From: Candidatus Campbellbacteria bacterium | GTDB taxonomy: Bacteria > Patescibacteriota > Minisyncoccia > Phycocordibacterales > JAXHMZ01 | Assembly (NCBI GenBank): GCA_034521025.1 | Contig: JAXHMZ010000004.1 | Span: 41,315-105,314 of the forward strand | Direction: 5' to 3' | Length of the DNA stretch: 64,000 nt | Shown: in pieces, positions 1 to 64,000 of the stretch | Position numbering within the stretch: position 1 is the first letter of the stretch | How the letters are laid out: every line of letters begins with the position of its first letter | Notes under the pieces: generated by a model | Told to the model about the DNA's origin: nothing | The model's database searches: none | Seen by the model: the letters and a program-made list of their open reading frames with translations, nothing else | Program-made: the position numbers and the translations under genes

Positions 1-799
1 TATAGAAAATATCTATAATTCGTTTATTAAAAAGGCGGCCAACTTTTTGTCAGTGTATCGCGATAAAAACACAGGTTTGCCGCTCCCCAGTTATGATCTG
101 TGGGAAGAAAGGTATGGCGTTCATACCTACACTGCAGCAAGCGTGTATGGTGCTCTGAGAGCGGCTGCACAATTTGCGGGCATACTAGGAAAGACCAAGT
201 CCGCAACTCAATATAAGAATATAGCTACTGAAGTTAAACAAGCGCTAGAAGAACATCTCTACGATGAAGATTTGGGAGCATTTGTCAAAATGGTGACGCT
301 TGATGAGAACGGTGTTAAAGAAAAAGATAAGACAATCGATGTATCTAGTGTGTATGGAGTTATAAGCTTCGGAGTATTAGATGCAGAAGATCCCAGAGTA
401 AAAAATTCTCTTAAAAAGACTGAGCAGGATCTAAGTGTTAAAACTGAAGTGTCGGGATTAGCTCGTTATGAAAATGACGGTTACTACAGAATCGACAATT
501 CTACTCCGGGCAACCCATGGATAATCTCTACGCTTTGGATGACGCAATGTAAGATAGATACTGCTAAAACAAAATCTGACTTAGAAATCGTTAAGAGAGA
601 TTTAGATTGGTGTGTCAAGTATTCTCTTTCAACCGGTGTTTTGCCTGAACAACTTCATCCACACACCGGTAAGCCTCTCTCGGCTACTCCATTGACCTGG
701 AGTCACGCTGAATTTGTTCTAACTGTTATAAAATACCTTGATAAATTGGAAGAGTTGGGTATTTGTAAAGACTGCAATCCCGTGAAAAAGGGTACATAG
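1..799 (+). CDS. Glycoside hydrolase family 15 (glucoamylase/glucodextranase-like), C-terminal part; 5' end lies outside the window.
   Basis: The frame is open to the window edge with no stop upstream of 47. The conserved GH15 (alpha/alpha)6 barrel C-terminal region is present (ARYENDGYY, NPWIISTLW, LTWSHAEF motifs). Confidence 0.6.
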   Translation, partial: IENIYNSFIKKAANFLSVYRDKNTGLPLPSYDLWEERYGVHTYTAASVYGALRAAAQFAGILGKTKSATQYKNIATEVKQALEEHLYDEDLGAFVKMVTLDENGVKEKDKTIDVSSVYGVISFGVLDAEDPRVKNSLKKTEQDLSVKTEVSGLARYENDGYYRIDNSTPGNPWIISTLWMTQCKIDTAKTKSDLEIVKRDLDWCVKYSLSTGVLPEQLHPHTGKPLSATPLTWSHAEFVLTVIKYLDKLEELGICKDCNPVKKGT

Positions 800-901
800 A
801 AGTATTTTATTTAAAGGTTTGGTGGTAAGATATTAGAACGTACAGCCGTCTATTTAGGTGCTAAATGGGATTTGGCGAAAATTATAATTAAATAAATATT
901 T

Positions 902-1693
902 ATGAAACAACTAATTGGAATAATAGCTGTCATTCTCGTTCTTCTTGGAATTTGGATGGTAGTCGGAGGAGATGAAGATGGTCTCGAAAGTGAATATGAG
1001 CAAACAGCTCGGACTTGGATGACCGAAGAATCACCTACTTATACGGGAAGAAACGGCGATAACTTGGAAATGAATAGCAGTGAAAAGGTAAACGACAGCG
1101 CTTTTCGTTTTGAATTTACGTTTGAGGCAAGTGAAGCCGGTTATGGCGAACCGTCGTCCGGAGAAATGTCAGCTCAAGTTATTACAGAGCACGAAACGGT
1201 AGTAACAGTAGAAGAGGGGGAAGTAACTGAGGCAGTCACAGATGGTGTTTTTGATGAAATAAGAAGCAGACTGATCAATGAGCAAGAAGATGTTGTAGAC
1301 TCAAGAGATGTGTCGCTCTATTTCTACGATGAGAAAAGTGATACGGATCAAGATGGGAACGTACTGTGTAGCGAAGAAGCAGTTGTACCTGCAGAGCGCT
1401 CAATCGCGGAATATACAATCGAAAAGCATATAAACTTACTACTAGATGGACCTACAGAGAGTGAGGTCTCAGACGGCTTATCAAGCGAATTTCCTTTAGA
1501 AGGTTTGACGCTTGAATCTGCGGATCTTGATGATAATGGTACGCTGACTTTGACGTTTTCAGATCCACAAAACCAAACTGTCGGTGGTTCATGCCGCGTC
1601 GGTCTACTTTATTCTCAGATTAGGAAAACCGCCGAATCTATCGAAAGAGTGAGTGAAGTAGTGATCGAGCCGGAAGAGCTCTTTCAGCCCTAG
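902..1693 (+). CDS. Secreted, N-terminally anchored, highly acidic protein with a GerMN-like C-terminal domain.
   Basis: The protein has an N-terminal TM helix and a D/E-rich body. Its C-terminal pattern (LLLDGPTE...GTLTLTFSD) resembles the GerMN domain. Unknown function. Confidence 0.35.
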   Translation: MKQLIGIIAVILVLLGIWMVVGGDEDGLESEYEQTARTWMTEESPTYTGRNGDNLEMNSSEKVNDSAFRFEFTFEASEAGYGEPSSGEMSAQVITEHETVVTVEEGEVTEAVTDGVFDEIRSRLINEQEDVVDSRDVSLYFYDEKSDTDQDGNVLCSEEAVVPAERSIAEYTIEKHINLLLDGPTESEVSDGLSSEFPLEGLTLESADLDDNGTLTLTFSDPQNQTVGGSCRVGLLYSQIRKTAESIERVSEVVIEPEELFQP

Positions 1694-1796
1694 GTCAAAA
1701 TAGGAGCGAGTCTTTTACTCTTCGTTTTTAAAAACTAGAGACAAAAAAAGATAAATACGCTATACTACTAGCGGATTTATTGGATAAGTTAGAACC

Positions 1797-2387
1797 ATGC
1801 AAAGAAATATAATTCTGTATATTCTTATTGCGCTTCTTGTGGTGGTTGGTGGTACTTGGTACGCGCTTTCCACGCAAACAGAAGAAGAGCAACAAGAAGA
1901 CCGAACGGAAGAGGAGCAAGAGGAAGATGAAAACGCCTCGGAGGGTGATACAGAAGATGACTTGGAGGACGAAGAAGTCGATGGTGATAGTGACTCTGAA
2001 GAAAACGGAGACACTGACACGGGTACCGACTCTTCTACTGAAGGGGAAACTTCTGATGAAACCTCAGGAAGCGGATCAGATTCCGAAGGTTCTACTTCAC
2101 AAGGATCCGAAGGATCTCTGAGTGAAGAAGATTCCCAGAGCGGTAGTGACGATCTTACTGACGGAGTCGGTGGGACTGAGATAACCACTACCACAACGTT
2201 AGACAAAGAAGAGATAAGGTCAGAGCTAAGTGCTCAAGCTGAAGTTCTCTCAACTGTTCTATCAGTTATAGAGTTACAGCTTGAAGAGGGAGAGATCACT
2301 GTTGAAGAAGCAGAAGAACTCCTTGAGCAAGTAAGTAACGCAACGGACGACCTGGAAGAATCTGTAGAAATGTATCTTGCTCTATAA
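1797..2387 (+). CDS. Membrane-anchored, extremely acidic low-complexity (E/D/S/T-rich) protein.
   Basis: An N-terminal TM helix is followed by D/E/S/T low-complexity sequence. The overlapping ORFs at 1760..2206(-) and 1828..2121(+) are shadows of this low-complexity gene. Confidence 0.4.
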   Translation: MQRNIILYILIALLVVVGGTWYALSTQTEEEQQEDRTEEEQEEDENASEGDTEDDLEDEEVDGDSDSEENGDTDTGTDSSTEGETSDETSGSGSDSEGSTSQGSEGSLSEEDSQSGSDDLTDGVGGTEITTTTTLDKEEIRSELSAQAEVLSTVLSVIELQLEEGEITVEEAEELLEQVSNATDDLEESVEMYLAL

Positions 2388-2393
2388 AAAAAT

Positions 2394-2441
2394 AAACCCG
2401 AGATCTTGGTGTGCGCTTGATCTTCGGGTTTATTTTTTTTT
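2394..2441 (+). terminator. Rho-independent terminator.
   Basis: Hairpin aaacccgagatc...gatcttcgggttt followed by a T11 run. Confidence 0.7.
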
Positions 2442-2463
2442 GATTTAGCTTTATTAAGCTATA

Positions 2464-3300
2464 ATGCAGGTAATGCTAAGACTTCTAAGTAAAATTCTTC
2501 TTTTTGCCATAGCGATGTTTGCTCTCTTCGTTTTCTTTAAAGAACCTACTAATGACAGAGAATGGACGCCCGATTTGGCTAAACTGGCTCAGGTGGAGAT
2601 CTATGAAGGCGGAGAAGGAACAAAGGTGGGTATAAAAAATATTAGAGACTCGACATATGAAGACGGAGAAGAAAATATACAATACTACTCGCAAATATTT
2701 GATCTAGCGGAATTAAAGAAGGTTTGGTTTTTAGTTGAGCCATTTTCTGACTGGGAAGCGGCGGCGCATACCTTTTTTGTATTTGACTTTAAGGACGGTC
2801 AGTCAATCGGGTTTTCAGTGGAAGCTCGCAAAGAAAAGAATGAGAAATATTCCGCCTTGCGCGGATTATTTCGAGAGTATGAACTGCATTATCTGTTTGC
2901 AAGTGAGCGCGACCTGGTCCTTCGTCGGACCGATCATTTAGACCATGAGGTTTATATGTATCCGATAGATACAAATAGAGAAAATGTTAGAAACTTATTT
3001 TTACGCATAGCAAATAGAGCCGACGAATTGGAAAGTGAGCCAGCTTTTTATAATACTATTACAAGTTCTTGTACAACCACATTGGTCAGGCACATTAACG
3101 AGACCTCTCCCAACAAAATCAAATGGTGGCACAAAGCCCAGTATTTGCCTGGATTATCCGATAGGTTGGCCTACGACCTAGGTCTTATCGATACAGATCT
3201 CCCGTTTGAAGAGACGAGAGAGCAATTCAGCATTAAAGAGAAAGCAAATGACTGTGCCTCCAGTGACAACTTTTCTCTTTGCTTACGTGAAAAACTTTAA
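2464..3300 (+). CDS. DUF4105-domain protein (Lnb N-terminal-like), membrane anchored.
   Basis: The protein has an N-terminal TM helix and the motif FYNTITSSCTTTL, which is typical of the DUF4105 Y..N..NCTT signature. Confidence 0.5.
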   Translation: MQVMLRLLSKILLFAIAMFALFVFFKEPTNDREWTPDLAKLAQVEIYEGGEGTKVGIKNIRDSTYEDGEENIQYYSQIFDLAELKKVWFLVEPFSDWEAAAHTFFVFDFKDGQSIGFSVEARKEKNEKYSALRGLFREYELHYLFASERDLVLRRTDHLDHEVYMYPIDTNRENVRNLFLRIANRADELESEPAFYNTITSSCTTTLVRHINETSPNKIKWWHKAQYLPGLSDRLAYDLGLIDTDLPFEETREQFSIKEKANDCASSDNFSLCLREKL

Positions 3301-3391
3301 CGTGCTCCAGGGACAGCAGTTTTCATTTGAACTGAAATGAAGATCAAGTGCAGTTTTGTTATAATAGTCGTAGTAAATTCCAAGAAGTTAT

Positions 3392-4603
3392 ATGCCTAAT
3401 GATCTGAGAAACTTTTTAAAGAAGAATAAGCAAATAATAATCACAACCGTATTATTTAATGCGTTCTTTTTGATCGTGGTAATGATCTCGCTTAGTCTCA
3501 TTTTTGACACATCGATAGAAGATCTGTACGAGAAAAGAACCACTGATGTACATAAGGAAGAGGGTCATCAGGTCGCACAGGAAGAAGCTGTTGTCAGAGC
3601 TGTCTCAAAAGCCAACCCTGCGGTTGTATCAATTGTTGCCACAAGAGATCTGCCCGAGATCAGTGAAGAAGAAAGGCGGTTCTTTGAATTTTTTGCCCCG
3701 CATTTAGAGTTGCCTGAAAATGATCCAGGAGAACAAGAAATAGGTGGGGGTTCAGGGTTTTTTGTTTCTCCTGACGGCATGGTAATTACTAACCGCCATG
3801 TGGTAGAAAATGACTCACTAAATTATAGTGTGGTTACAAATGAAGGCGAGAAACTTGAGGCCAGTGTAGTGGCAACTGATTCGGTCTATGATGTAGCAGT
3901 GCTTGACGTAGAGATAAGCGACGCTCCTTATCTGGAGTTCGGTAGCTCAGAGAATTTGGAGCTTGGTCAATCCGTTATAGCTATAGGTAACGCTCTGTCT
4001 GAATTTTCTAACAGTATAACTTCAGGGATAGTTTCCGGTCTTTCGCGTTCCATTGTCGCCGGTAGTCAAACCGGTCGCTCAGAATTACTTGAAAATGTTA
4101 TACAAACGGACGCCAGTATTAATCCCGGTAATTCCGGAGGCCCTCTTTTGGACCTGAAAGGAAATGTGATCGGGGTCAACGTAGCAATGGCTCGGGGTTC
4201 TGAAAATATTGGTTTTGCCGTACCATCGGATGTTGTTTCGCCAATAGTAGATTCTGTTAAAGAACATGGAGAGATCATTAGGCCTTTCCTAGGCGTTCGC
4301 TACGCGCCTGTAGACGAACAAACTGCCTCAAGAGAAGACCTTCCGGTATCGCACGGAGTGATCATCGTTTCGGGAGGAATTGGATCTCCGGCGGTGATGC
4401 CCGGAACTCCAGCCGACGTTGCCGGCCTTCGAGAAGGGGACATAATCGTTGAATATAACGACACAGAAATAAATAGCGAGGTTTCTTTTGCTCGGCTAAT
4501 CCGAGAATCAGAGGTGGGTGAAACGGTAACTCTAAAAGTAGTACGCGGAGAGGAAGAGATTGCCGTAGAAGTCACCCTAGAGAGAGCGCCTAACGATCTA
4601 TAA
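3392..4603 (+). CDS. htrA: HtrA/DegP-family periplasmic serine protease (trypsin-like domain plus PDZ).
   Basis: An N-terminal TM helix is present. The catalytic His sits in GMVITNRHVV, the Asp in DVAVLDV and the Ser in GNSGGPLLD. A C-terminal PDZ domain (GLREGDIIVEYND) follows. Confidence 0.85.
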   Translation: MPNDLRNFLKKNKQIIITTVLFNAFFLIVVMISLSLIFDTSIEDLYEKRTTDVHKEEGHQVAQEEAVVRAVSKANPAVVSIVATRDLPEISEEERRFFEFFAPHLELPENDPGEQEIGGGSGFFVSPDGMVITNRHVVENDSLNYSVVTNEGEKLEASVVATDSVYDVAVLDVEISDAPYLEFGSSENLELGQSVIAIGNALSEFSNSITSGIVSGLSRSIVAGSQTGRSELLENVIQTDASINPGNSGGPLLDLKGNVIGVNVAMARGSENIGFAVPSDVVSPIVDSVKEHGEIIRPFLGVRYAPVDEQTASREDLPVSHGVIIVSGGIGSPAVMPGTPADVAGLREGDIIVEYNDTEINSEVSFARLIRESEVGETVTLKVVRGEEEIAVEVTLERAPNDL

Positions 4604-4605
4604 AT

Positions 4606-6480
4606 ATGGATAAGATCAAACAGGTACTAGGGATTATAGGATTGTTGGCCCTTTTGTCATTTCCTGCATTTTTACAGGCTCAATCTAATGAAACAATTGA
4701 GGAATTTAATACAGTGCTCGAAATTCGTGAAGATGGAGTGCTTGAAGTAGAAGAAACGATACGTTACAGATTTGTCTCAGACGACCGCCATGGTATTTAT
4801 CGAGAAATTCCTAAAACCTATGAAGAGAACGGTGAGAAGTACAAGCTTATTATTCCTGAATTTTCGGTTAATAGCGATACAGCTCCAAATAAAATAAAAA
4901 GAGAAGATTCTAATTCACGTTATGTACTTCGTATAGGAGATCCAAATGAGACGATCTCCTCTGGGCTTCATACTTACAAAATTTCCTATACAGCGGAAAA
5001 TGCCGTTTCGTTTTATGAGGAATTTGATGAGATCTATTGGAATGCTACAGGCAGTGAGTGGGACGTACCGATCGAGAGAGCTAGTTTTACGATCAGACTT
5101 CCTGAAGAATTACCGGAAGACGATATTCAGTATGATTGCTACCAGGGTGTAGTGGGCGCTGAAACACAATGCGACGATATTACTTTGATCTCTAACTCAG
5201 AGAACGAAACTGTCAGCGGAGTCCAATTTAGCGCTACAAACCTTGCTCCTCTAGAAGGTTTGACTGGGGCGCTTGGTTTCCCTAAAGGAGTTGTACCGGA
5301 GACCGAAAAAGAGCTGGCGGGCATATCAACCGCATCTCTATTTTTGATGATCGGCGGTCTCTTTACGGCGCTGATAGCTTTCTTTTGGTGGGCGATAGCG
5401 CATTGGCGAAAGTATGGTCGTGATCCGGAAGGAAGGGGTACTATTGTCAGGCAATATGATGTACCTGAAGACCTTTCTCCTGCTGAACTTGGGCTTATGG
5501 TCGATGAAAAGATAAATTCTCATGACATTACCGCCGAAATCGTATATCTGGCAGAGCAAGGGTATTTACATATACTTTCAATTCCCAAGAAGATTTTATT
5601 CTTTAAAAATGTAAACTTTTACTTACTAAAAATGAAAGAAGAAGACGAAGGTCTGAAGACTCACCAGCAACAGATCTTATCTTCACTATTTTCATCTAAA
5701 TATACACTTTCTGGGGAAGAAAAAGAAAGTCTATTGGAAAAGGTCTCGGAAAGTAGCGAAATAAGGGGAGATCGAGGAAAGATAAAAAGTAAAATAGAAT
5801 CTTCGCTTGAAATTACACCAATTAAAGATCTCAAGAATAAGTTCTATGTTGATCTAAAATCAATAAAGAAAGAACTAGAAAGGAGTATGACCGAGGTGGG
5901 GTATTTCACTCAAAATCCCAACGAGGTACGTAAAAAGTATAATTTGTTATTTATCCTGCCTTTTTTGGCAATGTTCTTTCTTCCTTTTGTTTTTGGTCTT
6001 CTAGACCTAAATGGTTCTGTCGGGATTGCCTTATCTCTATCAATATTCTTCATTCTTATCTTTATGATAGCTTTTGTTATCTTTTTCGCGAACGCAATGG
6101 TGCAAAAGACAAAAAAGGGTGTATCCGTGCGAGAACATACTCTCGGACTCAAAGAATATTTATCAATTGCTGAAAAAGATCGGTTAGAGTTTCACTTTAA
6201 CCCAAGAAATAACCCAAAACTTTTTGAGAAATTTCTGCCGTACGCGATAGCTTTAGGAGTAGATAAACAGTGGGCGAGTGAATTGGAGGATATATATCTA
6301 GAACCCGACTGGTATACTGACGCAAACAGAGATAGCTTCACGGCCGGAGCTTTCTATAGCTCTTTTTCAGGATTTGATACTGCTGTTTCTTCCAGTTATT
6401 CCTCACCTTCCTCAAGCGGAAGTTCTGGCGGGGGTTCCGCTGGTGGAGGAGCAGGCGGCGGCGGAGGAGGTAGTTGGTAG
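4606..6480 (+). CDS. DUF2207-family membrane protein with a Gly/Ser-rich C-terminus.
   Basis: The protein has a signal peptide and an N-terminal DUF2207-like beta domain (IREDGVLEVEETIRYRF, GIYREIP). Internal TM helices and a C-terminal SSGGGSAGGGAGGGGGGSW tail, as seen in DUF2207 proteins, are also present. Confidence 0.6.
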   Translation: MDKIKQVLGIIGLLALLSFPAFLQAQSNETIEEFNTVLEIREDGVLEVEETIRYRFVSDDRHGIYREIPKTYEENGEKYKLIIPEFSVNSDTAPNKIKREDSNSRYVLRIGDPNETISSGLHTYKISYTAENAVSFYEEFDEIYWNATGSEWDVPIERASFTIRLPEELPEDDIQYDCYQGVVGAETQCDDITLISNSENETVSGVQFSATNLAPLEGLTGALGFPKGVVPETEKELAGISTASLFLMIGGLFTALIAFFWWAIAHWRKYGRDPEGRGTIVRQYDVPEDLSPAELGLMVDEKINSHDITAEIVYLAEQGYLHILSIPKKILFFKNVNFYLLKMKEEDEGLKTHQQQILSSLFSSKYTLSGEEKESLLEKVSESSEIRGDRGKIKSKIESSLEITPIKDLKNKFYVDLKSIKKELERSMTEVGYFTQNPNEVRKKYNLLFILPFLAMFFLPFVFGLLDLNGSVGIALSLSIFFILIFMIAFVIFFANAMVQKTKKGVSVREHTLGLKEYLSIAEKDRLEFHFNPRNNPKLFEKFLPYAIALGVDKQWASELEDIYLEPDWYTDANRDSFTAGAFYSSFSGFDTAVSSSYSSPSSSGSSGGGSAGGGAGGGGGGSW

Positions 6481-6940
6481 ACTTATCAAACTTTAAAGCA
6501 ATATAAAAGAAACAGCGCAGAGCATAGCTCTGCGCTGTAGATGGGCTGGTGTACCACCTCCTATTTACTCAATTAGATAATGGATCACCTCCTCTCACTC
6601 AATGAGCTTTCAAGGAGTGCTTTTAAAGCTAAAGCGCTCATAAATCCCTCCTTTCCAGGGAAGAAAGATTCCCCTAATAAGAGTATACATAAAAATACAA
6701 ATACTTTAATTCACACCATTAATTGTAAACAAAATATAAATTAGTACGTGTAATACTAGTAAAAAAGTAAAAAACATGGCTCTACAGAGCGATTATCGCT
6801 CCCTATAACATTTTTGTATTTTTGTCAAGTATTACTACTTTGCGATTAATTGACTTTCTTGCTGAGGGCCATATACTGCTTGTCAGCTTCACATTAGTGT
6901 GGGGTTTTATTCTTTCCTTAAAATTAAACTTGAACACAAA

Positions 6941-7528
6941 ATGACACGCAAAGCATTTGTTAGAACGGTTTCCGTCACAGTGCTTGCGCTTTCACTCGCT
7001 ACTCAACAGGGAATATTAGAAGCTAGTATTGACGACGATGTTCCCATACGTTCGACAGCTGAAATAGCTGTCGAAGAAAAAGAAGATTCCGAAGATGGTG
7101 AAAGCACTGCAAGTACTGATGATTCAAAATCAAAAGTTCGTAAGGTGGCCGTGCAAAAAACAGAGACTACAGTTAAGAACCAAGTTCCGTATAGATCCAC
7201 ACAGGTAGATCCTGAAACCGAGATGAAGGTTTATGCCTACTTTTCGGATATTCCGGAAATGATCTATGTAGCCGAATGTGAGTCTACTTTCAGACATTAC
7301 GGTTCGGACGGTAAGGTACTGAGAGGTAGAGCTGTAAGTGAAGACGTAGGAGTGATGCAGATAAATGAGGGGTACCACCTAAAAAGGTCTGAATCTCTCG
7401 GTTATGACATCCATACGTTAGAAGGAAATATGGAATACGCACGCCATCTTTACGAAGAAAAAGGTCTTCAGCCTTGGAGTGCTTCACGACCATGTTGGAT
7501 AAAAAAACATAGTCTGGCGCAACTTTAA
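6941..7528 (+). CDS. Secreted lytic transglycosylase-like protein (SLT/GH23-like domain).
   Basis: The ATG at 6941 is followed by a signal peptide. The motif AECESTF...S..DVGVMQIN matches the SLT catalytic signature E-S...S..G.MQ. Confidence 0.5.
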   Translation: MTRKAFVRTVSVTVLALSLATQQGILEASIDDDVPIRSTAEIAVEEKEDSEDGESTASTDDSKSKVRKVAVQKTETTVKNQVPYRSTQVDPETEMKVYAYFSDIPEMIYVAECESTFRHYGSDGKVLRGRAVSEDVGVMQINEGYHLKRSESLGYDIHTLEGNMEYARHLYEEKGLQPWSASRPCWIKKHSLAQL

Positions 7529-7542
7529 AGTCTGATTAGTAC

Positions 7543-7572
7543 AAAACCCGCGGTTTACCGCGGGTTTTGTTG
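7543..7572 (+). terminator. Rho-independent terminator.
   Basis: Hairpin aaacccgcgg-ttta-ccgcgggttt followed by a T-rich tract. Confidence 0.65.
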
Positions 7573-7720
7573 TTGTATCCTAGCCAAAGCAAAAAAGTGA
7601 TGGTAAAATTACATGTAATGAATGGAGTATACAATTCATCACCACAGGCTGACGTAATTGATGAGTCAATATACTATTTGGCCTCTCTCGGTGCGGCAAG
7701 CGCAGCTTCTCTAGCTGCTC

Positions 7721-8266
7721 TTGTTTGTAATTACTGTCCCATTTTGGGTAACGGGTGGAAGTTTATCGCTTACTTCTAGTTTGTGGGTCTTTTTATTTTT
7801 TCTTCCGGGAGCACTTTCCTTGCTATGTCCTTTTATATCTCGGAAATTAGGAAGATCATTAAGATACAATCCTCTTTATGGCGTTATCGCTGGCTACGGA
7901 GCATATTCCGTGGTGTCGTTTCTTGTTATAGTTTTTGGCGACGAGCCGACTTCTGTCGGGTGGCTGGCGACTATGTTTCTGGTTATCTCAGTCGCGGTCT
8001 TGTTCTCAGAACGTTATTCGCGCGAGAAATTAGAAACAGAAGAAACTAACGAGTCGAGACAGGATGGATCTGGTGATCTTCAAGAAGAAAATAAAGAAGA
8101 GCATAACAACGAATTTTTATTTGCCATGAACGGGCCGGAAGAGGATGAAATAACTACGGAAGAACGGAACGAAAAAGTTGATCATTACTCAAGAGAAGAA
8201 GGGTTGACGCCTGAGGACAAGGAGATCTTGGATTCTCTTGACTCTCGCGATAATAAAAATTCATAG
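7721..8266 (+). CDS. Hypothetical multi-TM membrane protein with an acidic C-terminal tail.
   Basis: It has two or three TM helices followed by an E/D-rich tail. The ORF at 7567..7779 overlaps it in another frame, so this may be a frameshifted or longer gene starting near ATG 7598. Confidence 0.3.
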   Translation: MFVITVPFWVTGGSLSLTSSLWVFLFFLPGALSLLCPFISRKLGRSLRYNPLYGVIAGYGAYSVVSFLVIVFGDEPTSVGWLATMFLVISVAVLFSERYSREKLETEETNESRQDGSGDLQEENKEEHNNEFLFAMNGPEEDEITTEERNEKVDHYSREEGLTPEDKEILDSLDSRDNKNS

Positions 8267-8272
8267 GAATTA

Positions 8273-8995
8273 TCACTCAAGCGCGTTTCTGAATTTTTCT
8301 AATTCTTTACCCTTTAGTATTTTGTGATCACCTTCCTTTAGCTTTCCTAAAGTAAGGGTCGCAATTCTAATTCTTTTTAGGTCTCGAACAGCGAAACCAA
8401 ACGCGTCAGCCATGCGTCGTATTTGATGCTTTTTGCCCTCTGTGAGAACAATTTTAAACGTTGTATCATTGATCTTTTCAACCTCGGCTTGTTTTGATGT
8501 GATGCCGCCGGAGAGATGAATCCCCTCTCTCATACGTTTTAGGAAAAAGTGTCTCAATGGCTTGTCTACTTCTACTATGTATTCCTTTTCGTGCTTGGAT
8601 CTGGGATTAAGTAATTTGTCCACAATCGTGCCGTCGTTTGATAGCAACATAAGGCCTCTTGATGCTCGGTCTAGACGACCCAGTACGGCTAGCCCTTTGC
8701 CGCGCATATTTTGCGGCAAAAGATCCAAAACTTCTTTTTGTCCCGGCAGTGGATTATGACTTACTATGCCAACCGGTTTGTTCACGAGTAGGTAAATTTT
8801 GTTCTGGGATTCTTCCAGAGCTCTATCGCTAACGGCTACTTCGTCTCCCAAAAATACTTTTTGTCCGATTTGGGCTGCTTCGTCGTTAATGGTAACTTCG
8901 CCATTAAGAATCAGATCATCAGCTTTGCGACGTGACGCTATGCCTTTGTCTTTTAAATATTTGTTTATCCTCACTGGAAAATTAGAGTCTTTCAT
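8273..8995 (-). CDS. RsuA/RluB-family rRNA pseudouridine synthase (S4 domain plus catalytic domain).
   Basis: The N-terminal S4 domain shows RINKYLKDKGIASRRKADDLI. The catalytic Asp motif is GRLDRASRGLMLLSNDG, and the HQIRRM motif is present. Confidence 0.8.
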   Translation of the reverse strand: MKDSNFPVRINKYLKDKGIASRRKADDLILNGEVTINDEAAQIGQKVFLGDEVAVSDRALEESQNKIYLLVNKPVGIVSHNPLPGQKEVLDLLPQNMRGKGLAVLGRLDRASRGLMLLSNDGTIVDKLLNPRSKHEKEYIVEVDKPLRHFFLKRMREGIHLSGGITSKQAEVEKINDTTFKIVLTEGKKHQIRRMADAFGFAVRDLKRIRIATLTLGKLKEGDHKILKGKELEKFRNALE

Positions 8996-9019
8996 AGTAT
9001 AAAGAGTAACATAGACCTT

Positions 9020-9544
9020 ATGAAAATGGCTCTTTATTTTATATTATTGATCACTTTGGCTGTAGTTTTACCCGGGTTAGTTCTTTATTTCAGTTCTGGA
9101 GGACATATCGAGAGTAACTTAGAGCGCGCAGAAGAGCAGAGGGAAAATATCCTAGGGGGTTCTTTTGAAAGGAGCAATGAAAGTGAACATGATCTTTTGG
9201 ATATTAAACGATCGCAACAAGAGTTTATAGTAGAAGATATAGTTGAAGGAACCGGACCAGAAGCAAAAGTTGGTGCTGTTATAAGCGTGCATTACACGGG
9301 AAGGTTTGAAAATGGAGAGGTTTTCGATTCTTCTCGTCGACCAGGGAGGAGCGCTTTTCAGTTTACTCTAGGTGAAGGTCAGGTTATAGACGGCTGGGAA
9401 AGAGGAATAGAAGGAATGAAGGTAGGTGGTGTACGCAGATTAACAATTCCTCCCCAGCTCGCTTACGGCTTCGAAGACTACGGACCTATCCCCGGTGGAT
9501 CGGTTTTGATTTTTGAAATAGAACTGCTTTCAGTATTTGAGTAA
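9020..9544 (+). CDS. FKBP-type peptidyl-prolyl cis-trans isomerase, membrane anchored.
   Basis: An N-terminal TM helix is present. The FKBP domain motifs are VISVHYTGRFENGEVFDSS, FQFTLGEGQVIDGWE and GGVRRLTIPPQLAYG. Confidence 0.8.
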   Translation: MKMALYFILLITLAVVLPGLVLYFSSGGHIESNLERAEEQRENILGGSFERSNESEHDLLDIKRSQQEFIVEDIVEGTGPEAKVGAVISVHYTGRFENGEVFDSSRRPGRSAFQFTLGEGQVIDGWERGIEGMKVGGVRRLTIPPQLAYGFEDYGPIPGGSVLIFEIELLSVFE

Positions 9545-9556
9545 TATTCAAACTAA

Positions 9557-9584
9557 TACCCGCGCCTGGAAACAGACGCGGGCT
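9557..9584. terminator. Bidirectional hairpin between convergent genes.
   Basis: Stem cccgcg...cgcggg nested inside a longer inverted repeat tattcaaac...gtttgaata. It lies between the convergent FKBP (+) and 9589..9987 (-) genes. Confidence 0.45.
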
Positions 9585-9588
9585 AAAT

Positions 9589-9987
9589 TTAGGTTTGAAT
9601 ATTGCCGTTAAGCTTAGCTGAGCCGTAGATGTTGAGTTTTACGTCTGTTTCCCCGATGGCTGTCTTCTGGATGCCACACACTAGGCACAGATCGCCAAAA
9701 ACTACGAGAAAACAACTGTAAAACGGCGATGCCCTATCTTTTACGGGGAATTTATCTCTAAACTCCTTTACTGCGGCTTTTCTGTAGTAACTGTATCCAT
9801 AGAGATAGGGCATTAGTTTCTTCTTGTGGCCTCTATTGCTTGATCTTTTTATTTCAAAGACCATCTCTCGAGCGTCATGTTCGATCTCGAGGACTTCTTT
9901 AACTATCTTCTTTGCCTCCTCAAGCTTCTCGGCGAAAGGTCCTGAGGTGGTGAGTATATCAATATCCTCTTGTGTAGGTCTTACCAA
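9589..9987 (-). CDS. Hypothetical protein (132 aa).
   Basis: This is an ORF only, with no recognisable motif. It is divergent from tgt. Confidence 0.35.
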   Translation of the reverse strand: MVRPTQEDIDILTTSGPFAEKLEEAKKIVKEVLEIEHDAREMVFEIKRSSNRGHKKKLMPYLYGYSYYRKAAVKEFRDKFPVKDRASPFYSCFLVVFGDLCLVCGIQKTAIGETDVKLNIYGSAKLNGNIQT

Positions 9988-10096
9988 CGATTCGGATCTG
10001 ACTCACGAATAATTACTTATGGCGACCCTGCGCATCTTTCTCACCTCCTTTCTTTTTTGAAAATACAACTATTGAGTTTTTTTGTCAAAAGAGTAA

Positions 10097-11341
10097 ATGG
10101 AAAAGGAACACTTCGCGTGGTACGATTTTCCAATGAGCGCAATGTCATTTAAAGTAGAAAAGAAATTAACCAATACTTTGGGACGAGTCGGTACTATTTC
10201 TACCCCGCACGGAAATATAGAAACTCCGGCTTTTACGTTGGTAGGAACCAAAGGGACAGTTAAAGCGATGACCGCCGAGCAAATAAAAGATGTTGAAGCA
10301 CAAGTTGTTCTAGCTAATACCTATCACTTATATCTTGAGCCGGGAGAAAGAATCGTGGAAAAAGCGGGAGGTATCGGAAAATTTATGAATTGGGACGGAC
10401 CTACTATTACGGATTCAGGCGGCTTTCAAGTTATGTCATTGGGAGGTTCTTTTGGTACTGGTTTGAATAAATTTATGACGAGAGAAGAGCTAGATAGTTC
10501 CGGTGGCTTAAAGCGCGACAAAGCCGAATCATCAGGCCAACTAGCCCGCGTATCAGAAGATGGAGTAAGTTTTCGCTCGCACTTAGATGGAGCTAAACAT
10601 TATCTAACACCGGAGCGTTCTATAGAAATACAACATTCTTTAGGTGCAGACATAATTTTTGCATTTGATGAATGCCCTCCGGCTGACTCAACAAAAGAAT
10701 ATCAGCGCGAAGCTATGGATCGTACTCATAGGTGGGCGGAACGCTGCATTCAATTTCATAGATCTAAAGAGAACAGTGATCATCAAGCGCTTTGGGGTAT
10801 AGTACAAGGTGGAAGTTTTGCTGATTTGCGTACTTTGAGCGCCCGTACTATCAGAGATCTCGGATTTGATGGTTATGGGATCGGCGGATCGTATATGAAA
10901 GAAGATCTGCCAGAAATTCTCGGTATTACTGCTAAAAATCTAGAAGAAGAGAAGCCGCGCCATCTTCTCGGGATCGGCGAGCCCGAAGATTTTTTTATTG
11001 GGATAGAAAATGGTGCGGATACATTTGACTGCGTATCGCCCACAAGACAAGCTCGCAACGGTTCTTTGTATACCCATAAAGGGAGAATAAACATTAAAAA
11101 CAATGCTTTTCGTTCTGATCTTTCAAGTATCGACAGCGATTGTGATTGTTATACCTGCTCGAATTATTCGCGAGCTTATATCTCACACCTTTTCCGCTCC
11201 AAAGAAATGCTGGGTCCAATTTTGGCCACTATTCACAATGCTCGTTTTATCATAAAGCTTGTGGCGGATATTAGAAGTTCTATTTACAACGACTCCTACT
11301 GGAAGTTCAAAGAAAACTTTTTAGATAGTTATTCGCGGTAG
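10097..11341 (+). CDS. tgt: Queuine tRNA-ribosyltransferase.
   Basis: Motifs GRVGTISTPHGNIETPAFTLVGTKG, VLANTYHLYLEPG and DSGGFQ are present. The C-terminal zinc site is CDCYTC...H. Confidence 0.9.
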   Translation: MEKEHFAWYDFPMSAMSFKVEKKLTNTLGRVGTISTPHGNIETPAFTLVGTKGTVKAMTAEQIKDVEAQVVLANTYHLYLEPGERIVEKAGGIGKFMNWDGPTITDSGGFQVMSLGGSFGTGLNKFMTREELDSSGGLKRDKAESSGQLARVSEDGVSFRSHLDGAKHYLTPERSIEIQHSLGADIIFAFDECPPADSTKEYQREAMDRTHRWAERCIQFHRSKENSDHQALWGIVQGGSFADLRTLSARTIRDLGFDGYGIGGSYMKEDLPEILGITAKNLEEEKPRHLLGIGEPEDFFIGIENGADTFDCVSPTRQARNGSLYTHKGRINIKNNAFRSDLSSIDSDCDCYTCSNYSRAYISHLFRSKEMLGPILATIHNARFIIKLVADIRSSIYNDSYWKFKENFLDSYSR

Positions 11342-11372
11342 ATATACCAAAAACACTTATTTTAGCCGTTCT

Positions 11373-11402
11373 AAATGCTTCAATCTATAGATTGAAGCAT
11401 TT
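11373..11402. repeat. Perfect 30-bp palindrome AAATGCTTCAATCTATAGATTGAAGCATTT; copy 1 of 4.
   Basis: The sequence is perfectly self-complementary. It lies 30 bp after the tgt stop and immediately upstream of the uvrB promoter -35. Further copies are at 27971-28000, 29159-29188 and 32565-32594. Confidence 0.9.
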
Positions 11403-11407
11403 AGCTG

Positions 11408-11436
11408 TTGGAAACTTCCTATTTTTCGCATACAAT
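11408..11436 (+). promoter_or_regulatory. Sigma70-like promoter for uvrB (TTGGAA-17-TACAAT).
   Basis: The -35 TTGGAA is at 11408-11413, the spacer is 17 nt, and the -10 TACAAT is at 11431-11436. This implies a near-leaderless uvrB mRNA with its ATG at 11446. Confidence 0.4.
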
Positions 11437-11445
11437 CAATCCGTA

Positions 11446-13467
11446 ATGACAAAACACTTTCAGGTAGTTTCTAACTACAAACCGGCCGGAGATCAACCGC
11501 GTGCTATAAACGAAATAGTAGAGGCATTTGGGCGTGGAGAAGAAGACGTGACGTTGCTTGGGGCTACCGGAACGGGTAAAACTTTTACTGTTGCAAACGT
11601 TATTGAGGAGATACAAAAACCGACTCTGGTCATAGCGCACAACAAGACACTGGCCGCACAACTTGCCCAAGAATATCGAGAATTCTTTCCCAATAACGCT
11701 GTCCATTACTTCGTGTCTTATTATGACTATTATCAGCCTGAGGCGTATATGCCTGTCTCGGATACATATATAGAAAAAGAGGCGATGATCAACGAGGAGA
11801 TAGAACGTTTGCGCCACGCTTCAACGCAGGCCTTGTTAACGCGAAATGATGTAATAATCGTGGCTTCGGTTTCCTGTATCTACGGTTTGGGTTCTCCAGA
11901 AGAATACGAAAAGAAAAATTTTCGAGTTGATATAGGCGCCAAAATCTCACGCGGAGAATTAGTGAGGCATTTAATAGATGTGTATTTTTCGCGCACGAAT
12001 GCTGACTTAACTCCCGGTACTTTCAGGGCGCTTGGCAACAGTGTGGAAATAATGCCGGTAAACGAACGCTCTATATATCGTTTCAAGTTGTTGGGTTCTA
12101 GTATTTCTAGTATTGAAAAGATCGATGCTACTACGAGAGAAATAATAGAAACTCCGGAAACATTGTTTATTTTTCCGGCCAAACACTTTGTAACCGAGAA
12201 GGATAAACTAGATAAAATAATATCTAAAATCGAAGAGGAGCTAAAGACTCGCGTGAAAGATCTGGAAAAGGAGGGCAAGGTTTTAGAAATAGAGAGACTG
12301 AAACGACGAACTAAGCACGATCTAGCGCTAATTAAAGAAATTGGTTATTGCAACGGTATTGAAAATTATTCACGGCATTTCACCGGGCGCAACGAAGGAG
12401 AGCCGCCGAATACACTACTTTCATATTTCCCCCATAAAGAAGACGGAACACCTGACTTTATGACGGTGGTTGATGAGAGTCACGTAACCATACCTCAGAT
12501 CGGAGGTATGTACGGAGGAGATAGATCTCGCAAGGAAACTCTAGTTGAGTATGGTTTTCGCTTACCTTCCGCTAAAGATAATAGGCCATTGAAATTCGAT
12601 GAATTTGAAAAAAGAGTTAATCCGGTGCTTTATGTTTCAGCTACTCCGGGGCCATATGAAAGAGAAAGGTCAACAACTATTGCCGAGCAAGTTATACGCC
12701 CCACCGGACTTGTAGATCCGAAAATAGATGTGAGAGCGGTAACAGGTACCAGTGATGAAGAGTACCCCGGGCAGATAAAAGATTTTATAAATGAAGCAGA
12801 GGCGGCGATCGAAAAAGGTGAAAGGGTCATAGCTACTACCCTGACCAAAAAGATGGCCGAAGATCTGTCTGAGTACCTGAAAGAACGCGGCTTGAAGTCC
12901 GAGTATCTTCATAGCGAGATAAAGACCATCGACCGGATTGATACAATTACTAATTTTCGAAGGGGTGAATTTGATGTTCTAGTCGGCGTCAACCTACTTC
13001 GCGAAGGATTAGATCTTCCCGAGCTTGCCCTTATCGGTATATTAGACGCCGATAAAGAAGGATTTTTGCGTTCGCAGACAAGTCTTTTGCAAATAATTGG
13101 CCGTGCCGCAAGAAATGTTAATGGACGAGTTATCTTATACGCGGATAGAGTAACTGAATCTATGCAAAAAGCTATAGATGAAACAGATAGGCGCCGTGAA
13201 ATACAGCTCGCGTTCAACAAAGAACATGGAATTACCCCTAAGACGATAGAAAAGAACATTCACGATATCGCAGAGACCATGCGCAGCGAGCACGACAAGG
13301 CGGTAGAAAAACTAGTTGAGCTGGACAGAACAGAATTCAACAAAAATCCTCGCGCGCTCATAAAGGAAAAACGACGCCGCATGGATGAAGCGGTTAAAGA
13401 TCTCGACTTTGAAACGGCGGCGATATTGCGCGATGAGATCTATGCTTTGGAAAAGGAAATGAAATAA
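11446..13467 (+). CDS. uvrB: Excinuclease ABC subunit B.
   Basis: Motifs QVVSNYKPAGDQPRAI and the Walker A LLGATGTGKTF are present. Helicase motifs and a C-terminal UVR domain (AAILRDEIYALEKEM) follow. ATG 11446 (MTKHF...) is preferred over the ORF-finder start at 11392. Confidence 0.9.
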   Translation: MTKHFQVVSNYKPAGDQPRAINEIVEAFGRGEEDVTLLGATGTGKTFTVANVIEEIQKPTLVIAHNKTLAAQLAQEYREFFPNNAVHYFVSYYDYYQPEAYMPVSDTYIEKEAMINEEIERLRHASTQALLTRNDVIIVASVSCIYGLGSPEEYEKKNFRVDIGAKISRGELVRHLIDVYFSRTNADLTPGTFRALGNSVEIMPVNERSIYRFKLLGSSISSIEKIDATTREIIETPETLFIFPAKHFVTEKDKLDKIISKIEEELKTRVKDLEKEGKVLEIERLKRRTKHDLALIKEIGYCNGIENYSRHFTGRNEGEPPNTLLSYFPHKEDGTPDFMTVVDESHVTIPQIGGMYGGDRSRKETLVEYGFRLPSAKDNRPLKFDEFEKRVNPVLYVSATPGPYERERSTTIAEQVIRPTGLVDPKIDVRAVTGTSDEEYPGQIKDFINEAEAAIEKGERVIATTLTKKMAEDLSEYLKERGLKSEYLHSEIKTIDRIDTITNFRRGEFDVLVGVNLLREGLDLPELALIGILDADKEGFLRSQTSLLQIIGRAARNVNGRVILYADRVTESMQKAIDETDRRREIQLAFNKEHGITPKTIEKNIHDIAETMRSEHDKAVEKLVELDRTEFNKNPRALIKEKRRRMDEAVKDLDFETAAILRDEIYALEKEMK

Positions 13468-13492
13468 GTGGTTTTTACACACAAACTAAAGG

Positions 13493-14128
13493 TTGATAAG
13501 TGTTATACTTCGCACTATGGATACCGAAGAGATATTAGATCTCAAGCCCATAGCCGATGAAATTATGTCCATATCGGGTAATACGAAAGGGAATTCTTTG
13601 TATACCGATATGCAGTTTATTCTTGAGCGCAAAGGAGAAGAAGGGCTGGAGGCGCTTGAAGAAGCCCTCTCAGTACTGGGCTATCCGTTTTCTTATAAAG
13701 ACGTAAAGGGATTTGAGTGGTATCCGGAATCACAAGCTGTTTTAGGTATCTTTTTGGCAAAGAAAATTTTCGGCTGGTCCGAAGAAGAAATATTTGATAT
13801 GGGATTCGCGGCGCCAACCTCTTCCTTGTTGGTAAAAACTATAATGCGCTTTATTTCACTAGAACGTACATTTGAACAAGGTCCTTCGGTTTGGAAAAAA
13901 CATTATGATTTTGGCAAATTTGAACCGTTGGAAATAAATAGCTCGGAGAAATATTTGAAATTCAGAGTTTCGGGCTACGGCTTTTTTGATTATATGGAAG
14001 CGTATTTCGAAGGTTTTTTTACAAGACTACTTCAGCTATTGGGCATCGCTGACCTTGAATCGCTTGAAGGAAAACCTTGCAAGGAAGACGCGCATAATTG
14101 TAGAGATTATGATGTTAGATGGAAATGA
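13493..14128 (+). CDS. Hypothetical cytoplasmic protein; paralog 1 of a pair upstream of the HK/RR.
   Basis: It shares WYP, IMRF(I/V)S and VW(K/H)K(H/Y)YDFG motifs with the next ORF. There is no TM helix and no recognised domain. Confidence 0.5.
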   Translation: MISVILRTMDTEEILDLKPIADEIMSISGNTKGNSLYTDMQFILERKGEEGLEALEEALSVLGYPFSYKDVKGFEWYPESQAVLGIFLAKKIFGWSEEEIFDMGFAAPTSSLLVKTIMRFISLERTFEQGPSVWKKHYDFGKFEPLEINSSEKYLKFRVSGYGFFDYMEAYFEGFFTRLLQLLGIADLESLEGKPCKEDAHNCRDYDVRWK

Positions 14129-14802
14129 TGAGTAATAATTTAGAAAAAAAAGAAAACGGAAATTCCCTTGCTCCTTTTCCAAGCGTTTCGACACGTGAGG
14201 AGTTGATCGATCAAGTTAATAATGCATTGGAATGGCAAGAAAATAACAATGGTAGAGTTCGCGGCATTTCTTTGAAGACTGATTCGCTTGGCGCCATCAA
14301 GACAATGTCCGGCAAAGACTCCCAAGAAAAAATTCAGAAGCTTTTGAATGAAATAGATGTTGATTTCGATCTATCTAAAATTCAATCGTACTCCTGGTAT
14401 CCGGCTGCTTATGGTCCGGTAATATATCTTGTCGCCGCTCATCTCTTCTCTTGGGGCCCAAAAGATCTAGAGGAGTTGGGCAGATTGTCGACGCGAGGCT
14501 CAATGCTTATAAAGGTTATAATGCGCTTTGTATCAATGAAAGTCACATTACGTCGTGGCTCTCAGGTTTGGCATAAATATTACGATTTTGGCGATCTTGT
14601 GCCTGTGGAGTATTCTGATGAAGGTTCGTATATTATATTTAAAATCGAGGAATACAATGTGCATCCAATAAACGAGTATTATCACAAAGGATATTTCGGT
14701 GGTATCGTTGAGTTAGTTACGGGCTCAGACAATGTTGTAGTGGAAGTACGGCGTTCGATCTATCAGGGAGAAGAGAGTTCCGAATATAAAATAAGTTGGT
14801 AA
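14119..14802 (+). CDS. Hypothetical cytoplasmic protein; paralog 2, 10-bp overlap with paralog 1.
   Basis: It carries the same conserved block (VIMRFVSMKV...SQVWHKYYDFG). It is translationally coupled to the preceding gene and lies immediately upstream of the histidine kinase. Confidence 0.5.
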   Translation: MEMMSNNLEKKENGNSLAPFPSVSTREELIDQVNNALEWQENNNGRVRGISLKTDSLGAIKTMSGKDSQEKIQKLLNEIDVDFDLSKIQSYSWYPAAYGPVIYLVAAHLFSWGPKDLEELGRLSTRGSMLIKVIMRFVSMKVTLRRGSQVWHKYYDFGDLVPVEYSDEGSYIIFKIEEYNVHPINEYYHKGYFGGIVELVTGSDNVVVEVRRSIYQGEESSEYKISW

Positions 14803-14811
14803 ATATAAAAT

Positions 14812-16365
14812 ATGGCTGAAGATAAAGAAATAGAACGAATGCAGGAAGACCTCGAAGATCTCGAGACCTATCTGCGCGAATATAACGCCTTCTTGCCCCT
14901 GGCGGTTTGTACCGTGAACCCCGTGGGTATACTTATAGACGTAAACTCTGCCTTTGAGAAAATGACCGGTTACTCTGCCATTGAAGGTACCGGAGAGAAA
15001 GTCACTAGGTTTTTTAAGGAATCGGAAAAAATTGATTCTTTTTTGTCACACCTAAAAGAAGGTGACAGTTTTGCGGAAAGCGTTGAAGCTGTTCTGGTTA
15101 AAAAAGAGGGTAAAGAGATCATTGTTAGTGTTACTGCTTCTACGCGTTCGGATCGTGAAGGTAATTTTATTGGTTTCTTTTTGGGAATTAATAATATAAC
15201 CGAGCTAAAGCGCCTACAAAATGAACTAGAAGAAAAGGTTAATGAAAGGACGCAAGATCTAGAGGAAAGAACAAAAGAATTGGAACGTTCTCAGAGAGAG
15301 ATAATGGAAGCGTTCGCGGTAGTTGAAGAAGAAAGGAATAAGACAAGTTCACTGGTTACAAACTTGACCGACGGACTTATCTATACCGACAAAGACGGAA
15401 ATATAGAAATGCTCAACCCGCAAGCTAAAGCAATGCTCAAACTGCATAATGAAGACGTTGAAGGTACGAACATATCTGAACCCACTGACTCTGAGCGTTT
15501 TGAGAAGCTGAGGTCAATGATCTCTCCGGAAAATGAATTAGATAGAGAAACTTTAAATTTTTCTGAAGATTTTATAGTTGAGGTTACAACGGTGACTGTC
15601 AAAAATGACAAAAACAAAGAAACGGGTCGGCTTGTAATTCTTCACGATATTTCTAAGGAAAGAGCTCTCGATAATCTAAAGATAGAGTTCATTTCAGTAG
15701 CTACGCACCAGATGAGGACTCCGCTTTCCGCTATCAAATGGGCTTTCGAAATTTTGCTATCAAGCGATGATGAAAAAATGGCTCCTGATCTAAAGAAGAT
15801 CGCCGAAAACGGCTTTGAATCTACGCAGCGAATTCTCAAGATCGTAAATAACTTCTTGGATGTGGACGCTATGGAGTCTTTGAACGTTGATTATGTTTTT
15901 GCTCCGGTGAGCATTAGTAAGGTCATAGAAAAGATATTTTCCGAGGTTTCAATACAGGCTCGGGAAAAGAGCATAGAGCTAGTTTATAAAAACGAAGGTG
16001 AGAATTTGCCGTATGTCCAAGCGGACCAAGAACAACTTACGGTGGTAATGCAGAACTTGATTGAAAACGCACTCAAATATACAATAGAGGAAGGTAATAT
16101 TACAGTTAAAGCTGAGGTCAAAGATAACAATATGGTTGTCTCAGTTTCCGATGAGGGGATAGGAATTTCAGAAAGTGAATCCGAAAATATATTCACAAAA
16201 TTCTTCCGAGCAGAGAACGCAAAAAGAGTTGAAACTGACGGAAACGGCCTGGGGCTTCATACAGCGAAAAGAATAGTGGAAAAGCATGGTGGCACTATTT
16301 GGTTTGAAAGCCAGATGGGAAAGGGCACCACATTTTATTTTACAATTCCTTTATACAATAAATAA
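14812..16365 (+). CDS. Cytoplasmic PAS-domain sensor histidine kinase.
   Basis: There is no TM helix. A PAS region, a coiled coil and a second PAS-like region are followed by HisKA (SVATHQMRTPLSAIKW) and HATPase_c (GNGLGLHTAKRIVEKHGGTIWFES...GKGTTFYFTIP). Confidence 0.85.
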   Translation: MAEDKEIERMQEDLEDLETYLREYNAFLPLAVCTVNPVGILIDVNSAFEKMTGYSAIEGTGEKVTRFFKESEKIDSFLSHLKEGDSFAESVEAVLVKKEGKEIIVSVTASTRSDREGNFIGFFLGINNITELKRLQNELEEKVNERTQDLEERTKELERSQREIMEAFAVVEEERNKTSSLVTNLTDGLIYTDKDGNIEMLNPQAKAMLKLHNEDVEGTNISEPTDSERFEKLRSMISPENELDRETLNFSEDFIVEVTTVTVKNDKNKETGRLVILHDISKERALDNLKIEFISVATHQMRTPLSAIKWAFEILLSSDDEKMAPDLKKIAENGFESTQRILKIVNNFLDVDAMESLNVDYVFAPVSISKVIEKIFSEVSIQAREKSIELVYKNEGENLPYVQADQEQLTVVMQNLIENALKYTIEEGNITVKAEVKDNNMVVSVSDEGIGISESESENIFTKFFRAENAKRVETDGNGLGLHTAKRIVEKHGGTIWFESQMGKGTTFYFTIPLYNK

Positions 16366-16372
16366 AAAAACA

Positions 16373-16768
16373 ATGGCAGAGGCAAACGATAAAAAAAAGG
16401 TATTAGCAGTTGAGGACGATCTGTTTCTTAAGGAGCTTTTGGCTGGCAAGCTCTCAGATGATGAATTTGATGTATCCTATGCAGCAACCGGGGAAGATGC
16501 TTTGGAGCTGGCGGACTCTGAAAAGCCAGATATTATTCTTCTAGATATACTATTGCCGGGAATGAGTGGTTTTGAAGTGCTAGAAAAACTTAAAGCCGAT
16601 GAAGGCACTAAAGATATTCCGGTAGTGATACTTTCCAACTTCGGTCAAACAGAAGATATTGAAAAAGGTAAATCATTAGGCGCTGTAGATTTCTTGGTGA
16701 AAGCAAATAATTCTCTGGATGCTATAGTTGAAAAGGTTCGAGAGGTTGCAAGCGGAGAGCAATCGTAA
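16373..16768 (+). CDS. Single-domain CheY-like response regulator (receiver only).
   Basis: The ATG is at 16373. The acidic pocket is EDD, and the phospho-acceptor Asp lies in IILLDILLPGMSGFEV. A conserved Lys is present (VDFLVKA). There is no output domain. Confidence 0.85.
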   Translation: MAEANDKKKVLAVEDDLFLKELLAGKLSDDEFDVSYAATGEDALELADSEKPDIILLDILLPGMSGFEVLEKLKADEGTKDIPVVILSNFGQTEDIEKGKSLGAVDFLVKANNSLDAIVEKVREVASGEQS

Positions 16769-16783
16769 TACTCTAAGGCCTTT

Positions 16784-19384
16784 ATGGCTAAAAGATCTTC
16801 TAATAGTAGAGTGAACGCAGAGAAGTGGATCTCTGTACGTGGAGCTCGCACGCATAATTTAAAAAATATTGATGTCTCTTTTCCGCGTGAAAAGATGGTT
16901 GTTTTTACGGGAGTATCAGGATCCGGAAAGTCTTCTCTCGCGTTTGATACGATCTTTGCGGAAGGACAGCGTCGCTACGTGGAAAGTCTCTCTAGTTACG
17001 CGCGGCAGTTTTTACAGCAATTTCAAAAGCCGGATGTAGACGAAATAACTGGCCTATCTCCGGCTATTTCTATTGATCAAAAGGCGCAATCCAGAAATCC
17101 ACGCTCTACCGTAGCAACTATCACTGAAATTTATGACTATCTAAGAGTGCTGTTCGCGCGCATAGGCAGACCGCATTGTTTAGTATGTGGGCGAGAAATT
17201 CAAAAACTTTCGCTCGAAGAGATCAAAGAATTCATATTCGAGGGTGTAAAAAAAGAAGAAGATGCTCAATATGTTGAAATTTTTTCGCCGGTAGTTCGTG
17301 GACGAAAGGGTGAGTACTACCAACTGTTATATGATCTTTTATCTGAAGGATTCGAGGAAGTAATTATTGACGGAAATAGAAAAAAATTGCGCGAGAGGAT
17401 AGTTTTGGAGAAAAATAAAACTCACGATATTTCTGTTTTGGTGGACAGAATAGAAGTTCAAGATTTTAAGGATGACTTCAAGTCCGCCGATGAAAGATTG
17501 TCGGAATCAATTGAAAGATCGCTCGAGGAATCCGGCTCCTTGGTGCATGTCGTTTATGGGAGCGAAAAGACTCCGATAATGTCGGATCGTATTTATTCCT
17601 CACAATTTTCTTGTCCGCACGATGGTTATTCGTATCCTGAGGTAGAGCCCAGATTATTTTCCTTTAATTCTCCCTATGGCGCTTGTGAGGTCTGTAATGG
17701 TTTGGGGACAAAATTTTATGGCAGTGACGAGCCGTGCGAGCAATGCGACGGTACCAGATTGCGCGAAGAAGCATTGAATGTTTTTGTATTCTCCAAAACT
17801 GAACCCAAAAAATCCAATATAGTAGACGTAACAAAACTATCGATTGATTCTGCCATAGAATATGTGTCCAACTTGGATCTGACTGAAAAAGAAGCGGAAA
17901 TAGCCAAACCAATACTGCGCGAAATTGAACTACGCTTGAAGTTTATGGAAAATGTCGGGATAGAGTATCTGACGTTGAATCGTCGCGCCAAAACTCTCAG
18001 CGGTGGAGAGGCACAGAGAATAAGACTAGCTTCTCAGCTGGGTTCGGGACTTGTGGGAGCGTTATATGTTCTCGACGAGCCAACGATCGGTTTGCACGCG
18101 AGGGACAACGATAGGTTGGTACAAACTCTTTTGCGGCTTCGCGACCTCGGCAACACCATAATCGTAGTAGAGCATGATGAAGATACTATATTCTCTGCTG
18201 ATTATCTGGTTGATATCGGGCCAAAGGCAGGTGTGCATGGCGGAAAAATTGTAGCTTCGGGGTATATAGATGAACTTATAAGCGGCGATTCTGATCACGA
18301 TTCTTCTACTCTTGCGTACCTGCGCAAAGAAAAAGAGATCCCAACACCGAAACGTCGCCGAAATCAAAACAAAGGAGACATAAAGATCCGAGGTGGCAAT
18401 ATTCACAACATAAAGAATCTCAATGTAAATCTGCCATTAGGTAAATTGGTAATGGTAACCGGTGTGTCGGGGTCAGGAAAATCTTCTTTTGTTTATGACA
18501 TTTTGCATAAAAACTTAGAAGCTCGCTTCAACAAACGCAAGAGGATCAATAAGGTATATAACGCCAAAGAGTTTTTAGGTACTGAATATGCCGGCCGGGC
18601 GGTACTTATAGATCAATCTGCTATCGGTAGGACAAGCAGATCCAACCCCGCTACCTACACTGGTGCTTTCGGTCACATTCGCGATCTTTTTGCCGCTACC
18701 ACGGAGGCGCAGGCGCGGGGCTGGAAGCCGGGCAGATTTAGTTTCAATGTTAAAAACAGCGGACGGTGCGAGGCGTGTCAGGGAATGGGCGAAATCGCTA
18801 TCGAGATGCACTTCCTGCCGACTGTTCATGTTAAGTGTGACGTTTGTGACGGGAAGCGTTTTACAAAGGAAACTCTTGAAGTTAAATACAAGAAGAAGAA
18901 TATTTATGAAGTCCTTGAAATGACAGTAGAGGAAGGGCTGGCGTTTTTTGAAGATATTCCGGCTATATTTGACCGTTTCAAAACTCTTGATGATGTGGGT
19001 CTGGGCTACTTAAAAATTGGCCAGTCAGCTACAACTCTTTCCGGAGGAGAAGCTCAACGCGTAAAAATTGCCTCTGAATTGTATCGACGGCACACTGAAA
19101 AAACAGTTTATCTTTTAGATGAACCTACGATCGGGCTTCACTATGAGGACGTAGAGAAGTTGATCGAGATCCTTCAGAGACTAGTCGACAGAGGGAACAC
19201 GGTAGTGGTGATCGAGCACAATATGGATATTATTAAATCTTCTGATTATATTATTGATATCGGTCCAGAAGGGGGTGAGGCAGGAGGTAAGATAGTAGCC
19301 AAGGGTACGCCAGAAGATGTGGCGCGCGTGCAAGAATCGTATACCGGACAATATCTAGCGAAAGCGCTAAAGAAGAAAAAATAA
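16784..19384 (+). CDS. uvrA: Excinuclease ABC subunit A (compact form lacking the insertion domain).
   Basis: There are two ABC modules with Walker A GVSGSGKSS at both positions and signature LSGGEAQR at both. Zinc modules are present. Only about 10 aa separate CNGLG from CEQCDGTRLR, where E. coli UvrA carries the ~110-aa insertion domain. Confidence 0.9.
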   Translation: MAKRSSNSRVNAEKWISVRGARTHNLKNIDVSFPREKMVVFTGVSGSGKSSLAFDTIFAEGQRRYVESLSSYARQFLQQFQKPDVDEITGLSPAISIDQKAQSRNPRSTVATITEIYDYLRVLFARIGRPHCLVCGREIQKLSLEEIKEFIFEGVKKEEDAQYVEIFSPVVRGRKGEYYQLLYDLLSEGFEEVIIDGNRKKLRERIVLEKNKTHDISVLVDRIEVQDFKDDFKSADERLSESIERSLEESGSLVHVVYGSEKTPIMSDRIYSSQFSCPHDGYSYPEVEPRLFSFNSPYGACEVCNGLGTKFYGSDEPCEQCDGTRLREEALNVFVFSKTEPKKSNIVDVTKLSIDSAIEYVSNLDLTEKEAEIAKPILREIELRLKFMENVGIEYLTLNRRAKTLSGGEAQRIRLASQLGSGLVGALYVLDEPTIGLHARDNDRLVQTLLRLRDLGNTIIVVEHDEDTIFSADYLVDIGPKAGVHGGKIVASGYIDELISGDSDHDSSTLAYLRKEKEIPTPKRRRNQNKGDIKIRGGNIHNIKNLNVNLPLGKLVMVTGVSGSGKSSFVYDILHKNLEARFNKRKRINKVYNAKEFLGTEYAGRAVLIDQSAIGRTSRSNPATYTGAFGHIRDLFAATTEAQARGWKPGRFSFNVKNSGRCEACQGMGEIAIEMHFLPTVHVKCDVCDGKRFTKETLEVKYKKKNIYEVLEMTVEEGLAFFEDIPAIFDRFKTLDDVGLGYLKIGQSATTLSGGEAQRVKIASELYRRHTEKTVYLLDEPTIGLHYEDVEKLIEILQRLVDRGNTVVVIEHNMDIIKSSDYIIDIGPEGGEAGGKIVAKGTPEDVARVQESYTGQYLAKALKKKK

Positions 19385-19403
19385 AGACCGACAATTCGTC
19401 GGT

Positions 19404-19772
19404 CTAGTTGAAGGCTTTTGTTTGGTGCTTCGTGTAGTGTTCGTAAAGGAAAAGTATCAGGTCTAATCCATCAAGTTTCCAGAAGGACTTGAAATCGTGG
19501 TAGGTACTTTCGGTAACGACAAGCGAGCCTTCTTTGGAAAACTCTTCAAACTTCTCCAGTTCCTTAACGGCATGCTCAAACTCAAACGAGTTAAGAGGCA
19601 TTAAGTTCTTTTGATCGTCCGGTCCATAAGAAAAGACGATCCATTCGTACACCTTGATCTCGCATCGTCTGCACTTCCGTACATTGGGTTTCCACGGTCT
19701 GTTTTCTTCAAGTCGCCAAGCTTGAGTCAGGGGCTTTTTACAAACCGGGCAAGGCACCGCTGTGTTTGTCAC
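19404..19772 (-). CDS. Hypothetical zinc-ribbon protein.
   Basis: Cys pairs CPVC...CRRC are present. It is the lone minus-strand gene between uvrA and uvrC. Confidence 0.4.
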   Translation of the reverse strand: MTNTAVPCPVCKKPLTQAWRLEENRPWKPNVRKCRRCEIKVYEWIVFSYGPDDQKNLMPLNSFEFEHAVKELEKFEEFSKEGSLVVTESTYHDFKSFWKLDGLDLILFLYEHYTKHQTKAFN

Positions 19773-19822
19773 CGCAAGCCTCCTTTCTTTTCTGGTGTTG
19801 ACACTATGTTAAAATAGTTGCT

Positions 19823-21103
19823 ATGTCAATTTCTAAAAAATTAATTAAAAGTATTGCCAAGCTTCCTGAATCTCCCGGGGTGTATTTTTTTCATGGCGCA
19901 AAAAGTGAAATCCTTTACATAGGTAAAGCTACTAGTCTTCGTGACAGGGTGAAGAGCTATCTTTCCGGTGATCTTTTGGATACTCGCGGTCCATTAATTA
20001 ACAAGATGGTAGGAGAGGCAGAAAAGGTAACTTATGTAGAGACTGATTCTGTGTTAGAGGCGCTAATCCTTGAAGCCAATTTAATAAAAAAACATCAGCC
20101 GGAATACAATAGTCGCGACAAAGACAACAAGAGCTGGAATTTTGTAGTTATAACGAACGAAAAATTTCCCAGGGTTCTAATAGAACGCGCGCGTACTCTG
20201 CCGGAACGGTTTGGTGAAGAAGACATCAAATATCAGTTCGGGCCTTTTACTTCCGGCTCAAATTTGCGAAGGGCGCTCAAAATAGTACGGAAACTATTTC
20301 CGTTTCGTGATAAGTGCACACCGTTTGTTGAGCTTACAGAAAAACAGAAAGACAAAGCACGAAAGTGCTTTAACGCCCAAATCGGGCTTTGTCCGGGCGT
20401 GTGCGTTGGGGAAGTCGATAAAAAGGAATACGCGCGAAACATACAGCATATTAAACTTTTCTTTGAGGGGCGGAAAAAAGCACTTATCAGATCTTTGGAG
20501 CGTGATATGAAAAAAGCTGCAAGATCGGAGAATTTTGAAAAAGCTGAAAGTATAAAACGTACTCTTTTTGCCCTTGACCACATCAACGATACGGCGCTCA
20601 TTTCAAGAGAGGAAGACATAGATAGCAAATACGCGAAAGATAAATCGGCGGTTCGAATTGAGGGATATGACGTATCGCATTTTGGCGGGTCTGAAACAAT
20701 CGGGGTTATGGTGGTAGTGGAAGACGGTTATAGCAAAAAAAGCGATTATCGTCGTTTTAAGATCCGCAATTCTAAATCTGGAGATACGGGTGCCCTAGAA
20801 GAGATATTGGAAAGACGCTTTAAGCATGATGAGTGGCAAACCCCTGACGTTCTCGTAACTGACGGAGGACGTGCTCAGCTCAACGTGGCTAAGAGGGTTG
20901 TCGGTAATCTCGAAAACGATAAAAAAGAGCGGATAAAAGTCGTTTCAGTAGTAAAGGATGAAAAACATCGTCCGCGGGAGATCATTGGATCAGACAAAAA
21001 GGTGATCGAAAAATACAACGCTGAGATACTTCTTGCGAACAGCGAAGCTCACAGATTTGCTATAGCCTTCCAGAAAGAACGCCGCAAGAAAGGATTTATA
21101 TAA
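19823..21103 (+). CDS. uvrC: Excinuclease ABC subunit C, short form (GIY-YIG + UVR + RNase H-like endonuclease; no C-terminal HhH2).
   Basis: The GIY-YIG domain shows GVYFFHG...ILYIGKA. A UVR motif lies around FEKAESIKRTLFAL. The endonuclease domain shows IEGYDVSHFGGSETIGV. The protein ends without helix-hairpin-helix repeats. Confidence 0.8.
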   Translation: MSISKKLIKSIAKLPESPGVYFFHGAKSEILYIGKATSLRDRVKSYLSGDLLDTRGPLINKMVGEAEKVTYVETDSVLEALILEANLIKKHQPEYNSRDKDNKSWNFVVITNEKFPRVLIERARTLPERFGEEDIKYQFGPFTSGSNLRRALKIVRKLFPFRDKCTPFVELTEKQKDKARKCFNAQIGLCPGVCVGEVDKKEYARNIQHIKLFFEGRKKALIRSLERDMKKAARSENFEKAESIKRTLFALDHINDTALISREEDIDSKYAKDKSAVRIEGYDVSHFGGSETIGVMVVVEDGYSKKSDYRRFKIRNSKSGDTGALEEILERRFKHDEWQTPDVLVTDGGRAQLNVAKRVVGNLENDKKERIKVVSVVKDEKHRPREIIGSDKKVIEKYNAEILLANSEAHRFAIAFQKERRKKGFI

Positions 21104-21155
21104 TTAAATCTACTAGTGCACAGGTCATAAATTAGTGCTCGTGTATAATGACACT

Positions 21156-22130
21156 ATGAGTCATGAAAAGATACGAGTTGGAGTTTTGCGCGGAGGTCCT
21201 TCGAACGAATATGAGGTATCTCTGCGGACCGGGCAATATGTTTTAGATCAGCTGCGAAAACTCTCTGAGGTGTTTGAGCCGGTTGACATTCTAATTTCAC
21301 GCAACGGAGCCTGGCACCTTAAGGGTATAGAGGTTGATCCAAAGAACGTCGTATTACATATTGATGTGGCTTTTGTGGCACTACATGGAGAATATGGTGA
21401 GGACGGAAAAGTGCAGGCGCTTTTGGAAAGGCACGGAGTTCCTTATACCGGATCAGATTCCATTTCTTCGGCTCTGGGGATGAATAAACACATAAGCAAA
21501 GAGATGTTCGAGCGAGAAGGAATCCGCTCTCCTCTGCATATTGTTTTAGATCCGCAGACGGATGATGTAGACGGTGCAGTAGAGAAGATCTCAAAAGAAT
21601 TTCCTTTGCCAATGATAGTTAAGCCAGCTTCCGGTGGTTCGTCAGTTGGGGTATCACTAATATCAAGCTATGATCATCTTCGCGAGGCTGTTACTTTTGC
21701 TTTGGAGCATTCTAGAAAAGTATTGATAGAAGAATTTATTTCCGGACGTGAAGCAACTGTAGGCGTACTAGAAGATTTTCGAAACGAAGAGTTGTATTCG
21801 CTCTTACCGGTTGAAATCGCTCCTACTAAAGAGGTCTATGATTACGAAGATAAATATACCGGAGAGTCTAAAGGTATATATCCGGGTAATTTTTCCGAAG
21901 AAGAAAAAAGGATCCTGCAAGACTTGGCGCGCAACGCTCACAATGCACTCGGTTTACGGCACTATTCTCGTTCTGATTTTATAGTTGCTCCTGATGACAT
22001 CTATATTCTAGAAGTTAATAGCCTTCCTGGATTAACGGAAACTTCTCATTTTCCAAAGTCGTTGGAGGTTCTCGGCATTGATCACCATTCCTTCATCGAA
22101 CATTTGATATATCTTGCTCTGAATAAGTAG
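21156..22130 (+). CDS. ddl: D-alanine--D-alanine ligase.
   Basis: Motifs KIRVGVLRGGPSNEYEVSL and VAFVALHGEYGEDGKVQALLE are present, followed by an ATP-grasp C-terminal domain. The ORF-finder start at 21135 is also possible. Confidence 0.85.
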   Translation: MSHEKIRVGVLRGGPSNEYEVSLRTGQYVLDQLRKLSEVFEPVDILISRNGAWHLKGIEVDPKNVVLHIDVAFVALHGEYGEDGKVQALLERHGVPYTGSDSISSALGMNKHISKEMFEREGIRSPLHIVLDPQTDDVDGAVEKISKEFPLPMIVKPASGGSSVGVSLISSYDHLREAVTFALEHSRKVLIEEFISGREATVGVLEDFRNEELYSLLPVEIAPTKEVYDYEDKYTGESKGIYPGNFSEEEKRILQDLARNAHNALGLRHYSRSDFIVAPDDIYILEVNSLPGLTETSHFPKSLEVLGIDHHSFIEHLIYLALNK

Positions 22131-22134
22131 TCTC

Positions 22135-22296
22135 ATGAAAGAAGAGAAAAATATAGGCAAAAAAGCAGAAGAAAGACTGGTTCATTTTCTTTGTTATAAT
22201 TGTGAAAAATGGTGGTCTATTGGTGATCCACCTGATGATAGAGACGACTGGTATTGCCCTTGGTGCGGGAAGAAACAAGAGTTTACTGAAAGTTAA
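22135..22296 (+). CDS. Small (53-aa) zinc-ribbon protein, below the ORF-track threshold.
   Basis: ATG at 22135. CYNC...CPWC cysteine pairs are present. It lies directly after ddl. Confidence 0.3.
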   Translation: MKEEKNIGKKAEERLVHFLCYNCEKWWSIGDPPDDRDDWYCPWCGKKQEFTES

Positions 22297-22374
22297 AAGC
22301 AGATCAAATTGTATCTGTTTGATCGTGCGTCAATCTTGCGTTAGAAATATAATAAGGTAGAATTCTAACGTGTC

Positions 22375-22447
22375 GGGCCCTTAGCTTAGTTGGTAGAGCG
22401 CCTCATTTGCACTGAGGAGGTCACCAGTTCGAGTCTGGTAGGGTCCA
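22375..22447 (+). tRNA. tRNA-Ala (anticodon UGC).
   Basis: A cloverleaf can be drawn with anticodon loop TTTGCAC and a G3:U70 Ala identity pair. T-arm is CCAGTTCGAGTCTGG. CCA is not encoded. Confidence 0.85.
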
Positions 22448-22456
22448 CAGCGTTAA

Positions 22457-22486
22457 GAAAAACAGCACCTGCGTGCTGTTTTTTAG
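22457..22486 (+). terminator. Rho-independent terminator after the tRNA.
   Basis: cagcac-ctgc-gtgctg followed by T6. Confidence 0.6.
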
Positions 22487-22767
22487 TTGCGGAAGGCGGA
22501 GCCATCTTTCAGCGAGCACGCTGAAAGGGCGAGCCGGGGTCGCGGAAATTGACAGCTGGCGAGCTGTCAATTATCTGTGACCACAAACAAAAGCAAAACA
22601 AAAAGCCCGCTAAATATCATTGGTATTTAGCGGTTTTGGTTTTCGAAATATTTGCTTTGAGCTGTAAAGGGGTCAAGTTGCCAGGTTGACACCTTCTTTT
22701 TCGACTTATTCAGTTTTCCACTTTTGGTATTTGGTTTTATGACCAGAAGAGATATATCTGTGCTAAG

Positions 22768-23640
22768 ATGGGAAATATGCAAAAAAGTACTCTCTGGACT
22801 ACGGTGATAGGTTTGGCGTTTCTCGTGGTTTTGGTACTCACTAACAGTCAAACCAATGATCAAAATCACAGCTCAGACCAGGAGGTCGTCAGTGAAGAGA
22901 CGGACGAACAGAAAGATACCGCAAACAACACAGACACAACGTCTCTGTGTCCAATGGAGGATGAACCCATTGCCTTTATCACGCCCTCAGCCGTTGAGGG
23001 TTGGGATCGTGTAGTGATCGATGAGGATGCGTCGTCATACGCAAGGTATGCGTTCTCAGGCTCGGTGCTTTTGCCACCAGAGAGCACTATTGAGCCAATT
23101 GATCATTCATCATGGGATTATGAAGTCACATTTCCTTTAAGTAACGGTGACGAGGTAAGCGTAACTATATCTATTTACGAACTCTCGTCAGAGTCATTTA
23201 TGTCGGGAAGTTACTCCCTTGTTGCTTATGATTATCTCGCCGATGTCTGGTATACAAATGCTGAGCGACCAGTTCACCAAAACACAAGAAGTGTGCACAA
23301 TGTCTATAATTACGAAAAATGTGAAGCGGTTGCTGTGGGTGCTACCACACAAGATCCATTATCTTTTGCTCTGACCGGCGAATCTGCGCCCGATGTTTCT
23401 ACCGGGCATAATATTTATAGAATGTCCGGCGGCGAAGATGGCTACTTCGGCGATGATCTTTTTGCTCTAATACATAAAAAGACCGATCCAAGCATTTCAT
23501 CTTCACAACCTCCTTACATCATCAACTTTGGATATATGCATACCTCTCCGACTACGAGAGGTGAGGGAGCCAAGGAAGAGATTAGAGAGACGGTGGATTA
23601 TATAGCTCAGTCGCTTGTGTATTATCCTTCACAGCCATAG
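22768..23640 (+). CDS. Hypothetical membrane-anchored secreted protein.
   Basis: An N-terminal TM helix is present. The body is acidic and Ser/Thr rich, with no recognised domain. Confidence 0.45.
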   Translation: MGNMQKSTLWTTVIGLAFLVVLVLTNSQTNDQNHSSDQEVVSEETDEQKDTANNTDTTSLCPMEDEPIAFITPSAVEGWDRVVIDEDASSYARYAFSGSVLLPPESTIEPIDHSSWDYEVTFPLSNGDEVSVTISIYELSSESFMSGSYSLVAYDYLADVWYTNAERPVHQNTRSVHNVYNYEKCEAVAVGATTQDPLSFALTGESAPDVSTGHNIYRMSGGEDGYFGDDLFALIHKKTDPSISSSQPPYIINFGYMHTSPTTRGEGAKEEIRETVDYIAQSLVYYPSQP

Positions 23641-23675
23641 AAAAAAGTAAGGGCCCTTAAGCCTTAAAAACCAAA

Positions 23676-24689
23676 ATGAGGAACGGTATCAAAAGACACG
23701 TTATAAGCTATCTGGCAATTGGACTTGCTGCTTTTGCCCTGCTCTTTTTCATAGCTCCTCAAAATGTAAGAGCAACAAGTGATCCACCACCAATGGTCAC
23801 CATAGAAGCCGAGTTAAATGATAATCTTTTTACACTGAAAAGAACTTGTTTGGATCAAAATTGTTTCTTTGTTCTTGAGGAAGATCAAACGGGTGATTTT
23901 TCTATAAAACGAGCTCACGACAAAGAAGATGAGTTCTCTATTCTTACTAGAGGAAGTGTATCGCGCGAAAACAATCGTATACGAATTCAACCTGATCCCT
24001 ATAGCATAAGGTACAAAGACGTTCCCTTTCGCGAAGACGCGTTAGTAGAAGCGTTGAAGGTGTTGATTCAAGATGATATTTCCGACATCAAACCAGTTTT
24101 ACTGCAAACATTTGAAGGATGGGCAAGAGTGGGAAGAGGGGCAAGCTTCACAGTTACTCCATATGAACCGAGCAAGGAAAGGGAACTTCAGAAAGACAAA
24201 AATAGACTTCTTGAGTGCTTCTTTAATGAGTACGAACGAAAAGGTGATTGGTTGATCATTTCAGAAGGAAATACTCGTGAGTACTGTTATCCGGATGGAA
24301 ATTTTAGTAGGTCGATTAACTACTCGCACTTTACGTATTTTCTTTTGACCAATATACACCAACTTCCTACCTATATTGGTCAATTACCTATTTTTCACCT
24401 TGTTATACTAATACTCATACTACTGGGCGTTGTAGGATTTATGTATCACCTCATCAGGAAAGGAAATTTTTGGCTTTTCTTGAAACCGAATAAAACCAAA
24501 GTAATTTTAGTAGTCGTATCAGGAATCATATTGACGGTCATATTCGCCGCTAAGTATATGCAACCAGGCCCTGCGATGTCCGTTGTTATTGGCGCGCGTA
24601 TAATAGATTATCTTATACAAATATATCTCCTTATCTGTGTGATCGGATATGTAATTTATAAGCTTAAGAATAGGCGGGAAACAAACTAA
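23676..24689 (+). CDS. Family member A of a paralogous 4-TM, 4-Cys surface protein family.
   Basis: It has a signal/TM helix, a PPP motif, CLDQNC, a second Cys pair (C...YCYPD) and three C-terminal TM helices. It shares FL(K/R)PNKTK...SGIILT...IDYL(I/V)(Q/E)IYLL(I/T)CVIGY with the genes at 28073 and 29268. Confidence 0.6.
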   Translation: MRNGIKRHVISYLAIGLAAFALLFFIAPQNVRATSDPPPMVTIEAELNDNLFTLKRTCLDQNCFFVLEEDQTGDFSIKRAHDKEDEFSILTRGSVSRENNRIRIQPDPYSIRYKDVPFREDALVEALKVLIQDDISDIKPVLLQTFEGWARVGRGASFTVTPYEPSKERELQKDKNRLLECFFNEYERKGDWLIISEGNTREYCYPDGNFSRSINYSHFTYFLLTNIHQLPTYIGQLPIFHLVILILILLGVVGFMYHLIRKGNFWLFLKPNKTKVILVVVSGIILTVIFAAKYMQPGPAMSVVIGARIIDYLIQIYLLICVIGYVIYKLKNRRETN

Positions 24690-24737
24690 TGTGGATATTT
24701 TGGATTCTAATTTTTCATAGTTTGCTATAATGGAGCA

Positions 24738-24899
24738 ATGAAGAAGAGTAAAAAGAATCTTTCCAGCAGTCTTCTATATATGCTTATTTTTACTCTTTTT
24801 GCTTCAGTGATGGCGCTTCTATTTCTAGGTATTGCACACAGAAACTATTCATTTACATCTACGGAGACGTATTATAATAAGGAAACCGCAGGCAGTTGA
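24738..24899 (+). CDS. Small (53-aa) predicted membrane protein, below the ORF-track threshold.
   Basis: ATG at 24738. It has a basic N-terminus and one hydrophobic helix (LLYMLIFTLFASVMALLFLGI). Confidence 0.25.
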   Translation: MKKSKKNLSSSLLYMLIFTLFASVMALLFLGIAHRNYSFTSTETYYNKETAGS

Positions 24900-24944
24900 A
24901 TTACAGCAGCTCTTAATTTTGTAATTTAGTATTAGTGTTGAAAT

Positions 24945-24979
24945 ATAAAAAAAGAGGGGGATCCATCGGATCCCCCTTC
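24945..24979 (-). terminator. Intrinsic terminator for a minus-strand transcript.
   Basis: Hairpin agggggatcc-atc-ggatccccct. On the minus strand it is followed by a U7 run (plus-strand A run at 24947-24953). Confidence 0.5.
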
Positions 24980-25262
24980 TGTGTCAGTTCGCACCAGCAA
25001 TAGAGTACTATATTTGTATCAAATCCTCCACGATACGGAAGATGCTCCCGCACCGCTTCAGCGGAACATGACTGCTCACCCCCTAAGCATTAAATGAGTT
25101 TGCGCTCTTACATTCTCAGTGTCGACGTGAGTATCAGTTGTTGGAGGTATTAAACAGTCCCAATTCTACTCCTTTCGACAAAAAAGGCTTTAAAGTACTC
25201 AGAGTCACTAATGCTCACCCGCAACTGTTTGTAGTATTAGTGACTCTAATGTTATATATAAT
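24980..25262 (-). ncRNA. Candidate ncRNA of about 300 nt with unknown identity.
   Basis: A minus-strand TTGACA-17/18-TATATA promoter lies at about 25256-25284, and the terminator is at 24945-24979. No ORF longer than about 10 codons occurs on that strand. A strong 5' hairpin (agagtcactaat...attagtgactct) and several internal hairpins are present. Confidence 0.3.
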
Positions 25263-25411
25263 ACAATACTTATATATTGTCAAATTCTTTAAGAGAATCG
25301 AGTGTATATTGCGTTGAAAGGGAAGGAGAAATCGAAACTGAGGAAAAGCGCGCGAATTTTCTACAGGTCAGATATTCGTCATTACCGCTAAGCATAGGCA
25401 CAGGGTATACA

Positions 25412-26371
25412 ATGTCGGTAACGAGATCTCTTTTTAATATCGTCGGCATATTAATAAGGAAGTTGCGTTCGCAAAGAGTCACAGATAATATAGACCCGAT
25501 GTATACAATTATACTTTTCTACAAATATATAACTATTGAAGATCCCGAAAAGGAACGGGATGAACAACGAGAGTTGTGTGAGAGACATGGACTTACCGGC
25601 CGCTTGATCGTGGCCAATGAGGGTATAAATGGAACTCTGGAAGGGCGTGAGCCAGATATCAAAAAATATATACAAGCACTAACCGAAGACGAACGATTTT
25701 CAGATATTGACTTTAAAACAAGTAAAGGTACCGGCGGGGCGTTTCCAAAACTTTCAGTAAAGGTAAGGTCGGAGATAGTATCTTCAAGACTGGGGAGTGG
25801 AGTGAATCCACAAGAAGATACGGGAACAAAGATCGATCCTGATGAGTTACATAGATGGTACGAGGAAGGCAGAGATTTTACGGTGATCGATATGCGTAAT
25901 GATTATGAGTTTGTTTCGGGTCATTTCCATAATTCGGTGGATCCGGGTATGCGCAATTTCCGTGATCTTCCAGAAAAAGCAAAAGAGCTTGAGCATTTAA
26001 AAGACAAGACCGTGGTTACAGTTTGTACTGGAGGCGTGCGTTGTGAAAAAGCTTCAGCATATCTAAAATCACAGGGATTTAGTAAAGTGCATCAACTCAA
26101 AGGTGGTCTTCATCGCTATATAGAAAAGTATCCGGCTGCGCACTTTAAAGGAGGATTGTATGTTTTTGATGGCAGGGTTGTTATGGAAACAGCTCCGGAC
26201 CAGGAAAGAGAGGTAGTAGGCAAGTGCCAGTTCTGTGGTGTTAATACGGAGAAGTATGCCGACGATGATTCTGTTACCCCTTCACGTCAGATCCTCTGCT
26301 GTGATAGTTGCTTTCAGGACCAAGGTAATTTGCGCAGAAATAAAGAGAGCCGAAAACAAACGAGTGCTTAG
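25412..26371 (+). CDS. trhO: Rhodanese-domain tRNA uridine(34) hydroxylase (TrhO/YceA, UPF0176).
   Basis: Motifs ILFYKY and ERHGLTGRLIVANEGINGTLEG are present. The rhodanese active Cys is in VCTGGVRCEKA. There is a C-terminal CxxC...CC..C. The start could be 25412 or 25499. The ORF-track extension to 25277 is probably not real. Confidence 0.7.
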   Translation: MSVTRSLFNIVGILIRKLRSQRVTDNIDPMYTIILFYKYITIEDPEKERDEQRELCERHGLTGRLIVANEGINGTLEGREPDIKKYIQALTEDERFSDIDFKTSKGTGGAFPKLSVKVRSEIVSSRLGSGVNPQEDTGTKIDPDELHRWYEEGRDFTVIDMRNDYEFVSGHFHNSVDPGMRNFRDLPEKAKELEHLKDKTVVTVCTGGVRCEKASAYLKSQGFSKVHQLKGGLHRYIEKYPAAHFKGGLYVFDGRVVMETAPDQEREVVGKCQFCGVNTEKYADDDSVTPSRQILCCDSCFQDQGNLRRNKESRKQTSA

Positions 26372-26443
26372 TTATAAACAGATGCTATTGTGCAATTCAA
26401 AAAACTTGGTGCTAGAATCAGATAAGCTAAATAGATTCAAGAT

Positions 26444-26977
26444 ATGGTAGAAAATGTAACCCTTTTATTATCTATACTTACGGTCGTCGCGCAGATCTTT
26501 ATTTTTTTCGCGATAGTTGAGTTAATCCGGACAAGGGGCAAAAAAAAGAATTCTATGATCTTGCGATTGGTTGATCGCACTCCTGTCTTGTATTCATTTT
26601 TTATTGCCGCCTTAGCAATGCTCGGTAGTTTGTTCTATTCTGAAATAGCCCAGTATGATCCGTGTGAGTTTTGTTGGTATCAACGTATTCTTATGTACCC
26701 CTTAGTCGTATTGTTTGGCCTAGCTCTCTTGCGACGTGACCGTAATATTCTCCCTTATGGTTTCATTCTTAGTATAATCGGCGCAATAATTGCCCTCTAT
26801 CATTATCTAATGCAACTGGGATTCATTGCGCCAACAACCTGCAGCGCTGTGGGTGTATCGGTCTCTTGTTCCGATTCGTTTACGGTGACGTTCGGATACA
26901 TAAGTATTCCGATGATGGCCCTGACGGCATTTGCATTAATTATTATATTTTCAGTAATTTCACAAAAAAATGACTAA
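26444..26977 (+). CDS. DsbB/BdbC-family disulfide bond formation protein B.
   Basis: It has four TM helices. The motif YDPCEFCWYQRILMYP matches the BdbC CxxC. A second Cys pair lies in a periplasmic loop. Confidence 0.7.
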   Translation: MVENVTLLLSILTVVAQIFIFFAIVELIRTRGKKKNSMILRLVDRTPVLYSFFIAALAMLGSLFYSEIAQYDPCEFCWYQRILMYPLVVLFGLALLRRDRNILPYGFILSIIGAIIALYHYLMQLGFIAPTTCSAVGVSVSCSDSFTVTFGYISIPMMALTAFALIIIFSVISQKND

Positions 26978-27416
26978 CTATCAAAAATGGGCGCTTACTA
27001 GTTTACGCGTAGGCCTCGGATGGCTCTTCTTCTATGCGGGTATTACTAAAATTTTCGATCCGACCTGGTCTGCAGGGGTATTTCTTAGCAATGCTTCGAC
27101 TTTCCCAGAAATGTACGAATTTTTCGCGCATCCTGACGTGTTGCCGATCGTTAATTTGCTCAATGAGTGGGGACTCACGTTGCTCGGTGTTTCGCTTATA
27201 ACCGGTGTACTTGTTCGGGTTTCCGCGCCGCTTGGAGTACTGTTGATGCTTCTCTACTATCTTGCTTCGCTCGACTTTCCGATGGTGGGAGAGCATTCGT
27301 ATATAGTCAATGATCACATAATCAAAGTGCTCGCTCTTTTGACCCTTGTTGCGTTTAACGCCGGACGATACAAAAGCCTTGGTACTGTTATACGAAAAGG
27401 TCTTAAAAAGAAATAG
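26970..27416 (+). CDS. DoxX-family membrane protein.
   Basis: The N-terminus is MTNYQKWALTSLRVGLGWLFFYAGITKIF. It has four TM helices and overlaps dsbB by 8 bp. Confidence 0.7.
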   Translation: MTNYQKWALTSLRVGLGWLFFYAGITKIFDPTWSAGVFLSNASTFPEMYEFFAHPDVLPIVNLLNEWGLTLLGVSLITGVLVRVSAPLGVLLMLLYYLASLDFPMVGEHSYIVNDHIIKVLALLTLVAFNAGRYKSLGTVIRKGLKKK

Positions 27417-27473
27417 AGGTTCTCTTATTTGTGCTCGTGCTTAATTTTTGTACTATGCATAGATAGTGCGTAG

Positions 27474-27546
27474 GGGCCATTAGCTCATTCGGTAGAGCGC
27501 ATCGCTGGCAGCGATGAGGTGACCGGTTCGATTCCGGTATGGTCCA
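27474..27546 (+). tRNA. tRNA-Ala (anticodon GGC).
   Basis: Acceptor GGGCCAT/ATGGTCC has a G3:U70 pair. D-arm is GCTC-ATTCGGTA-GAGC, anticodon loop CTGGCAG, T-arm ACCGG-TTCGATT-CCGGT. Confidence 0.8.
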
Positions 27547-27551
27547 CATTT

Positions 27552-27944
27552 ATGTTCGAAAATATGAACAGTGAAGGTGAAAACAGATCGACACCTGAGT
27601 TAGACAACCTACTAAAGCAAAGAGAAGAAGTCACTCGCCGTCTTTATGTAATGATGTTTGAAAATTTGGCGATATTTGGCGTGCCGGCTTTTGTGGCGCT
27701 CGTTGTTGGCTTGAAGTTGCGTGAGGAGTGGGGAAACATTGCTCTGTTTGCTTTGCTGGCTCTAGCTCTTGTTGTTTCTTGGTTGATCTTCTTCAGAAGA
27801 TATCGTTACTTTACCGGTGAGCTCGCCAAGCTAGAAACCGCGATCAAAAATGAAAGAAAAAGAGCCGGGATACCGGAACCGGAAGCGCCTGGCTACCCCG
27901 ACGAAGAAGAGGAAGAGAGCGACGAGGAAAAAGAAGAAGAATAA
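27552..27944 (+). CDS. Small two-TM membrane protein with an acidic C-tail.
   Basis: The ORF-track start at 27519 overlaps the tRNA, so ATG 27552 (or 27564) is more likely. The C-terminus is EEEEESDEEKEEE. Confidence 0.4.
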   Translation: MFENMNSEGENRSTPELDNLLKQREEVTRRLYVMMFENLAIFGVPAFVALVVGLKLREEWGNIALFALLALALVVSWLIFFRRYRYFTGELAKLETAIKNERKRAGIPEPEAPGYPDEEEEESDEEKEEE

Positions 27945-27970
27945 TAAAAATGACCAAATATAGCGATTCT

Positions 27971-28000
27971 AAATGCTTCAATCTATAGATTGAAGCATTT
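27971..28000. repeat. Palindrome copy 2 (identical to copy 1).
   Basis: AAATGCTTCAATCTATAGATTGAAGCATTT. It lies 26 bp after the upstream stop and 72 bp before the family-B start. Confidence 0.9.
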
Positions 28001-28072
28001 AATTGGTGGTTTGTAAGGTGTTTACTTCACTTTTGAGATTTTGTGATAAAGTTGACTTAAAGTTTTATAGTT

Positions 28073-29103
28073 ATGGCATACGTAAAAATTATAAAAACAT
28101 TAAGAAATTTTATAATCTATCCGGCTATAGTATTCGTGGTTCTCGGGATATCTCTTTATGTGGCTCCGCAAACTGTGGCAGCGATTAGTCCTCCTCCACC
28201 ACCAGAACCGGAAATTTATATAGAAGCTTCACTAGACGAAAACTTCTTTACACAAGAGACACAAGAGCGGGTCTGTTTGGATCAGGGCTGTACTTTTGTG
28301 TTAGAACCTGAACAAGATTCTGATGCCTATTACTTAAAAAAGGCTCACGAGCAAGGTCAGAAAGAAGAGCTTTCTTTACTGGGGATCGTGTCGCTTGAAG
28401 AGGGTTCCGTACTAATCACACCCAGTTCTTCACAGGAAGAGATTTCGCTAGATGAAAAAGCCCTTGTCGAGGCGTTAGATATGTTGATTGAAAATGACAT
28501 TTCTCCAATTGAATCTGATCTCTTACAAACACTTGAAAGATGGGCAGATTGGCAGTGGCAGATGGTGGTTATTCACTGTTGCCCACATACGAACAACAAG
28601 GGACAAGAGAACTCCAAAAGCAAAGAATAGGCTTTTTGATTTCATGTTATTACCCTGGGTACGAGCAAAGAGGAAGCTGGTTAATCACTATTGGAAACCA
28701 ACAGCGTGATTATTGTTCTGGTGGTCCCATGGATCACTCAAACTTTGCTCTTTATTTGTTGACCCATATTCCCGAACTACCAGTTACTTACCTCACTGGT
28801 CTAATTTTTGTACTGCTGGGCGCAGTGGTATTCATATATTATCTTGCCAGAAAAAATGAGCTCTGGTTCTTTCTAAGACCAAATAAAACTAAACTAATTA
28901 TAGTGATAATATCAGGGGCTATTCTCACATATCTACATATACCCTACATGCATTATTTCCCATATGATGTCCATCTAGATTTCCAAGAGCTTCTTTATAT
29001 TTTCGGCGCTTGGGTCATAGATTATCTCGTAGAAATATATCTCCTTACATGCGTGATCGGGTATGCGATGTACAGGCGCAGGATTAAGCGTACAACTAAT
29101 TAA
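28073..29103 (+). pseudogene. Family member B, disrupted by a frameshift near 28545-28560.
   Basis: Two overlapping ORFs (28073..28630 and 28540..29103) together align end to end with gene C. The frame change falls in a short direct repeat (tggcag tggcag), as if by slippage. Confidence 0.6.
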
Positions 29104-29158
29104 CTTTCACGGCTTCGTTGAATAACTTTGGAAGTTGTTCAACAAATATAGTGATCCT

Positions 29159-29188
29159 AAACGCTTCAATCTATAGATTGAAGCGTTT
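29159..29188. repeat. Palindrome copy 3 (variant AAACGC...GCGTTT).
   Basis: T>C in the left arm and the matching A>G in the right arm keep perfect dyad symmetry. The upstream ~55 bp are shared with copy 4. Confidence 0.9.
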
Positions 29189-29267
29189 ATTTGGTGTTTT
29201 GTGAGGTGTTTACTTCATTTTTTAGATTTTGTGGTAGCTTAAACTTAAGGTATTTTAATTGTAATAA

Positions 29268-30293
29268 GTGCAGAAAATGACAAAAACATCAAGGGGTTTT
29301 ATAGATTATCGTATAATCGGACTTTCTGCTTTTGTGTTGTTCTTCATTGTAGCTCCACAAACTGCGTCGGCCCTTAGTCCGCCGCCGGCGCCAAAGATTT
29401 ACATAGAAGCATCATTAGATGAAGGCCTTTTTACACAAGAGCAGATTTGTTTAGATCAAGGTTGTGCTTTCGTATTTGGCCCCGAGCAATCTTCTGATTT
29501 TTATTATATAAAGAGAGCTCACGAGCAGGATCAAGAAGAAGGCCTTTCTTTTTTTGGACAAGTATCGCTTGAAAAGAACTTTTTGCAGATTGAGCCTCCT
29601 ACCAGTCTCGAAAACAAAGATGTTCCTTTAGATGAAGCTGTGCTTGTTGATGCATTGGATGTGTTGATCGATGATGATATTTCTGACATCGAACCAATTC
29701 TATTACAAGCATTTAAAGAATGGACGGGGTCAAGGTACGGAGAAAGTCTCACTGTTGCACACCGTGAATCGGCCGAAGGGCGAGCACTAAAAGCATCGAA
29801 GAATACACTCGTTTTATGTAACTATATCGAATATCAACGAGAGGGAGATTGGTTGGTCACTCAAGGGAGCGTTGAGCGAAGCTACTGCTATCCAGACCAT
29901 AATACAATAGGTGTTTTTGGTCCACCGGATGTATCGATTCGCCATTCACACTTTGCGTTTTATTTACTGACTCATATGCACGAATTACCTATCTTTTACC
30001 TCGCTGGATTTATTCTCGTACTCCTGGGTGTTGCGAGGTTCATACATCGACGCATCAAGAGAGGGGAATTCTGGCTTTTTCTGAGACCGAATAAAACAAA
30101 AATAATTATACTGATCGTTTCCGGAATCATTTTGACTTACATATTAACTACAGAATATATGGAGCCGGGATTGGATGATGTGCGTTATATTCTCAGCACT
30201 TGGGTCATAGATTATCTTGTAGAAATATACCTCCTCACGTGCGTGGTCGGGTATGCGATGTATAAGCGAAGGATTGAGCGAGTAAGGAAATAA
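29268..30293 (+). CDS. Family member C (intact).
   Basis: It has a signal/TM helix, PPPAPKIYIEASLDE, CLDQGC, C..YCYPD and three C-terminal TM helices ending IDYLVEIYLLTCVVGYAMYKRR. Confidence 0.6.
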   Translation: MQKMTKTSRGFIDYRIIGLSAFVLFFIVAPQTASALSPPPAPKIYIEASLDEGLFTQEQICLDQGCAFVFGPEQSSDFYYIKRAHEQDQEEGLSFFGQVSLEKNFLQIEPPTSLENKDVPLDEAVLVDALDVLIDDDISDIEPILLQAFKEWTGSRYGESLTVAHRESAEGRALKASKNTLVLCNYIEYQREGDWLVTQGSVERSYCYPDHNTIGVFGPPDVSIRHSHFAFYLLTHMHELPIFYLAGFILVLLGVARFIHRRIKRGEFWLFLRPNKTKIIILIVSGIILTYILTTEYMEPGLDDVRYILSTWVIDYLVEIYLLTCVVGYAMYKRRIERVRK

Positions 30294-30786
30294 CTCGCGT
30301 CACTCAATAATGTTTGTTTTGTGCAAAAACATTGGAAGTAACGAGCTTGTATGATTATCAAGAATTCTCCAGTATCGTGGCAAGCTGAATCGCAAGAGCA
30401 CTTAAGATACCAATTAAAGATTTACCGTGAACATCACCTAACAAAAAGTTGTTAAATATTACACGAACCCCGAATTGTTTGAAAAAATTTCAAAAGAAAC
30501 GCAACAAAAAATGAGGGAGGGCAAAGGTCACATGGCTGCATCTGTGGAGGTACTGCGCAAATACCAAAACGAACTCCGCGATGCGCTCGGTGGTCCGCAG
30601 CAGTAATTCCAGCACTAGCGTAAGATAAAAGATTGTGGTATCGTCTCAGCAGAGAGGCGTCTTGGGGAGGACGTCTTTTCGTTTCTAGACGCAGTTACAG
30701 TACCAAGATGACTGTGACACTTGCACATTGACAGGGGAAGGAAGACAGAGGCAGGAAGAACAAATCCACCGAAAGGAGGTGAAATC

Positions 30787-32058
30787 ATGTACCGAACGCA
30801 AGTAGCTCGCGCCGCAATCGTTCTGTTTTGGATGACCTTAATGACGGTTGCGTTCGCGCAGCCATACGAGATTGTCCGGGCGGGCGACGAAAATCTGACG
30901 TTGCGCGTCGAGCGGGGGTTTACCCCGTGGGATTTCTGGGTGGCGAATGCCGACCGGAACACCTGCGGCTGGTCGGACTTCCGTCCGGCCGTAAACGCGC
31001 TCAACCCAAGCCATGTGGCGAGTGAGTTTCGCGCGATTGCGATCGACTCCGAATTCCGTGTGCCACAAGCGTGTGCTTCGGGCATAGTCAACGTGGCGCC
31101 AGCAGAAACGGATCTTGCACTGCTCGCAGAGAGCATCGATCGTTTCTCGGCGGCATTGGCCAATGCCGCGTCTCGGAACACGGTGAGCAGTGTAGAATTC
31201 GAGGAAATCGAGCAGCGCGTCAAGGGGGTTGAGGAGCGCATCGCTGAACTCGAAAACAACGATGAGCGGCTCAGCGGCCAAGTCGACGAGCTCTCCGCTT
31301 TCGTCGATGCGAGGTTCGCGAACCTCGCCCGAGAGCGCGACACCGGCGTGTTTTGGCAGTGGCCATATCGCTGGTGGGTGAGGGTTCTTATCTTTTTTGT
31401 GATCCTCGCGATTGTGGTTGCGCTACTCTACTACATAGAGCGCATCCGGAATGAGCGAAATCGCCAAAAAGGAAACCCTCCTGACCCGAAGTCGCGTATC
31501 ACGAAGATGCAGGATGAAATAGCCCGGCTTCGTGATAAAAATCAAGAGCTTCGAGACGAAGCTGTGGCCTACAAAGGAGCTCGCGACAAACTTCGCGAAG
31601 AAGTTGCGTTACTCAGAAATACGATCGAACGGCATAATGAAGAAAGCAACAAAATCCGCGAAGAACGCGATCGCGAAGTTGAAGCGCTTCGCGAAGAAGT
31701 GGATCGGCTTAGCAGGCAGGCGAAAGCATACCCCGAGGGGCATGTCGAGCGCGTGACAGTGCAGAACAAAACAACAGGAGGGGAAAAGGCCATGCTGTTA
31801 AAGCACGAACCTCCATATGTCACGGTATTCGACACCGACGGGAATCACATTAGTGGTCCCATGCACCGCAAAACGGCGATCAAACGCGCCGAAGAGAGCG
31901 AAGAAGAATCTGCTCATGCTAGAGGTGAGGTCGTCGAATCCGAGAAAACGTCAGAGGGGTCTTCCAAGAAAGGCAATCCCTCAAAAACACGCCGGGGCGG
32001 CAGACACGCCCATCGACGAAGGCAAAATCGCAACAAGAAGGACAAAGTGACGTCGTAG
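30787..32058 (+). CDS. Island-encoded bitopic membrane protein with a signal peptide, an ectodomain of about 190 aa, a TM helix and an R/E-rich cytoplasmic coiled coil with a basic tail.
   Basis: A GGAGGTG RBS lies 7 nt before ATG 30787. The order is signal peptide, TM helix VLIFFVILAIVVALLYYI, then heptad-like repeats (ARLRDKNQELRDEA...EALREEVDRLSRQ). The minus-strand ORFs 30615..31343 and 30838..31281 are GC-rich shadows. Confidence 0.6.
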   Translation: MYRTQVARAAIVLFWMTLMTVAFAQPYEIVRAGDENLTLRVERGFTPWDFWVANADRNTCGWSDFRPAVNALNPSHVASEFRAIAIDSEFRVPQACASGIVNVAPAETDLALLAESIDRFSAALANAASRNTVSSVEFEEIEQRVKGVEERIAELENNDERLSGQVDELSAFVDARFANLARERDTGVFWQWPYRWWVRVLIFFVILAIVVALLYYIERIRNERNRQKGNPPDPKSRITKMQDEIARLRDKNQELRDEAVAYKGARDKLREEVALLRNTIERHNEESNKIREERDREVEALREEVDRLSRQAKAYPEGHVERVTVQNKTTGGEKAMLLKHEPPYVTVFDTDGNHISGPMHRKTAIKRAEESEEESAHARGEVVESEKTSEGSSKKGNPSKTRRGGRHAHRRRQNRNKKDKVTS

Positions 32059-32204
32059 CTATACTCGACCAGTTGAAGCTTCAAGTGTGTCACACTTGTT
32101 GAGCGCCTGGTGTAGGTTGATGCTCCTGCTCATGTTGTAGCAGTAGAGCGCCCGTGGAGAGTAAACAGTTATCGACGTGCTTGATACATTTCTTCCCCAC
32201 CCCT

Positions 32205-32238
32205 GACTCCGCGGTCTCCCCGCCGCGGAGTTTTTTTA
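32205..32238 (+). terminator. Rho-independent terminator ending the island gene.
   Basis: ctccgcgg-tctccccg-ccgcggag followed by T7. Confidence 0.7.
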
Positions 32239-32282
32239 TACGTCAGCAAATTGATACACTTATACATATGGAAGAAAGACCT

Positions 32283-32508
32283 ACGTCATACCGATTGCGC
32301 GCACTGCTGGTGACTTTTATCGTTGTACTGATTGTTTCCGGAATCATTTTGAGTGCATATTAACTACAGAATATATGGAGCCGGGTTTCGATGATGTGCG
32401 TTATATTCTTAGCACTTGGATGATAGATTATCTTGTAGAAATCTATCTCCTTACGTGTGTGATCGGGTATGCGATGTACAGGCGCAGGATTAAGCGTACA
32501 ACTAATTA
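32283..32508 (+). pseudogene. 3' remnant (family member D) of a 4-TM family gene. It is a mosaic of C-like and B-like sequence and has an internal frameshift.
   Basis: 32283-32460 is nearly identical to the gene C 3' end, with a 1-nt indel that creates the stop at 32361. 32460-32508 and the following ~90 bp match the gene B 3' end and its downstream flank. Confidence 0.55.
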
Positions 32509-32564
32509 ACTTTCACGGCTTCGTTGAATAACTTCGGAAGTTGCTCAACAAATATAGGGATCCT

Positions 32565-32594
32565 AAACGCTTCAATCTATAGATTGAAGCGTTT
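32565..32594. repeat. Palindrome copy 4 (AAACGC...GCGTTT variant), 65 bp upstream of the atpB ATG.
   Basis: Identical to copy 3, including the flanking sequence. Confidence 0.9.
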
Positions 32595-32659
32595 ATTTAT
32601 TGAATAGTTTATCAGTTCTGCTTGCCCAAAGCGCTCTGCCGCGGTATCCTGAAGCGCGT

Positions 32660-33439
32660 ATGCTACACATATCACTGCCCGCAGAAACACTGTTTACTAT
32701 ATTGGGCTTTCCGGTCACTAACACTATGGTGACCGCTTGGGTTGTCATGGCGATAATATGCGCGGTGGCTTGGGCAGTAAGCCGTACGATGAAAACGGTT
32801 ACAGTTGGAGGCGCTGGAGATACAGAAGCCACAAAATCTCCCGGACGCATCGCTGTTTTGGTAGAAATGGTAGTAGGAGGACTTCTAAACTTTTTGGCCA
32901 TGATAGGAGGAGGAGAAGAAAGAGCCAGGCGTTATTTCCCTATTGTGGCCACGATCTTTATATTCGTGCTCGTTTCTAATTGGTTTGGAATAGTGCCGGG
33001 TATCGGCTCGATCATTGTTGAGCAGATGCACAATGGGGAAGTTTCGGCTGTGCCGGTACTTCGTACAGTTTTCTCTGACTTAAATATGACACTCGCACTC
33101 GCCTTTATTGCCGTAATTATGAGTCACGTTATTGGCGTGCGCAGTTTGGGCTTAGGTCACGTACAAAAATATATTTCCTTTAAAAGCCCGGTAGCGTTTT
33201 TTGTGGGGATACTTGAATTCATCGGCGAGATAGCGAAGATCGTCTCTTTTTCCTTTCGTCTTTTTGGCAATATTTTTGCGGGAGAAGTTCTTCTTGTAAT
33301 TATCGCGTTCTTAGTACCAATAGTGTTGCCGATCCCATTTATGGGGCTAGAGCTTTTTGTCGGAGTTATTCAAGCTCTCATATTTGCTGTTCTGACTATG
33401 ATATTCTTTGCCTCAGCTGAAGAACACGCTGAGCATTAA
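32660..33439 (+). CDS. atpB: F0F1 ATP synthase subunit a.
   Basis: MLHISLPAETLFTILGFPVTN matches the typical AtpB N-terminus. The conserved Arg is in LFGNIFAGE...SFRLFGN. The TTG at 32600 is an alternative start. Confidence 0.85.
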   Translation: MLHISLPAETLFTILGFPVTNTMVTAWVVMAIICAVAWAVSRTMKTVTVGGAGDTEATKSPGRIAVLVEMVVGGLLNFLAMIGGGEERARRYFPIVATIFIFVLVSNWFGIVPGIGSIIVEQMHNGEVSAVPVLRTVFSDLNMTLALAFIAVIMSHVIGVRSLGLGHVQKYISFKSPVAFFVGILEFIGEIAKIVSFSFRLFGNIFAGEVLLVIIAFLVPIVLPIPFMGLELFVGVIQALIFAVLTMIFFASAEEHAEH

Positions 33440-33552
33440 AAAAAGACCCGGACAAAATACTTTCCGGTTTTTTCGATAATACATTTGAAAAAGAGCCAGG
33501 TTTGCTGTAGGATATCTACTGTTTTAATAGTTAAAAATAACACTGTAAGTTT

Positions 33553-33765
33553 ATGGAATCACTTGCTTCAGCTATAGCTATCGGTGCCGGTTCACTGGCC
33601 CCAGCTATCGCTATCGGAATGCTTGCCAGTAAAGCCATGGAGGCTATCGGAAGAAATCCCGAGGCGGCATCTAAAATTCAATCAGCTATGATCTTGGCTA
33701 TTGCGTTCGCGGAAGCTATCGCGATCTATGCCTTGGTAGTAGCGCTAATCATTAAGTTCGTATAG
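33553..33765 (+). CDS. atpE: F0F1 ATP synthase subunit c.
   Basis: It forms a two-helix hairpin with a GxGxGxG-like [16 protein letters not shown] motif. The conserved carboxylate is in [14 protein letters not shown]. Confidence 0.9.
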
Positions 33766-33793
33766 ATCGGTTTTTTGCCGATAAATTAAAAGT

Positions 33794-34345
33794 ATGGGTG
33801 AGCTGATCACACAATTGGGAATTGATTGGCGCCTTATATTGGCGCAGCTTTTCAATTTTATACTTCTCTTGATCGTACTTGAGAGGTTTGTGTATCGTCC
33901 TGTACTGAAGATAATTGATGACAGACGCGCGCAAATCGAAGAGAACGAAAAGCGCGAGGAGAGACTAGAAAAGAAACTTTCCGGCATCGATTCAATGAAG
34001 GAAAAGGTAGTCTCTGAAGCGAATGCTGAAGCTCGAAAACTTCGCGAGGAAACCTTAGAGCAAGCCGAAGAGACAAAGAAACATATATTAGCTACTGCGA
34101 GGAAAGAAGCAGAAGCGCTTATTGAATCACAAAGAGATTCGCTCAAATCGGACTTTGAACGGCTTGAGGAAAGGATACACAACGAGATAGGAGACGTAGT
34201 CGCGAAAGCCGTTGAAAAGAGCGTAGGTGAGCTCTTAAATGAGGAAGAAAAAAACAAAATACTGAATCGCTCAATTGAAGAGTTTAAGTCCGAATATCAA
34301 AGATCATCGATCACTCCTTCTAGTGTTTTGAAAGAACGTAACTAA
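33794..34345 (+). CDS. atpF: F0F1 ATP synthase subunit b.
   Basis: It has an N-terminal TM helix and a long charged helix. Its position in the operon supports the call. Confidence 0.8.
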   Translation: MGELITQLGIDWRLILAQLFNFILLLIVLERFVYRPVLKIIDDRRAQIEENEKREERLEKKLSGIDSMKEKVVSEANAEARKLREETLEQAEETKKHILATARKEAEALIESQRDSLKSDFERLEERIHNEIGDVVAKAVEKSVGELLNEEEKNKILNRSIEEFKSEYQRSSITPSSVLKERN

Positions 34346-34358
34346 AGTTTAAATAACT

Positions 34359-34736
34359 ATGCAATCCGCGAAAAAAACAGCACTAGTTATTATTGAGGCA
34401 CTAAACAGAGGGAGTGAACCCAGTGAGATAGCTCAGTTGGTTGTAGATAAACTGCAAAATAGTTCCCAAAAAGAACAGCTGAGACTCATTGTTTTCTATC
34501 TCCGAGAATACGCAAAGAAGGAGAAAGAACGAAACACTTGCCTTGTAGAGAGTGCGACAGAATTAAACGAAGAGAAATTGTCGCAAATTAGAGACGTGTT
34601 TGACGTGAAGTCCGAGGAAGTAAAAGTCGTGACAAGCCCAAATCTTGTGGCCGGATTTCGCGCTAAGTATGGAGATATATTTATAGACAAAACCCTATCA
34701 ACTCGCTTGAGGAAACTAAAAGAAGCGGTCACTTAA
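34359..34736 (+). CDS. atpH: F0F1 ATP synthase subunit delta (OSCP), shortened to 125 aa.
   Basis: The C-terminal domain pattern VVTSPNLVAGFRAKYGDIFIDKTLSTRLRKL matches delta. The N-terminal helical domain is reduced. Confidence 0.6.
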   Translation: MQSAKKTALVIIEALNRGSEPSEIAQLVVDKLQNSSQKEQLRLIVFYLREYAKKEKERNTCLVESATELNEEKLSQIRDVFDVKSEEVKVVTSPNLVAGFRAKYGDIFIDKTLSTRLRKLKEAVT

Positions 34737-34745
34737 AATACAGCT

Positions 34746-36239
34746 ATGAAGATAGATACACTAATAAAAGAATTAAATCAACGCATCGATAAAGCTGAAA
34801 TAGATTCCGATGTAGAAGAAGTTGGAACGGTAGCAGAGGTGCATGACGGGATCGCTAGAATTTCCGGCTTGTCGGCCGTAGAATCTTCTGAAATGCTTTT
34901 GTTCCCCGGTGGAGTGATGGGTCTTGCTCTAAACCTGGAAGAAGACGCAGTGGGTTCAATCATCATCGGAGACGCGAGCGGGATCAAAGAAGGTGACACA
35001 GTAAAAAGAACTAAAAATATCCTTTCCATTCCTGTCGGCGAAAAAATGATCGGGAGAGTTATAAACCCACTAGGAGATCCGCTCGACGGCAAGGGTGACA
35101 TAGAATCAAGGGACAACTATCTTCTTGAGAAAAAGGCCCCCGGAGTGATGGAGCGAGAGCCTGTCTCAGAGCCTGTGCAAACCGGAATAAAAGCAATAGA
35201 CGCGATGATACCGGTTGGCAGAGGACAGCGTGAGCTCATCATCGGTGACCGTCAGACAGGGAAAACGACAGTGGCGGTGGATACGATACTAAATCAAAAA
35301 GGCAAGGATCTGATTTGTATTTATGTTGCCGTCAATCAAAAACAATCAAAAGTTGCCAGAGTGGTCAAAACCCTCGAAGAAAATGGAGCACTTGAGTACA
35401 CCACTGTAGTTTTAGCCGGCGCCTCTGATGGTCCTGCTCTTTCTTATCTTGCTCCATACGCCGGCGCTTCACTGGGAGAGTATTTTATGGATCAAGGCAA
35501 AGATGTGTTGGTAGTATTTGACGACCTGTCAAAACATGCTGCTTCTTATCGAGAGATCTCACTCTTATTAAGGCGCCCTCCCGGACGAGAGGCATATCCG
35601 GGTGACGTGTTTTATATTCACTCTAGATTATTGGAACGAGCCGCCAAGAGAGACAAAGAACACGGAGGTGGATCAATGACCGCTCTACCTATAATCGAGA
35701 CGCAGGCGGGGGATATTTCTTCGTACATTCCTACTAACGTTATTTCTATAACAGATGGACAAATTTTCCTTGAGACCGGGCTGTTTTATCGAGGCGTACG
35801 TCCGGCTATAAATATTGGAAACTCGGTTTCTCGTGTCGGGGGTTCGGCGCAGATCAAGTCAATGAAGAAAGTATCCGGACGAATGAAATTAGACCTTGCT
35901 CAATATAGAGAACTGGAGTCTTTTTCTCAATTTGCATCAGACTTGGATCAGGAAACAAAACAATCACTCGATAGGGGTCAACGAATTGTAGAGCTTTTAA
36001 AACAACCAGCTAACAGGCCTGTGCCCGTAGGAATTCAGATCGCTCTTGTCTACGCCGTAAACTCTGGCTTTCTTGACGAGGTTCCTATCCAGGAAATTTC
36101 TAAATGGGAAAAAGATCTGTGGTTGTATCTCGAATCGTCCCACGCTGATCTATTGGATAAATTGGTAGATGGTTGGGACGATGAAACAGAGGAATCTCTA
36201 AAGCAAGCGCTTTATAAATTTGAGAAAACTCGGACTTAA
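34746..36239 (+). CDS. atpA: F0F1 ATP synthase subunit alpha.
   Basis: Walker A GDRQTGKT is present, along with motifs [14 protein letters not shown] and DDLSKHA. Confidence 0.95.
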
Positions 36240-36244
36240 TTGAT

Positions 36245-38541
<2,297 letters not shown>

Positions 38542-38546
38542 ATCTT

Positions 38547-38813
38547 ATGCACGAAAAATTTAAGTGTAAAATAGCAACTCCTCTTGGAAACGTATTTGAC
38601 TCCACAGTGGAAAGGGTAACGATTCCGACAGAGTCCGGAGAAATAACCGTACTTGCTCACCATGAACCTTTAGTCGCATTGGCGCGCAAAGGGGCGGCAA
38701 TTCTTGAAATTGAAGATTCTAGTGAAAAACACTTTGAACTTGGAGAAGGAGTTGTGGAAATGAGGCGAGACGGAACTCTGCTTCTTTTGCTAGAAAGTGC
38801 AGTGGAAAAATAA
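38547..38813 (+). CDS. atpC: F0F1 ATP synthase subunit epsilon (88 aa, beta-sandwich only).
   Basis: IATPLGNVFDSTVERVTIPTESGEITVLAHHEPLV matches the epsilon N-terminal domain. There is no C-terminal helical hairpin. Confidence 0.75.
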   Translation: MHEKFKCKIATPLGNVFDSTVERVTIPTESGEITVLAHHEPLVALARKGAAILEIEDSSEKHFELGEGVVEMRRDGTLLLLLESAVEK

Positions 38814-38862
38814 AATCCTCCAACGGATAGTGTGTGTTTAAAAAATTAAAGTTGAGAAAACA

Positions 38863-39300
38863 ATGACAAATAACAAAAAGACTCTGATCGCGATCTATTG
38901 CTCCGACCCGCGTTTTACGGGATCGGCTGAATCTAGAGCGATAGAGAGCTTTAAGAACAAATTTGAAAACGAACTGGGGCTTTCGATCGAAAGCGTGGAT
39001 TTTATTCGTATTCCCGGACCTGATGCTCTAGCAGTCAAATATAGCGATGAAAAACGTAATGCTACTACAAGTTTTATACTAGATCTAATAGGAGCACATA
39101 ACGTAGTTGGTGTAGCTATCGCGGGGCATAGCGACTGTGCCGGCAATCAAGCTAGTGACGAGGATCACAGAAAGGACACAATAAGCTCCGCTGAGTATCT
39201 TCATGATACTATTTTTCAAGGTCCAGTGGGTGCGTTCTTGATGTTTCCTCCGAGCGACGGTAGAGAAGAAAGAGTAGAGACTCTAAAGTTAATTTCATAG
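38863..39300 (+). CDS. Small beta-carbonic-anhydrase-like protein.
   Basis: It carries the beta-CA zinc-ligand signatures CSDPRF (CxDxR) and GHSDCAG (HxxC). It is shorter than canonical beta-CA, so the activity is uncertain. Confidence 0.4.
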   Translation: MTNNKKTLIAIYCSDPRFTGSAESRAIESFKNKFENELGLSIESVDFIRIPGPDALAVKYSDEKRNATTSFILDLIGAHNVVGVAIAGHSDCAGNQASDEDHRKDTISSAEYLHDTIFQGPVGAFLMFPPSDGREERVETLKLIS

Positions 39301-39348
39301 TCAAGCTGGCAACTTAGAAGATGCGTAATTTAATTAGTTATTTATCTA

Positions 39349-39780
39349 TTGAATAGAGCTTTTATTAGCAACTACTTGCATTATCAAGGACTTTATGGTC
39401 AAAATAGTTCCTGTGATATGAAATATGTAGTTAAAAGAATTATTAATCTATTTCCCGGAAGGTTTCTTTTTGCCGGTCTAAATGGAAACAACCTAGGTAA
39501 AGAAGAAGATGATCGGGAGGTTATAAATATACTTGCGCGCTATAGGGAGATCAAGCAAGAACAAAACGCGATCGTAATAGAGACTGCGTTACCTATAACC
39601 GAATCCGACAAGAAAAGTGTTAGAGATATGTTGGGAGCGCCGGAGAATACTTTAGTCGTTGAGAAATTAAGTCCCGCACTAGTTAATTCGTTGCAGATAA
39701 TATATCAAGGTCAGATATATAGTTTCCAAAGCGATAATAGGTTAGAGAAAGTAAAAAAGAATTTTATACACATAAAATAG
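39349..39780 (+). CDS. Hypothetical protein.
   Basis: ORF only. The start could be ATG 39418. Confidence 0.35.
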   Translation: MNRAFISNYLHYQGLYGQNSSCDMKYVVKRIINLFPGRFLFAGLNGNNLGKEEDDREVINILARYREIKQEQNAIVIETALPITESDKKSVRDMLGAPENTLVVEKLSPALVNSLQIIYQGQIYSFQSDNRLEKVKKNFIHIK

Positions 39781-39843
39781 AGTTCCGGCGCCTTGAGTTT
39801 GTGTGCTATAGTAGCATTGTTCGATCCTAAATGAGTCAATTCT

Positions 39844-40164
39844 ATGCAAGAACTTTTGGATTATAATTGCGAGGAAATAGACAAAAAAGAACTCTCGCAA
39901 GAAGAGATAGATGAATATCTTGATGAACTTCCCGACTGGAACTTAAATGAAGATTCTACTATCTCCAAATCGGTTACTTTTGATTCATTTGCGGAAGCGG
40001 TTGAGTATGTGAATTCTGTTGCGTCAATTGCAGAGTCTGAAGATCATCATCCGGATATTGATCTGCGCTATAATACTGTTTATCTAAGACTGACCACTCA
40101 CGACCTCGGAGATCTAACACTTTGTGATTTTGTTGTCGCGGCTAAAATAAGTGGACTAAGTTAA
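39844..40164 (+). CDS. Pterin-4-alpha-carbinolamine dehydratase (PCD/DCoH).
   Basis: The SEDHHPDIDLRYNTV motif matches the PCD signature. Confidence 0.8.
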   Translation: MQELLDYNCEEIDKKELSQEEIDEYLDELPDWNLNEDSTISKSVTFDSFAEAVEYVNSVASIAESEDHHPDIDLRYNTVYLRLTTHDLGDLTLCDFVVAAKISGLS

Positions 40165-40182
40165 AAAAGTAAAAACAAAACT

Positions 40183-40434
40183 ATGGGAATTAAAGATTTC
40201 ATGACAAGAAAACTCCTTGAGCGTCAGATGAAAGATATGCCCAAGGATCAGAGGGATATGATCATAGCGGCAGTGCAAAAAAATCCCGAACTTTTTGAAA
40301 AAATATCAAAGGAAATACAAGAGAAAACCAAACAAGGCAAAAATCAAACGGCTGCCGCTATGGAGGTTATGAGAGCGCACCAGAGTGAATTACAACAAGC
40401 AATGCAAGATGTAGGTCAAAACAACAATAATTGA
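40183..40434 (+). CDS. Small hypothetical helical protein.
   Basis: ORF only. Confidence 0.35.
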   Translation: MGIKDFMTRKLLERQMKDMPKDQRDMIIAAVQKNPELFEKISKEIQEKTKQGKNQTAAAMEVMRAHQSELQQAMQDVGQNNNN

Positions 40435-40563
40435 TCTATTAAGTTTTACCTTGCGCAAAATTGAGAATAATTGTAAAACTAAACCAGTAATCCTATATAA
40501 GGATTTTGTTGTTTAAGTGAATAGAATTCTGGCTGTAGGCATTCCGAGAAAGGAGAGAGAGTT

Positions 40564-40857
40564 ATGAGACGGCTACTGGGTGTTTTCTTGCTGATCGCCC
40601 TGTCGAGCATAATAACCAGGATGAATGGTACTCCAATTGCTTGGGAGACGTTGGTAAGCTTTGTCTTGGTTATGGCGCTCCTTTGTGTGCTGTTTCTTCC
40701 GTACATAGCAAGATGGTACAACAACGGAAACAGTTGCGATGAATTGGAGGCGGAACTGACTAGACTGAGAAGAGAAAACGATGAATTGAGAAGAAAGAAC
40801 CAAGAAAAATACCAAAAAGGAATTCTAGTAAAAACAGACAAATCAAAGACTAGCTAA
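40564..40857 (+). CDS. Hypothetical two-TM membrane protein with a C-terminal coiled coil.
   Basis: An RBS aggagagag precedes the start. The C-terminus shows LEAELTRLRRENDELRRKN. A hairpin terminator at about 40863-40893 follows. Confidence 0.4.
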   Translation: MRRLLGVFLLIALSSIITRMNGTPIAWETLVSFVLVMALLCVLFLPYIARWYNNGNSCDELEAELTRLRRENDELRRKNQEKYQKGILVKTDKSKTS

Positions 40858-40923
40858 ATCAAAGCGCCCGTAGTTCAGCGGAGCGCTTTTTATTTAACGG
40901 TTTTTTGCTACAATGCGCTCTGT

Positions 40924-42027
40924 ATGAGCTTATCTATTGGCATAGTAGGTTTGCCAAATGTTGGCAAATCAACCCTTTTTAACGCGTTAACACGTAATAA
41001 TGTTTTGGCGGCTAATTATCCGTTTGCCACGATCGATCCTTCGGTGGGTGTGGTTGCAGTGCCGGATGAAAGGGTGGAAAGACTTTCTAAGTTATCAAAT
41101 TCAAAGAAAACCATTCCGGCAGTTGTCGAGTTCGTTGATATTGCCGGGTTAGTGAAGGGAGCGTCAACGGGAGAAGGTCTGGGAAATGCGTTTCTTTCAA
41201 ACGTGAGAGAAACGAACGCGATAGCGGAAGTGGTGCGAATTTTTGAAGATGAAAGTGTTACTCATGTTAGCGAAAAAATAGATCCGCTTGATGATATCGA
41301 GACAATAAACCTGGAACTGATCTTGTCCGACGAGCAAACAATAGCCAAAAGGCGCGGGAATATAGTGAGAGACGTAAAACGAGGAGACAAAGACGCCGTA
41401 GAGGAAGACAGAGCTCTCGAGAACTTAGAGAAAACACTCCGGGAAGGTGTTTTTATTTCACACAAAGGACTCAATAGTGATTTAGAAGAAAGGTTGGCAA
41501 GAGAGCTCAATCTTCTGACAGCAAAACCTCTAATTTACGTTTTAAATAAAAAAGCCGGTGCAAAAAACTTGGATGAAATAGACGACGAGAGATTTAAAAA
41601 ACTGATGAGCTTTTTAGAAGGTTCCAAAAGTGAATATGTGATCGTTGACGCAGGCATAGAAGACGAGTTAAAAGACATTGAAGCTCGTGAAAAGGGAGTA
41701 TTTCGCGAGGAACTTGGAGCGCCGGGAGATGACGGCATAAGTAACCTCATAAAATCAGGATATGCATCACTTGATCTGATCTCTTACTTCACTACCGGGG
41801 AGGACGAAACCCGTGCCTGGACAACCAAGCGAGGATCTACAGCCCCAGAAGCTGGAGCGGCGATCCATACGGACTTCAAAGAAAAGTTTATCCGAGCCGA
41901 AGTTATTTCATACGGTGAATTGATCGCGATCGGGTCTTTCGCCAAAGCCCGTTCCGAAGGAAAGATACGTACTGAAGGAAAAGAGTACGTGGTAGAAGAT
42001 GGCGATGTTATCGAGTTTAAAATTTAG
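40924..42027 (+). CDS. ychF: Ribosome-binding ATPase YchF (Obg-family).
   Basis: GIVGLPNVGKSTLFNALT is present, followed by a TGS domain at the C-terminus. Confidence 0.9.
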   Translation: MSLSIGIVGLPNVGKSTLFNALTRNNVLAANYPFATIDPSVGVVAVPDERVERLSKLSNSKKTIPAVVEFVDIAGLVKGASTGEGLGNAFLSNVRETNAIAEVVRIFEDESVTHVSEKIDPLDDIETINLELILSDEQTIAKRRGNIVRDVKRGDKDAVEEDRALENLEKTLREGVFISHKGLNSDLEERLARELNLLTAKPLIYVLNKKAGAKNLDEIDDERFKKLMSFLEGSKSEYVIVDAGIEDELKDIEAREKGVFREELGAPGDDGISNLIKSGYASLDLISYFTTGEDETRAWTTKRGSTAPEAGAAIHTDFKEKFIRAEVISYGELIAIGSFAKARSEGKIRTEGKEYVVEDGDVIEFKI

Positions 42028-42178
42028 ATATATTTAATATAATAAAAGCTTGTCATTGTTCTAATTTACTTGTCTAATATATATGATATACTGCCTTAGT
42101 AACACGCTGGACTAGATGTTTAGCTACGTTTAGCAGACTATTTGGGAATTATTTATACCTTTTACTAATTTGGGCTTT

Positions 42179-45067
42179 ATGACTAAATACGACCACAAGG
42201 ATATAGAGGAAAAATGGCAAAAATTTTGGGCGAAGCAAGATCTATATAAAGCCGTCGATAATTCAGATAAAGAAAAATATTACATTTTGGATATGTTCCC
42301 ATACCCGTCCGGTTCGGGGCTTCACGTGGGACACGTAGAGAGTTATACAGCAACCGATATCTACTCTCGTTTTAAGAGAATGCAGGGCTATAACGTTCTT
42401 CACCCAATGGGTTGGGATGCGTTCGGATTACCGGCAGAAAACTACGCAGTCAAGACTGGCGTTCCCCCGCAAGAAACCACAGACAAGTCTACTGATGTAT
42501 TTAGAGAACAGATAAAATCTCTTGGCCTTTCTTATGATTGGTCGCGAGAGATCAATACATCCTCTCCAGAATATTACAAATGGACACAGTGGCTTTTTTT
42601 GTTGCTTTACAAAAATAAACTGGCGTACAAAAAGAAAGCCACAGTAAATTGGTGTCCCGGATGTCAGACTGTCTTGGCCAATGAGCAGGTAGTGGACGGA
42701 GAGTGCGAAAGGTGTGATTCGGCCGTGGAAAAGAAAGAATTATCACAGTGGTTTTTCAACATTTTAAAATATGCCGACGAGCTAATTGATGGTTTAGATA
42801 CGGTAGACTGGCCAGAGTCTACAAAACTGGCTCAAAAAAATTGGATAGGAAAAAGCGAAGGAGCTATTTTTAGATTTCCCCTGAATAAAAAATTTCGTTA
42901 CGTGATCTTACATGGGTACGCGAGTGGCCCTGAAAAGCATTTTTTGCCTTGGCTCAGGAGGAAACTAGAGGAGCAAGGTCACTCTGTAGAAATTCCCACA
43001 CTACCGAACTCTGACGATCCAAACATTGAAGAGCAAGTAAAATATGTAAATGAAAACGTTAATTTAGATGAAGATACAATACTCTTAGGACATTCGCTTG
43101 GTACTGTAGTTGCTCTAAAGTATCTTGAAAATTCAAACAGCAAGATCCATGAGCTTGTGTTGTTCGGTGGGTTTATCGATACCGATATCAACGTAGACCG
43201 GGACTTTTTTGAGACCTTTGATTGGAAGTTTGATTTCGAGAATATAAAGGATAAGTCTCGAAGTATAAAAATTGTTCGAGACGAAAGCGATGATTCTATA
43301 CCGCCTGAACAGGCCGAAAAAATTGAACGCAGGATCGGCGGTGAGATCATAGATGTGCAGGCTCGCAAACCACATTTCAGAGATTCAGAAGAGCCAGAGG
43401 TACTGCGTACTTCACTTCCGTCAATCGAAGTGTTTACTACTCGTCCTGATACTTTATTTGGTGCTACTTATATGATCGTTTCTCCTGAGAACAGCTTGGT
43501 AGAAAAATATGCTAAATATATTGAGAATATTGATGAGGTCAGGAGTTATGTAGAGAGCGCAAAAGCGAAAACAGATATTGAACGAAGCTCAGAAGAAAGA
43601 GAGAAAACCGGGGTTGAATTAAAGGGACTGAAAGCGATAAATGAAGCAACGAAAGAGGAGCTGCCTGTGTTTGTCGCGGACTATGTTTTGAATACTTATG
43701 CTACAGGCTCGATCATGGCTGTTCCAGCTCATGATGAGAGGGATCATCAATTTGCCGAGAAGATGAATTTGCCTATTGTCGAAGTTGTATCCGGCGAAGG
43801 TGATCTGCCCAGGTCTGAGCCGGGTGTACTTATAAACTCTGGTGAATTTGATGGATTTTCTAACGCTGAGGCGAGGAGCAAAATTACTGAAGCATTTGGA
43901 GGAGAGATAAAAACAACTTATAAACTAAGAGATTGGCTAGTATCGAGACAGCGTTACTGGGGAGCACCAATTCCTATAGTGTATGATCCGGAAGGAAACC
44001 CCCATCCAATTCCCGAAAAATACTTACCGTGGGAGTTACCTACGGATGTAGATTATCAACCAAAAGGAACAGCGCCTTTGGGTTCTTCAGAAGAGCTAAA
44101 AAAGCGCACCGAAGAAATTTTTGGAGAAGGATGGACTCCGGAGATCGATACCATGGACACCTTTGTTGATTCAAGTTGGTACTATATGCGCTTTACAGAT
44201 CCACAAAACGCGGATGAATTCGCTAATAGTGAAAAATTGGATTCTTGGCTTCCCGTTGATATGTATATAGGAGGAGCGGAGCATACTGTATTGCACTTGT
44301 TGTATGCGCGATTTTTTACAAAAGTACTTCGAGATCTTGGTTATCTGGGGATAGACGAACCTTTTCAATCCCTAAGACATCAAGGTATGATACTTGGTCC
44401 GGACGGAAATAAAATGAGCAAAAGCAAGGGGAATATTGTTAACCCAGATGAAATGATGGAGCGCTTTGGAGCTGATACTGTTCGAATGTATGAGATGTTC
44501 ATGGGGCCACTAGAGCAAGCCAAAGCATGGTCTACTGACAATATGATCGGCCTAAGAAGATTCTTGGAGAAGTCATGGCGACTACAAGAAAAAGTTACAG
44601 AAAAAAGTGAGACTGCAGGTAGTATTGTAGCTCGCACGATCAAAAAAGTTACCGAAGATATTGAAAACCTCCAGTTTAATACCGCGATCTCTGCCTTAAT
44701 GATCTTAGCTAACGATTTTGATAAGAAAGAAAAGATCTTAGAGGCGGATTTCGAAGCTTATTTGCGTCTATTGGCACCATTTGCTCCACATATTACTGAA
44801 GAGATGTATCAGAATTTGGGCTATAAAACTTCAGTCCATTCGACTAAATGGCCTGAATTTAAAGAAGAAGACCTGTCTCTAGATGAGTTGACCTTAGCAG
44901 TACAGGTAGACGGTAAGGTACGAGATTCGATCACGGTTCCGAGCGAGGCGAACGAGGAAGAGATAAAACAAATGGCTCGTACCGAAAAGGTAGAAAAATG
45001 GATAGACGGCAGAGAAGTTAAAAAAATAATCGTTATACCGGGGAAGATCGTTAGTATCGTCCTATAA
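42179..45067 (+). CDS. leuS: Leucine--tRNA ligase with an inserted alpha/beta-hydrolase domain of about 175 aa.
   Basis: HIGH (HVGHVESY) and KMSKS motifs are present, along with the editing and anticodon-binding regions. Between NWIGKSEG and TTRPDT there are about 190 aa, where E. coli LeuS has about 20. Confidence 0.9.
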   Translation: MTKYDHKDIEEKWQKFWAKQDLYKAVDNSDKEKYYILDMFPYPSGSGLHVGHVESYTATDIYSRFKRMQGYNVLHPMGWDAFGLPAENYAVKTGVPPQETTDKSTDVFREQIKSLGLSYDWSREINTSSPEYYKWTQWLFLLLYKNKLAYKKKATVNWCPGCQTVLANEQVVDGECERCDSAVEKKELSQWFFNILKYADELIDGLDTVDWPESTKLAQKNWIGKSEGAIFRFPLNKKFRYVILHGYASGPEKHFLPWLRRKLEEQGHSVEIPTLPNSDDPNIEEQVKYVNENVNLDEDTILLGHSLGTVVALKYLENSNSKIHELVLFGGFIDTDINVDRDFFETFDWKFDFENIKDKSRSIKIVRDESDDSIPPEQAEKIERRIGGEIIDVQARKPHFRDSEEPEVLRTSLPSIEVFTTRPDTLFGATYMIVSPENSLVEKYAKYIENIDEVRSYVESAKAKTDIERSSEEREKTGVELKGLKAINEATKEELPVFVADYVLNTYATGSIMAVPAHDERDHQFAEKMNLPIVEVVSGEGDLPRSEPGVLINSGEFDGFSNAEARSKITEAFGGEIKTTYKLRDWLVSRQRYWGAPIPIVYDPEGNPHPIPEKYLPWELPTDVDYQPKGTAPLGSSEELKKRTEEIFGEGWTPEIDTMDTFVDSSWYYMRFTDPQNADEFANSEKLDSWLPVDMYIGGAEHTVLHLLYARFFTKVLRDLGYLGIDEPFQSLRHQGMILGPDGNKMSKSKGNIVNPDEMMERFGADTVRMYEMFMGPLEQAKAWSTDNMIGLRRFLEKSWRLQEKVTEKSETAGSIVARTIKKVTEDIENLQFNTAISALMILANDFDKKEKILEADFEAYLRLLAPFAPHITEEMYQNLGYKTSVHSTKWPEFKEEDLSLDELTLAVQVDGKVRDSITVPSEANEEEIKQMARTEKVEKWIDGREVKKIIVIPGKIVSIVL

Positions 45068-45152
45068 GCTTATGTAAATTACAAATATTTAGAAAATATA
45101 AATTTGACTATTTGTAAAATCAGTGTTAATATAAATCAAATTAAAAAAGAAA

Positions 45153-46196
45153 ATGTCCAGAAAACTAACATTTAAACCCAACCAAGTAACAAAGAAACTA
45201 ATTATAGTTCTTCCAGAACGAGCAAGAGATATAATAGTAGCTCGCTATGGACTTGGACAGAATCGCGAAAAAATGACCCTAGAAGGAATAGGGAATCTTT
45301 ATGGTATCACCAGAGAGCGCGTTAGGCAGATAGAAAACCATTCCCTAAATTCAATTCGTAAGTCAGAGCAATATGAAGAACATCAGATATCTTTCAAGGA
45401 GCTTGAAGAGATCATCAGATCTCTCGGAGGTGTAGTAGCTGAAGAGGATCTTCTAAAACATCTATCAGACAGCGAAAGGATTCAGAACCACATAGTATTC
45501 CTTTTAGAGCTAGGAAATAACTTCAAGAAACAAAAAGAAGATAAACACCTAAAGCATCGTTGGTACATTGAGGACGAATTACACGATAAGGTGCACAAAG
45601 CGATACAAGATCTCTATTCTAACCTGACTGACGAAGAGCTGGTTACTGAACCGGAGATCATCAGTCGATTTCTCGAGCACGTTAAAGATGTCTCTGAAGA
45701 ATATAGAAACGAAGAGATCGCTAGGCGGTGGCTTGGTGTTGCTAAGCATATAGATCGTAATCCTCTTGGCGAATGGGGACGATCCACTTCTCCTAATGTG
45801 AGAGTTAAGGGAATGAGAGACTACGCTTATCTGGTGATTCGAAAACATGGTTCCCCAATGCATTTTCGTGAGGTTGCCGAAAAAATTAATGAAATGTTCG
45901 GCAAGAAGGCTCATATCGCGACTACTCACAACGAATTGATAAAAGATCCTCGCTTTGTGCTTGTAGGTAGAGGTTTGTACGCTCTACGTGAGTGGGGTTA
46001 CGAAACCGGAGTGGTAAAGGATGTTATCAAATCGATACTTAAAAAACACGGACCACTTTCAAGAGAGAACATAATGGAGAAAGTTATGAAGGAGCGTTAC
46101 GTGAAAGGGAACACGATCCTCGTTAATCTCCAAGATACGGAAGTCTTTGGAAAAGACTCAAGAGGTAGGTACTATTTAAAAGGTAGCTCAAAGTAA
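45153..46196 (+). CDS. Sigma-70 region-4-like HTH protein with a C-terminal HARE-HTH domain.
   Basis: LPERARDIIVARYGL...TLEGIGNLYGITRERVRQIENHSL resembles sigma region 4.2. The C-terminal segment HFREVAEKI...RFVLVGRGLYALREWG resembles HARE-HTH. Confidence 0.5.
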   Translation: MSRKLTFKPNQVTKKLIIVLPERARDIIVARYGLGQNREKMTLEGIGNLYGITRERVRQIENHSLNSIRKSEQYEEHQISFKELEEIIRSLGGVVAEEDLLKHLSDSERIQNHIVFLLELGNNFKKQKEDKHLKHRWYIEDELHDKVHKAIQDLYSNLTDEELVTEPEIISRFLEHVKDVSEEYRNEEIARRWLGVAKHIDRNPLGEWGRSTSPNVRVKGMRDYAYLVIRKHGSPMHFREVAEKINEMFGKKAHIATTHNELIKDPRFVLVGRGLYALREWGYETGVVKDVIKSILKKHGPLSRENIMEKVMKERYVKGNTILVNLQDTEVFGKDSRGRYYLKGSSK

Positions 46197-46261
46197 AACG
46201 CTTACTCTATTTTCTTTGTAGGGAAAGACGTTCAGAATCTTTCTGATATAATGTAACTGAT

Positions 46262-47506
46262 ATGGAGCAATTTGTTCAATCATTCGAGCAAGTCACAACT
46301 GCTATAGGTCTTTTCTTGTATTTGACTTATCCAATATTACTTCCCCTGCTCCTCCTTTATGGCTTTTGGCAACTGTGGGTAACTTACGTACGTTCAAAGT
46401 TTATAGAAGATACGAAAGAGCAGGTTTTAGAGATAAAAGTACCGCGGGAAGTAAAGCGAACGCCTCTGGCAATGGAGCTTGTATTAAACGCTTTATATCA
46501 AACGGGGGGCGAGTCGACTTGGTATGATCGCTACGTTCTGGGCAAGGTGCGCTCCTGGTTTTCCCTTGAGATAGTATCGATCGGCGGCAATGTCAGGTTT
46601 TTTATATGGACCCCAGCAAAATGGAAGAACTTAATAGAGTCTCAACTATATGCTGAGTATCCCGGTATTGAAGTATTTGAATCTCCCGATTACGCGAAGT
46701 TTGTCTCATTCGATGAAAGTAAAATGGACTATTGGGGCTGTGAATTTGTGTTTTCAGAGCCGGATTATTTGCCACTAAAAACATACATGGATTACGGCAT
46801 GGATAAGCAAGCTGGTATGAAAGATGAGGATAAGGTAGATCCACTGCTTCCTACTATAGAATTTATGAGCACACTTTCTAGAAAGGAGCAGTTCTGGATT
46901 CAAATAGTAATCAGGGCTCATAAGGGTAGAAGTAAGGCCGGCGCGGGATTTTTGGGAATTTTGCCGGGCAAAGAAAAGTGGCAAGACACAGGTAAGAAGG
47001 CAATTAAAGAAACCACTGAAGCGGAGTCGAGCGGCGCTGAGGGAGCTCCTCAGTTCAAGGGACGCCTTCTCAATAAGAGTGAAGAACAGTACGTAGAAGC
47101 AATCAATAGAAACATCTCAAAGTATGGTTTTGACACTGGAGTTAGAGCTTTATATATGGGTGAAAAAGAAGCTTTTCAGGGAGCTAATATTCCAGGGTTC
47201 ATCGGTTCATTTAGACAGTTTGGCGCAAATAATTTAAACTCTTTGCGTCCTAATAACGTTACAGATTTTGATTATCCGTGGATCAAAGAGCTTAGAAAGA
47301 AAAAGCTTTCAGAGATGAAAGAAAAAATGCTAAAGGCATATAAAAGACGACAGTTTTTCCATGCCCCATTTATTAGAAAACACCAGGTGTTGAATGCCGA
47401 GCAGTTGGCCACTCTCTACCACTTCCCATCGGGAATAGTAGAAACTCCAGCCCTATCAAGAGTACAGTCACGCAAAGCTGAGCCACCTACAAACCTTCCA
47501 ACTTAA
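46262..47506 (+). CDS. Hypothetical membrane-anchored protein (414 aa).
   Basis: It has N-terminal TM helices and no recognised domain. Confidence 0.4.
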   Translation: MEQFVQSFEQVTTAIGLFLYLTYPILLPLLLLYGFWQLWVTYVRSKFIEDTKEQVLEIKVPREVKRTPLAMELVLNALYQTGGESTWYDRYVLGKVRSWFSLEIVSIGGNVRFFIWTPAKWKNLIESQLYAEYPGIEVFESPDYAKFVSFDESKMDYWGCEFVFSEPDYLPLKTYMDYGMDKQAGMKDEDKVDPLLPTIEFMSTLSRKEQFWIQIVIRAHKGRSKAGAGFLGILPGKEKWQDTGKKAIKETTEAESSGAEGAPQFKGRLLNKSEEQYVEAINRNISKYGFDTGVRALYMGEKEAFQGANIPGFIGSFRQFGANNLNSLRPNNVTDFDYPWIKELRKKKLSEMKEKMLKAYKRRQFFHAPFIRKHQVLNAEQLATLYHFPSGIVETPALSRVQSRKAEPPTNLPT

Positions 47507-47507
47507 T

Positions 47508-48473
47508 ATGGTTTTTTCACGAGTAGTCGCAGTTTTGGTTATTGTTTTCGTTTTTACTGCCTTAACAGTAAGCGCGATATTTTGGTTATCTATAACACCT
47601 AAGGCTACTGATGAGCCGGTAAAAGTTGAGATAGAACGCGGTTCAACTTTGAGCGATTCCGCTCAAAAATTAAAAGAAGCTGGGATTATCAAATCCGCTC
47701 TAGCGTTTCAAACTTATTTTCTATTTAAGGAGGACGAAAGCAAGATCGTCGCGGGTGAATATCGCTTTCTCGGAACTTCAACCGTCGAGGAGATAGCGAC
47801 TCGTTTAACCGAAGGTGATTTTGAAAATGGTTCATTAGGCATTTCTATCCCGGAAGGTTCTACCATTCAAGAGATCGCCGCTATTCTAAACAACGAATTA
47901 TCGTCTTTTGATAAGGAAGATTTTCTTAAAAAAGCGTCTCTTTTTGAGGGTTATCTTTTTCCTGATACATATATTTTTCATAAGGATGTAACTTCTGAGG
48001 AAGTAATCAGGAAAATGTATTCGAACTTTCAAAATAAAGTAGAAAGTATTGTAACCGAAGACGCTTTGGAAGATCATTCACTGAATGAAATTATCACTAT
48101 GGCTTCAATTCTTGAGGAAGAAGCGGGGAATATGGACTCTAGACAAATAATTTCCGGAATTCTTTGGAAGCGTTTAGAAAAAGGTATGCCCCTCCAAGTT
48201 GACGCTGCCTTTCTTTATGTCGATGAACTTGATGGAAAAAATACGTATTCTCTGACAACAGAAGATCTGGCGATAGAATCTCCATACAACACATATACAA
48301 ATACCGGATTACCACCAACGCCGATCACTAACCCGGGACTTGAATCTATTAGAGCGGCCGCAAATCCAATAGACTCAGAATACATTTTTTATTTATCTGA
48401 TACTCAAGGAAACACATATTATGCCGAAACGTTTGAGGAGCATATAGACAATCGTCAATTCTTGGGCAGCTAA
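47508..48473 (+). CDS. mltG: Endolytic murein transglycosylase MltG (YceG-like).
   Basis: An N-terminal TM helix is followed by a YceG domain (IPEGSTIQEIAAIL, LFPDTY, VDAAFLYV). Confidence 0.8.
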   Translation: MVFSRVVAVLVIVFVFTALTVSAIFWLSITPKATDEPVKVEIERGSTLSDSAQKLKEAGIIKSALAFQTYFLFKEDESKIVAGEYRFLGTSTVEEIATRLTEGDFENGSLGISIPEGSTIQEIAAILNNELSSFDKEDFLKKASLFEGYLFPDTYIFHKDVTSEEVIRKMYSNFQNKVESIVTEDALEDHSLNEIITMASILEEEAGNMDSRQIISGILWKRLEKGMPLQVDAAFLYVDELDGKNTYSLTTEDLAIESPYNTYTNTGLPPTPITNPGLESIRAAANPIDSEYIFYLSDTQGNTYYAETFEEHIDNRQFLGS

Positions 48474-48520
48474 AATTTTCTCGGTTTTAAATACTTGGTA
48501 AGTATAATAGTGTAAACGCT

Positions 48521-49603
48521 ATGGTTAATAAGTGGAGTGAAAAAGAAAAAGTTTTTGTCGGGATGTCGGGCGGAGTAGATTCTTCTGTTGCGGCGCTCCT
48601 GCTGAAAGAGGCGGGTTTCGAGGTAACCGGTGTTTTTATACGTGGTTGGTATCCCGAATTTCTAACTTGTAATTGGAAAGAAGATAGACGTGACGCGATG
48701 CGCGTCGCGGCGGCCTTAGACATACCCTTTTTAACTATAAACGCCGAAGAATCCTACAAGAGAGAAGTAGTCGACTATATGATCTCTGAGTATTCTCGCG
48801 GACGAACCCCGAATCCGGATGTTATGTGTAATCGACATGTAAAATTTGGGGTTTTTTACAAAGAAGCCATCAACAGAGGCGCTGATTACATAGCAACAGG
48901 TCATTATGCCAAAATGGATTCGAATAGCGAAGAAATAGAGTTAAAAATGGGCGAAGATCGAAATAAAGATCAGTCTTATTTTCTCTGGAATGTTGACAAA
49001 AGCGCGCTAACTAGCACTTTATTCCCCCTCGGTAACTATAAAAAAGAAGAAATTCGGAGTATTGCAAAGAAAAATAATTTGGTAACCGCGAACAAAAAAG
49101 ATAGCCAGGGTGTGTGTTTTCTCGGCAAGGTTTCTATGAAAGAGTTCATATCACACTATGTTTCCCCCAAAGAGGGTGAGGTCTTAGACCCTTACGGAGA
49201 GGTTATCGGTTATCACCCTGGAGCGATGTTATTTACATACGGTGAAAGAAAGGGATTTACCGTGACCAAAAAAGGAACTGAAGATAAACCACGCTATGTG
49301 GTTGCCAAAGATATAGAAAAAAATACCATAACGGTTGCAGAAAAAACTAACGACAAGTTTTCAAAATATAATAAAGAAAAAGTGCTTATTGAAAATACCA
49401 ATTGGATATCGCGAGAACCTGAAGAGAGCGAAGAATTGCTAGTGCGCTATCGTTATAGACAACCACTGATAAGGGCAAAGCTGCAAAAAAATGACGAATA
49501 TCACATTGTCATCTTTGATGAACCCCAAGAGTCCGTTACGTCCGGCCAGTCTTTGGTCGTATATAAAGACGATGTTTGTTTGGGCGGGGGTATAATCATG
49601 TAG
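48521..49603 (+). CDS. mnmA: tRNA-specific 2-thiouridylase MnmA.
   Basis: The PP-loop VFVGMSGGVDSSVAA is present, with the catalytic Cys in CNRHVKF and DSQGVCFLG. Confidence 0.9.
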   Translation: MVNKWSEKEKVFVGMSGGVDSSVAALLLKEAGFEVTGVFIRGWYPEFLTCNWKEDRRDAMRVAAALDIPFLTINAEESYKREVVDYMISEYSRGRTPNPDVMCNRHVKFGVFYKEAINRGADYIATGHYAKMDSNSEEIELKMGEDRNKDQSYFLWNVDKSALTSTLFPLGNYKKEEIRSIAKKNNLVTANKKDSQGVCFLGKVSMKEFISHYVSPKEGEVLDPYGEVIGYHPGAMLFTYGERKGFTVTKKGTEDKPRYVVAKDIEKNTITVAEKTNDKFSKYNKEKVLIENTNWISREPEESEELLVRYRYRQPLIRAKLQKNDEYHIVIFDEPQESVTSGQSLVVYKDDVCLGGGIIM

Positions 49604-49616
49604 TATACTACCCACT

Positions 49617-50477
49617 ATGGGTAAAAAAGAAAACGAAAAAGAAGAAGTGGAAATAATAAAAATGGATGGGTCGCGAGAGATATTTGATCCCAATAAATTG
49701 CGACATTCACTTGAAAAGGCCGGAGCGGGATCAGAAACAATAGAAGCGGTGGTGTCTAAAATAGAAAGCGAAATAGAAGACGGAATGACCACAGGTACGA
49801 TCTACAAGCGTGCTTATGAAATTTTAGAGCGAAAGGAATCTACAGCAGCCGCCCGGTATTCGCTTCGCCGAGCGCTGGTAGACCTTGGTCCCACCGGGTT
49901 TCCATTTGAGGAATTTGTGGGTGAAATATTCAGGGCAAAAGGATTCGATGTAAAAGTCGGGGTTATGGTAGAAGGAGAGTGTGTGGAGCACGAAGTAGAT
50001 ATGCTAGCCGAAAACGAGACCTCCGAGATCTCTATGGAAATTAAATTTCATAATAGTCAAAAGATCAGGTCGGATCTGAAAGTGGCTCTCTACGTCAAGT
50101 CGCGCTTTGAAGATATACTCAGTCGCCAACAAAAAGACGGAAATGGAAAGAAAAAGGAAGGTTGGCTTCTAACTAACACTAAATTTACCAAAAATGCTCT
50201 TGATTACGCGGAATGTGTCGGCTTAAAAATAGTTTCGTGGAGCTACCCTGAAAAAGGAAATTTGCAAGACTTGGTTGAGGAAACCGGCCTTCATCCTCTG
50301 ACTTGCCTAACGAGTTTACCCGATAAAGAAAAAACCTTACTAGTGGAACAGGGAACTGTTCTATGCAGGGACTTAAAAAATAACACCAAATTGCTTGAAG
50401 AGCTTGGATTCAAGGAAGAAAAGATTAACAAAATAAAAGATGAAGCTAGTAAGCTTTGTACTCCATATAGTAAATAA
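49617..50477 (+). CDS. Protein with an N-terminal ATP-cone domain and a restriction-endonuclease-like (Mrr/PD-(D/E)xK-like) domain.
   Basis: The ATP-cone is IIKMDGSREIFDPNKLRHSLEKAG. It is followed by FEEFVGEIFRAKGFDV...EVDMLAEN...EIKFH, as in the Mrr_cat fold. Confidence 0.5.
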   Translation: MGKKENEKEEVEIIKMDGSREIFDPNKLRHSLEKAGAGSETIEAVVSKIESEIEDGMTTGTIYKRAYEILERKESTAAARYSLRRALVDLGPTGFPFEEFVGEIFRAKGFDVKVGVMVEGECVEHEVDMLAENETSEISMEIKFHNSQKIRSDLKVALYVKSRFEDILSRQQKDGNGKKKEGWLLTNTKFTKNALDYAECVGLKIVSWSYPEKGNLQDLVEETGLHPLTCLTSLPDKEKTLLVEQGTVLCRDLKNNTKLLEELGFKEEKINKIKDEASKLCTPYSK

Positions 50478-50485
50478 ATAAAACC

Positions 50486-51286
50486 ATGGCATTTCCATAT
50501 AAACGGCGGGACGGCCGCTACTGTTATAAACCGGGCTCAAAAGATCGCTTTCGAGTAAGCAGAACCAAAATTGACCTGTTCTTAGAATGCAAAAGGTGTT
50601 TCTACCTAGATCAGCGTTATGGTGTAGCTCGCGTGAAATACCCTCCCTTTACTCTTAACAACGCTGTAGACGAACTTTTAAAAAAAGAGTTTGATAAACA
50701 TCGAGAAAAGGGAACTTGGCATCCGGTTTTAAAAGAAAACGATTTGCGCCTCAAGCCATTTAAGCATAAAAAAATGGAAGAGTGGCGTGACGCGATGCGC
50801 CACGGGGTACAATACGATCTACCCGATACAAATCTTACTATCAGAGGTGGAGTTGATGATATTTGGATAGACGACGAAGGCTTGCTCTACGTAGCGGATT
50901 ACAAAGCTACATCTAAAGAAGGGGGTCAAGAAGTCAGCATAGATAGCGATTGGCAAATTATGTACAAAAGACAAGTAGAGATCTATCAATGGCTTCTGCG
51001 AAGGAACGATTTCAAAGTTTCAAATACAGCTTACTTTTATTACGTTAATGGCTTACGCGACGTCGATAGCTTTAATGGGCAACTAAAATTTAGCGTTAAA
51101 ATAATACCGTACGAAGGAGACGATAGCTGGCTGGACGGAACATTGGAAGAGATGTATCAATGTCTACTGTCTGAAGAAATACCGGAAAGCCATAAAGATT
51201 GTGAGTTTTGCGGTTACTTTGAAGCAGTTTCTGATGTGCTAAACTCAAAGAATGAAGCTTCAGAAAAAGACCAAAGCTCAAAGTAA
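50486..51286 (+). CDS. PD-(D/E)xK nuclease with a four-Cys cluster (Cas4/RecB-family-like).
   Basis: An N-terminal CKRC is present. The nuclease motif is GGVDDIW...LYVADYKAT. A C-terminal CEFCG is present. Confidence 0.5.
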   Translation: MAFPYKRRDGRYCYKPGSKDRFRVSRTKIDLFLECKRCFYLDQRYGVARVKYPPFTLNNAVDELLKKEFDKHREKGTWHPVLKENDLRLKPFKHKKMEEWRDAMRHGVQYDLPDTNLTIRGGVDDIWIDDEGLLYVADYKATSKEGGQEVSIDSDWQIMYKRQVEIYQWLLRRNDFKVSNTAYFYYVNGLRDVDSFNGQLKFSVKIIPYEGDDSWLDGTLEEMYQCLLSEEIPESHKDCEFCGYFEAVSDVLNSKNEASEKDQSSK

Positions 51287-51551
51287 GAAGGAGAAAGCGA
51301 GCTCTTTTAAAGAGAGGGTGCGGGAGGTGGTGAGGAGAATACCCAAAGGAGAAACATTAACCTACGCTGAAGTTGCTCTAAAAGCGGGTTCGCCTAAAGC
51401 TTCGCGTGCAGTTGGTAGAATAATGGCTAATAATTATGATGAAAACATACCCTGCCATAGAGTAGTGCGAAGCGACGGCAAAGTTGGAAGTTACAACAGA
51501 GGCGGAGAGCAACGTAAAATAACTATTTTAAATAATGAAAGAAGATCATAG
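51252..51551 (+). CDS. ogt: Methylated-DNA--protein-cysteine methyltransferase, DNA-binding/active-site domain only.
   Basis: TYAEVALKAGSPKASRAVG and IPCHRVV are present. The active Cys is kept, so this is not an Atl. Confidence 0.7.
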   Translation: MKLQKKTKAQSKKEKASSFKERVREVVRRIPKGETLTYAEVALKAGSPKASRAVGRIMANNYDENIPCHRVVRSDGKVGSYNRGGEQRKITILNNERRS

Positions 51552-52188
51552 CATACCGGAAATTATGAATTCTCGTGAAGACCTGATCGAACAGCTAAAA
51601 CAAAAAGATGTTCTACGGTCTGAGGAATTAGAGAAAGCATTCAAAAAAATAGATAGAGCCGATTTTGTCTTAGGTGATTATGTACCGGAGGCATATGAAG
51701 ATTATCCGTTGCCTATTTTAGGTGACCAGACTATTTCTCAGCCGACAACTGTAGCTTTTATGCTAGAGCTACTTGATCCAATACTAGGAGAAAAGATACT
51801 TGACGTAGGATCAGGTTCAGGATGGACTACGGCATTATTAGCAGAAATGGTGGGAAAAGAAGGCGAAGTAACGGGTATTGAAATCGTCGATGAGTTAGTC
51901 GAAATGGGACAAGGTAATCTCAAAAGATACGATTATCCGCAGGCAGGTGTTTATAAAAGTGGCGAAGTAGAAATACCGGAAAATTATTACGACAAAGTGT
52001 TGGTTTCAGCTACGATATCTTCAAACATACCCGAACATTTCATAAGAAGCTTAAAAGAGGATGGACTCTTGGTCTCGCCCGTTGGAGAGGCAATTACACA
52101 GTATAAGAAGCAGGATGGCGGCTTGATCGAATTAAAAACCTTTCCTGGTTTTGTATTTGTGCCATATATCTATAACGTAGAGGAATAA
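51535..52188 (+). CDS. pcm: Protein-L-isoaspartate O-methyltransferase.
   Basis: QTISQPTTVAFMLELL and the SAM motif LDVGSGSGWTTALLA are present. Confidence 0.85.
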   Translation: MKEDHSIPEIMNSREDLIEQLKQKDVLRSEELEKAFKKIDRADFVLGDYVPEAYEDYPLPILGDQTISQPTTVAFMLELLDPILGEKILDVGSGSGWTTALLAEMVGKEGEVTGIEIVDELVEMGQGNLKRYDYPQAGVYKSGEVEIPENYYDKVLVSATISSNIPEHFIRSLKEDGLLVSPVGEAITQYKKQDGGLIELKTFPGFVFVPYIYNVEE

Positions 52189-52802
52189 TGAAAGACGAAA
52201 AGCGTGACGTGCGACATGAAAAGCTAAAGACTATTCGCGACAGAGTAGTTAATCTAAAAGATTCTACACTGTATTCATTTCGTAACGAAAACGAATATTT
52301 ACCCGTTATTGGTCAAGGCGATCACTATGCCGAAATAATGTTCATCGGGGAGGCGCCGGGCGAATCTGAAGCCAAATCCGGAGTTCCTTTTTGCGGTAGA
52401 GCCGGCAAGGTGTTGGATGAGCTTTTACAGTCAATTAATATTCCAAGAGAGGAGGTTTATATTACAAATATCGTAAAAGACCGTCCGCCCCAGAACCGCG
52501 ATCCTTCACCCGAAGAGATAGCTCTATACGCGCCTTTTTTGGACGAGCAAATCGAGATAATTGAACCGAAGGTGATAGCTACGTTGGGACGATTTTCTAT
52601 GGAATATATTTTGAAGCGCTACGGTCTGGAGGATAAAATCGAACCCATTTCCAAAATTCACGGTCAATTAGTAAAGGCAAATTTCAAATATGGCGATGTT
52701 TTCATAACTCCTCTTTATCACCCCGCGGTAGCTTTATACAACGCCGGTCAAAAAGAAACTTTGATCGAAGATTTTAAAAACATAAAAAAGGCATTATCTT
52801 AA
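52188..52802 (+). CDS. Uracil-DNA glycosylase, family 4.
   Basis: FIGEAPGESEAKSGVPFCGRAGKVLDELL is present, together with a C-terminal HPAV motif. Confidence 0.8.
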   Translation: MKDEKRDVRHEKLKTIRDRVVNLKDSTLYSFRNENEYLPVIGQGDHYAEIMFIGEAPGESEAKSGVPFCGRAGKVLDELLQSINIPREEVYITNIVKDRPPQNRDPSPEEIALYAPFLDEQIEIIEPKVIATLGRFSMEYILKRYGLEDKIEPISKIHGQLVKANFKYGDVFITPLYHPAVALYNAGQKETLIEDFKNIKKALS

Positions 52803-52884
52803 ATTAGGGATAGAAATTTAAATTTTACTCTTTTTTTGTTATCCTTATACTTTAATCGAGGAATTTCTAAGGGGAGATTATAAA

Positions 52885-54621
52885 ATGAAAAATAATACAG
52901 AATGGGACCTTTCTGCCATATACAGCTCCATCGATGATCCCAATATCGAGAAAGATGTCAGAAAGATCGAAAGAGAATATAAAAAATTTGCGGATACTTA
53001 CAAAAAGAAGAACGTATCTTCAGTTACTGTATTAGAAAAGGCGCTGAAAGATCTTGAAAAGTTATACACTCTACCCAAACCCATTGCCTATCTTTTTTTA
53101 AAGAAGTCGGTCACTACCAACGATAAAAGAATAGATGCCAAAATTGCTCAATTGCACCAACGAATTGTGTCTGCTCACAACTCCGTTTTATTTTTCGAGA
53201 TCAAGTTGGCACAAATTACAAAAAAGCAGCAGAAAGAGTTATTAGGGTCTTCTTCGTTAAAGGAATATCGCTATTTTTTGAAAAAAATATTTAACGCCTC
53301 AAAACATATTCTTAATGAAAAAGAAGAAGCGTTGTTAAATTCACTTTCATTACCGTCAGAGGAAATGTGGATCGATCTAACAGAAAGGCTTGTAAATAAT
53401 GACGAGGTAGAATTTGAAAATAACAAAGTTCCTATTTCAGAAGCGATGAATCGTGTGGCTGGTTTGAGAACAAAAAAAAGAAGAAGTCTTCATTCTTTGA
53501 TAATGAAAAAGTTGGGTGAACATTCAGAAGTCGCGGAGGCAGAAATCAATGCAATATATACGAAAAAGAAAATTACAGATTCTAAGCGCGGTTATAGAAT
53601 ACCGCATCAAGAAACACTGATCGATTTTGAAACCACCGATAAGGAGCTACAGCTTCTCAGAGAAGCAGTATTAGAAAATATCAAGGTTTCCCACGATTTC
53701 TATGATGTAAAAAGGCAGCTCCTAGGACTTAAGTATTTAACGTATGCGGACAGAAACGCCGAAATCGGAGGTCTGAAGACGACGTTTAGCTTCGATGAAT
53801 CGGTTGAAATTTTGAGGGATGTTTTTGCTAAAATCCATCCAAGATCACTCCATATATTTGACAGAATGCTCAGTGACGGGCGCATAGACGTATTTCCAAG
53901 GAGAAATAAGACGGCCGGCGGTTTTTGTTTTGGCACCACAGAATTTCCGACCTTTGTTTTACTAAATCATGTTAACACCTTCGATTCTCTATTAACGCTA
54001 GCGCATGAAATGGGACACGCAATTCACACTGAGATGGCAAAGGATGCAAGGCCTTTATACCAGAACTATTCCACAGCAGTCGCTGAATTTGCTTCGAAGT
54101 TCTTCGAAAATATTGTTTTTGAAGAAGTATTAAAACTCGTTAGTAAAAAAGAACAAAAAGTATTACTGCATAACAGGATAAACCAAGATATTTCAACAAT
54201 TTTTCGTCAGATGGCGTGTTTTGAATTCGAAAGTTCACTACACTCTGAGATTCGACAAAATGGTTATGTTGCCAAGGATCAAATAGTGGAAATTTTGAAT
54301 AAAAAAATGAGATCTTATCTTGGACCTTCTGTAAGAATGTCTGCCGAAGACGGGAACTTTTTCGTTGCGTGGTCGCATATTCGTAGATATTTTTACGTTT
54401 ATTCATATGCCTATGGTGGTATACTCTCACGAGTTATGTATCAGAACAGCATAGAAAATCCCAAAGTACTGGAAAAAATGTTCAAGCTGTTGGCTAGTGG
54501 TGGCAGCAGAAGTCCTAAGGATCTTTTCAAGCAAGCGGGTATAAATACTGAAGACAAGTCAACTTACAAAACGGGCATTGAATCAATAAAAGCAGATATA
54601 AAGAAACTAAAAACATTGTAA
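52885..54621 (+). CDS. pepF: Oligoendopeptidase F (M3B metallopeptidase).
   Basis: The HEMGHAIH zinc motif is present, with overall M3 architecture. Confidence 0.85.
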   Translation: MKNNTEWDLSAIYSSIDDPNIEKDVRKIEREYKKFADTYKKKNVSSVTVLEKALKDLEKLYTLPKPIAYLFLKKSVTTNDKRIDAKIAQLHQRIVSAHNSVLFFEIKLAQITKKQQKELLGSSSLKEYRYFLKKIFNASKHILNEKEEALLNSLSLPSEEMWIDLTERLVNNDEVEFENNKVPISEAMNRVAGLRTKKRRSLHSLIMKKLGEHSEVAEAEINAIYTKKKITDSKRGYRIPHQETLIDFETTDKELQLLREAVLENIKVSHDFYDVKRQLLGLKYLTYADRNAEIGGLKTTFSFDESVEILRDVFAKIHPRSLHIFDRMLSDGRIDVFPRRNKTAGGFCFGTTEFPTFVLLNHVNTFDSLLTLAHEMGHAIHTEMAKDARPLYQNYSTAVAEFASKFFENIVFEEVLKLVSKKEQKVLLHNRINQDISTIFRQMACFEFESSLHSEIRQNGYVAKDQIVEILNKKMRSYLGPSVRMSAEDGNFFVAWSHIRRYFYVYSYAYGGILSRVMYQNSIENPKVLEKMFKLLASGGSRSPKDLFKQAGINTEDKSTYKTGIESIKADIKKLKTL

Positions 54622-54622
54622 A

Positions 54623-55231
54623 ATGGAAAATAATAAAGATAGCGAAAAATTGGTAATTGGCATCCAAGGAGGCCCAGGAAGCTTTAACGAAGAAGCGGCT
54701 CATTGGTACGCCAAGGGGCATCGTATTCCCAATTATGAATTAAGCTATTGCTATACAACTGATAAGGTGCTAGCTCTGTTAGCAGAACATAAAATAGACA
54801 GAGGTATATTTGCTATACAAAATTCAGTTGGCGGAATGGTTGATGAATCCATTTACGCGATGGGAAGGCAGCTTTTTGAGATCGTTGATCAGTTTGAAAT
54901 AATAGTAAACCATAATCTGTTGGTGTTACCGGGTATAGAAATGGACGGTATCGTAACAATAATGTCTCATCCGCAAGCATTGGCACAGTGCAAGTCTACA
55001 TTGTCCTTGCAGTATCCTGACAAAAATCTGCGATCAGGCGAAGGAGAACTTATCGATCAGGCGATGGCGGCAAAAGCATTGTCAGAAGGCCAGCTGCCTG
55101 AAACTACCGCTGTTTTGGCATCACAAGCAGCTGCAGATCTTTATGAACTTAATATTCTGGATAGAGGATTACAGGATAAAACGGAAAACTATACAACCTT
55201 TCTCTTTGTCTCAAACCTCAAGCCAGAATAA
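54623..55231 (+). CDS. Prephenate dehydratase catalytic (PDT) domain protein, without an ACT domain.
   Basis: The N-terminus is VIGIQGGPGSFNEEAA. The TM-SHPQAL and TTFLFVS motifs are present. Confidence 0.55.
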   Translation: MENNKDSEKLVIGIQGGPGSFNEEAAHWYAKGHRIPNYELSYCYTTDKVLALLAEHKIDRGIFAIQNSVGGMVDESIYAMGRQLFEIVDQFEIIVNHNLLVLPGIEMDGIVTIMSHPQALAQCKSTLSLQYPDKNLRSGEGELIDQAMAAKALSEGQLPETTAVLASQAAADLYELNILDRGLQDKTENYTTFLFVSNLKPE

Positions 55232-55282
55232 TTTCAGTGTCGATCGTTTTGATATTTATTCTTTTCCGATATACTCAAAATT

Positions 55283-57166
55283 ATGAAAACAGCAGAAGTA
55301 AGAAAACGCTATCTAGACTTTTTTGCAAGCAAGGGGCACAGAATCGTTCCTTCGGCTTCTTTGGTACCCACAGATGATCCCACCACTCTTTTTACTGGCT
55401 CTGGTATGCAGCCTATGGTTCCTTACTTACTAGGCGAAGACCATCCCTTGGGTTCTAGGATAGTTGATTCGCAAAAATGTTTTCGCGCGGAAGATATTGA
55501 AGAAATTGGAGATAACCGCCATACGACCTTTTTTGAAATGCTTGGCAATTGGTCCCTGGGTGACTACTTTAAAGAAGAACAACTCTCCTGGCTTTTTGAA
55601 TTTCTAACAGATAAGGAAGCGGGGTTAGGCTTAGATCCGGAACGGCTATATATAACTGTTTTTCACGGTGATAAAAACAACGATCTGCCTAAAGATACTG
55701 AGTCGGTAGAAATTTGGAAGAGTTTGTTCAAACAAAAGAACATTGAGGCAAATGAGGTTGAGGTAGGCACTGAGGAAAATGGTAGTGAGATCGGTTTAGA
55801 AGGAGGTCGTATTTTTTACTATGATGCTTCAAAAAACTGGTGGAGCCGCGGTGGCACCCCCGATGATATGCCGGTGGGCGAACCGGGTGGTCCCGACAGC
55901 GAGGTTTTTTATGAATTTCAAGATGTAGAACACGATCCGGCGTTCGGTAAAAAATGCCACCCTAATTGTGATTGCGGACGTTTTCTCGAGATCGGCAATT
56001 CCGTATTTATGCAGTACGTAAAAAAAGCAGAAGGTCATTTTGAAAAACTACCTAAAGAAAATGTAGATTTCGGCGGTGGATTAGAACGACTAACAGCTGT
56101 TACGGAAGACTTCTCCGATATATTTAAAATTGACGTATTGCGCAGTATTATTGAAAGACTTGAGGATCATAGCGGTGAGAGATATGAGAATTCTGAGAAT
56201 AAGAACTCATTTCGTGTGATCGCGGATCATATTCGCGGTGCTGTTTTTATGATCTCTGATGGCGTTACACCCTCAAACAGCGAACGAGGATATTTTGTTA
56301 GGCGTCTAATACGTCGTTCTATCCGCCACGCGAATTTACTTGGTATCGAAACGAAAAAATTAAAAGACCTTGTTTCTGTAGTTGCTAACAATTATCGAGA
56401 AGTTTATCCAGAGGTTTTTGAAAGCCAAGAATGGATACAAGATGAAATTGAATCTGAAGAGAGTAAGTTTAAATTAGCACTCGATAGAGGATTAAAAGAA
56501 TTTAGAAAAATTATTGAAAAAGAAGACAAAATTAGCGGCAAGGGTGCATTCAAGCTGTTTACTACTCATGGATTCCCGTTTGAGCTCACAGAAGAATTGG
56601 CGCGAGAGTACGGTAAAGAAGTAGACAAAGAGGCATTTGAGGAAGAATATAGGATCCACCAAGAGGAATCCAGAAAAGGAGCGGATAAGAAGTTTAAGGG
56701 GGGACTTGGGGACACTGGTGAAATGTCAGTAAAATATCACACAGCAACGCACTTATTAAATGCCGCCCTAAGAGATGTACTTGGAGAACACGTAGAGCAA
56801 AAAGGATCGAATATTACTCCAGAAAGACTGCGTTTTGACTTTTCTCACAGCGAAAAACTTACAGAAGAAGAGAAAAAAGAAATCGAGACTTTTGTTAATG
56901 GAGCGATCGAAAGAAGCTTACCGGTGAGCTATAGCGAAATGACCTTAGAAGAAGCAAGAGCTCAAGGAGCAGTGGGGGTATTTGAAGATAAATACGAAGA
57001 AAAAGTTCGGGTGTATAAGATCGGAGATCGTAGCACAGGAGTAGTCAGCCTGGAAATTTGCGGTGGTCCTCACGTTGAAAATACCGGGGAGTTGGGAAAA
57101 TTTCGTATCAAGAAAGAAGAGGCGTCTTCAGCCGGAGTTCGCCGAATAAAAGCAATTCTTGAATAG
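55283..57166 (+). CDS. alaS: Alanine--tRNA ligase, short form (catalytic + tRNA-recognition + editing; no C-Ala domain).
   Basis: The class II core shows FTGSGMQP and FEMLGNWSFGDYFK-like motifs. The editing domain shows HTATHLLNAALRDVLG...CGGPH. The protein ends after the editing domain at 627 aa. Confidence 0.85.
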   Translation: MKTAEVRKRYLDFFASKGHRIVPSASLVPTDDPTTLFTGSGMQPMVPYLLGEDHPLGSRIVDSQKCFRAEDIEEIGDNRHTTFFEMLGNWSLGDYFKEEQLSWLFEFLTDKEAGLGLDPERLYITVFHGDKNNDLPKDTESVEIWKSLFKQKNIEANEVEVGTEENGSEIGLEGGRIFYYDASKNWWSRGGTPDDMPVGEPGGPDSEVFYEFQDVEHDPAFGKKCHPNCDCGRFLEIGNSVFMQYVKKAEGHFEKLPKENVDFGGGLERLTAVTEDFSDIFKIDVLRSIIERLEDHSGERYENSENKNSFRVIADHIRGAVFMISDGVTPSNSERGYFVRRLIRRSIRHANLLGIETKKLKDLVSVVANNYREVYPEVFESQEWIQDEIESEESKFKLALDRGLKEFRKIIEKEDKISGKGAFKLFTTHGFPFELTEELAREYGKEVDKEAFEEEYRIHQEESRKGADKKFKGGLGDTGEMSVKYHTATHLLNAALRDVLGEHVEQKGSNITPERLRFDFSHSEKLTEEEKKEIETFVNGAIERSLPVSYSEMTLEEARAQGAVGVFEDKYEEKVRVYKIGDRSTGVVSLEICGGPHVENTGELGKFRIKKEEASSAGVRRIKAILE

Positions 57167-57231
57167 CCGTCTAAGTCCGTCCACACCTAGAGTATAATTT
57201 TTAGACAAAAATACGCTATACTGGGAATGCA

Positions 57232-58443
57232 ATGGTTCTATTTGGTAATAAAAATACCTCAGAGGAAATAACCTTGATTTTTGATGTCGGCTCTTCTTCG
57301 GTGGGAGGTGCTATAGTTCGCTACCAAGAAGATACGCTGCCTCAAATATTGTTTACGGCGAGAAAGGGAATCGAGTTTAAATACGACTTTGATTATGATC
57401 GTTTTTACAAATCAATGCTCGATTCCCTGGAGTCTGTAACAGTAGATATTCTAACTTCTCTTTCGGGGTCAGTTGAAGAAGTATCAGACTCAATTGAAGA
57501 ATCAAGGTCCAGAGTTTTAGGTAAACGATCAAAACGCAAGATAAAAAATATTTTTTGTGTATTCTCTTCACCGTGGTATATGCCACGAGTGGTTGACGTT
57601 CATAACGAATTTGAAAATGAAACTCAAATTACTTCTGATGTGATCATAGAAATAGTTAAAGGAGCTGCTAAAGATCTCAAAAAAGAAATTGCACCGGCGG
57701 ATTCTATAAGTCTTTTGGAAGAGAGGATATTAGAATATAAACTGAATGGTTATAGTATAGACGATCCTTTATCTTCTACAGCGAAAACAGCCGACCTCAA
57801 ACTATATTTCTCAGCCGCTGCTAAGCAAACTCTAAGTGCGGTAAAAGAACCTATAAGAAAAAATTTCTCTTACAGAAAGATACGCACATTTTCATTTATG
57901 ATGGCGTATTTTTCAGTGATGCGCGATATGCATCCGGCAGTAAACTCTTTTGCTGTTTTTGATTTTAGAGGTGAAGTCTCAGAGCTTGCTGTCATAGAAA
58001 ATGATATTTTGGTTTCAACGGTTACGGTTCAAATTGGGAAAAATGAGCTTATTCGGGAGTTATCTAGCTCCTTGAACATTGATCTCTTTGAGGCAACCAC
58101 TAAGCTCAATCTCTATTTTGCCGGTAAACTTACTGAAGGTTCAGCTGATAATATAAGGTCAATTGTAGAAGAGAAAAAGGAGGAAATGAAAAACGAGCTT
58201 TTGAATAATATAGAAAAAGGCATATACATACCCAATACAAGCTTTGTTCTGGCTGATATGGATATGGAAGATTACGCGGCTGATCTGATGAATTCGATTT
58301 ATTTGATTAATTCACGTGAATCTGACATTAAGATCCTGACCAGCGAATACTTCGATAAATTTGTTACCTTTTCTAAATCTCGCTACAAAGATCATTTTCT
58401 ATCGCTAGAATCTCTTTTTTTCAGACCAATAGTTAACAGTTAG
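57232..58443 (+). CDS. Hypothetical actin-fold ATPase-like protein (PilM/FtsA-like N-terminus).
   Basis: LIFDVGSSSVGGAIV resembles the phosphate-1 motif of PilM/FtsA ATPases. The rest is unrecognised. Confidence 0.3.
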   Translation: MVLFGNKNTSEEITLIFDVGSSSVGGAIVRYQEDTLPQILFTARKGIEFKYDFDYDRFYKSMLDSLESVTVDILTSLSGSVEEVSDSIEESRSRVLGKRSKRKIKNIFCVFSSPWYMPRVVDVHNEFENETQITSDVIIEIVKGAAKDLKKEIAPADSISLLEERILEYKLNGYSIDDPLSSTAKTADLKLYFSAAAKQTLSAVKEPIRKNFSYRKIRTFSFMMAYFSVMRDMHPAVNSFAVFDFRGEVSELAVIENDILVSTVTVQIGKNELIRELSSSLNIDLFEATTKLNLYFAGKLTEGSADNIRSIVEEKKEEMKNELLNNIEKGIYIPNTSFVLADMDMEDYAADLMNSIYLINSRESDIKILTSEYFDKFVTFSKSRYKDHFLSLESLFFRPIVNS

Positions 58444-58504
58444 TTATGAAAAAAAGTGCATTATAAGATATACTTCTAAGTAATAAGACATTTAAGTTCA
58501 AGCT

Positions 58505-59803
58505 ATGGATCAAGACCCCAAAGACTACAATAACAACGAAGAACAAGATAAGCAGTTTAGTAACAATAATAGAAAGCGTTCTATAAGAGATATTTCTTTA
58601 GACGAAGAACTGCAAAGAAATACCAAGACAAAGCCAAGAAAAAGAATTAAAAGATCTCGGCACCACAGAGGGATAGGAGCAGGCAAGTACTTTATTGCGT
58701 TGTTTGTTGTCGCACTGCTTGTGTTTGGCGGAGTGATGATGACATCAATTTTCGCTAAAGCAACGGTTACCTTAGTTCCGAGAACTGAAAATGTGACTCT
58801 TGATGAAGAAGTTGAATTGACACAGGAAAATACAGGATCTGCGTCTCTCACTTATGAAGTGTTAAATATAACGGAGACAATGTCTGAGGCAGTGGATTCA
58901 GAAGGAGAGGAAGAGGTGGAGCGTAGAGCTCAGGGACCAATAACTATTTTTAATACCACCGAAAACGACGAACCGCTAATAGCCAATACGAGGTTTGAAA
59001 CTTCTGATGGAAGAATATATCGAATTGGTGACTCAGTAGTAGTGCCTGGCGTAAGAGCCGACGGTTCCCCGGGCTCGATCACGGTAACAGTTACAGCGGA
59101 TGAGCCGGGGGAAGAATACAACTTGTCTGAAGGTAGGTTTACTATTCCCGGCCTAGAGGGAACCGAGCTTTATGAAACTATGTATGCCGAAGCTGACTCC
59201 GAGATCAGCGGCGGTTTTGTCGGTGTTGAACAAGTAATCGGAGATGCTACCGAAGAGGAGGCGAGAGAAAACCTAAGAAATTCTCTGGAATCTGAATTAC
59301 AAAACAAGATCACAGAATCATTGCCAGAGAATAAAATATTGATACCAGGCTCTACATTTATTGAATATGAAGACCTGCCAAATACGACAGATGAAAACGC
59401 GGTAAATGTTCGTACCGAAGGTACGCTATATGGAATAATGATCAGTCATGACTTGCTTGCGGGATATATTGCCACAGAAAATGTAGATAACTATCAAAAT
59501 CAGCCACTTAATATCATCAATATCCAGGAGCTTCAGATCGGGCTAACAGAGGATGAGATCAATATTGATTCTATAGGGGAAAATCTAACGCTAACAATAA
59601 GCGGAGAAGCCATTTTGGAATGGATAATAGAAGAACAAGCTGTAACTGAATCTATTATGGGAGAGCCGAGAACTGAGGCAATTACTATATTATCTGAAAG
59701 ACCGGAAATTCGTGATGCGCGATTAGAACTAGTGCCAGGATTCATGCGTACAGTGCCGTCTAATAGTGAAAAGGTAGAAGTTGTTATAACTGAAGAGCTT
59801 TAA
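58505..59803 (+). CDS. Hypothetical bitopic membrane protein with a basic cytoplasmic N-terminus, one TM helix and a large acidic ectodomain.
   Basis: KRKRSRHHR is followed by TM helix FIALFVVALLVFGGVMM. The extracytoplasmic region is about 350 aa. Confidence 0.4.
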   Translation: MDQDPKDYNNNEEQDKQFSNNNRKRSIRDISLDEELQRNTKTKPRKRIKRSRHHRGIGAGKYFIALFVVALLVFGGVMMTSIFAKATVTLVPRTENVTLDEEVELTQENTGSASLTYEVLNITETMSEAVDSEGEEEVERRAQGPITIFNTTENDEPLIANTRFETSDGRIYRIGDSVVVPGVRADGSPGSITVTVTADEPGEEYNLSEGRFTIPGLEGTELYETMYAEADSEISGGFVGVEQVIGDATEEEARENLRNSLESELQNKITESLPENKILIPGSTFIEYEDLPNTTDENAVNVRTEGTLYGIMISHDLLAGYIATENVDNYQNQPLNIINIQELQIGLTEDEINIDSIGENLTLTISGEAILEWIIEEQAVTESIMGEPRTEAITILSERPEIRDARLELVPGFMRTVPSNSEKVEVVITEEL

Positions 59804-59880
59804 AGTGTTGATAGTTACTATATGCTACTTGACGTAGTGGCTGATCTTTTGCTACACTTTCGTTTGTATCCATTTCACTA

Positions 59881-60096
59881 ATGCCTAAAGAAAACGTTCA
59901 GACGCAGGTTGGTGTTGTTACGGAAGCACTTCCCAATACAATGTTTCGAGTTCAGCTCGAAGACAGTAATGAAGAAGTACTAGCTTATCTTTCTGGAAAG
60001 ATGAGAAAGTACAGGATTCGTGTTTTGGTTGGTGATTCTGTTCGTATGGAAATGGATCCTTATGGAGGAAAGGCGCGTATAGTAACTCGACTTTAG
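59881..60096 (+). CDS. infA: Translation initiation factor IF-1.
   Basis: S1-like domain showing [44 protein letters not shown]. Confidence 0.9.
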
Positions 60097-60149
60097 AGTT
60101 GGAGAGACTTGAGCGCGTCTGCGTACTTGCCGGCACAAATAGCATCACT

Positions 60150-60266
60150 ATGAAAGTTAATTCATCAATAAAAAAACGTAGCCCGGAAGACAAAATAGTT
60201 CGTCGTAAAGGACGTCTATATGTTATTAATAAAAAGAAACCTCGCAACAAGCAGCGCCAGGGTTAA
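60150..60266 (+). CDS. rpmJ: 50S ribosomal protein L36, zinc-independent (C-) variant (38 aa).
   Basis: [38 protein letters not shown] has L36 spacing, but the four Zn ligands are replaced by S/D/N/R. It was missed by the ORF track. Confidence 0.75.
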
Positions 60267-60290
60267 AATTGGCGTTATATATTTACTATT

Positions 60291-60671
60291 ATGAGAATTT
60301 TTGGTATTACAATTCCAGACGAGAAGCGACTAGAAATAGGCTTAACAGAACTATATGGCGTTGGCAGAAACCGCGCCCATGAGATCTTGGATGAGGCCGG
60401 AGTAGACTATGGTAAAAAAGCCAAGGATCTTAAAGAATCCGAGGAAACCAAATTAAGGAACATAATAGAAGGTTATACGATCGAAGGAGACTTAAAGAGG
60501 ACTGTATCCGGGAATATAAAGCGCTTAAAAGATTCGAATACTTATCGTGGTGCTAGGCATGCGCGAAACCTTCCCGGACGGGGACAGCGTACGAAATCCA
60601 ATTCACGTACAGTTCGCGGGAACCGTAGAAATACTATGGGATCAGGACGTAGAGCTGTTGAAAAGAAATAA
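60291..60671 (+). CDS. rpsM: 30S ribosomal protein S13.
   Basis: MRIFGITIPDEKRLEIGLTELYGVG is present. Confidence 0.95.
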   Translation: MRIFGITIPDEKRLEIGLTELYGVGRNRAHEILDEAGVDYGKKAKDLKESEETKLRNIIEGYTIEGDLKRTVSGNIKRLKDSNTYRGARHARNLPGRGQRTKSNSRTVRGNRRNTMGSGRRAVEKK

Positions 60672-60695
60672 GTTTGCAAAGCAAAGTAGAAATAT

Positions 60696-61115
60696 ATGGG
60701 TAAAAAGAGAATTATCACAAAGAGCGGAGAAGGAGGAAAGCGAGTACAAGCCAAAGCTGCGAAACGACGCGTTGCTGAAGGGAAGCTCTACATTCACTCT
60801 TCATACAATAACACCAAACTTCTTTTGACCGATAAAGAAGGAGGGGCTTTGGTGTGGTCTACCGCGGGCGCGCTTGGATTTAGTGGAGCGAGAAAAGCAA
60901 CTCCTTATGCCGCCGCGAAAGTAGGGGAGCTTTTAGCCGAAAGCGCCGAAAATATGGGAATGAAAGAGGTAGATATAGTAGTAAAGGGAGTAGGAGCAGG
61001 TCGTGAATCCTCCATCAGATCTTTTGCATCAAAAGGTGTGAAAATCGGTTCAATAAAAGACGACACACCAATTCCACACGGAGGTCCTCGTCCACCTCGG
61101 CCTAGAAGAGTTTAG
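60696..61115 (+). CDS. rpsK: 30S ribosomal protein S11.
   Basis: IHSSYNNTKLLLTDKEGGALVWSTAG is present. Confidence 0.95.
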   Translation: MGKKRIITKSGEGGKRVQAKAAKRRVAEGKLYIHSSYNNTKLLLTDKEGGALVWSTAGALGFSGARKATPYAAAKVGELLAESAENMGMKEVDIVVKGVGAGRESSIRSFASKGVKIGSIKDDTPIPHGGPRPPRPRRV

Positions 61116-61150
61116 TTGGTGTTTAAGTAATTTAGTACGGAATAATTGAT

Positions 61151-61765
61151 ATGTTAACAAGTCCAAAATACAAAATTTGCCGCAGACTCGGCTCTCATAT
61201 ATACGAAAAATGCCAAACTCAGAAGTTTCAGCTTGCTGAGGCTAGAAAGGGTAAGATGCAACGGCATGGTCGTCGCAGGAATGTTAGTGAATATGGAGAA
61301 CAGCTCCTAGAGAAGCAACGAGTTCGTTATACATACGGTCTAAGGGAAAAGCAGTTTTCTCGTTATGTTAAAGAAGCGAGCGAAACTACCGGCGCAGTGC
61401 CAGCAGAAATCCTTTTCCAGACATTGGAACGACGTCTTGATAATGCAGTATACAAACTCGGACTAGCTCCCTCGAGAGCGTTTGCAAGGCAATTGGTGTC
61501 ACACGGACACATAAAGATAAATAATAGAAAAATTGACATTCCGTCTTATCAGGTAAAGGTTGATGATGTGATCAGCGTCAAGGATTCAACCAAAGAAAAG
61601 AATATATTTGATATCATCCAAGGTCGTTTAGAAAATTACAAACAACCTAATTGGCTTTCTTTTGACCCCAAGAAGTTTGAAGGGAAAGTAACATCTTTGC
61701 CAAAAATGGAAGCGCACGAACTTGGTTTTGATCTTTCATCGGTGATTCAGTTTTATAGTAGATAA
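61151..61765 (+). CDS. rpsD: 30S ribosomal protein S4.
   Basis: S4 domain RLDNAVYKLGLAPSRAFARQLVSHGHI is present. Confidence 0.95.
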   Translation: MLTSPKYKICRRLGSHIYEKCQTQKFQLAEARKGKMQRHGRRRNVSEYGEQLLEKQRVRYTYGLREKQFSRYVKEASETTGAVPAEILFQTLERRLDNAVYKLGLAPSRAFARQLVSHGHIKINNRKIDIPSYQVKVDDVISVKDSTKEKNIFDIIQGRLENYKQPNWLSFDPKKFEGKVTSLPKMEAHELGFDLSSVIQFYSR

Positions 61766-61780
61766 CCAAAATTTAGCATT

Positions 61781-62761
61781 ATGTCAGAGCACAACATTGT
61801 ACTACCATCAAAGCCTAAAGTAATCAAAGAGGAAGAGTTTTCCGGAGTTTATGAAGTCGATGGCTTGTATCCGGGATATGGTCACACTTTGGGCAATTCG
61901 CTTCGAAGAATAATTCTCTCTTCACTTGAAGGAGCGGCAATAGTTTCTGTAAAAATTGATGGGGTTGGACACGAGTTTTCAACCATTGAAGGCGTAAAAG
62001 AGGATGTAATAACAATTTTACTTAACCTAAAAAACGTTAGAGTTAAACTTAATACTTCAGAAACCACCACCATTAATCTCTCAGTTAAAGGTCAGAAAGA
62101 AGTTACTGCTCAAGACCTGGAAGCTCCTAGTCAAGCTGAGATATTAAATCCGGATCAATACATCTGTTCTGTGACAGATAAGAATGCCGAGATCTCTATG
62201 GAGATCAAAGCAAGAAAAGGACTGGGGTATCTTCCTAAGGAAGTCCTTGGTGAGGATCGTACGGAGATAGGAACTATAATCCTAGACGCTTCATTCACTC
62301 CAATACGACGCGTTAATTACGAGGTAGAAAATATGCGTGTAGGAAACAGGACTGACTTCAACCGACTGAGGATCTTTATAGAGACCGACGGAACCTTAAC
62401 GCCGCGAGAAGCACTAGAACAGTCCATTCAGATCATGATCAGTCAATTGAGAGCAATTGTTGGATTTAAAGAAGAAGCTCCGGTTACTGAAGCAAAAGAA
62501 GAAAGTGAAGAGAGTGTAAGTGATGCAAACGAAGAAGAGTCTACTGAGGAAGATAGCGATACTGAATACCTAAAAACCAGAATTGAAACCCTCGATTTGT
62601 CCACTAGGACCATCAACGCCCTTACTGAGGCGAATATTCGAACAGTAGGAGGTCTCGCAAGAAAGAAGGAGGAAGATATCTTGAACCTTCCTGGACTAGG
62701 ATCAAAGGGCCTTCAAGAGATAAAAAGAGCTGTAACTAACTTCGGAATAACTCTTAAATAA
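61781..62761 (+). CDS. rpoA: DNA-directed RNA polymerase subunit alpha.
   Basis: The N-terminal dimerisation domain shows GYGHTLGNSLRRILLSSL. The C-terminal domain shows an HhH. Confidence 0.95.
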   Translation: MSEHNIVLPSKPKVIKEEEFSGVYEVDGLYPGYGHTLGNSLRRIILSSLEGAAIVSVKIDGVGHEFSTIEGVKEDVITILLNLKNVRVKLNTSETTTINLSVKGQKEVTAQDLEAPSQAEILNPDQYICSVTDKNAEISMEIKARKGLGYLPKEVLGEDRTEIGTIILDASFTPIRRVNYEVENMRVGNRTDFNRLRIFIETDGTLTPREALEQSIQIMISQLRAIVGFKEEAPVTEAKEESEESVSDANEEESTEEDSDTEYLKTRIETLDLSTRTINALTEANIRTVGGLARKKEEDILNLPGLGSKGLQEIKRAVTNFGITLK

Positions 62762-62826
62762 CCGTTTTGACTTTTAGAAAACTAACTGTTAAAGTTGCAA
62801 CGTTATAAAAAGCTATATTAGTAATT

Positions 62827-63186
62827 ATGCGACACCATTCTAAAATCCGTACACTTGGAAGAACGCGAAGTCAAAGGCGAGATCTTTTGCGTTCGTTAGC
62901 TAATTCGCTAATTAAGCATGGTCGCATTACCACAACTCAAGCCAAGGCGAAAGAACTTCGTCCTTATGTTGAGAAGATGGTTACTAAAGCAAAATCAAAT
63001 GACGACAATAAATTAGCAACGAAAAGGCTTTTATTGTCGCGACTAAATAACGAAGACGCTGTTAAAAAGCTTGAGAGCGACATTGGGCCTAGATATAAAG
63101 ACCGTGACGGTGGTTATACGAGGATATTGAAGCTTCCACGTCGCTCTAGCGATGGAGCCGAAATGGCAATTATCGAGTTTGTGTAG
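62827..63186 (+). CDS. rplQ: 50S ribosomal protein L17.
   Basis: MRHHSKIRTLGRTRSQRRDLLRSLANSLI is present. Confidence 0.9.
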   Translation: MRHHSKIRTLGRTRSQRRDLLRSLANSLIKHGRITTTQAKAKELRPYVEKMVTKAKSNDDNKLATKRLLLSRLNNEDAVKKLESDIGPRYKDRDGGYTRILKLPRRSSDGAEMAIIEFV

Positions 63187-63197
63187 AGATATCATTT

Positions 63198-63542
63198 ATG
63201 AACTATACTATTGATGCACAAGGGAAAAAGTTAGGAAGAGTAGCCAGTGAAGCGGCAAAGCTCCTTATGGGTAAGAATACTGTTACTTATAAACCGAATC
63301 TCGCTCCAGGAGTGACTGTGACGATCTCAAACGCTAGTAAACTATCTATATCAGAAGGCAAAAGAAGTGATAAAATATATCGCCGATATACTGGCTATCC
63401 CGGAGGCCTAAGAGAGGAAAGTTTGGGTGAAGTGGTAGATAAAAAGTCCAACGCTGAAATTATCAAAAAAGCAGTGTATGGAATGCTACCAGACAACAAG
63501 CTTCGCAAAGAAATGCTGGCTAATTTGGTTATAGAAGAATAA
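63198..63542 (+). CDS. rplM: 50S ribosomal protein L13 (short).
   Basis: GKKLGRVASEAAKLLMGKN...YRRYTGYPGG is present. Confidence 0.85.
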   Translation: MNYTIDAQGKKLGRVASEAAKLLMGKNTVTYKPNLAPGVTVTISNASKLSISEGKRSDKIYRRYTGYPGGLREESLGEVVDKKSNAEIIKKAVYGMLPDNKLRKEMLANLVIEE

Positions 63543-63544
63543 AT

Positions 63545-63952
63545 ATGGCGAAAAAAGAACAACAGAGATACATAGAGGCAGTGGGACGTAGGAAGCGAGC
63601 GATCGCGAGAGTTCGTCTTACCGAAAACAAAGAAAACGAAGTGGTTGTCAATGGAGTAAAACTCGAAGAAGCTTTTGATATTGGCGAACTACAAAAAGAC
63701 GTTATTTCTCCTTTGAAACTTGAGGGTGTTGCTCAATCGTATTCCGTCTCTGCTAAAGTAATGGGTGGCGGGATCTCGTCCCAAGCTGAAGCTATTCGCT
63801 TAGGTATAGCTAGAGCCTTGGTAAAAGAAGACGAAAACCTACGAAGCACTTTAAAGAAAGAAGGCTTCCTAAAGAGAGATCCACGTAAGAAGGAGAGGAA
63901 GAAATTCGGTCTTAAAAAGGCGCGAAAGTCACCACAATGGTCGAAGCGCTAG
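63545..63952 (+). CDS. rpsI: 30S ribosomal protein S9.
   Basis: GRRKRAIARVRL...GGGISSQAEAIRLGIARAL is present, and the protein ends in R. Confidence 0.9.
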   Translation: MAKKEQQRYIEAVGRRKRAIARVRLTENKENEVVVNGVKLEEAFDIGELQKDVISPLKLEGVAQSYSVSAKVMGGGISSQAEAIRLGIARALVKEDENLRSTLKKEGFLKRDPRKKERKKFGLKKARKSPQWSKR

Positions 63953-64000
63953 TGTTTCGCCAATAGTTGAATAAGTTGTTTGCGGCTCTTAATATAAGGC

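Follow-up and report, generated by a model that had tools for sequence, protein, structure and literature searches.

The perfect palindrome that recurs four times in this stretch of a Candidatus Campbellbacteria genome is probably not the binding site of a regulator but is most likely the DNA image of a long RNA hairpin, which would serve as a Rho-independent terminator or insulator where plus-strand transcription units end and might also stabilise 3' ends. With moderate confidence, this intrinsic terminator/insulator hairpin can be placed within a lineage-specific intergenic repeat, which would have been multiplied mainly by tandem duplication or recombination of family-gene units and copied once into the gap between tgt and uvrB. 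Copies 2-4 would then be explained by the location of the repeat, which lies where units of a tandem surface-protein gene array begin or end; this array was inserted between a small membrane gene and atpB. Copy 1 would have been pasted upstream of the conserved uvrB promoter, after the tgt stop, by a copying step. We infer from the sequence that transcription stops at the hairpins, and the route proposed for copy 1 is likewise a reconstruction.

When the window, by which is meant the whole 64-kb stretch of DNA that was analysed, is searched with the 30-mer AAATGCTTCAATCTATAGATTGAAGCATTT, exact matches are found at 11373-11402 and 27971-28000, and matches with two mismatches at mirror positions (T4>C and A27>G) at 29159-29188 and 32565-32594. 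There are no further matches to AAATGCTTCAATCTATAGATTGAAGCATTT in the window at up to three mismatches and no extra, degenerate or decayed copies of the palindrome in its 64 kb at up to eight substitutions, and 100 dinucleotide-preserving shuffles gave no match against a chance expectation of 0. Isolated half-sites are also absent from the window, both as the 15-nt half-site with up to two substitutions and as sub-words of 9-12 nt. The first-pass annotation of this DNA had described a perfect 30-bp palindrome occurring four times, with a T>C and a matching A>G change in the third and fourth copies. The four occurrences (at 11373, 27971, 29159 and 32565), the mirrored changes and the perfect symmetry are all borne out, but the length is not: the perfect dyad covers 32 bp in every copy (TAAA...TTTA) and extends to 34 bp in copy 1 (CTAAA...TTTAG).

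Three proteins encoded in the window, UvrB, family protein C and ATP synthase subunit a, match proteins of a Candidatus Campbellbacteria MAG on a 166-kb contig with 100% identity. Nearly all genes in the window lie on the plus strand, and each of the four copies is intergenic, located past a plus-strand stop and upstream of the next promoter or start. The distance from the upstream stop to the start of the copy is 31, 26, 55 and 55 bp for copies 1-4, and that from the end of the copy to the next ATG is 43, 72, 88 and 65 bp, such that the spacings claimed earlier hold (26-55 bp after a stop and 43-88 bp before an ATG). Copy 1 ends 3-5 bp from the -35 box of uvrB, and copy 4 lies 26 bp from that of atpB. 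None of the copies in the 64-kb window falls inside a gene. The palindrome is accompanied on its left by a non-palindromic flank, CAAATATAGNGATYC, which in addition to the position in Table 1 occupies 29143-29157 and 32549-32563, with a partial match at 11363-11370, and flank and palindrome together constitute a unit of about 47-49 bp in fixed orientation.

Table 1. Coordinates of the palindrome copies and of the features that surround them in the 64-kb window.
Feature	Coordinates	Strand	Description
Copy 1	11371..11404	+	34-bp perfect palindrome, type I (T4/A27), between tgt stop (11341) and uvrB -35 box
uvrB promoter	11408..11436	+	TTGGAA-17-TACAAT; conserved in relatives
Copy 2	27970..28001	+	32-bp perfect palindrome, type I; 26 bp past stop of small membrane gene; left block boundary
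Copy 3	29158..29189	+	32-bp perfect palindrome, type II (C4/G27); between family genes B and C
Copy 4	32564..32595	+	32-bp perfect palindrome, type II; after family-gene relic; right block boundary
Left flank CAAATATAGNGATYC	27955..27969	+	non-palindromic, accompanies palindrome; local alignments and blastn self-comparison
Second AT-rich hairpin	29117..29143	+	GTTGAATAACTT-TGG-AAGTTGTTCAAC; right after gene B stop; 12-pair stem, minimum-free-energy fold
Hairpin	2390		AAATAAACCCGAG...CGGGTTTATTT, then TTTTTT
Hairpin	7541		ACAAAACCCGCGG...GGGTTTTGT
Hairpin	22458		AAAAACAGCAC...GTGCTGTTTTT
Small two-helix membrane protein gene	27552..27944	+	50% identity to L011 3559-3933; 62% to partial L010 gene
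Inserted block	27945..32621	+	by comparison with relatives; between membrane gene and atpB promoter; about 4.7 kb, copies 2 and 4 at its ends
Family gene B	28073..29103	+	signal peptide, proline run, C-terminal membrane helices; frame broken at about 28540-28630
Family gene C	29277..30293	+	338 aa; no palindrome after the gene
Family-gene relic, 3' end	32323..32509	+	89% to gene C 30106-30280; 93% to gene B 3' end
Putative atpB promoter	32622..32650	+	TTGCCC-17-TATCCT; 9 bp before ATG 32660; same arrangement in L010 (TTGCTC-17-TATCCT)

Support for reading the palindrome as a hairpin comes from the structure that it would specify in RNA. Each copy folds into a perfect stem of 14-15 bp capped by a UAUA loop, with energies of -16.5 to -21.6 kcal/mol and z-scores of -6 to -7 relative to shuffled sequences (copy 1: 15 pairs, -21.6 kcal/mol, z = -6.9; copy 2: -16.5 kcal/mol; copy 3: -17.9 kcal/mol), with AAA 5' of each stem and UUU(A)UUU 3' of it. 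Long stems make robust terminators (PMC10325885). The tails that follow the stem are UUUAGCUG in copy 1, UUUAAUUG in copy 2 and GCG-UUUAUUUGG / UUUAUUUAUU in copies 3/4. The plus-strand 3' side (TTTATTT) is more T-rich than its minus-strand equivalent (TTTAGGAT), which fits a segment with nearly all of its genes on the plus strand. Intrinsic terminators carry a U-rich tract of about 7-9 nt directly 3' of the stem, and a simple terminator scan accepts copies 3 and 4 (copy 3 with 14 pairs and the tail TTTGGTGTTT) and rejects copies 1 and 2. The palindrome thus resembles Rho-independent terminators in being a stable stem-loop just past a stop, on the coding strand, with A's upstream and U's downstream, and the hairpin or terminator option of the first-pass annotation fits this anatomy of fold, post-stop position and tails. 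It differs from them in three respects: the stem is AT-rich (4-5 G-C of 14-15 pairs, where the clearest terminators of the window have G-C-rich stems), the U-tract of copies 1 and 2 is short and interrupted, and the same sequence is used four times, something that is not normally seen with ordinary terminators, whose sequences are usually unique.

How exceptional is such a palindrome for this group of organisms? Other strong post-gene hairpins in the window (at 2390, 7541, 22458 and 32205) have unique sequences but the same A-tract/stem/T-tract form, and the relatives have numerous long perfect palindromes of the same kind behind their genes, each with a unique sequence, including a perfect 30-bp palindrome in L008 (6167), a 19-bp stem in L006 (1062) and a 50-bp perfect palindrome in L012 (1166). 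Long perfect palindromes of the A-tract/T-tract type are therefore common after genes in the clade, and the only unusual trait of the present one is that a single hairpin sequence is reused. Retention of the position with replacement of the sequence is typical of terminators, and this is the kind of turnover that is seen at kept positions in the spacers between tgt and uvrB and before atpB. One hairpin of the window, AAAAACAGCACCTGCGTGCTGTTTTT, which follows tRNA-Ala(tgc) at 22458-22483, is nearly exact across lineages with only about 80% UvrB identity; it is present twice in L005 (20959-20984 and 21177-21202, with the same flanks) and also in L011 (60-85).

Beyond the window, the 20-mer core of the palindrome has one exact match in GTDB species genomes (L001), three in JGI metagenomes (L002 and L003/L004) and none in viral contigs. 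L003 and L004 represent the same sequence from two samples, the former assigned to Candidatus Yanofskybacteria, where the hairpin AAAAACGCTTC...GAAGCGTTTTTTT follows the dnaJ stop and is itself followed by UUUUUUUAUU. The other core matches are in an unrelated MAG of 35% GC (then UUUUGUUUUU) and a contig of 35% GC (then UUUUUUAUUUUU). Common to all three organisms are the 8-bp top of the stem and the loop, and the outer stem bases differ yet pair (ACACTTC...GAAGTGT and GAACCTTC...GAAGGTTC in L001/L002); in all three a long U-tract is found on the strand of the upstream gene. Both sides are changed in 5 of the 15 pairs and 93% of cells remain paired, a count made on sequences preselected by their identical core. 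None of the organisms is a close relative. Homology of these matches was rejected, for a rough estimate allows a handful of chance matches among the many terminator hairpins in those collections. We take the core matches as a sign that such a hairpin can serve in termination and not as a sign of common descent with the copies. A search with Rfam 15 brought only two tRNAs to threshold in the window, with sub-threshold generic hairpins (Yfr10, miRNA precursors) around the copies; the 55-bp unit has no relevant match in phage and plasmid collections, and nothing relevant was found in the literature on REPs or terminators in Patescibacteria/CPR.

The four copies do not count as independent of one another because they share duplicated segments of 198, 94 and 49 bp. 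In the blastn self-comparison, copies 3 and 4 lie within a duplicated segment of 198 bp that is 93% identical (28995-29192 / 32401-32598) and that contains the 3' end of a family gene, the second AT-rich hairpin (duplicated at 32523-32549) and the palindrome. Pairwise local alignment of copies 2 and 3 gives 94 bp in common, comprising the palindrome, the 15 bp to its left and the region upstream of the family genes, and copies 1 and 2, which are 16.6 kb apart in unrelated contexts, have 49 bp in common that include non-palindromic flanks. Two haplotypes can be distinguished, type I in copies 1 and 2 (T at -2, T4, A27) and type II in copies 3 and 4 (C at -2, C4, G27). Since copies 3 and 4 belong to one duplicated block, the compensatory change that separates the types is a single evolutionary event (n = 1).

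Between copies 2 and 3 the palindrome has 2/32 differences, mirrored and complementary (U-A to C-G), as against 8/62 in the flanks, and the type II change adds a G-C pair at the base of the stem beside the U-tract. By our own estimate, the likelihood that two substitutions in the palindrome fall in mirrored and complementary fashion by chance is about 1%. The pattern suggests that the dyad itself is maintained and that the change is non-random, though a single event. A template switch during replication within the palindrome could, however, produce such a double change without selection (PMC8794818). The argument for selection that had been built on the variant thus survives in so far as the dyad is kept and loses the weight placed on the variant itself. 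More generally, an apparent compensatory change can be one inherited event that template switching is also able to explain.

The context of copies 2-4 is best appreciated by comparison with relatives. In L011 and L012, 20 bp separate the homologue of the small membrane gene from atpB, which follows it, and since the membrane gene directly precedes atpB in relatives the DNA between 27945 and 32621 is an insertion. From left to right it contains copy 2, gene B, copy 3, gene C, a GC-rich segment of 2 kb, a family-gene relic and copy 4. In the closest relative, L010 (atpB 80%, membrane gene 62%), a 102-bp spacer before atpB holds AT-only palindromes and not this one. These belong to a family, AATTATATAAT...ATTATATAATTCG, that occupies different intergenic sites in L010 (230-253) and L012 (1166-1215, where it forms a perfect 50-bp palindrome), which hints that intergenic palindromic units move or are reused in the clade. 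The putative atpB promoter (L010 283-327) would leave almost no leader with its 9 bp to the ATG, and the sequence GGTATyCT before the atpB ATG is kept even in relatives whose upstream gene ends immediately before it (e.g. L011 3934-3956). On the other side of the membrane gene, a tRNA-Ala(ggc) at 27474-27547 is situated between a DoxX-like gene (26970-27416) and the membrane gene, 4 bp before ATG 27552; the corresponding genes of L011 and L012 are 3-12 bp apart with no tRNA, and only L012 has a weak DoxX mark.

Within the block, gene B consists of overlapping ORFs in different frames (28073-28630 and 28540-29103), whose products align to residues 1-154 and 155-335 of gene C, and it would appear to be either a frameshifted pseudogene or the result of a sequencing error in the MAG. 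GC content is 0.506 at 30001-32000 compared to about 0.41 elsewhere in the window. The GC-rich segment (30300-32250), which lies between gene C and a 175-bp repeat of the gene C 3' end (32323-32496), carries an ORF of 445 aa (30721-32058) with a membrane helix and a coiled coil that has only weak Pfam matches of coiled-coil type, and ends in a canonical GC-rich terminator (32205-32232). Its composition and position suggest foreign DNA that may have replaced the 5' part of a third family gene; a phage origin for the ORF was rejected, no viral relatives being found.

The family to which genes B and C belong is very narrow, as a protein search returned two homologues (about 50% identity) besides the entry for gene C of the source genome. 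The homologues in L008 and L009 have flanks without the palindrome, as does the paralogue gene A. Gene A (23676-24689) is intact, 47% identical to gene C and located between tRNA-Ala(tgc)/ddl and a rhodanese gene; the homologue at 3605-4618 of L008 occupies the same position, and the gene A locus is probably the ancestral locus of the family, without the palindrome. In L008 the 3' end of tRNA-Ala, TTCGAATCCAGTCGGGTCCACCA (3120-3142), is duplicated about 185 bp downstream (3305-3330), just before the family-gene homologue, in what looks like the scar of a tRNA-integrated element. An island integrated at tRNA-Ala was also considered for the window and rejected, a second tRNA 3' end being absent from it.

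Copy 1 lies well away from this array, between tgt (PF01702) and uvrB, and here four lineages with UvrB proteins of about 80% identity (L005, L006/L007, L015 and L016) permit a comparison. L006/L007 and L016 retain the promoter as TTGGAr-17-TACAAT and lack the palindrome, and in them only 3-6 bp separate the -35 box from the tgt stop. L005 keeps the -10 box of uvrB and has an unrelated imperfect hairpin in place of the palindrome, and L015 also keeps the -10 box, with a different upstream gene and an unrelated hairpin of 10-bp stem before the uvrB promoter. The closest UvrB relative, L014 (96%), is represented without its upstream region. Copy 1 and the approximately 60 bp around it therefore represent a lineage-specific addition, because they are absent from the spacers of relatives despite the kept promoter. 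The good -35/-10 promoter that had been said to abut the copy at uvrB is confirmed and is conserved in relatives, but the suggested link between uvrB and the surface-protein cassettes is not sustained, since nothing ties them together beyond one extra copy of the 49-bp repeat.

Copy 1 counts against a purely terminator-based account, in that the uvrB copy needs a copy-and-paste step that terminator function leaves unexplained. The unit may be a small mobile palindromic repeat, akin to REPs or MITEs, which inserts intergenically and has terminator activity as a by-product. We regard this main rival as unlikely, though it overlaps with our preferred explanation because it concerns how the copies spread and not what they do. 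Compared with L006 and L016, about 60 bp of additional DNA lies exactly in the gap from the tgt stop to the uvrB -35 box, the 49 bp that copies 1 and 2 have in common recur across a distance of 16.6 kb, neither the relatives nor the scanned public collections contain the element, and the AT-only palindromes at differing sites in two relatives hint at movement. The palindrome further resembles REPs and BIMEs in being a short, repeated, extragenic palindrome, and REPs too can terminate transcription or stabilise mRNA. The REP elements of proteobacteria, which are present in tens to hundreds of copies per genome and often past stops, are mobilised by RAYT transposases. Of the four copies seen in the 64-kb window three lie within one array and only one outside it, and there are no decayed ones. 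REPs are imperfect and this palindrome is perfect; the unit starts with CAAATATAG...CTAAA and lacks a GTAG/GTGG head; and Pfam searches of 40 window ORFs, covering the array, both of its sides and the neighbourhood of copy 1, found no integrase, recombinase, IS transposase or Y1 transposase (RAYT). Unlike MITEs, the inverted-repeat arms are without flanking target-site duplication, neither this nor any flanking direct repeat being found at any of the four copies.

A related thought is that the palindrome acts as a site for site-specific recombination or as a cassette junction, in which the 34 bp would be divided into 13-bp arms and an 8-bp centre and copy 1 would be a secondary or unoccupied site. 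Copies 2, 3 and 4 are indeed found exactly at the outer and unit boundaries of the 4.7-kb inserted block, homology between copies 2 and 4 stops 3 bp past the palindrome, and the array can be written as n x [site-promoter-gene] followed by one last site. This boundary placement is what it shares with integron attC sites, loxP/FRT (13-8-13) and the pdif sites of Acinetobacter plasmids, and it agrees with the recombination-site proposal in the first-pass annotation, although no recombinase gene is present among the scanned ORFs of the 64-kb window. The centre TCTATAGA is symmetric and so confers no direction, attC R/L boxes, extrahelical bases and arms of XerC/XerD type are all missing, and to our knowledge the palindrome arms bear no resemblance to XerC/XerD arms. 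The boundary pattern would arise just as well if the repeats of a tandem gene array underwent unequal crossing-over or tandem duplication, the family homologues in L008 and L009 and gene A have no site, and gene C has no copy after it. Such a role is therefore very doubtful.

An extension, in which the 47-49 bp unit would be the recombination site of an undescribed CPR surface-protein cassette system and solo sites, such as copy 1, would be empty landing pads that also terminate transcription, we consider quite unlikely. Were it true, cassettes with their own promoters would enter, multiply and be swapped at these sites, which in this genome lie within the ATP synthase gene neighbourhood. Several known types of element were also checked and set aside. 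A replicon carries only one dif site, which lies at the replication terminus and consists of 28-30 bp, its two 11-bp arms enclosing 6 bp; a dif/Xer site was rejected on account of the four copies and a cumulative GC skew that rises monotonically, indicating no terminus in the window. The second hairpin was rejected as an integron core site (GTTRRRY / RYYYAAC) as the order of the motifs is opposite to that of attC, and a CRISPR repeat was rejected on the basis of spacings of 1188 and 3406 bp.

That the palindrome is a shared operator, through which a dimeric regulator would co-control uvrB, the family genes and atpB, is very improbable indeed. A perfect dyad upstream of four genes and the proximity of copy 1 to the uvrB -35 box do speak for such a role, but a perfect dyad of 32-34 bp far exceeds a typical operator, and operators tolerate asymmetry. 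Mirrored complementary substitutions are predicted by base pairing and not by protein recognition of half-sites. The distance from dyad centre to ATG varies (59, 87, 103 and 80 bp), single half-sites or degenerate sites number 0 in 64 kb, relatives keep the uvrB and atpB promoters without the palindrome, and no regulator gene has been gained beside any copy. The LexA box of Escherichia type is CTGT-N8-ACAG and the Cheo box GAAC-N4-GTTC, and neither motif occurs in 11342-11445, in agreement with the earlier statement that the palindrome matches neither. The shared-operator suggestion is thus unsupported when the dyad length, the pairing-type variation, the varying spacing and the four relatives with the uvrB promoter alone are considered together. 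The same absence of isolated half-sites from the 64 kb led to rejection of a half-site word of the operator or DNA-uptake-sequence type; the palindrome is like the inverted pairs of Neisseria DNA uptake sequences as a repeated sequence that forms terminator hairpins after genes, and unlike them in that its half-sites are never single.

Least likely of all is that the palindrome has no function of its own, being a neutral by-product of recent duplication kept perfect by template switching or in part an assembly artefact. In favour of this, segmental duplication accounts for three of the copies, template switching can create and repair perfect stems without selection (PMC8794818), and the source is a MAG whose inserted block includes a stretch of foreign composition. 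Against it, differences are fewer in the palindrome than in the flanking DNA (2/32 vs 8/62), every copy is in a gap between terminator and promoter with none in coding DNA, and the sequence on either side of each copy continues without a break into conserved genes and promoters.

If the terminator/insulator hairpin is the correct reading, the palindrome would represent routine genome punctuation, useful mainly for the annotation of transcription units in an uncultured Candidatus Campbellbacteria genome (CPR, Paceibacterota). It would matter more if the unit were mobile or a recombination site, as small mobile repeats and cassette systems are hardly described in these reduced genomes. For the organism itself, what emerges is how a variable surface-protein array came to lie immediately before the ATP synthase operon, between genes that adjoin each other in relatives, and brought along hairpins that would insulate it.

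Follow-up and report, generated by a model that had tools for sequence, protein, structure and literature searches.

Gene Content and Organisation of the Locus

The window is the whole stretch of DNA analysed here, 64 kb in length, and it carries a two-component module set between uvrB and uvrA. The genes, all on the + strand, follow in the order uvrB, paralog 1 (P1), paralog 2 (P2), a soluble PAS-PAS histidine kinase, a receiver-only response regulator and uvrA, an arrangement described in the first-pass annotation and borne out by ORF and Pfam domain evidence. The uvrB, uvrA and uvrC genes of the window each carry their diagnostic Pfam domains. One kinase, one regulator and two paralogs are all of the genes of these kinds within the 64 kb. 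The features of the region are as follows.

10097–11341, + strand: tgt, upstream of uvrB
11392–13467, + strand: uvrB, the upstream flank of the module (Pfam UvrB, UvrB_inter, Helicase_C, ResIII and UVR)
13517 (ATG)–14128, + strand: P1, 203 aa, a stand-alone putative sensor with a predicted heme-less H-NOX/V4R fold
14119–14802, + strand: P2, 227 aa, with the same predicted fold as P1
14812–16365, + strand: PAS-PAS-HisKA-HATPase histidine kinase, 517 aa (Pfam PAS_9, HisKA and HATPase_c)
16373–16768, + strand: receiver-only (CheY-like) response regulator, 131 aa (Pfam Response_reg at residues 10–121)
16784–19384, + strand: uvrA, the downstream flank of the module (Pfam UvrA_inter and four ABC_tran)
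19385–19405, no strand assigned: palindromic, GC-rich hairpin directly 3′ of the uvrA stop codon, a terminator-like site of 9 pairs, AGACCGACAATTCGTCGGTCT
19823–21103, + strand: uvrC, short form of 426 aa (Pfam GIY-YIG, UVR and UvrC_RNaseH_dom)

The reading frame of P1 opens at a TTG (13493), and the ATG at 13517 is the likelier start. P2 has alternative in-frame ATG codons at 14125 and 14128, and its NCBI annotation is a 224-aa form. A longer version of the regulator (a 160-aa ORF from 16286) was rejected, as the orthologs are 130–143 aa.

Depending on the start chosen for P1, the gap between uvrB and P1 is 25 or 49 nt. P1 and P2 overlap by 10 nt (ATG 14119), 4 nt (ATGA, 14125) or 1 nt (14128), and the remaining gaps are 9 nt (P2 to kinase), 7 nt (kinase to regulator) and 15 nt (regulator to uvrA). 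Gaps of 8–25 bp had been reported before; taken together, the junctions run from a slight overlap up to 49 nt. A scan of the short intergenic gaps from uvrB to the hairpin beyond uvrA revealed no + strand terminator, promoter and terminator scans being weak evidence in Patescibacteria. The hairpin at 19385–19405 is likely to be a bidirectional terminator, and the transcription unit probably ends there. The sequence is thus compatible with the single operon proposed earlier, and P1, P2, the kinase and the regulator would most likely be co-transcribed with uvrB and uvrA; an internal promoter may lie within the 49 nt gap before P1. An Rfam search (E < 0.1) found neither an RNA leader nor a riboswitch ahead of P1. 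At the uvrA terminator, Rfam gave a chance match to a viral pseudoknot.

The Kinase and the Response Regulator

The kinase has an H-box histidine at His299, and its N, G1, F and G2 boxes lie at residues 418–482. No transmembrane segment was found in it, and the most hydrophobic window falls inside PAS1. It has 822 homologs at E < 1e-60, with lengths of about 500–615 aa among the matches listed. The possibility of a LOV-type photoreceptor was discarded, as reading of the sequence showed PAS1 to lack the NCRFLQ cysteine motif. In the regulator, the acidic pocket (E14/D15/D16), the phospho-acceptor (D58), S88 and K110 are all present, and Pfam detected no domain beyond Response_reg; the protein has no output domain. 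The initial view of a soluble PAS kinase paired with a receiver-only regulator is upheld by these results. Judged by their intact catalytic motifs, both proteins are predicted to be competent for phosphorelay.

P1 and P2 Are Divergent Members of a V4R-Related Family

P1 and P2 share 27% identity over 184 residues (E = 6e-30), confirming that they are paralogs, and the conserved block pointed out previously, IMRF(I/V)S...VW(K/H)K(H/Y)YDFG, is located in both (P1 residues 109–133, P2 residues 134–158). Neither protein has a Pfam match at E < 0.1. Within NCBIfam, P1 has no match to TIGR02265 (DUF2378, a paralogous family of Myxococcus), and the sole match of the two paralogs is a faint one of P2 to this family (E = 0.097; score 12.5 bits, cut-off 25) that covers only its C-terminal 40 residues. 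Searches of PADLOC and of PDB sequences with P1 and P2 returned nothing useful. A defence-system role was rejected, the PADLOC matches representing merely generic HATPase and REC similarities.

The AF2 models of the two paralogs are confident (pLDDT 93.7 and 94.2), except that P2 begins with roughly 25 extra residues modelled at low confidence. In structure the two come closest to H-NOX proteins, along their full length, and the models predict both parts of the H-NOX fold, an N-terminal helical and a C-terminal alpha/beta subdomain. The alpha/beta core typical of V4R and Bet3 is also present in the models. The match to TRAPP Bet3 and Asgard TRAPPC3-like proteins is clearly weaker than that to H-NOX; TRAPP subunits have a scaffolding role in a vesicle-tethering GEF, and none of that machinery is present here. 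A signal-binding fold had been suspected, with H-NOX, V4R and globin-like folds put forward for testing. The models point to the first two, which supports a fold of the small-molecule or gas sensor kind. Nothing points to ligation of heme or of a globin type.

The sensor family to which P1 and P2 belong comprises 378 cluster representatives, almost all of them stand-alone proteins of about 200 aa. Pfam V4R is matched by 47 of 118 family members (best E = 4.6e-9), no other Pfam family is matched by more than one of the 118, and none of them matches HNOB (PF07700, at E < 0.01) or DUF2378. The V4R-matching homologs are linked to P1 and P2 at E values down to 1e-60, so that the V4R membership of the two paralogs, as read from sequence comparison, is transitive and not direct. 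Against PDB sequences, the family profile gave only marginal matches to MopR (E about 0.5). P1 and P2, first described as having no recognisable domain, are divergent members of this large V4R-related family and have a heme-less H-NOX/V4R fold.

Unlike the known V4R proteins (PF02830; the sensor domains of XylR/DmpR/MopR/PoxR, archaeal proteins that stand alone, such as MJ1460, and BchJ), P1 and P2 fall below every V4R threshold and lack the cysteine-containing tetrad described below. Their N-terminal helical half is closer to H-NOX than to the XylR-type sensor domain, and they are free-standing beside a two-component kinase rather than fused to an AAA+/sigma-54 activator. The N-terminal sensor domain of the AraC regulators VirS and CdpR also belongs with the nearest known systems, but it is fused to a DNA-binding domain. 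Two proteins in which a pair of sensor domains is naturally fused in tandem (P0008 and P0010) hint that the sensors dimerise. No account of this sensor family or of the sensor-kinase module was found in the literature searched.

Heme Ligands and the Zinc Site

The proximal heme histidine is absolutely conserved in H-NOX proteins (PMC7108781). Its expected register, mapped by offset from the shared alphaG glycine and the zinc-site cysteine and not by superposition, falls at about P2 residue 150, which is V/Y and is followed by an invariant tryptophan (Trp151). In each of columns 145–153, at most 6 of 118 family members have a histidine. Column 154 holds His in 55 and Tyr in 39 of the 118, and corresponds to H129 of P1, at the end of helix alphaF. 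The YxSxR motif that binds the heme propionates is replaced by (F/Y)179-x-hydrophobic-H182-P183. An hhalign comparison of the family profile with the H-NOX of T. tengcongensis (sequence identical to 1u4h) gave a probability of 0.2%, which is not significant, and was used for register only.

It is very improbable that P1 and P2 bind heme as genuine H-NOX sensors of NO or O2. The full-length structural matches, the placement of a sensor beside a kinase (the classic H-NOX arrangement) and the histidine of column 154 would all suit such a role, but that histidine alternates with tyrosine and lies about one helical turn away from the proximal register, where there is almost no histidine. The loss of YxSxR, the absence of HNOB matches among the 118 members and the negligible hhalign probability also argue against heme binding.

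A tetrad of the form C-x22-25-E-x2-C-x7-H occurs in 70 of 109 family members. Its spacing matches the zinc sites of XylR/MopR/PoxR/DmpR (C149/E172/C175/C183; bioRxiv 10.1101/2021.01.17.427014) and of the Shewanella oneidensis H-NOX (C139/H161/C164/C172; PMC7108781). In P1 it is degenerate, with one of the four residues kept (E161, G185, C188 and R196; C195 and H193 are also present), and in P2 all four are gone (E186, V210, S213 and S221). A check for conserved His, Cys or Tyr ligands was advised at the outset; the tetrad is kept by most of the family, but the site is lost in P1 and P2 themselves. It is missing from all sensor copies in loci of the uvrB-uvrA type, and is kept by the kinase-adjacent sensors of a second genomic setting (below).

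Conservation of the Module in Related Genomes

When orthologs of the kinase were picked by kinase similarity alone (36–46% identity), a sensor gene was directly upstream in six of six cases, either ending 2–10 nt before the kinase start or overlapping the kinase. This supports, at the level of gene order, the coupling to the kinase that was originally suggested. Conversely, among about 35 non-redundant loci found through the sensors, an orthologous kinase of about 520 aa adjoins the sensor array in at least 11.

Two settings were recognised, and the neighbourhood is conserved in relatives, as a check of synteny was meant to establish. The first, uvrB-[sensor x1–4]-HK-RR-uvrA-uvrC, has the module between uvrB and uvrA and is found in the window and in L001–L005, L012, L019 and L054. 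The uvrB orthologs are 65–81% identical and lie directly upstream of the module in L001–L005, L012 and L019, while in L054 a gene for a 260-aa REC protein separates uvrB from the module. Regulator orthologs are 77–80% identical in L001–L003 and L012. Orthologs of uvrA (61–82% identical) hold the same position in L001–L003, L012 and L019, as does the uvrA of L054 (Pfam UvrA_inter), and uvrC is kept after uvrA in L001–L003, L012 and L054. The second setting, 5′-3′ exonuclease-...-HK-RR-RR-fpg-holA-...-uvrB, was seen in at least eight loci; the exonuclease is upstream, fpg and holA are usually downstream, and uvrB lies further downstream in three. Repair genes flank the kinase-coupled module in every examined locus with enough flanking sequence. 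The module is most likely an old unit, found in many Patescibacteria and now situated inside the uvrB-uvrA block in this lineage.

The number of sensor genes varies, from one (L002 and L003) to four that are P2-like (L012) or four that are P1-like (L019), so the pair described earlier is not a fixed one. Such variation between close relatives argues against a fixed P1-P2 heterodimer, and an obligate one was rejected since relatives carry P1-like copies only or P2-like copies only.

Numerous members of the family are found singly or in arrays, without a kinase within reach (L006–L011, L013, L017, L027–L029, L037–L043 and L048), indicating that the sensor fold also has kinase-independent roles. 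The arrays have up to five copies, and neighbouring genes include glycosyltransferases, a hydrogenase, MacB and AddB/RarA. The presence of AddB/RarA next to the family in L006 is no more than chance would produce. As the contexts of the kinase-less members are unrelated, no enrichment of repair genes around the family as a whole is claimed.

Discussion

The whole is probably best explained if P1 and P2 are partner sensors that control the adjacent kinase in the style of H-NOX. They would be stand-alone cytoplasmic proteins of the H-NOX/V4R fold superfamily, without heme ligands and with the ancestral zinc site lost. The cleft between the two subdomains would probably accommodate a small, likely hydrophobic ligand, or undergo a signal-dependent conformational change, and the sensor probably works as a homo- or heterodimer. 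By analogy with H-NOX/HnoK, it would bind the PAS-PAS kinase and raise or lower autophosphorylation at His299; the phosphate would then pass to Asp58 of the regulator, the output of which would have to run through protein-protein contacts.

H-NOX proteins that are encoded beside their kinases inhibit HnoK autophosphorylation, and with the heme-free H-NOX of Vibrio cholerae this inhibition follows once the zinc-bound cysteines have been oxidised (PMC7108781). Like the H-NOX/HnoK systems of S. oneidensis and V. cholerae, a stand-alone sensor gene adjoins a co-oriented cytoplasmic kinase here, at a gap of 9 nt. There are also clear differences. P1 and P2 have no proximal His, YxSxR motif or HNOB match, making heme unlikely; the sensors come in tandem, in one to four or more copies, with those of the window also lacking the zinc site; the kinase carries two PAS domains, unlike a typical HnoK; and the regulators are bare receivers, in place of the PDE/HD-GYP effectors of the Hno system. 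Its two PAS domains mean that the kinase could sense without a partner. The zinc tetrad offers the most concrete sensing mechanism, and its loss from both copies in the window counts against the partner-sensor reading.

Alternatively, the paralogs might have nothing to do with the kinase and be ligand carriers or scaffolds (compare BchJ-type V4R proteins and TRAPP Bet3), their position being a by-product of a compact genome. Other members of the superfamily have non-signalling roles (PMC10933270), and the single genes and arrays without a kinase would fit this well, yet a sensor abuts the kinase start in all six independently sampled kinase orthologs, and the sensor-kinase pair is kept in two quite different settings while its surroundings change, which renders the idea improbable. 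A more specific proposal is a dedicated DNA-damage or oxidative-stress system, in which the sensors would respond to an oxidant, to a nitrosative agent or to a metabolite related to damage, and the phosphorylated regulator would act on UvrA, UvrB or RNA polymerase and so adjust excision repair. Repair genes flank the module in both settings, with uvrB near in all loci of the first and three of the second; the kinase-adjacent sensors of the second setting keep the Cys/Glu/Cys/His site, the equivalent of which is a kinase-inhibiting thiol oxidation switch in V. cholerae H-NOX (PMC7108781); and one locus (L058) adds flavodoxin-like and FAD-oxidoreductase-like genes. However, there are only two independent synteny classes, both of which also include unrelated housekeeping genes (tgt, tsaE, S20, ddl, Mur ligase), neither a DNA-binding nor an enzymatic domain is present in the regulator, the redox-capable site is gone from the sensors of the window, and family members elsewhere adjoin unrelated genes. 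This proposal is accordingly rated as somewhat unlikely.

Returning to the partner-sensor reading, a functional link of the module to repair is plausible. The linkage consists of two conserved synteny classes, which is suggestive and not statistical proof, and these may simply reflect inherited gene order in compact genomes. That the physiological role of the module concerns DNA damage or oxidative stress is judged rather less likely than not. It is distinctly unlikely that the module is the main pathway for such stress in many Patescibacteria, with zinc-thiolate sensors reporting oxidants in most lineages, regulators acting on UvrA/UvrB, Fpg, the 5′-3′ exonuclease and the clamp loader, and a Campbellbacteria/Paceibacterota version that moved into uvrB-uvrA, where zinc-free sensors diversified to another damage-related signal.

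In the Patescibacteria (the candidate phyla radiation), genomes are very small and regulators few and, to our knowledge, almost nothing is known of how they sense their surroundings. The present analysis assigns several hundred clusters of 'hypothetical' proteins a fold and a likely role, and describes a sensor-kinase-regulator module that has the same core across distant relatives and lies among DNA-repair genes in both settings. The branches with and without the zinc site offer a natural comparison for thiol-based redox sensing. If the sensors control the kinase, the H-NOX partner-sensor principle would extend to heme-free proteins in an entire superphylum, and if the output touches excision or base-excision repair, this would be a new form of repair regulation that operates without a DNA-binding regulator.

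Gene Order and Junctions

ORF listing and Pfam scans placed two unannotated paralogous genes (P1, P2), a histidine kinase (HK) and a response regulator (RR) between uvrB and uvrA, the order proposed in the first-pass annotation. All genes of this row are co-directional (+ strand). The features of the region are:

10097–11341, +, tgt
11392–13467, +, uvrB
13493–14128, +, P1 (ORF opens with TTG at 13493; probable ATG start at 13517)
14119–14802, +, P2
14812–16365, +, HK, 517 aa, PAS-PAS-HisKA-HATPase
16373–16768, +, RR, 131 aa, receiver-only
16784–19384, +, uvrA
19404–19772, −, small ORF, 122 aa, between uvrA and uvrC
19823–21103, uvrC

The uvrB-P1 gap is 25 or 49 nt, P1 and P2 overlap by 1–10 nt (possibly an ATGA-type overlap), and the P2-HK, HK-RR and RR-uvrA gaps are 9, 7 and 15 nt. 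A consensus scan found no + strand terminator in any uvrB-to-uvrA intergenic gap, and this, with the tight spacing, suggests that the whole row from uvrB to uvrA is co-transcribed. A GC-rich palindrome of 9 pairs (19385–19405) directly follows the uvrA stop, and no leader element was found by Rfam.

The TTG opening of the uvrB ORF (11392–11445) lies 18 codons 5′ of an ATG (MTKHFQVV...) near 11446, which is probably the true start because it fits the start of typical UvrB proteins. The 122-aa ORF, convergent to uvrA and sharing the hairpin at 19385–19405, has a zinc-ribbon-like N-terminus (CPVC...CRRC), no significant Pfam match (one faint, sub-threshold) and no PADLOC match. An ORF of 34–37% identity occupies the same place in three related loci (L001–L003) and is absent from two others (L012 and L054). 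UvrC of the window (426 aa) carries GIY-YIG, UVR and RNase H-like endonuclease domains without the C-terminal (HhH)2 domain, a short form also found in relatives (423–433 aa in L001, L002 and L054).

The P1/P2 Family and Its Fold

Sequence comparison confirms that P1 and P2 are paralogous (27% identity across 184 residues, E = 6e-30), and the conserved block reported earlier is present in both. HK retains all catalytic boxes and has no membrane segment, while in the receiver-only RR the acidic pocket, D58, S88 and K110 are present, in agreement with the cytoplasmic kinase and single-domain receiver described previously. The 64 kb window holds no further copies of the P1/P2, HK or RR genes. Identical protein sequences are on file, annotated as hypothetical, from a Candidatus Campbellbacteria MAG.

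Neither paralog matched Pfam (E < 0.1), PADLOC or any PDB sequence, and NCBIfam gave nothing above cut-off (a faint TIGR02265 match, E = 0.097). An exhaustive phmmer search found 378 cluster representatives related to P2 at E < 1e-3 (232 at E < 1e-10). The best 150 of these 378 matches are nearly all stand-alone proteins of ~200 aa, and include two tandem fusions of two sensor domains. The fusions P0008 (410 aa) and P0010 (405 aa) each have two complete sensor domains, with a Cys/Glu/Cys/His tetrad intact in both halves, and suggest pairing between family members. Annotation is hypothetical throughout, and the named sources are all Patescibacteria (Campbellbacteria, Paceibacterota, Nealsonbacteria, Pacebacteria and "Saccharibacteria" MAGs, and Patescibacteria group).

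When 118 members were scanned singly, V4R (PF02830) was the sole recurrent Pfam family (47/118, best E 4.6e-9), and none matched H-NOX (HNOB) or DUF2378. The fold is that of the H-NOX/V4R/Bet3 superfamily; the paralogs, whose shared block matched no domain recognised in the first pass, belong to a large family related to V4R. Overall architecture is nearest to H-NOX, and detectable sequence signal is nearest to V4R.

Zinc and Heme Sites

Among 109 family members outside the two clades of P1 and P2, the tetrad columns carry Cys in 88, Glu in 86, Cys in 90 and His in 77; 70 have the full tetrad, spaced C-x22-25-E-x2-C-x7-H. This matches the zinc sites of PoxR, MopR and DmpR (shown) and XylR (modelled), C149/E172/C175/C183 (bioRxiv 10.1101/2021.01.17.427014), and that of S. 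oneidensis H-NOX, C139/H161/C164/C172 (PMC7108781). P1 and P2 join the V4R-related part of the superfamily by transitive homology, but the window copies lack the zinc site: the four columns read E, V, S, S in P2 and E, G, C, R in P1, which has an extra Cys195 and His193 nearby.

The register of the H-NOX proximal His was set by offset counts from two anchors: the alphaG glycine (T. tengcongensis G143 = P2 G191, with the T. tengcongensis sequence checked against 1u4h) and the zinc-site cysteine. Both counts point near P2 residue 150, where the 118 members show V/Y, then a nearly invariant Trp151, and almost no His. The YxSxR motif is replaced by (F/Y)-x-hydrophobic-H-P. The H-NOX heme ligands are, by alignment, missing from the family, which differs from H-NOX proteins in this and in giving no profile match. 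Column 154 (P2 numbering), where helix alphaF ends, holds His in 55/118 and Tyr in 39/118; P1 has His129 (13625–13633 with neighbours) and P2 Tyr154 (14578–14580). The residue at this column, including P1 His129, may have a pocket or cofactor role.

Conservation in Related Genomes

Loci found via P1/P2 were analysed by tblastn (about 35 non-redundant loci). The sensor genes, i.e., all members of the P1/P2 family, are usually multiplied in tandem, with up to five or more copies in one array, and in at least 11 of the ~35 loci the array adjoins an HK ortholog (34–64% identity over its length), with one or two receiver-only regulators after it. In the reverse test, six HK orthologs on long contigs were picked solely by kinase similarity (36–46% identity), and all six have a sensor gene that overlaps the kinase start or ends 2–10 nt before it. 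The sensor and kinase genes thus make up a conserved unit. Where a family member has no kinase, its neighbours are unrelated genes (AddB/RarA, NiFe hydrogenase, MacB, glycosyltransferases).

Large arrays include those of L017 (3905–6937, a Nealsonbacteria MAG) and L048, with five copies each, and L025, with eight; PAS-only and FIST genes stand between the copies in some, and in some no kinase lies within reach. P1 and P2 are not an obligate pair, since close relatives carry one P1-like (L002/3), four P2-like (L012) or four P1-like copies (L019). The P2 clade is limited to Campbellbacteria and Paceibacterota.

The module (sensors, HK and RR) occurs in two settings:

Type B (window, L001–L005, L012, L019, L054; UvrB identity down to 65% in loci measured): tgt-uvrB-[sensor x1–4]-HK-RR-uvrA-(small ORF)-uvrC-ddl
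Type A (full or partial; L015, L032–34, L036, L044, L049/50, L055–59): T2SSE(−)-tsaE-5′-3′ exonuclease-[HAMP, FIST, PAS-only or flavodoxin-like accessory genes]-[sensor x1–3]-HK-RR-RR-fpg-holA-S20(−)-uvrB(−)-Mur ligase

The synteny first noticed in the window thus recurs in relatives. In type A, uvrB itself is found in L044, L055 and L057, and L059 is without fpg. Kinase-adjacent type A sensors are nearest to P1 (37–40% identity) and keep the zinc tetrad in all loci examined but L057; it is lost from all type B copies.

HAMP-containing, FIST and PAS-only proteins are encoded 5′ of the type A pair (L055 5029–6348, L057 3815–4690, L059 4066–6367, L032 6309–6944). The HAMP-type and PAS-only proteins have a common segment of ~40–60 aa (51–61% identical), which in one protein (L055) matches the inter-PAS coiled-coil linker of HK (window residues 131–159; 29 aa, 59%), a hint of docking to a shared signalling helix. 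In L058 (3886–6400), flavodoxin-like (435 aa) and FAD/NAD-binding oxidoreductase-like (394 aa) genes lie between the 5′-3′ exonuclease and sensor genes, and may serve the module as a redox accessory.

Proposed Mechanism and Possible Relation to DNA Repair

By analogy, the closest functional precedent for P1/P2 and HK is H-NOX with its neighbouring kinase, HnoK. NO-bound or ferric H-NOX inhibits HnoK autophosphorylation, as does heme-free V. cholerae H-NOX once its zinc-bound cysteines are oxidised (PMC7108781). On this precedent, the module is proposed to work alike: P1 and P2, as partner sensors, would bind soluble HK and determine how strongly it autophosphorylates. Action as dimers is probable, because natural tandem fusions exist and superfamily members dimerise, via N-terminal helices (PMC10933270). 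In this scheme, inferred throughout beyond fold and synteny, HK would signal to the bare receiver RR, which would act through protein contacts. Oxidation of the zinc-thiolate site is the candidate signal in type A lineages; as that site is gone from the window's lineage, the best guess there is a bound small, probably hydrophobic, ligand.

The output of the module may concern DNA repair, given that repair and replication genes flank it in both settings and that uvrB is near it in all type B and three type A loci. However, this linkage amounts to two independent arrangements only, in compact genomes, and both mix in unrelated housekeeping genes.

No published description of the family or module was found in the searchable literature. 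We regard the P1/P2 family as a branch of the H-NOX/V4R partner sensors that is specific to Patescibacteria, free of heme and expanding in tandem, and that is tied to a single PAS-kinase subfamily and sits in clusters of repair genes. For a superphylum that is little understood, the module provides a concrete and testable way into signalling.

Follow-up and report, generated by a model that had tools for sequence, protein, structure and literature searches.

Related genes for envelope proteins lying together in one locus, with one copy frameshifted and another truncated, raise the question of whether a bacterium varies its surface from silent cassettes or carries paralogs in different states of decay. 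Such a locus occurs in the genome of a Candidatus Campbellbacteria bacterium, whose group is thought to live attached to other cells, a lifestyle in which surface variation could pay off; a cassette-based variation system had been suggested for it in a first-pass annotation. The whole stretch of DNA analysed here (64 kb, hereafter the window) was therefore followed up, and the locus is read, with a probability of roughly 0.65, as a lineage-specific cluster of paralogs, in part decayed, that encode an uncharacterised envelope protein, with no programmed device for variation.

Full-length copies and their predicted product

ORF reading and tblastn recovered the three full-length paralogs (A, B and C) and the one fragment (D) at the places originally claimed. 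The full-length copies, together with two genes lying between A and B, are as follows:

23676-24689, + strand: paralog A, an intact ORF of 337 aa (family HMM E = 6.5e-80)
26444-26977, + strand: DsbB-like gene (Pfam PF02600, E = 3.5e-17)
26970-27416, + strand: DoxX gene (Pfam PF07681, E = 3.8e-8)
28073-29103, + strand: paralog B, with its frame broken by a 1-nt deletion after 28545
29268-30293, + strand: paralog C, intact, 341 aa from GTG (338 aa from the ATG at 29277 in the NCBI record U5L75_01875)

Neither tblastn nor the family HMM found copies beyond A, B, C and D in the 64-kb window, and the deposited proteins of this genome that belong to the family are A, C and the N-terminal half of B only. 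The frameshift reported for B was verified as a single missing base after 28545, which leaves two overlapping ORFs (28073-28630 and 28540-29103). The deletion site reads TGGGC^AGA, and putting the base back yields W-A-R, as in A; the protein so restored can be aligned with A and C over its full length and retains the conserved residues of the family. B is either a pseudogene or the site of an error in the consensus of the metagenome-assembled genome (MAG), and the open frame of 187 codons 3' of the frameshift, with all conserved residues, suggests that it may be functional in the real genome. Slipped-strand phase variation of B was also considered and rejected, since the frameshift lies outside any homopolymer or short tandem repeat: positions 28500-28600 contain no run of at least 4 identical bases and no slippery heptamer (the sequence around 28545 being TGGGCAGATTGGCAG).

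The amino-acid identity among A, B and C is 47-54% (47% between A and C), while the gene bodies are 44-73% identical at the nucleotide level. Synonymous sites among the paralogs are near saturation, with about half of the codons for the same amino acid differing synonymously, and the paralogs are, judging from their sequences, old. Since synonymous divergence is saturated in the regions encoding the ectodomain, these have undergone no recent exchange. It is lower only in the last transmembrane (TM) helix (6/23 differences vs 73/150 elsewhere), which gives a weak signal of recombination between B and C. Copy A is dispersed and has no shared flank, its flanks being unrelated to those of B and C.

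The architecture initially described was upheld. The N-terminal hydrophobic helix closes on an A-x-A-type site and gives way to a proline-rich region; the protein further has the CLDQxC motif, another pair of Cys residues (C184 and C207 in C), a ~200-aa ectodomain and, at the C-terminus, three TM helices with the ending IDYLVEIYLLTCV(I/V)GYAMY. In the AlphaFold2 model of C (pLDDT 84.9), a helix spans residues 9-28, an alpha/beta ectodomain 44-235 and TM helices 242-264, 276-297 and 305-340; the ectodomain model is confident, and a comparison with the PDB returned no fold relative. Sequence and model together point to a signal peptide, cleavable at an A-x-A-type site, and behind it an alpha/beta ectodomain of ~200 aa that would be held by two disulfides (CLDQxC and C184-C207) and probably anchored in the membrane by a bundle of three C-terminal helices bearing a basic cytoplasmic tail. 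Across the family the Cys residues co-vary in pairs, as disulfides would. Both members of the DsbB/DoxX pair noticed earlier were confirmed by Pfam, and their presence fits disulfide-bonded exported proteins plausibly, as circumstantial evidence. From the architecture we infer a non-enzymatic binding or sensing module at the cell surface.

Fragment D and its exchange with B

The truncated copy and the segment that it shares with B have the following extents:

29041-29189, + strand: B side of the B/D tract, comprising the coding tail, a 54-nt flank and a hairpin (144/149 identical to 32447-32595)
32319-32509, + strand: fragment D, the last ~63 codons of a family gene (TM3, loop, TM4, basic tail and stop)
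32447-32598, + strand: D side of the B/D tract, with similarity stopping just past the hairpin, right before atpB (32600)

Fragment D had been placed at 32283-32508; it is real, but homology to the family begins only at ~32319-32323. It aligns to residues ~277-341 of C, contains no ectodomain sequence and carries a 1-nt deletion of its own near 32353, and is thus doubly defective. Its proposed mosaic nature was substantiated, as D resembles C at 32319-32434 (90%) and B at 32446-32509 (97%), with 33 C-like and 2 B-like informative coding sites to the left of the interval 32434-32446 and 1 C-like and 13 B-like sites to its right; a recombination-breakpoint test returned a max-chi2 of 35.8 (0/100,000 permutations; Fisher p = 5e-9).

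This sharp switch from C-like to B-like sequence supports one tract of gene conversion between B and D, so that the gene conversion suggested at the outset stands: a tract of ~150 nt at 97% identity with a sharp breakpoint, set amid gene bodies that are 44-73% identical. The identity between B and D is 97% over 149 nt vs 62% directly upstream, and by segment the coding tail matches at 61/63 positions, the flank at 51/54 and the hairpin at 32/32. The near-identity of the 3' 150-200 bp and downstream flanks, which had been attributed to B, C and D alike, was found for B and D only. The downstream flank of C is unrelated, matching those of B and D no better than shuffled sequence, and B and C are only 71% identical across their last 156 nt. 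Non-coding flanks that are 88-97% identical beside genes that are 60-70% identical require either conversion or selection, and this signal implies that recombination is active at the locus, which a variation system would need as well. Nevertheless, the conversion tract lies in a conserved region and its non-coding flank, and would have changed almost nothing at the surface.

Part of this pattern might be an artefact of assembly, with the B frameshift a consensus error and either the B-like end of D or the join of C, the following block and D a chimera from a mixed-strain metagenome. The source is indeed a MAG, the downstream frame of B is fully open and conserved, and the identical run of ~75 nt between B and D could mislead a short-read assembler. 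However, D differs from C at 12 of 125 nt (113/125 identical) and from B at 5 of 149 nt, and has an indel of its own; being identical to neither, it represents distinct genomic sequence and not a collapsed repeat. Furthermore, the frameshift site in B is not a homopolymer run, and the 166-kb contig runs on coherently into the ATP synthase operon. An artefact is thus judged very unlikely.

Palindromes, the GC-rich block and the history of the cluster

The history of the cluster can be approached through its spacers and through the DNA between C and D:

27970-28001, unstranded: perfect 32-nt palindrome upstream of B, a terminator-like hairpin (-19.3 kcal/mol, z = -5.4)
28002-28072, + strand: sequence 5' of B, with a counterpart 5' of C at 29190-29267 (~88% identity over the first 48 nt)
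29158-29189, unstranded: copy of the 32-nt palindrome between B and C, an identical hairpin
30294-32318, + strand: block from C to D, ~2 kb, GC 0.55
30787-32058, + strand: GC-rich gene in the block, with a signal peptide, a TM helix, a coiled coil and its own RBS, and with no family assignment
32205-32232, + strand: predicted GC-rich terminator in the block
32564-32595, unstranded: copy of the 32-nt palindrome after D, directly 5' of atpB, an identical hairpin

The flanking repeats invoked for the locus are present, but they amount to one terminator-like palindrome of 32 nt that is found elsewhere too, as it recurs at an unrelated site between tgt and uvrB (11372-11403). All copies are in direct orientation and, being self-complementary, are the only inverted repeats found. 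The spacer between B and C is a hybrid, its left part being 51/54 identical to the spacer after D and its right part ~88% identical to the spacer before B, and unequal recombination at the hairpins would account for this combination of post-array and pre-array spacers. A candidate promoter (a -35/-10-like site at 28043-28071) lies upstream of B. As B and C each follow a terminator hairpin and a conserved stretch that may bear a promoter, neither resembles a silent cassette devoid of a promoter.

The block between C and D was absent from the earlier description of the locus. Its GC3 of 0.62 stands apart from the 0.35-0.43 (about 0.40) of neighbouring genes. The composition shift begins only near 30550, the start of the block (30294-30550) being a low-GC segment. 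The 3' end of C and the first 250 nt beyond it have a host-like GC of 0.36-0.42. The only homolog of the block gene (P0097, 38% identity) is encoded on a contig with homologous non-coding flanks, and beside the two junctions of the block no residual homology was detected.

In the preferred reading as a decayed paralog cluster, an ancestral single gene would have lain between two 32-nt palindromic terminator hairpins upstream of the ATP synthase operon, and unequal recombination at the hairpins would have generated a tandem array whose copies then diverged to ~50% amino-acid identity. The last member of the array, most likely a third copy sister to C, would have lost its 5' ~80% and the upstream spacer when the ~2-kb block of foreign composition came in by insertion or substitution, leaving fragment D. 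One ectopic gene conversion of ~150 nt may then have made B and D alike in their 3' ends and flanks, and the 1-nt deletion in B would have followed, unless it is an error of the MAG consensus. A and C would be the functional copies.

Each step of this history has a counterpart among known processes. Tandem amplification at short intergenic repeats (REP-like elements or terminator palindromes) likewise yields an alternation of hairpins and genes that ends in a hairpin, with a hybrid middle spacer; the duplication here differs in being old, with gene bodies of ~50% amino-acid identity, and the role of the palindrome is putative (terminator, protein-binding site or mobile repeat). Ectopic conversion or concerted evolution of bacterial paralogs, as in the 3' regions of babA and babB in Helicobacter pylori or in duplicated tuf genes, resembles the ~150-nt tract of 97% identity inside old, diverged paralogs, bounded by the end of the shared flank. 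Here, however, one partner is a dead fragment, and there is no sign that the exchange switches expression or function.

An unlikely alternative origin of D is that it is the displaced native 3' end of C, pushed downstream when incoming DNA with a family 3' end and the GC-rich gene recombined within C (by a Campbell-type or homology-assisted event). Integrative elements with gene 3' ends as their targets are known to supply a surrogate end and to push the native end downstream, and direct repeats of the 3' part of the gene (113/125) do bracket the block of foreign composition. D is, moreover, contiguous with the native terminal flank and hairpin of the array, while the tail and downstream flank of C are unlike the native type, and a single event would cover the duplication, the insertion and the missing hairpin after C. 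Nevertheless, no integrase or other recombinase was found among the ORFs scanned in the block and the window, and the supposedly imported 3' end of C does not look imported, given the host-like GC there and in the next 250 nt; the conversion between B and D would still be needed for the 97% identical tail.

The proposed cassette variation and the family in other genomes

Programmed variation would make C or B the expression site, and D and the frameshifted B silent donors copied segmentally. Paralogs with divergent ectodomains, one truncated and one frameshifted copy in a single locus, one demonstrable conversion tract with a sharp breakpoint and shared flanks that could guide recombination all accord with it. 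The system proposed at first is nevertheless not borne out, as the 64 kb hold a single truncated copy and no archive of promoterless donors. Nor does D qualify as a donor cassette, for it covers the conserved, membrane-embedded TM3-TM4 and the cytoplasmic tail (the least variable, non-exposed part) and not the variable, exposed ectodomain. The position of the conversion tract (the conserved 3' region and non-coding flank), the hairpin and conserved stretch upstream of both B and C, the lack of further copies in the window or among the deposited proteins, the saturated synonymous divergence of the ectodomains and the single-copy state of the family in 10/10 relatives' loci likewise speak against it, and programmed cassette variation is considered highly improbable.

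Loci of antigenic variation by segmental gene conversion (Neisseria pilE/pilS, Borrelia vlsE/vls, Anaplasma msp2, Treponema tprK, Mycoplasma genitalium mgpB/MgPar) combine many promoterless donors, which span the variable exposed region, with a single expression site. The present locus shares with them clustered paralogs of an envelope protein, a truncated non-expressible copy and a recombination tract. It differs in having one fragment of conserved membrane helices, full-length copies that look like independent transcription units, and signs of exchange confined to the conserved 3' region and its flank.

Invertible segments or shufflons, diversity-generating retroelements and integron arrays were also rejected, there being no enzyme gene and no fitting repeats. 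A Pfam search of the locus genes and 30 further window ORFs of at least 180 aa revealed no recombinase, integrase, invertase or reverse transcriptase (the six other long ORFs, namely tgt, uvrB, uvrC, ddl and two ATP synthase genes, were assigned from reading alone, and the minus-strand ORF 36100-36723 was left out); eight window ORFs have no Pfam match at all, and the absence of a recombinase or reverse transcriptase is accordingly not absolute. No inverted repeats bracketing a segment and no template/variable repeat pairs occur at the locus, and the differences among B, C and D are not base-specific, lacking the adenine bias of template/variable repeats.

A profile search assigned 93 cluster representatives to the family at E < 1e-3 (36 at E < 1e-10), spread over CPR bacteria, archaea and Anaerolineales (Chloroflexota), and searches of Pfam, NCBIfam, PHROG and PDB sequences with the family gave no match. 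In the family alignment C184 and C207 are invariant and G193, W195, Y206, F229, P274 and Y321 near-invariant; all are present in A, B and C. The variation reading had been said to fail should the family prove single-copy and syntenic in relatives, with no recombination signal. It is single-copy and fragment-free in 10/10 distinct relatives' loci from bacteria and archaea (up to +/-10 kb), but these loci are not syntenic, no gene neighbourhood being conserved around family members, and one recombination signal is present here. Public metagenome contigs, scanned with peptides of the family and with a 20-nt DNA pattern from it, yielded no relative of this organism, and a scan of a genome collection gave distant genomes only.

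The locus itself thus appears ordinary, an instance of textbook-style birth-and-death evolution of paralogs (duplication at a repeat, a foreign DNA insertion, pseudogenisation and a single tract of ectopic conversion), and the tempting reading as antigenic variation in a CPR bacterium is removed as unsupported. More speculatively, the family might be an undescribed fold of disulfide-stabilised, membrane-anchored receptor in CPR bacteria, DPANN-type archaea and a few other anaerobes, and its expansion in Campbellbacteria an early-stage, low-copy, recombination-assisted diversification of partner or host contact specificity in an episymbiont; this is regarded as quite unlikely. The family is mildly useful in its own right, being small, widely scattered, predicted to be exported, disulfide-bonded and membrane-anchored, and without a database model. 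A Pfam entry could be made for it, and it offers a target for structural or functional studies of cell surfaces in ultra-small symbiotic microbes.

Family members from Candidatus Taylorbacteria, Woesearchaeota and other archaeal MAGs, and Anaerolineales (e.g. MSU56031.1, MBI2547881.1, MBN2501340.1) resemble the window copies in the full-length profile match, the invariant Cys pair, the GxW and RxYC motifs, the FxxP cytoplasmic loop and the C-terminal three-helix anchor. In comparison with the loci of 10 relatives, only that of the window holds more than one copy. Most members carry an N-terminal Cys and the Cys of a 'GGMCP' motif together, whereas the window copies have neither.

Gene order and the four copies of the family

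The locus is best explained by a history of duplication, divergence, disruption and conversion rather than by a variation system. The first-pass annotation, which had taken 23676-32600 to suggest gene conversion or a variation system, was largely right in what it observed. All four copies that it listed (three genes, A, B and C, for a membrane-anchored exported protein and one 3' fragment, D) are present in the window, on a 166-kb contig of a Candidatus Campbellbacteria MAG (CPR/Patescibacteria). The proteins of C and A are identical to NCBI U5L75_01875 and U5L75_01840, respectively.

Family copies and the GC-rich gene (window coordinates; the + strand carries almost all genes)
23676-24689, gene A, intact
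28073-29103, gene B, two overlapping frames, one base missing after 28545 (TGGGC^AGA)
29268-30293, gene C, intact
30787-32058, GC-rich gene encoding a signal peptide, an extracytoplasmic part, one TM helix and a coiled coil
~32319 to the stop codon at 32507-32509, fragment D, homologous to C, with its own 1-nt deletion near 32353

The GC content is about 41%, and the left part reads uvrC, ddl, tRNA-Ala, a secreted hypothetical gene, A, a rhodanese-family gene, DsbB and DoxX, followed in the right part by tRNA-Ala, a small membrane-protein gene, B, C, the GC-rich gene, D and the ATP synthase operon (atpB first). An Rfam scan returned the two tRNA-Ala genes and nothing else. One of them, tRNA-Ala(GGC) at 27474-27547, extends into the beginning of the listed ORF 27519-27944, the true start of which is probably the ATG at 27558. 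The protein is small, with two TM helices and an acidic tail, and its gene sits shortly before the paralog array and the ATP synthase operon; an AtpI/AtpZ-like role was suspected, yet no family match was obtained.

The common architecture described earlier was recovered, namely a hydrophobic N-terminal helix running to an A-x-A-type site, prolines, the CLDQxC motif, a second Cys pair and three C-terminal helices. B is indeed frameshifted by the loss of a single base after 28545: with the base restored, ...ERWARLAV... matches ...EGWARVG... of A, and B can be aligned with A and C over its full length. Programmed frameshifting and repeat slippage were rejected, as the site carries no homopolymer, short repeat or slippery heptamer; the frameshift may be real or an assembly error. 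An ATG exactly at this site opens the second frame (28540-29103, 187 aa); given a real frameshift, separate translation of the two halves is conceivable in principle, the C-terminal one then having no signal peptide. Fragment D exists but is shorter than first drawn, homology beginning only at about 32319. A 31-codon ORF (32268-32363; MEERPTSYRLRALLVTFIVVLIVSGIILSAY), which opens at an ATG upstream of the D frameshift and would encode a single TM helix that is partly a TM3 remnant, is probably without meaning.

Recombination between B and D

The near-identical 3' ends and flanks ascribed to B, C and D were borne out for B against D, whereas the downstream flank of C is unrelated. B and D agree at 61/63 positions of the coding tail, 51/54 of the flank and 32/32 of a hairpin. 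C matches D at 113/125 positions directly upstream of the tail, while in the tail itself only 50/63 agree. The claim that D is a mosaic stands, with a sharp and statistically significant switch: left of 32434|32446, 33 informative coding sites are C-like and 2 B-like; to the right, 1 is C-like and 13 are B-like, and the B-likeness runs on through the flank to 32598. The maximum chi-square of 35.8 at this breakpoint was reached in none of 100,000 permutations.

The paralogs share 47-54% amino-acid identity, and outside the B/D tract their nucleotide identity is 44-73% in 30-codon windows, with a synonymous difference in about half of the codons that specify the same amino acid. On this divergence, the paralogs are old outside the 149-nt B/D stretch. 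The 97% identity of this stretch amid such diverged copies indicates that ectopic gene conversion, or a recombination equivalent to it, took place recently, and the gene-conversion half of the earlier interpretation holds. The only other region with reduced synonymous difference is the last TM helix of B and C (6/23 vs 73/150), a weak signal.

Origin of the array and the block between C and D

The "flanking repeats" noted earlier are a perfect 32-nt palindrome, TAAA(T/C)GCTTCAATCTATAGATTGAAGC(A/G)TTTA, which is present ahead of B, in the B/C spacer and behind D, and also at a site unrelated to the paralogs.

Sites of the palindrome (window coordinates; all intergenic)
11372-11403, between tgt and uvrB
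27970-28001, before B
29158-29189, between B and C
32564-32595, after D

Each copy folds into a terminator-like 14-bp hairpin (-18.7 to -21.8 kcal/mol, z about -5) with a T-rich run after it, and its two variant positions covary from A-U to G-C between copies with pairing kept. To judge by its appearance, the palindrome is a terminator hairpin; a binding site for a dimeric protein and a small mobile repeat are equally possible readings. Both B and C have the look of independent transcription units.

The spacer between B and C is a hybrid, the left part being of the post-D type and the right part of the pre-B type (~88% over 48 nt, with a promoter-like site), with the junction at the hairpin. 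Such a hybrid is the footprint expected if a single gene flanked by hairpins was duplicated by unequal recombination. A single ancestral gene between two hairpins would have undergone a tandem, lineage-specific duplication at the terminator palindrome; the copies would then have diverged, a 2-kb block of foreign DNA would have disrupted the array, and one ectopic conversion and the B frameshift (real or an assembly error) would have come later.

The block (30294-32318) stands out in composition, GC3 being 0.62 in the GC-rich gene against 0.35-0.43 in its neighbours, with the shift starting near 30550. A Shine-Dalgarno sequence and a GC-rich terminator (32205-32232) belong to the gene itself, which searches assigned to no family. 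A single homolog of the gene was detectable (38% identity), on contig L016 of 1.8 kb. Homology between 30460-32240 and positions 1-1660 of that contig includes non-coding DNA on both sides of the gene (conserved flanks 30554-30692 upstream and 31979-32129 downstream), with about 70 nt of conserved non-coding DNA between stop codon and terminator. The upstream conserved stretch contains stop codons in both organisms and could represent the remains of a gene or else a non-coding element. In L016, ychF directly follows the homolog; in the window it lies 8.9 kb downstream, past D and the ATP synthase operon. Neither an integrase, a plasmid match nor a convincing phage signature was found for the gene or block, the phage-family matches of the gene being weak and of coiled-coil type.

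The block would be horizontally acquired or translocated DNA that took the place of most of the last array member, leaving D as a truncated third copy. Alternatively, D may be the original 3' end of C, displaced downstream. The junctions (30294-30470 and 32233-32322) resemble spacers and family genes no better than shuffled sequence does, and in the absence of residual homology they do not separate these two origins. The present 3' end of C is, however, host-like in composition, which favours the truncated third copy.

Variation systems and the protein family

The reading as a cassette-based variation system is not supported, as there is no donor archive, no recombination enzyme was found among the ORFs examined and the fragment derives from a conserved, non-exposed part. 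A single fragment was found in 64 kb, and none further among the deposited proteins of the genome. D covers TM3, TM4 and the cytoplasmic tail, the most conserved and non-exposed part, so surface diversification from it is impossible; the B/D conversion tract is likewise confined to the TM3-TM4/tail region and non-coding flank. A Pfam scan of the locus genes plus 30 other long ORFs detected no recombinase, invertase or reverse transcriptase; eight of the scanned ORFs have no Pfam match, and six more long ORFs were identified by reading alone. No inverted repeats bracket a segment at the locus; for want of enzymes and suitable repeats, it was not read as an integron, a DGR or an invertase system.

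In relatives, each of 10 distinct loci (Taylorbacteria, several archaea and others) holds one copy of the family and no fragment in flanks of up to 10 kb per side, and the neighbourhoods are unrelated to each other. Synteny around atpB in the species-representative genome collection was non-informative, only genomes 29-36% identical being found. Public metagenomes scanned with the family alignment gave no relative, and a 20-nt DNA pattern gave 7 chance matches, none with a family gene. No relevant paper on variation systems of CPR bacteria came out of a literature search. A mechanism may still operate at a low level, though it has no positive support.

The interest of the locus is modest and lies less in its dynamics than in an uncharacterised, structurally unmatched protein family, with no match in Pfam, NCBIfam, PHROGs or PDB sequences. 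Word-indexed searches with C and then with the family alignment returned essentially own-genome proteins; the family surfaced through an exhaustive profile search (93 cluster representatives at E < 1e-3, 36 at E < 1e-10; mostly ~300 aa). Named members come from Candidatus Taylorbacteria, Woesearchaeota and other archaeal MAGs, and Anaerolineales. The neighbourhood differs at every locus: some, carrying MCM, TBP, TFIIB, PCNA and histone genes, are clearly archaeal (archaeal types L011-L013 and L024-L026), others CPR-like (L006, L008-L010), and one holds a full chemotaxis operon (L007). Occurrence this patchy across domains suggests that the family spread horizontally among small-celled anaerobes that co-occur.

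C184 and C207 are invariant, and G193, W195, Y206, F229, P274 and Y321 nearly so. Cys columns of the family alignment (A4) are gained and lost pairwise (53/288, 72/185, 86/91 and 252/276), as expected for disulfides in an exported domain, and two to four disulfides are predicted; for C the predicted bonds are C61-C66 and C184-C207. The pairs comprise the first residue past the signal peptide with the "GGMCP" Cys (missing from A, B and C), a clade-specific pair, the CLDxxC pair and the invariant pair. In most members, the Cys right after the A-x-A site is lipobox-like at first sight; a signal-peptidase-I site with a disulfide partner fits better. The disulfide pattern agrees, circumstantially, with the nearby DsbB gene.

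Follow-up and report, generated by a model that had tools for sequence, protein, structure and literature searches.

The question raised by this locus is how a conspicuously GC-rich segment came to lie in an AT-rich genome, and whether its composition marks it as foreign. The window, meaning the whole stretch of DNA that was analysed, is 64 kb of the MAG of a Candidatus Campbellbacteria bacterium, and in it an island of about 1.9 kb (~30340 to ~32250) sits between two paralogs, C and D, of a tandem array, upstream of atpB. On homology and synteny the island is an ectopic second copy of a lineage-specific and very fast-evolving surface-protein unit, and its place in this genome is within a genome-specific array that precedes the atp operon. 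Most likely (a probability of about 0.6) it is an allele of a related lineage that was captured by illegitimate recombination into the decaying array.

The array and the limits of the island

The array and its junctions with the island comprise the following features.

27955–29142, + strand: array unit B, a paralog whose reading frame is broken by a frameshift, with its flank; outside the island
29268–30293, + strand: array unit C, an intact paralog (NCBI locus tag U5L75_01875)
30294–30350, + strand: left junction zone, with partial likeness to the flank of B and D
32251–32509, + strand: 3' remnant of paralog D, a pseudogene by homology to C and B
32564–32595, no strand: 32-nt perfect palindrome, terminator-like, marking an array unit boundary

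The unit spacing of the array is 1188 nt, and other copies of the boundary palindrome occur at 27970–28001 and 29158–29189. Two overlapping ORFs in unit B (28073–28630 and 28540–29103) jointly span the family protein. Paralog C is 341 aa long, or 338 aa if its start is the ATG at 29277; it has a signal peptide and several transmembrane (TM) segments and no Pfam match, and in a collection of 5.8 billion proteins its family is confined to this MAG. The homology of fragment D is clear from ~32316 to 32509 and may begin at 32251, with identities of 87% to C and 91% to B, flank included, and the fragment is disrupted by a 1-nt shift and by a stop codon in frame. Relative to the array unit the island is an insertion that replaces ~0.8 kb of unit D, namely the boundary palindrome, the upstream region and ~230 codons. 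The sequence-only reading that preceded this study had proposed the same, both in placing the right boundary against a 3' fragment of D and in supposing that the 5' part of D had been lost. In relatives the array is absent, the homologue of a 141-aa gene abutting atpB in L004 and L011. No related genome carrying the array without the island was found, and the search with paralog family C returned this MAG alone.

At the left junction, a tract at 30318–30339 resembles the flank of B and D at 17 of 22 nt and in a similar position after the stop, a likeness not significant alone (245 of 1000 shuffles score as well), and the 11 nt that follow (30340–30350) precede the ATG of the small gene described below. 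There was no signal of the left end running into a pterin-4a gene. A right end running into ychF was considered on the basis of a marginal match to the ychF start of L002 (18 of 500 shuffles were equal), which was taken as chance because the same tract fits paralog C better (2 of 1000).

The only plausible genes within 30294–32316 are the small gene and a gene for a 423-aa protein, all other listed ORFs overlapping these two in different frames or on the opposite strand. As first stated, there is no recombinase, integrase or transposase gene in this interval; nor was a recombinase domain found in the 423-aa product or its Pfam-scanned neighbours, or a terminal direct or inverted repeat at the island ends. 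The nearest tRNA gene, Ala-GGC (27474–27547), is 2.8 kb off and outside the array. An integron cassette or the target of a diversity-generating retroelement (DGR) found no support, as a repeat scan of 22–35 kb gave no TR/VR-type repeat, and neither an integrase nor a reverse-transcriptase gene is among the ORFs listed for 22.5–34.4 kb.

Gene content and signals of the island

From left to right the island contains a frameshifted small gene, a membrane-protein gene, a structured 3' RNA and a terminator.

30351–30606, + strand: frameshifted copy of a small gene of ~80 aa, by homology to the small gene upstream of the family gene in relatives
30653–30692, + strand: terminator-like hairpin after the small gene, common to L002
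30775–30779, + strand: Shine-Dalgarno GGAGG, 7 nt before the ATG at 30787
30787–32058, + strand: gene for the 423-aa type-I membrane protein, by ORF, profile search and structure prediction
32062–32163, + strand: structured 3' RNA region, its pairing conserved against L002
32205–32240, + strand: intrinsic terminator at the right end of the island, with an 11-bp stem (7 GC pairs) and T7 at 32205–32237

The strong Shine-Dalgarno and terminator ascribed to the island from the start are thus confirmed, and so is the 423-aa gene; what had been overlooked, in counting one encoded protein, is the second, frameshifted small gene. Its frameshift consists of one extra A in the run at 30443–30447, and the repaired product, of 84 aa, is 40–43% identical to native small proteins. 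The hairpin that follows is preserved in the island and L002 with both one-sided and two-sided changes, and after it comes a conserved 11-mer, TTTCTAGACGC. The Shine-Dalgarno tract, GAAAGGAGGTGA, is identical in L002.

A closing stem and a pair of two-tier hairpins, both with a GAGCGCC end, make up the structured 3' RNA region. Compared with L002 there are 32 pairs, of which 4 are compensatory and none broken; the two-tier GCUC...GAGC hairpin shape forms in five of six loci, and the succession of structured region and terminator matches the arrangement of the relatives' unit. Across subgroups, homology of the RNA is suggested by shared short motifs and hairpin shape only. Rfam gave no match for the region in the window at E up to 10, nor in L002, L003, L004 and L008 at E up to 5 or the gathering score, and a covariance model built from L008 and L011 recovered its own inputs alone. 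A hairpin-rich, conserved RNA region with no Rfam match is a lead in its own right.

The membrane protein

The 423-aa protein is laid out as follows, all on the + strand.

residues 1–25 (30787–30861): signal peptide
residues 26–100 (30862–31086): LysM-like ectodomain, predicted
residues 107–184: outer helix
about residues 196–218 (31372–31440): TM helix
residues 234–314 (31486–31728): cytoplasmic coiled coil
residues 316–360 (31732–31866): small beta domain
residues 399–423: basic tail

There are two hydrophobic segments (residues ~5–24 and ~196–221), and long helices are predicted at 137–184 and 234–314, in keeping with the membrane-anchored coiled-coil protein originally described. The signal peptide is probably cleaved. 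In the structural model the ectodomain has a LysM-like fold, with a beta-alpha-alpha-beta arrangement in the size range of LysM domains (about 45–65 residues), and with its conserved cysteine pair (C60/C96) it may bind glycan at the cell surface, the putative target being either the cell's own wall or that of a partner cell. The helical stalk, TM helix, cytoplasmic coiled coil and basic tail would then link the ectodomain to an intracellular component. The C-terminal beta domain is restricted to the island and L002. Pfam LysM (PF01476) matched neither the island protein nor any of eight family members at E up to 1, a profile search of the PDB gave nothing below E 0.38, and a Foldseek search of the PDB with the full-length AF2 model gave nothing below E 1.4. 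A bitopic coiled-coil protein of the DivIC/FtsB type was rejected, as the Pfam matches were all sub-threshold (four of eight members, best E 6.5e-4) and the topology is reversed, with signal peptide and ectodomain first rather than N-in.

Relatives and the native site

An exhaustive HMMER search retrieved ten proteins only. The N-terminal domain is present in six of them, P0003–P0008 (E values of 8e-13 to 9e-6, and 3e-200 for P0002), and five full-length members have the same architecture of signal peptide, GFTPWxFW...LNP...VP domain, TM, coiled coil and basic tail. Apart from proteins of this MAG, word-indexed protein searches gave P0002 and P0006 only. Pattern scans of the GTDB species representatives (185,579 genomes) and of JGI metagenomes contained no true relative, the three DNA-pattern hits being chance matches, and none was found among viral contigs (pattern scan) or phage and plasmid collections (tblastn). 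The detectable homologues are all on Campbellbacteria-like contigs of 37–45% GC. A literature search returned nothing relevant on horizontal transfer or GC content in Campbellbacteria, or on CPR bacteria with LysM.

In L003, L004–L006, L008 and L011 the gene order is atpC, a hypothetical gene, the pterin-4a dehydratase gene, the small gene and the family gene; ychF is next in L003, L008 and L011, and the contigs of L004–L006 end just past the gene. The closest relative is L002, a contig of 1.8 kb with 48% identity, in which ychF is again next after the gene, and the distant member P0005, on L009, sits in a different context. The island does not occupy this canonical position downstream of the atp operon, where the unit is flanked by the pterin-4a dehydratase gene and ychF. 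Between genomes the membrane protein is 25–31% identical, as against 87–91% for AtpD, 71–76% for YchF and 71–81% for the small protein. Because the membrane protein evolves so fast, the 30% identity of the island protein to native-type alleles is not an outlier. CPR bacteria are believed to need contact with other cells for their way of life, and in them a family that has no Pfam match, a predicted LysM-like ectodomain and a rate of change far above that of its neighbours is a candidate for studies of attachment or wall interaction.

The window is collinear with the related loci over 38547–49603, yet where the family gene is expected it holds a 97-aa ORF only; the canonical site as a whole is 40183–40923.

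40183–40434, + strand: native small gene, intact, 83 aa, after the pterin-4a dehydratase gene in the conserved position
40564–40857, + strand: stump of the native site, a 97-aa ORF where the family gene is expected; ychF follows at 40924

The native small protein is 71–81% identical to those of L003, L004 and L008. The N-terminus of the stump is hydrophobic; the ORF further encodes one TM and a juxtamembrane RLRxxNxELR motif, and its product ends in ...KTS. No ectodomain is left, and the native site has no structured 3' RNA. Both the structured RNA of the island (32062–32163) and this degraded native copy of the unit (40183–40857) had been missed in the sequence-only reading.

Base composition

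In 300-nt windows GC climbs from about 0.40 to 0.50–0.61 across 30600–32250, and all other 1-kb bins in the window are at or below 0.465. The gene at 30787–32058 has a GC of 0.556 (z 5.5) and a GC3 of 0.616 (z 6.6) relative to 55 other genes (GC mean 0.418, sd 0.025; GC3 0.376, sd 0.036), so that the description of a GC-rich gene in AT-rich surroundings stands. The ~2 kb first given for the GC-rich island must be shortened to ~30520–32240, roughly 1.7 kb, since the leftmost ~180 nt of the island are AT-rich and the GC step falls within it, between the small gene (GC 0.42, GC3 0.435) and the membrane-protein gene. The tetranucleotide comparison proposed at the outset was divided: the raw distance of the 423-aa gene is the largest in the window (z 6.5–6.8), whereas after GC normalisation the island does not stand out from this genome (z -0.3).

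The same tendency is seen in the relatives. In five related loci, those with scorable neighbours, the family gene has a GC3 z of 2.5, 1.5, 4.9, 3.3 and 4.7 against neighbouring genes, and on each contig it ranks first in GC3; the L002 gene has a GC3 of 0.52 against a GC of 0.41–0.48 in its short non-coding flanks. GC3 enrichment is a family trait, present in six of the six host contexts examined, of which the island copy is the extreme case: its GC3 excess is +0.24, compared with +0.065 to +0.16 for native copies, and its ectodomain reaches a GC3 of 0.72, beyond the family range of 0.46–0.53. The GC richness is probably not a donor-genome signature. One may conjecture that the family bias comes from GC-biased repair at a recombination hotspot, or from alleles having been imported time and again; either would fit a protein that is ~30% identical between genomes whose AtpD is ~90% identical.

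Origin of the island

In the preferred reading the donor would be a related Campbellbacteria-like lineage with an allele of the type seen in L002, and entry would have been by illegitimate recombination, involving neither a recombinase nor a target duplication. Redundant parts would have decayed later, the island small gene gaining its one frameshift and the native membrane-protein gene shrinking to the 97-aa stump, with loss of the 3' RNA as well. An L002-type donor is favoured by the 3' end of the small gene together with the intergenic terminator region, which are 62–69% identical between island and L002 as against 33–49% to native-type loci, by the 5' UTR (55% as against 35–42%) and by the 3' structure, all of which are closest to L002, the one close relative sampled (1.8 kb).

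The chief alternative, appreciably less probable but to be taken seriously, is an internal duplication with no horizontal transfer, in which the cell's own native unit was copied to the array long ago and each copy then lost a different part, the small gene decaying in the array and the membrane-protein gene at the original site. The best family match of the stump, although weak, is the island protein, and the RLRxxNxELR motif is common to both. Likewise, the island small gene and the window's native copy have the motif NPELFEKISKE in common, and the first two-thirds of the island gene are 67–70% identical to that copy (61–70% to native copies in general) as against 59% to L002. The ordinary GC-normalised signature of the island is also in its favour, and since GC enrichment is a family trait a foreign donor is not needed to explain it. 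Against this, nucleotide similarity between island and native site is nil beyond 11-mers. The two small proteins of the window are only 43% identical, yet the island copy has just one frameshift, which implies that it was under selection for most of the divergence. Moreover, beginning with the 3' end of the small gene the affinity of the island is with L002, a native site from another sample, and the GC3 excess of the island is larger than that of any native copy.

A broader proposal, which we regard as speculative and rather improbable, is that the unit serves Campbellbacteria-like CPR bacteria as a hypervariable surface cassette that can be exchanged, and that the GC3 excess is the footprint of a recombination hotspot or of allele import. 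If true, the cassette could move to a new site as a self-contained, transcript-shaped unit and functionally replace a degraded resident copy. The event itself, a gene copied to an ectopic site with decay of the resident one, is nothing out of the ordinary in genome evolution.

The hypothesis first put forward for this locus, that the island was acquired from a high-GC host or neighbour, found no support. An origin outside the CPR, for example from the actinobacterial host of an episymbiont, would account for a GC of 0.556 and a GC3 of 0.616 in a 0.42-GC genome, and for an ectodomain more GC-rich at third positions than that of any relative. It is nonetheless very unlikely, because the taxonomy of the homologues, which was to have revealed such a donor, led to Campbellbacteria-like contigs of 37–45% GC only, where the gene holds a conserved position except in L009 (in L002 ychF alone is visible), and no relative was found in the 185,579 species-representative genomes or the phage, plasmid, viral and JGI collections. 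In addition, the co-transferred small gene has a GC of 0.42, and the non-coding flanks are conserved with L002.

An assembly chimera, with a GC-rich segment of another organism joined to the contig at repeats, is just as improbable. The segment does lie between near-identical paralog repeats, and strain microdiversity is present in the sample, with 10 differences between L007 and the window in 9676 positions. However, L001, an independent Logan assembly made with a different assembler, is 100% identical to 30384–32473 and joins the AT-rich small pseudogene, the GC-rich gene and 157–220 nt of fragment D. The doubt raised earlier as to whether the junctions are genuine is therefore settled in part: L001 covers the AT-to-GC transition and the right junction with D, but it starts at 30384, past the left junction (30294–30384), a break for which no repeat in the window accounts. 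Fragment D also differs by 9–13% from C and B, in a family unique to this MAG, and the content of the island is a Campbellbacteria-type unit, not foreign in kind.

Finally, a self-contained mobile cassette or an RNA-mediated insertion (of a reverse-transcribed mRNA, or by a recombinase acting in trans) would suit the transcript-shaped ends, from 11 nt before the start codon to the terminator T-run, the absence of terminal repeats and a recombinase gene, and the different context of the distant member P0005 (L009), but it is hardly credible given the internal terminator after the small gene, the lack of a reverse transcriptase or recombinase among the ORFs of 22.5–34.4 kb, of poly(A) and of a target duplication, the single ectopic instance known, and the fact that expression-unit boundaries are also expected from selection for a working gene.

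Comparison with known systems

LysM surface proteins (PF01476; e.g., Ecp6, MltD, AtlA and the LysM of phage and CIS baseplates) are the nearest likeness for the predicted ectodomain. The island protein differs from them in having no Pfam LysM match; its family is set apart by one additional strand at the N-terminus and by the conserved pair of cysteines. The domain is moreover joined, via a helical stalk and a single TM helix, to a long coiled coil in the cytoplasm and a basic tail. Its type-I layout is unusual for bacteria.

The island shares with classical genomic islands a compositional anomaly, a discrete segment, a site absent in relatives and a surface-protein cargo. Unlike them it is only 1.9 kb long and lacks an integrase, an adjacent tRNA and direct repeats, its cargo copies a native locus, and the anomaly belongs to the gene family and probably not to a donor genome. 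This carries a caution of method: compositional anomaly alone would have suggested a gene from a high-GC host, whereas context shows it to be a trait of a native-locus family.

Displacement of genes by xenologues or paralogues, as at hypervariable surface loci where alleles are exchanged between conserved flanks (capsule, O-antigen and surface-antigen loci), offers another parallel. Here too, conserved flanks (AtpD 87–91%, YchF 71–76%) surround a gene only 25–31% identical, and a divergent allele was apparently gained while the resident copy degraded. The difference is that the island allele landed ~8 kb away in an unrelated array, not by homologous recombination in place, and that a small gene and a structured RNA belong to the unit as well.

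GC-biased gene conversion, reportedly described by Lassalle et al. in 2015 for recombining bacterial genes, would be comparable in that GC3 is raised in all six host contexts at a locus that appears to undergo recombination or fast turnover, and so consistent a gene-specific GC3 excess could be used for testing GC-biased gene conversion in CPR genomes.

The GC-rich island and its assembly

The GC-rich segment at about 30340-32250, here called the island, stands out clearly: scanned in 300-nt windows, GC climbs from about 0.40 to 0.50-0.61 across 30600-32250, and the remaining 1-kb bins of the 64-kb window never exceed 0.465. Its 423-aa ORF (ATG 30787 to 32058) has a GC of 0.556 and a GC3 of 0.616, with z of 5.5 and 6.6 against 55 other long same-strand ORFs (GC mean 0.418, sd 0.025; GC3 mean 0.376, sd 0.036). 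The compositional anomaly claimed by the sequence-only reading is thus borne out, as are the gene's own strong expression signals, a Shine-Dalgarno (SD) motif GGAGG 7 nt upstream of the ATG and a good intrinsic terminator at 32205-32237. The proposed tetranucleotide check gave a divided answer: raw distance is maximal at the island (z 6.5-6.8), but with base composition normalised the island's correlation with the remaining sequence of the window is unremarkable (z -0.3).

A chimeric assembly had been one reservation. A Logan contig of 2090 nt (L001, SRR26473340) is 100% identical to 30384-32473 and links an AT-rich pseudogene, the GC-rich gene and fragment D, a member of a family unique to this MAG. 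The right junction is thus supported by an independent assembly; the left stretch, 30294-30384, lies outside this contig. A second Logan contig from the same accession (L007) differs from window 40117-49792 at 10 of 9676 positions, so strain microdiversity exists in the sample. The two contigs break at 30384 and 40117, neither of which is accounted for by a window repeat, and these breakpoints could mark structural variants in the population.

Homologues and their conserved locus

The NCBI entry for the 423-aa protein is a hypothetical protein on a 166-kb contig of a Candidatus Campbellbacteria MAG. Word-indexed searching found one relative, P0002, encoded on L002 (BLASTP identity 38%, 48% in a global alignment), and an exhaustive HMMER search with a two-sequence profile against 1.84 billion representatives gave ten proteins in total. 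Six of the ten (P0003-P0008) have the N-terminal domain in common, and the five full-length ones share the full architecture of signal peptide, domain GFTPWxFW...C.W.DFR...LNP...VP, TM segment, coiled coil and basic RRGG...TS tail. No relatives were found in species-representative genomes, JGI metagenomes, viral contigs, phages or plasmids.

The gene order shared by related contigs is decisive for whose gene the island gene is. In L003, L004-L006, L008 and L011, the atp operon is followed by a hypothetical gene (117-118 aa in L003, L004 and L008; 145 aa in L011), pterin-4a dehydratase, a small gene of about 80 aa and the membrane-protein gene. Next comes ychF in L003, L008 and L011 (contigs L004-L006 end just past the membrane-protein gene), then DUF5671 in L008 and L011, and in L008 leuS, a sigma factor, DUF8128, yceG and mnmA. 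The start of ychF also follows the membrane-protein gene in L002, and window 38547-49603 is collinear with this arrangement. The distant member P0005 (L009:8001-8966) lies after ftsA, ftsZ and a thioredoxin-reductase-like gene and not at the atp-ychF locus, so the family is not strictly bound to one site.

The island as a copy of the whole unit

The island was described as encoding one membrane-anchored coiled-coil protein; the 423-aa TM protein with its long helices agrees, but an upstream small gene had gone unnoticed. Its frame opens at ATG 30351 and closes at 30455, with a +1-frame continuation up to 30606. Once a single A is removed from the run at 30443-30447, it yields an 84-aa product that matches the native-locus small proteins at 40-43% identity, the motif NPELFEKISKE among the shared residues. 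The island and L002 have in common the small gene's terminator hairpin, an 11-mer (TTTCTAGACGC) and the SD tract, and the unit (small gene, membrane-protein gene, structured 3' RNA and terminator) spans about 30340 to about 32250. Since the co-transferred small gene is AT-rich (GC 0.42, GC3 0.435; GC 0.36 in its first half), the compositional step falls at about 30500-30520, inside the island rather than at its junction. Neither terminal repeats nor a recombinase gene was found in the island, in line with the earlier remark that integrase and transposase are absent. In L002, the contig of the closest relative, the upstream small gene (L002:1-165) has three in-frame stops (two TGA, one TAA) and is thus a pseudogene too, although that copy adjoins ychF.

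The corresponding native site of the window is degraded:

40183-40434: native small gene, intact, 71-81% identical to the small proteins of L003, L004 and L008
40564-40857: 97-aa ORF (the stump), where the membrane-protein gene would canonically lie

The stump, called as 78 aa in the second assembly, begins with a hydrophobic stretch and ends in ...KTS; it contains a single TM segment and a short coiled coil but no ectodomain, and its juxtamembrane motif RLRRENDELR resembles RLRDKNQELR of the island protein. It looks like an internally deleted remnant; its membership of the family is tentative, the sequence likeness being weak, with position and layout in agreement. The structured 3' RNA is missing here, as only a 66-nt terminator region precedes ychF.

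The tandem array around the island

The island lies in a decaying array of paralogs with a repeat of about 1188 nt (gene plus flank), listed here together with the more distant paralog A:

23676-24689: paralog A, more distant
28073-29103: paralog B, which a frameshift breaks into overlapping ORFs of 185 and 187 aa
29268-30293: unit C, intact
From about 32316 (homology clear) or 32251 (possible): unit D remnant, last ~200-260 nt only
27970-28001, 29158-29189, 32564-32595: unit-boundary palindromes of 32 nt, perfect or near-perfect (TAAACGCTTCAATCTATAGATTGAAGCGTTTA)

The palindromes score as terminators and may have guided tandem duplications. Of the paralogs, C and the distant A alone are intact. 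The D remnant matches C at 87% and B at 91% identity and has a 1-nt shift and a stop; for a homology start at 32251, an equal score arose in 2 of 1000 shuffles. About 0.8 kb of D is replaced by the island, which to that extent supports the proposed insertion with loss of D's 5' part. No Pfam model matches the family, which is confined to this MAG among 5.8 billion proteins searched. In L004 and L011 a homologue of the window's 141-aa gene (27519-27944) directly adjoins atpB, so 27950-32615 as a whole is lineage-specific. Comparison with L004 (MHISLPSEVLF...) indicates that the true atpB start is ATG 32660 (MLHISLPAETLF...); the mechanical ORF (32600-33439) begins at TTG 32600. Just upstream of tRNA-Ala(GGC) and the array, DsbB-like and DoxX-like genes stand side by side (26444-27416).

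GC3 excess and the structured 3' RNA

Five related contigs have neighbouring genes that can be scored, and on every one of them the membrane-protein gene tops the GC3 ranking (z 1.5-4.9 against the neighbours).

GC3 of the membrane-protein gene on related contigs
L003:4146-5348: 0.474, neighbours 0.406
L004:7579-8625: 0.476, neighbours 0.411
L008:1877-2839: 0.498, neighbours 0.387
L011:8001-8969: 0.508, neighbours 0.363
L009:8001-8966: 0.450, neighbours 0.294
L002:335-1465: 0.52, flanks of 0.41-0.48 GC

The excess is seen across genomes of 37-45% GC and in the member in a different context (L009), and the island is the family extreme (+0.24; ectodomain part 0.72 versus 0.46-0.53 in other members). 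GC-biased repair at a recombination hotspot and repeated import are possible causes. This is a side observation worth noting, not yet a strong finding.

The same applies to a structured region of about 100 nt between stop codon and terminator:

Window 32062-32163; L002:1470-1575; L003:5380-5470
L004:8670-8765; L008:2858-2968; L011:8978-9098

Between the island and L002, 32 predicted pairs are kept, four with changes on both sides and none broken; L003 and L004 share 25 pairs (four compensatory), and L008 and L011 share 31 (three compensatory). A two-tier hairpin (GCUC, variable inner stem, loop, inner stem, UU or UA bulge, GAGC) is part of the minimum-energy fold in five of the six loci. The region has no match in Rfam, and a covariance model based on two of the sequences failed to pick up the remaining subgroups, so any deep homology between subgroups is putative.

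The protein

The 423-aa product carries a hydrophobic segment at its N-terminus, ending AFA/QP, and a single strong TM segment (residues ~196-221), with long predicted helices on both sides and more basic residues after it than before. C60 and C96, conserved in the island protein, P0002, P0003 and P0004, would be compatible with an extracytoplasmic disulfide; the DsbB-like (26444-26977) and DoxX-like neighbours suggest that such bond formation is available, perhaps of relevance to this pair. Only the island protein and P0002 have a small beta domain (residues 316-360 of the former), and a search for its structural neighbours found none significant. From the modelled structure, the island carries an uncharacterised, putatively LysM-like surface protein, which may act as a glycan-binding anchor at the cell surface, its stalk and TM helix coupling it to a basic-tailed coiled coil in the cytoplasm.

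Origin of the island

The membrane protein is only 25-31% identical between genomes whose AtpD is 87-91% identical, a divergence suggestive of selection from partners or phages. Because it evolves so fast, the island's ~30% identity to native-type alleles is uninformative; the closest pair of all is island and L002, at 48%. Import from a related lineage is favoured (probability about 0.6), since from the small gene's 3' end onwards the island groups with L002, which adjoins ychF and comes from another sample: across the intergenic terminator region, identity is 62-69% to L002 and 33-49% to native-type loci, and in the 5' UTR the figures are 55% and 35-42%. In addition, the island small gene is 43% identical to the resident copy but has a single frameshift, and was thus kept under selection for most of their divergence. 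An old internal duplication of the native unit is less likely, although the island protein is what the stump matches best, the small gene resembles the resident copy slightly more than L002 over its first two-thirds, and the GC-normalised signature is ordinary; it sits poorly with the similarities shared with L002, with a single frameshift at such divergence and with the lack of any nucleotide similarity between island and native site, which likewise speaks for import. The high-GC host or neighbour suggested earlier is very unlikely as donor, given the family-wide GC3 excess, the GC step inside the island, the lack of relatives in the collections searched and the homologues, every one of which lies in a Campbellbacteria-like contig of 37-45% GC.

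The original observation is therefore confirmed and its interpretation partly supported. Under import or duplication alike, the working copy of the unit is now located upstream of the atp operon, and each of the two sites is losing its redundant parts. With import preferred, the island is an ectopic and probably xenologous gene copy accompanied by decay of the resident one, which is a known kind of event.
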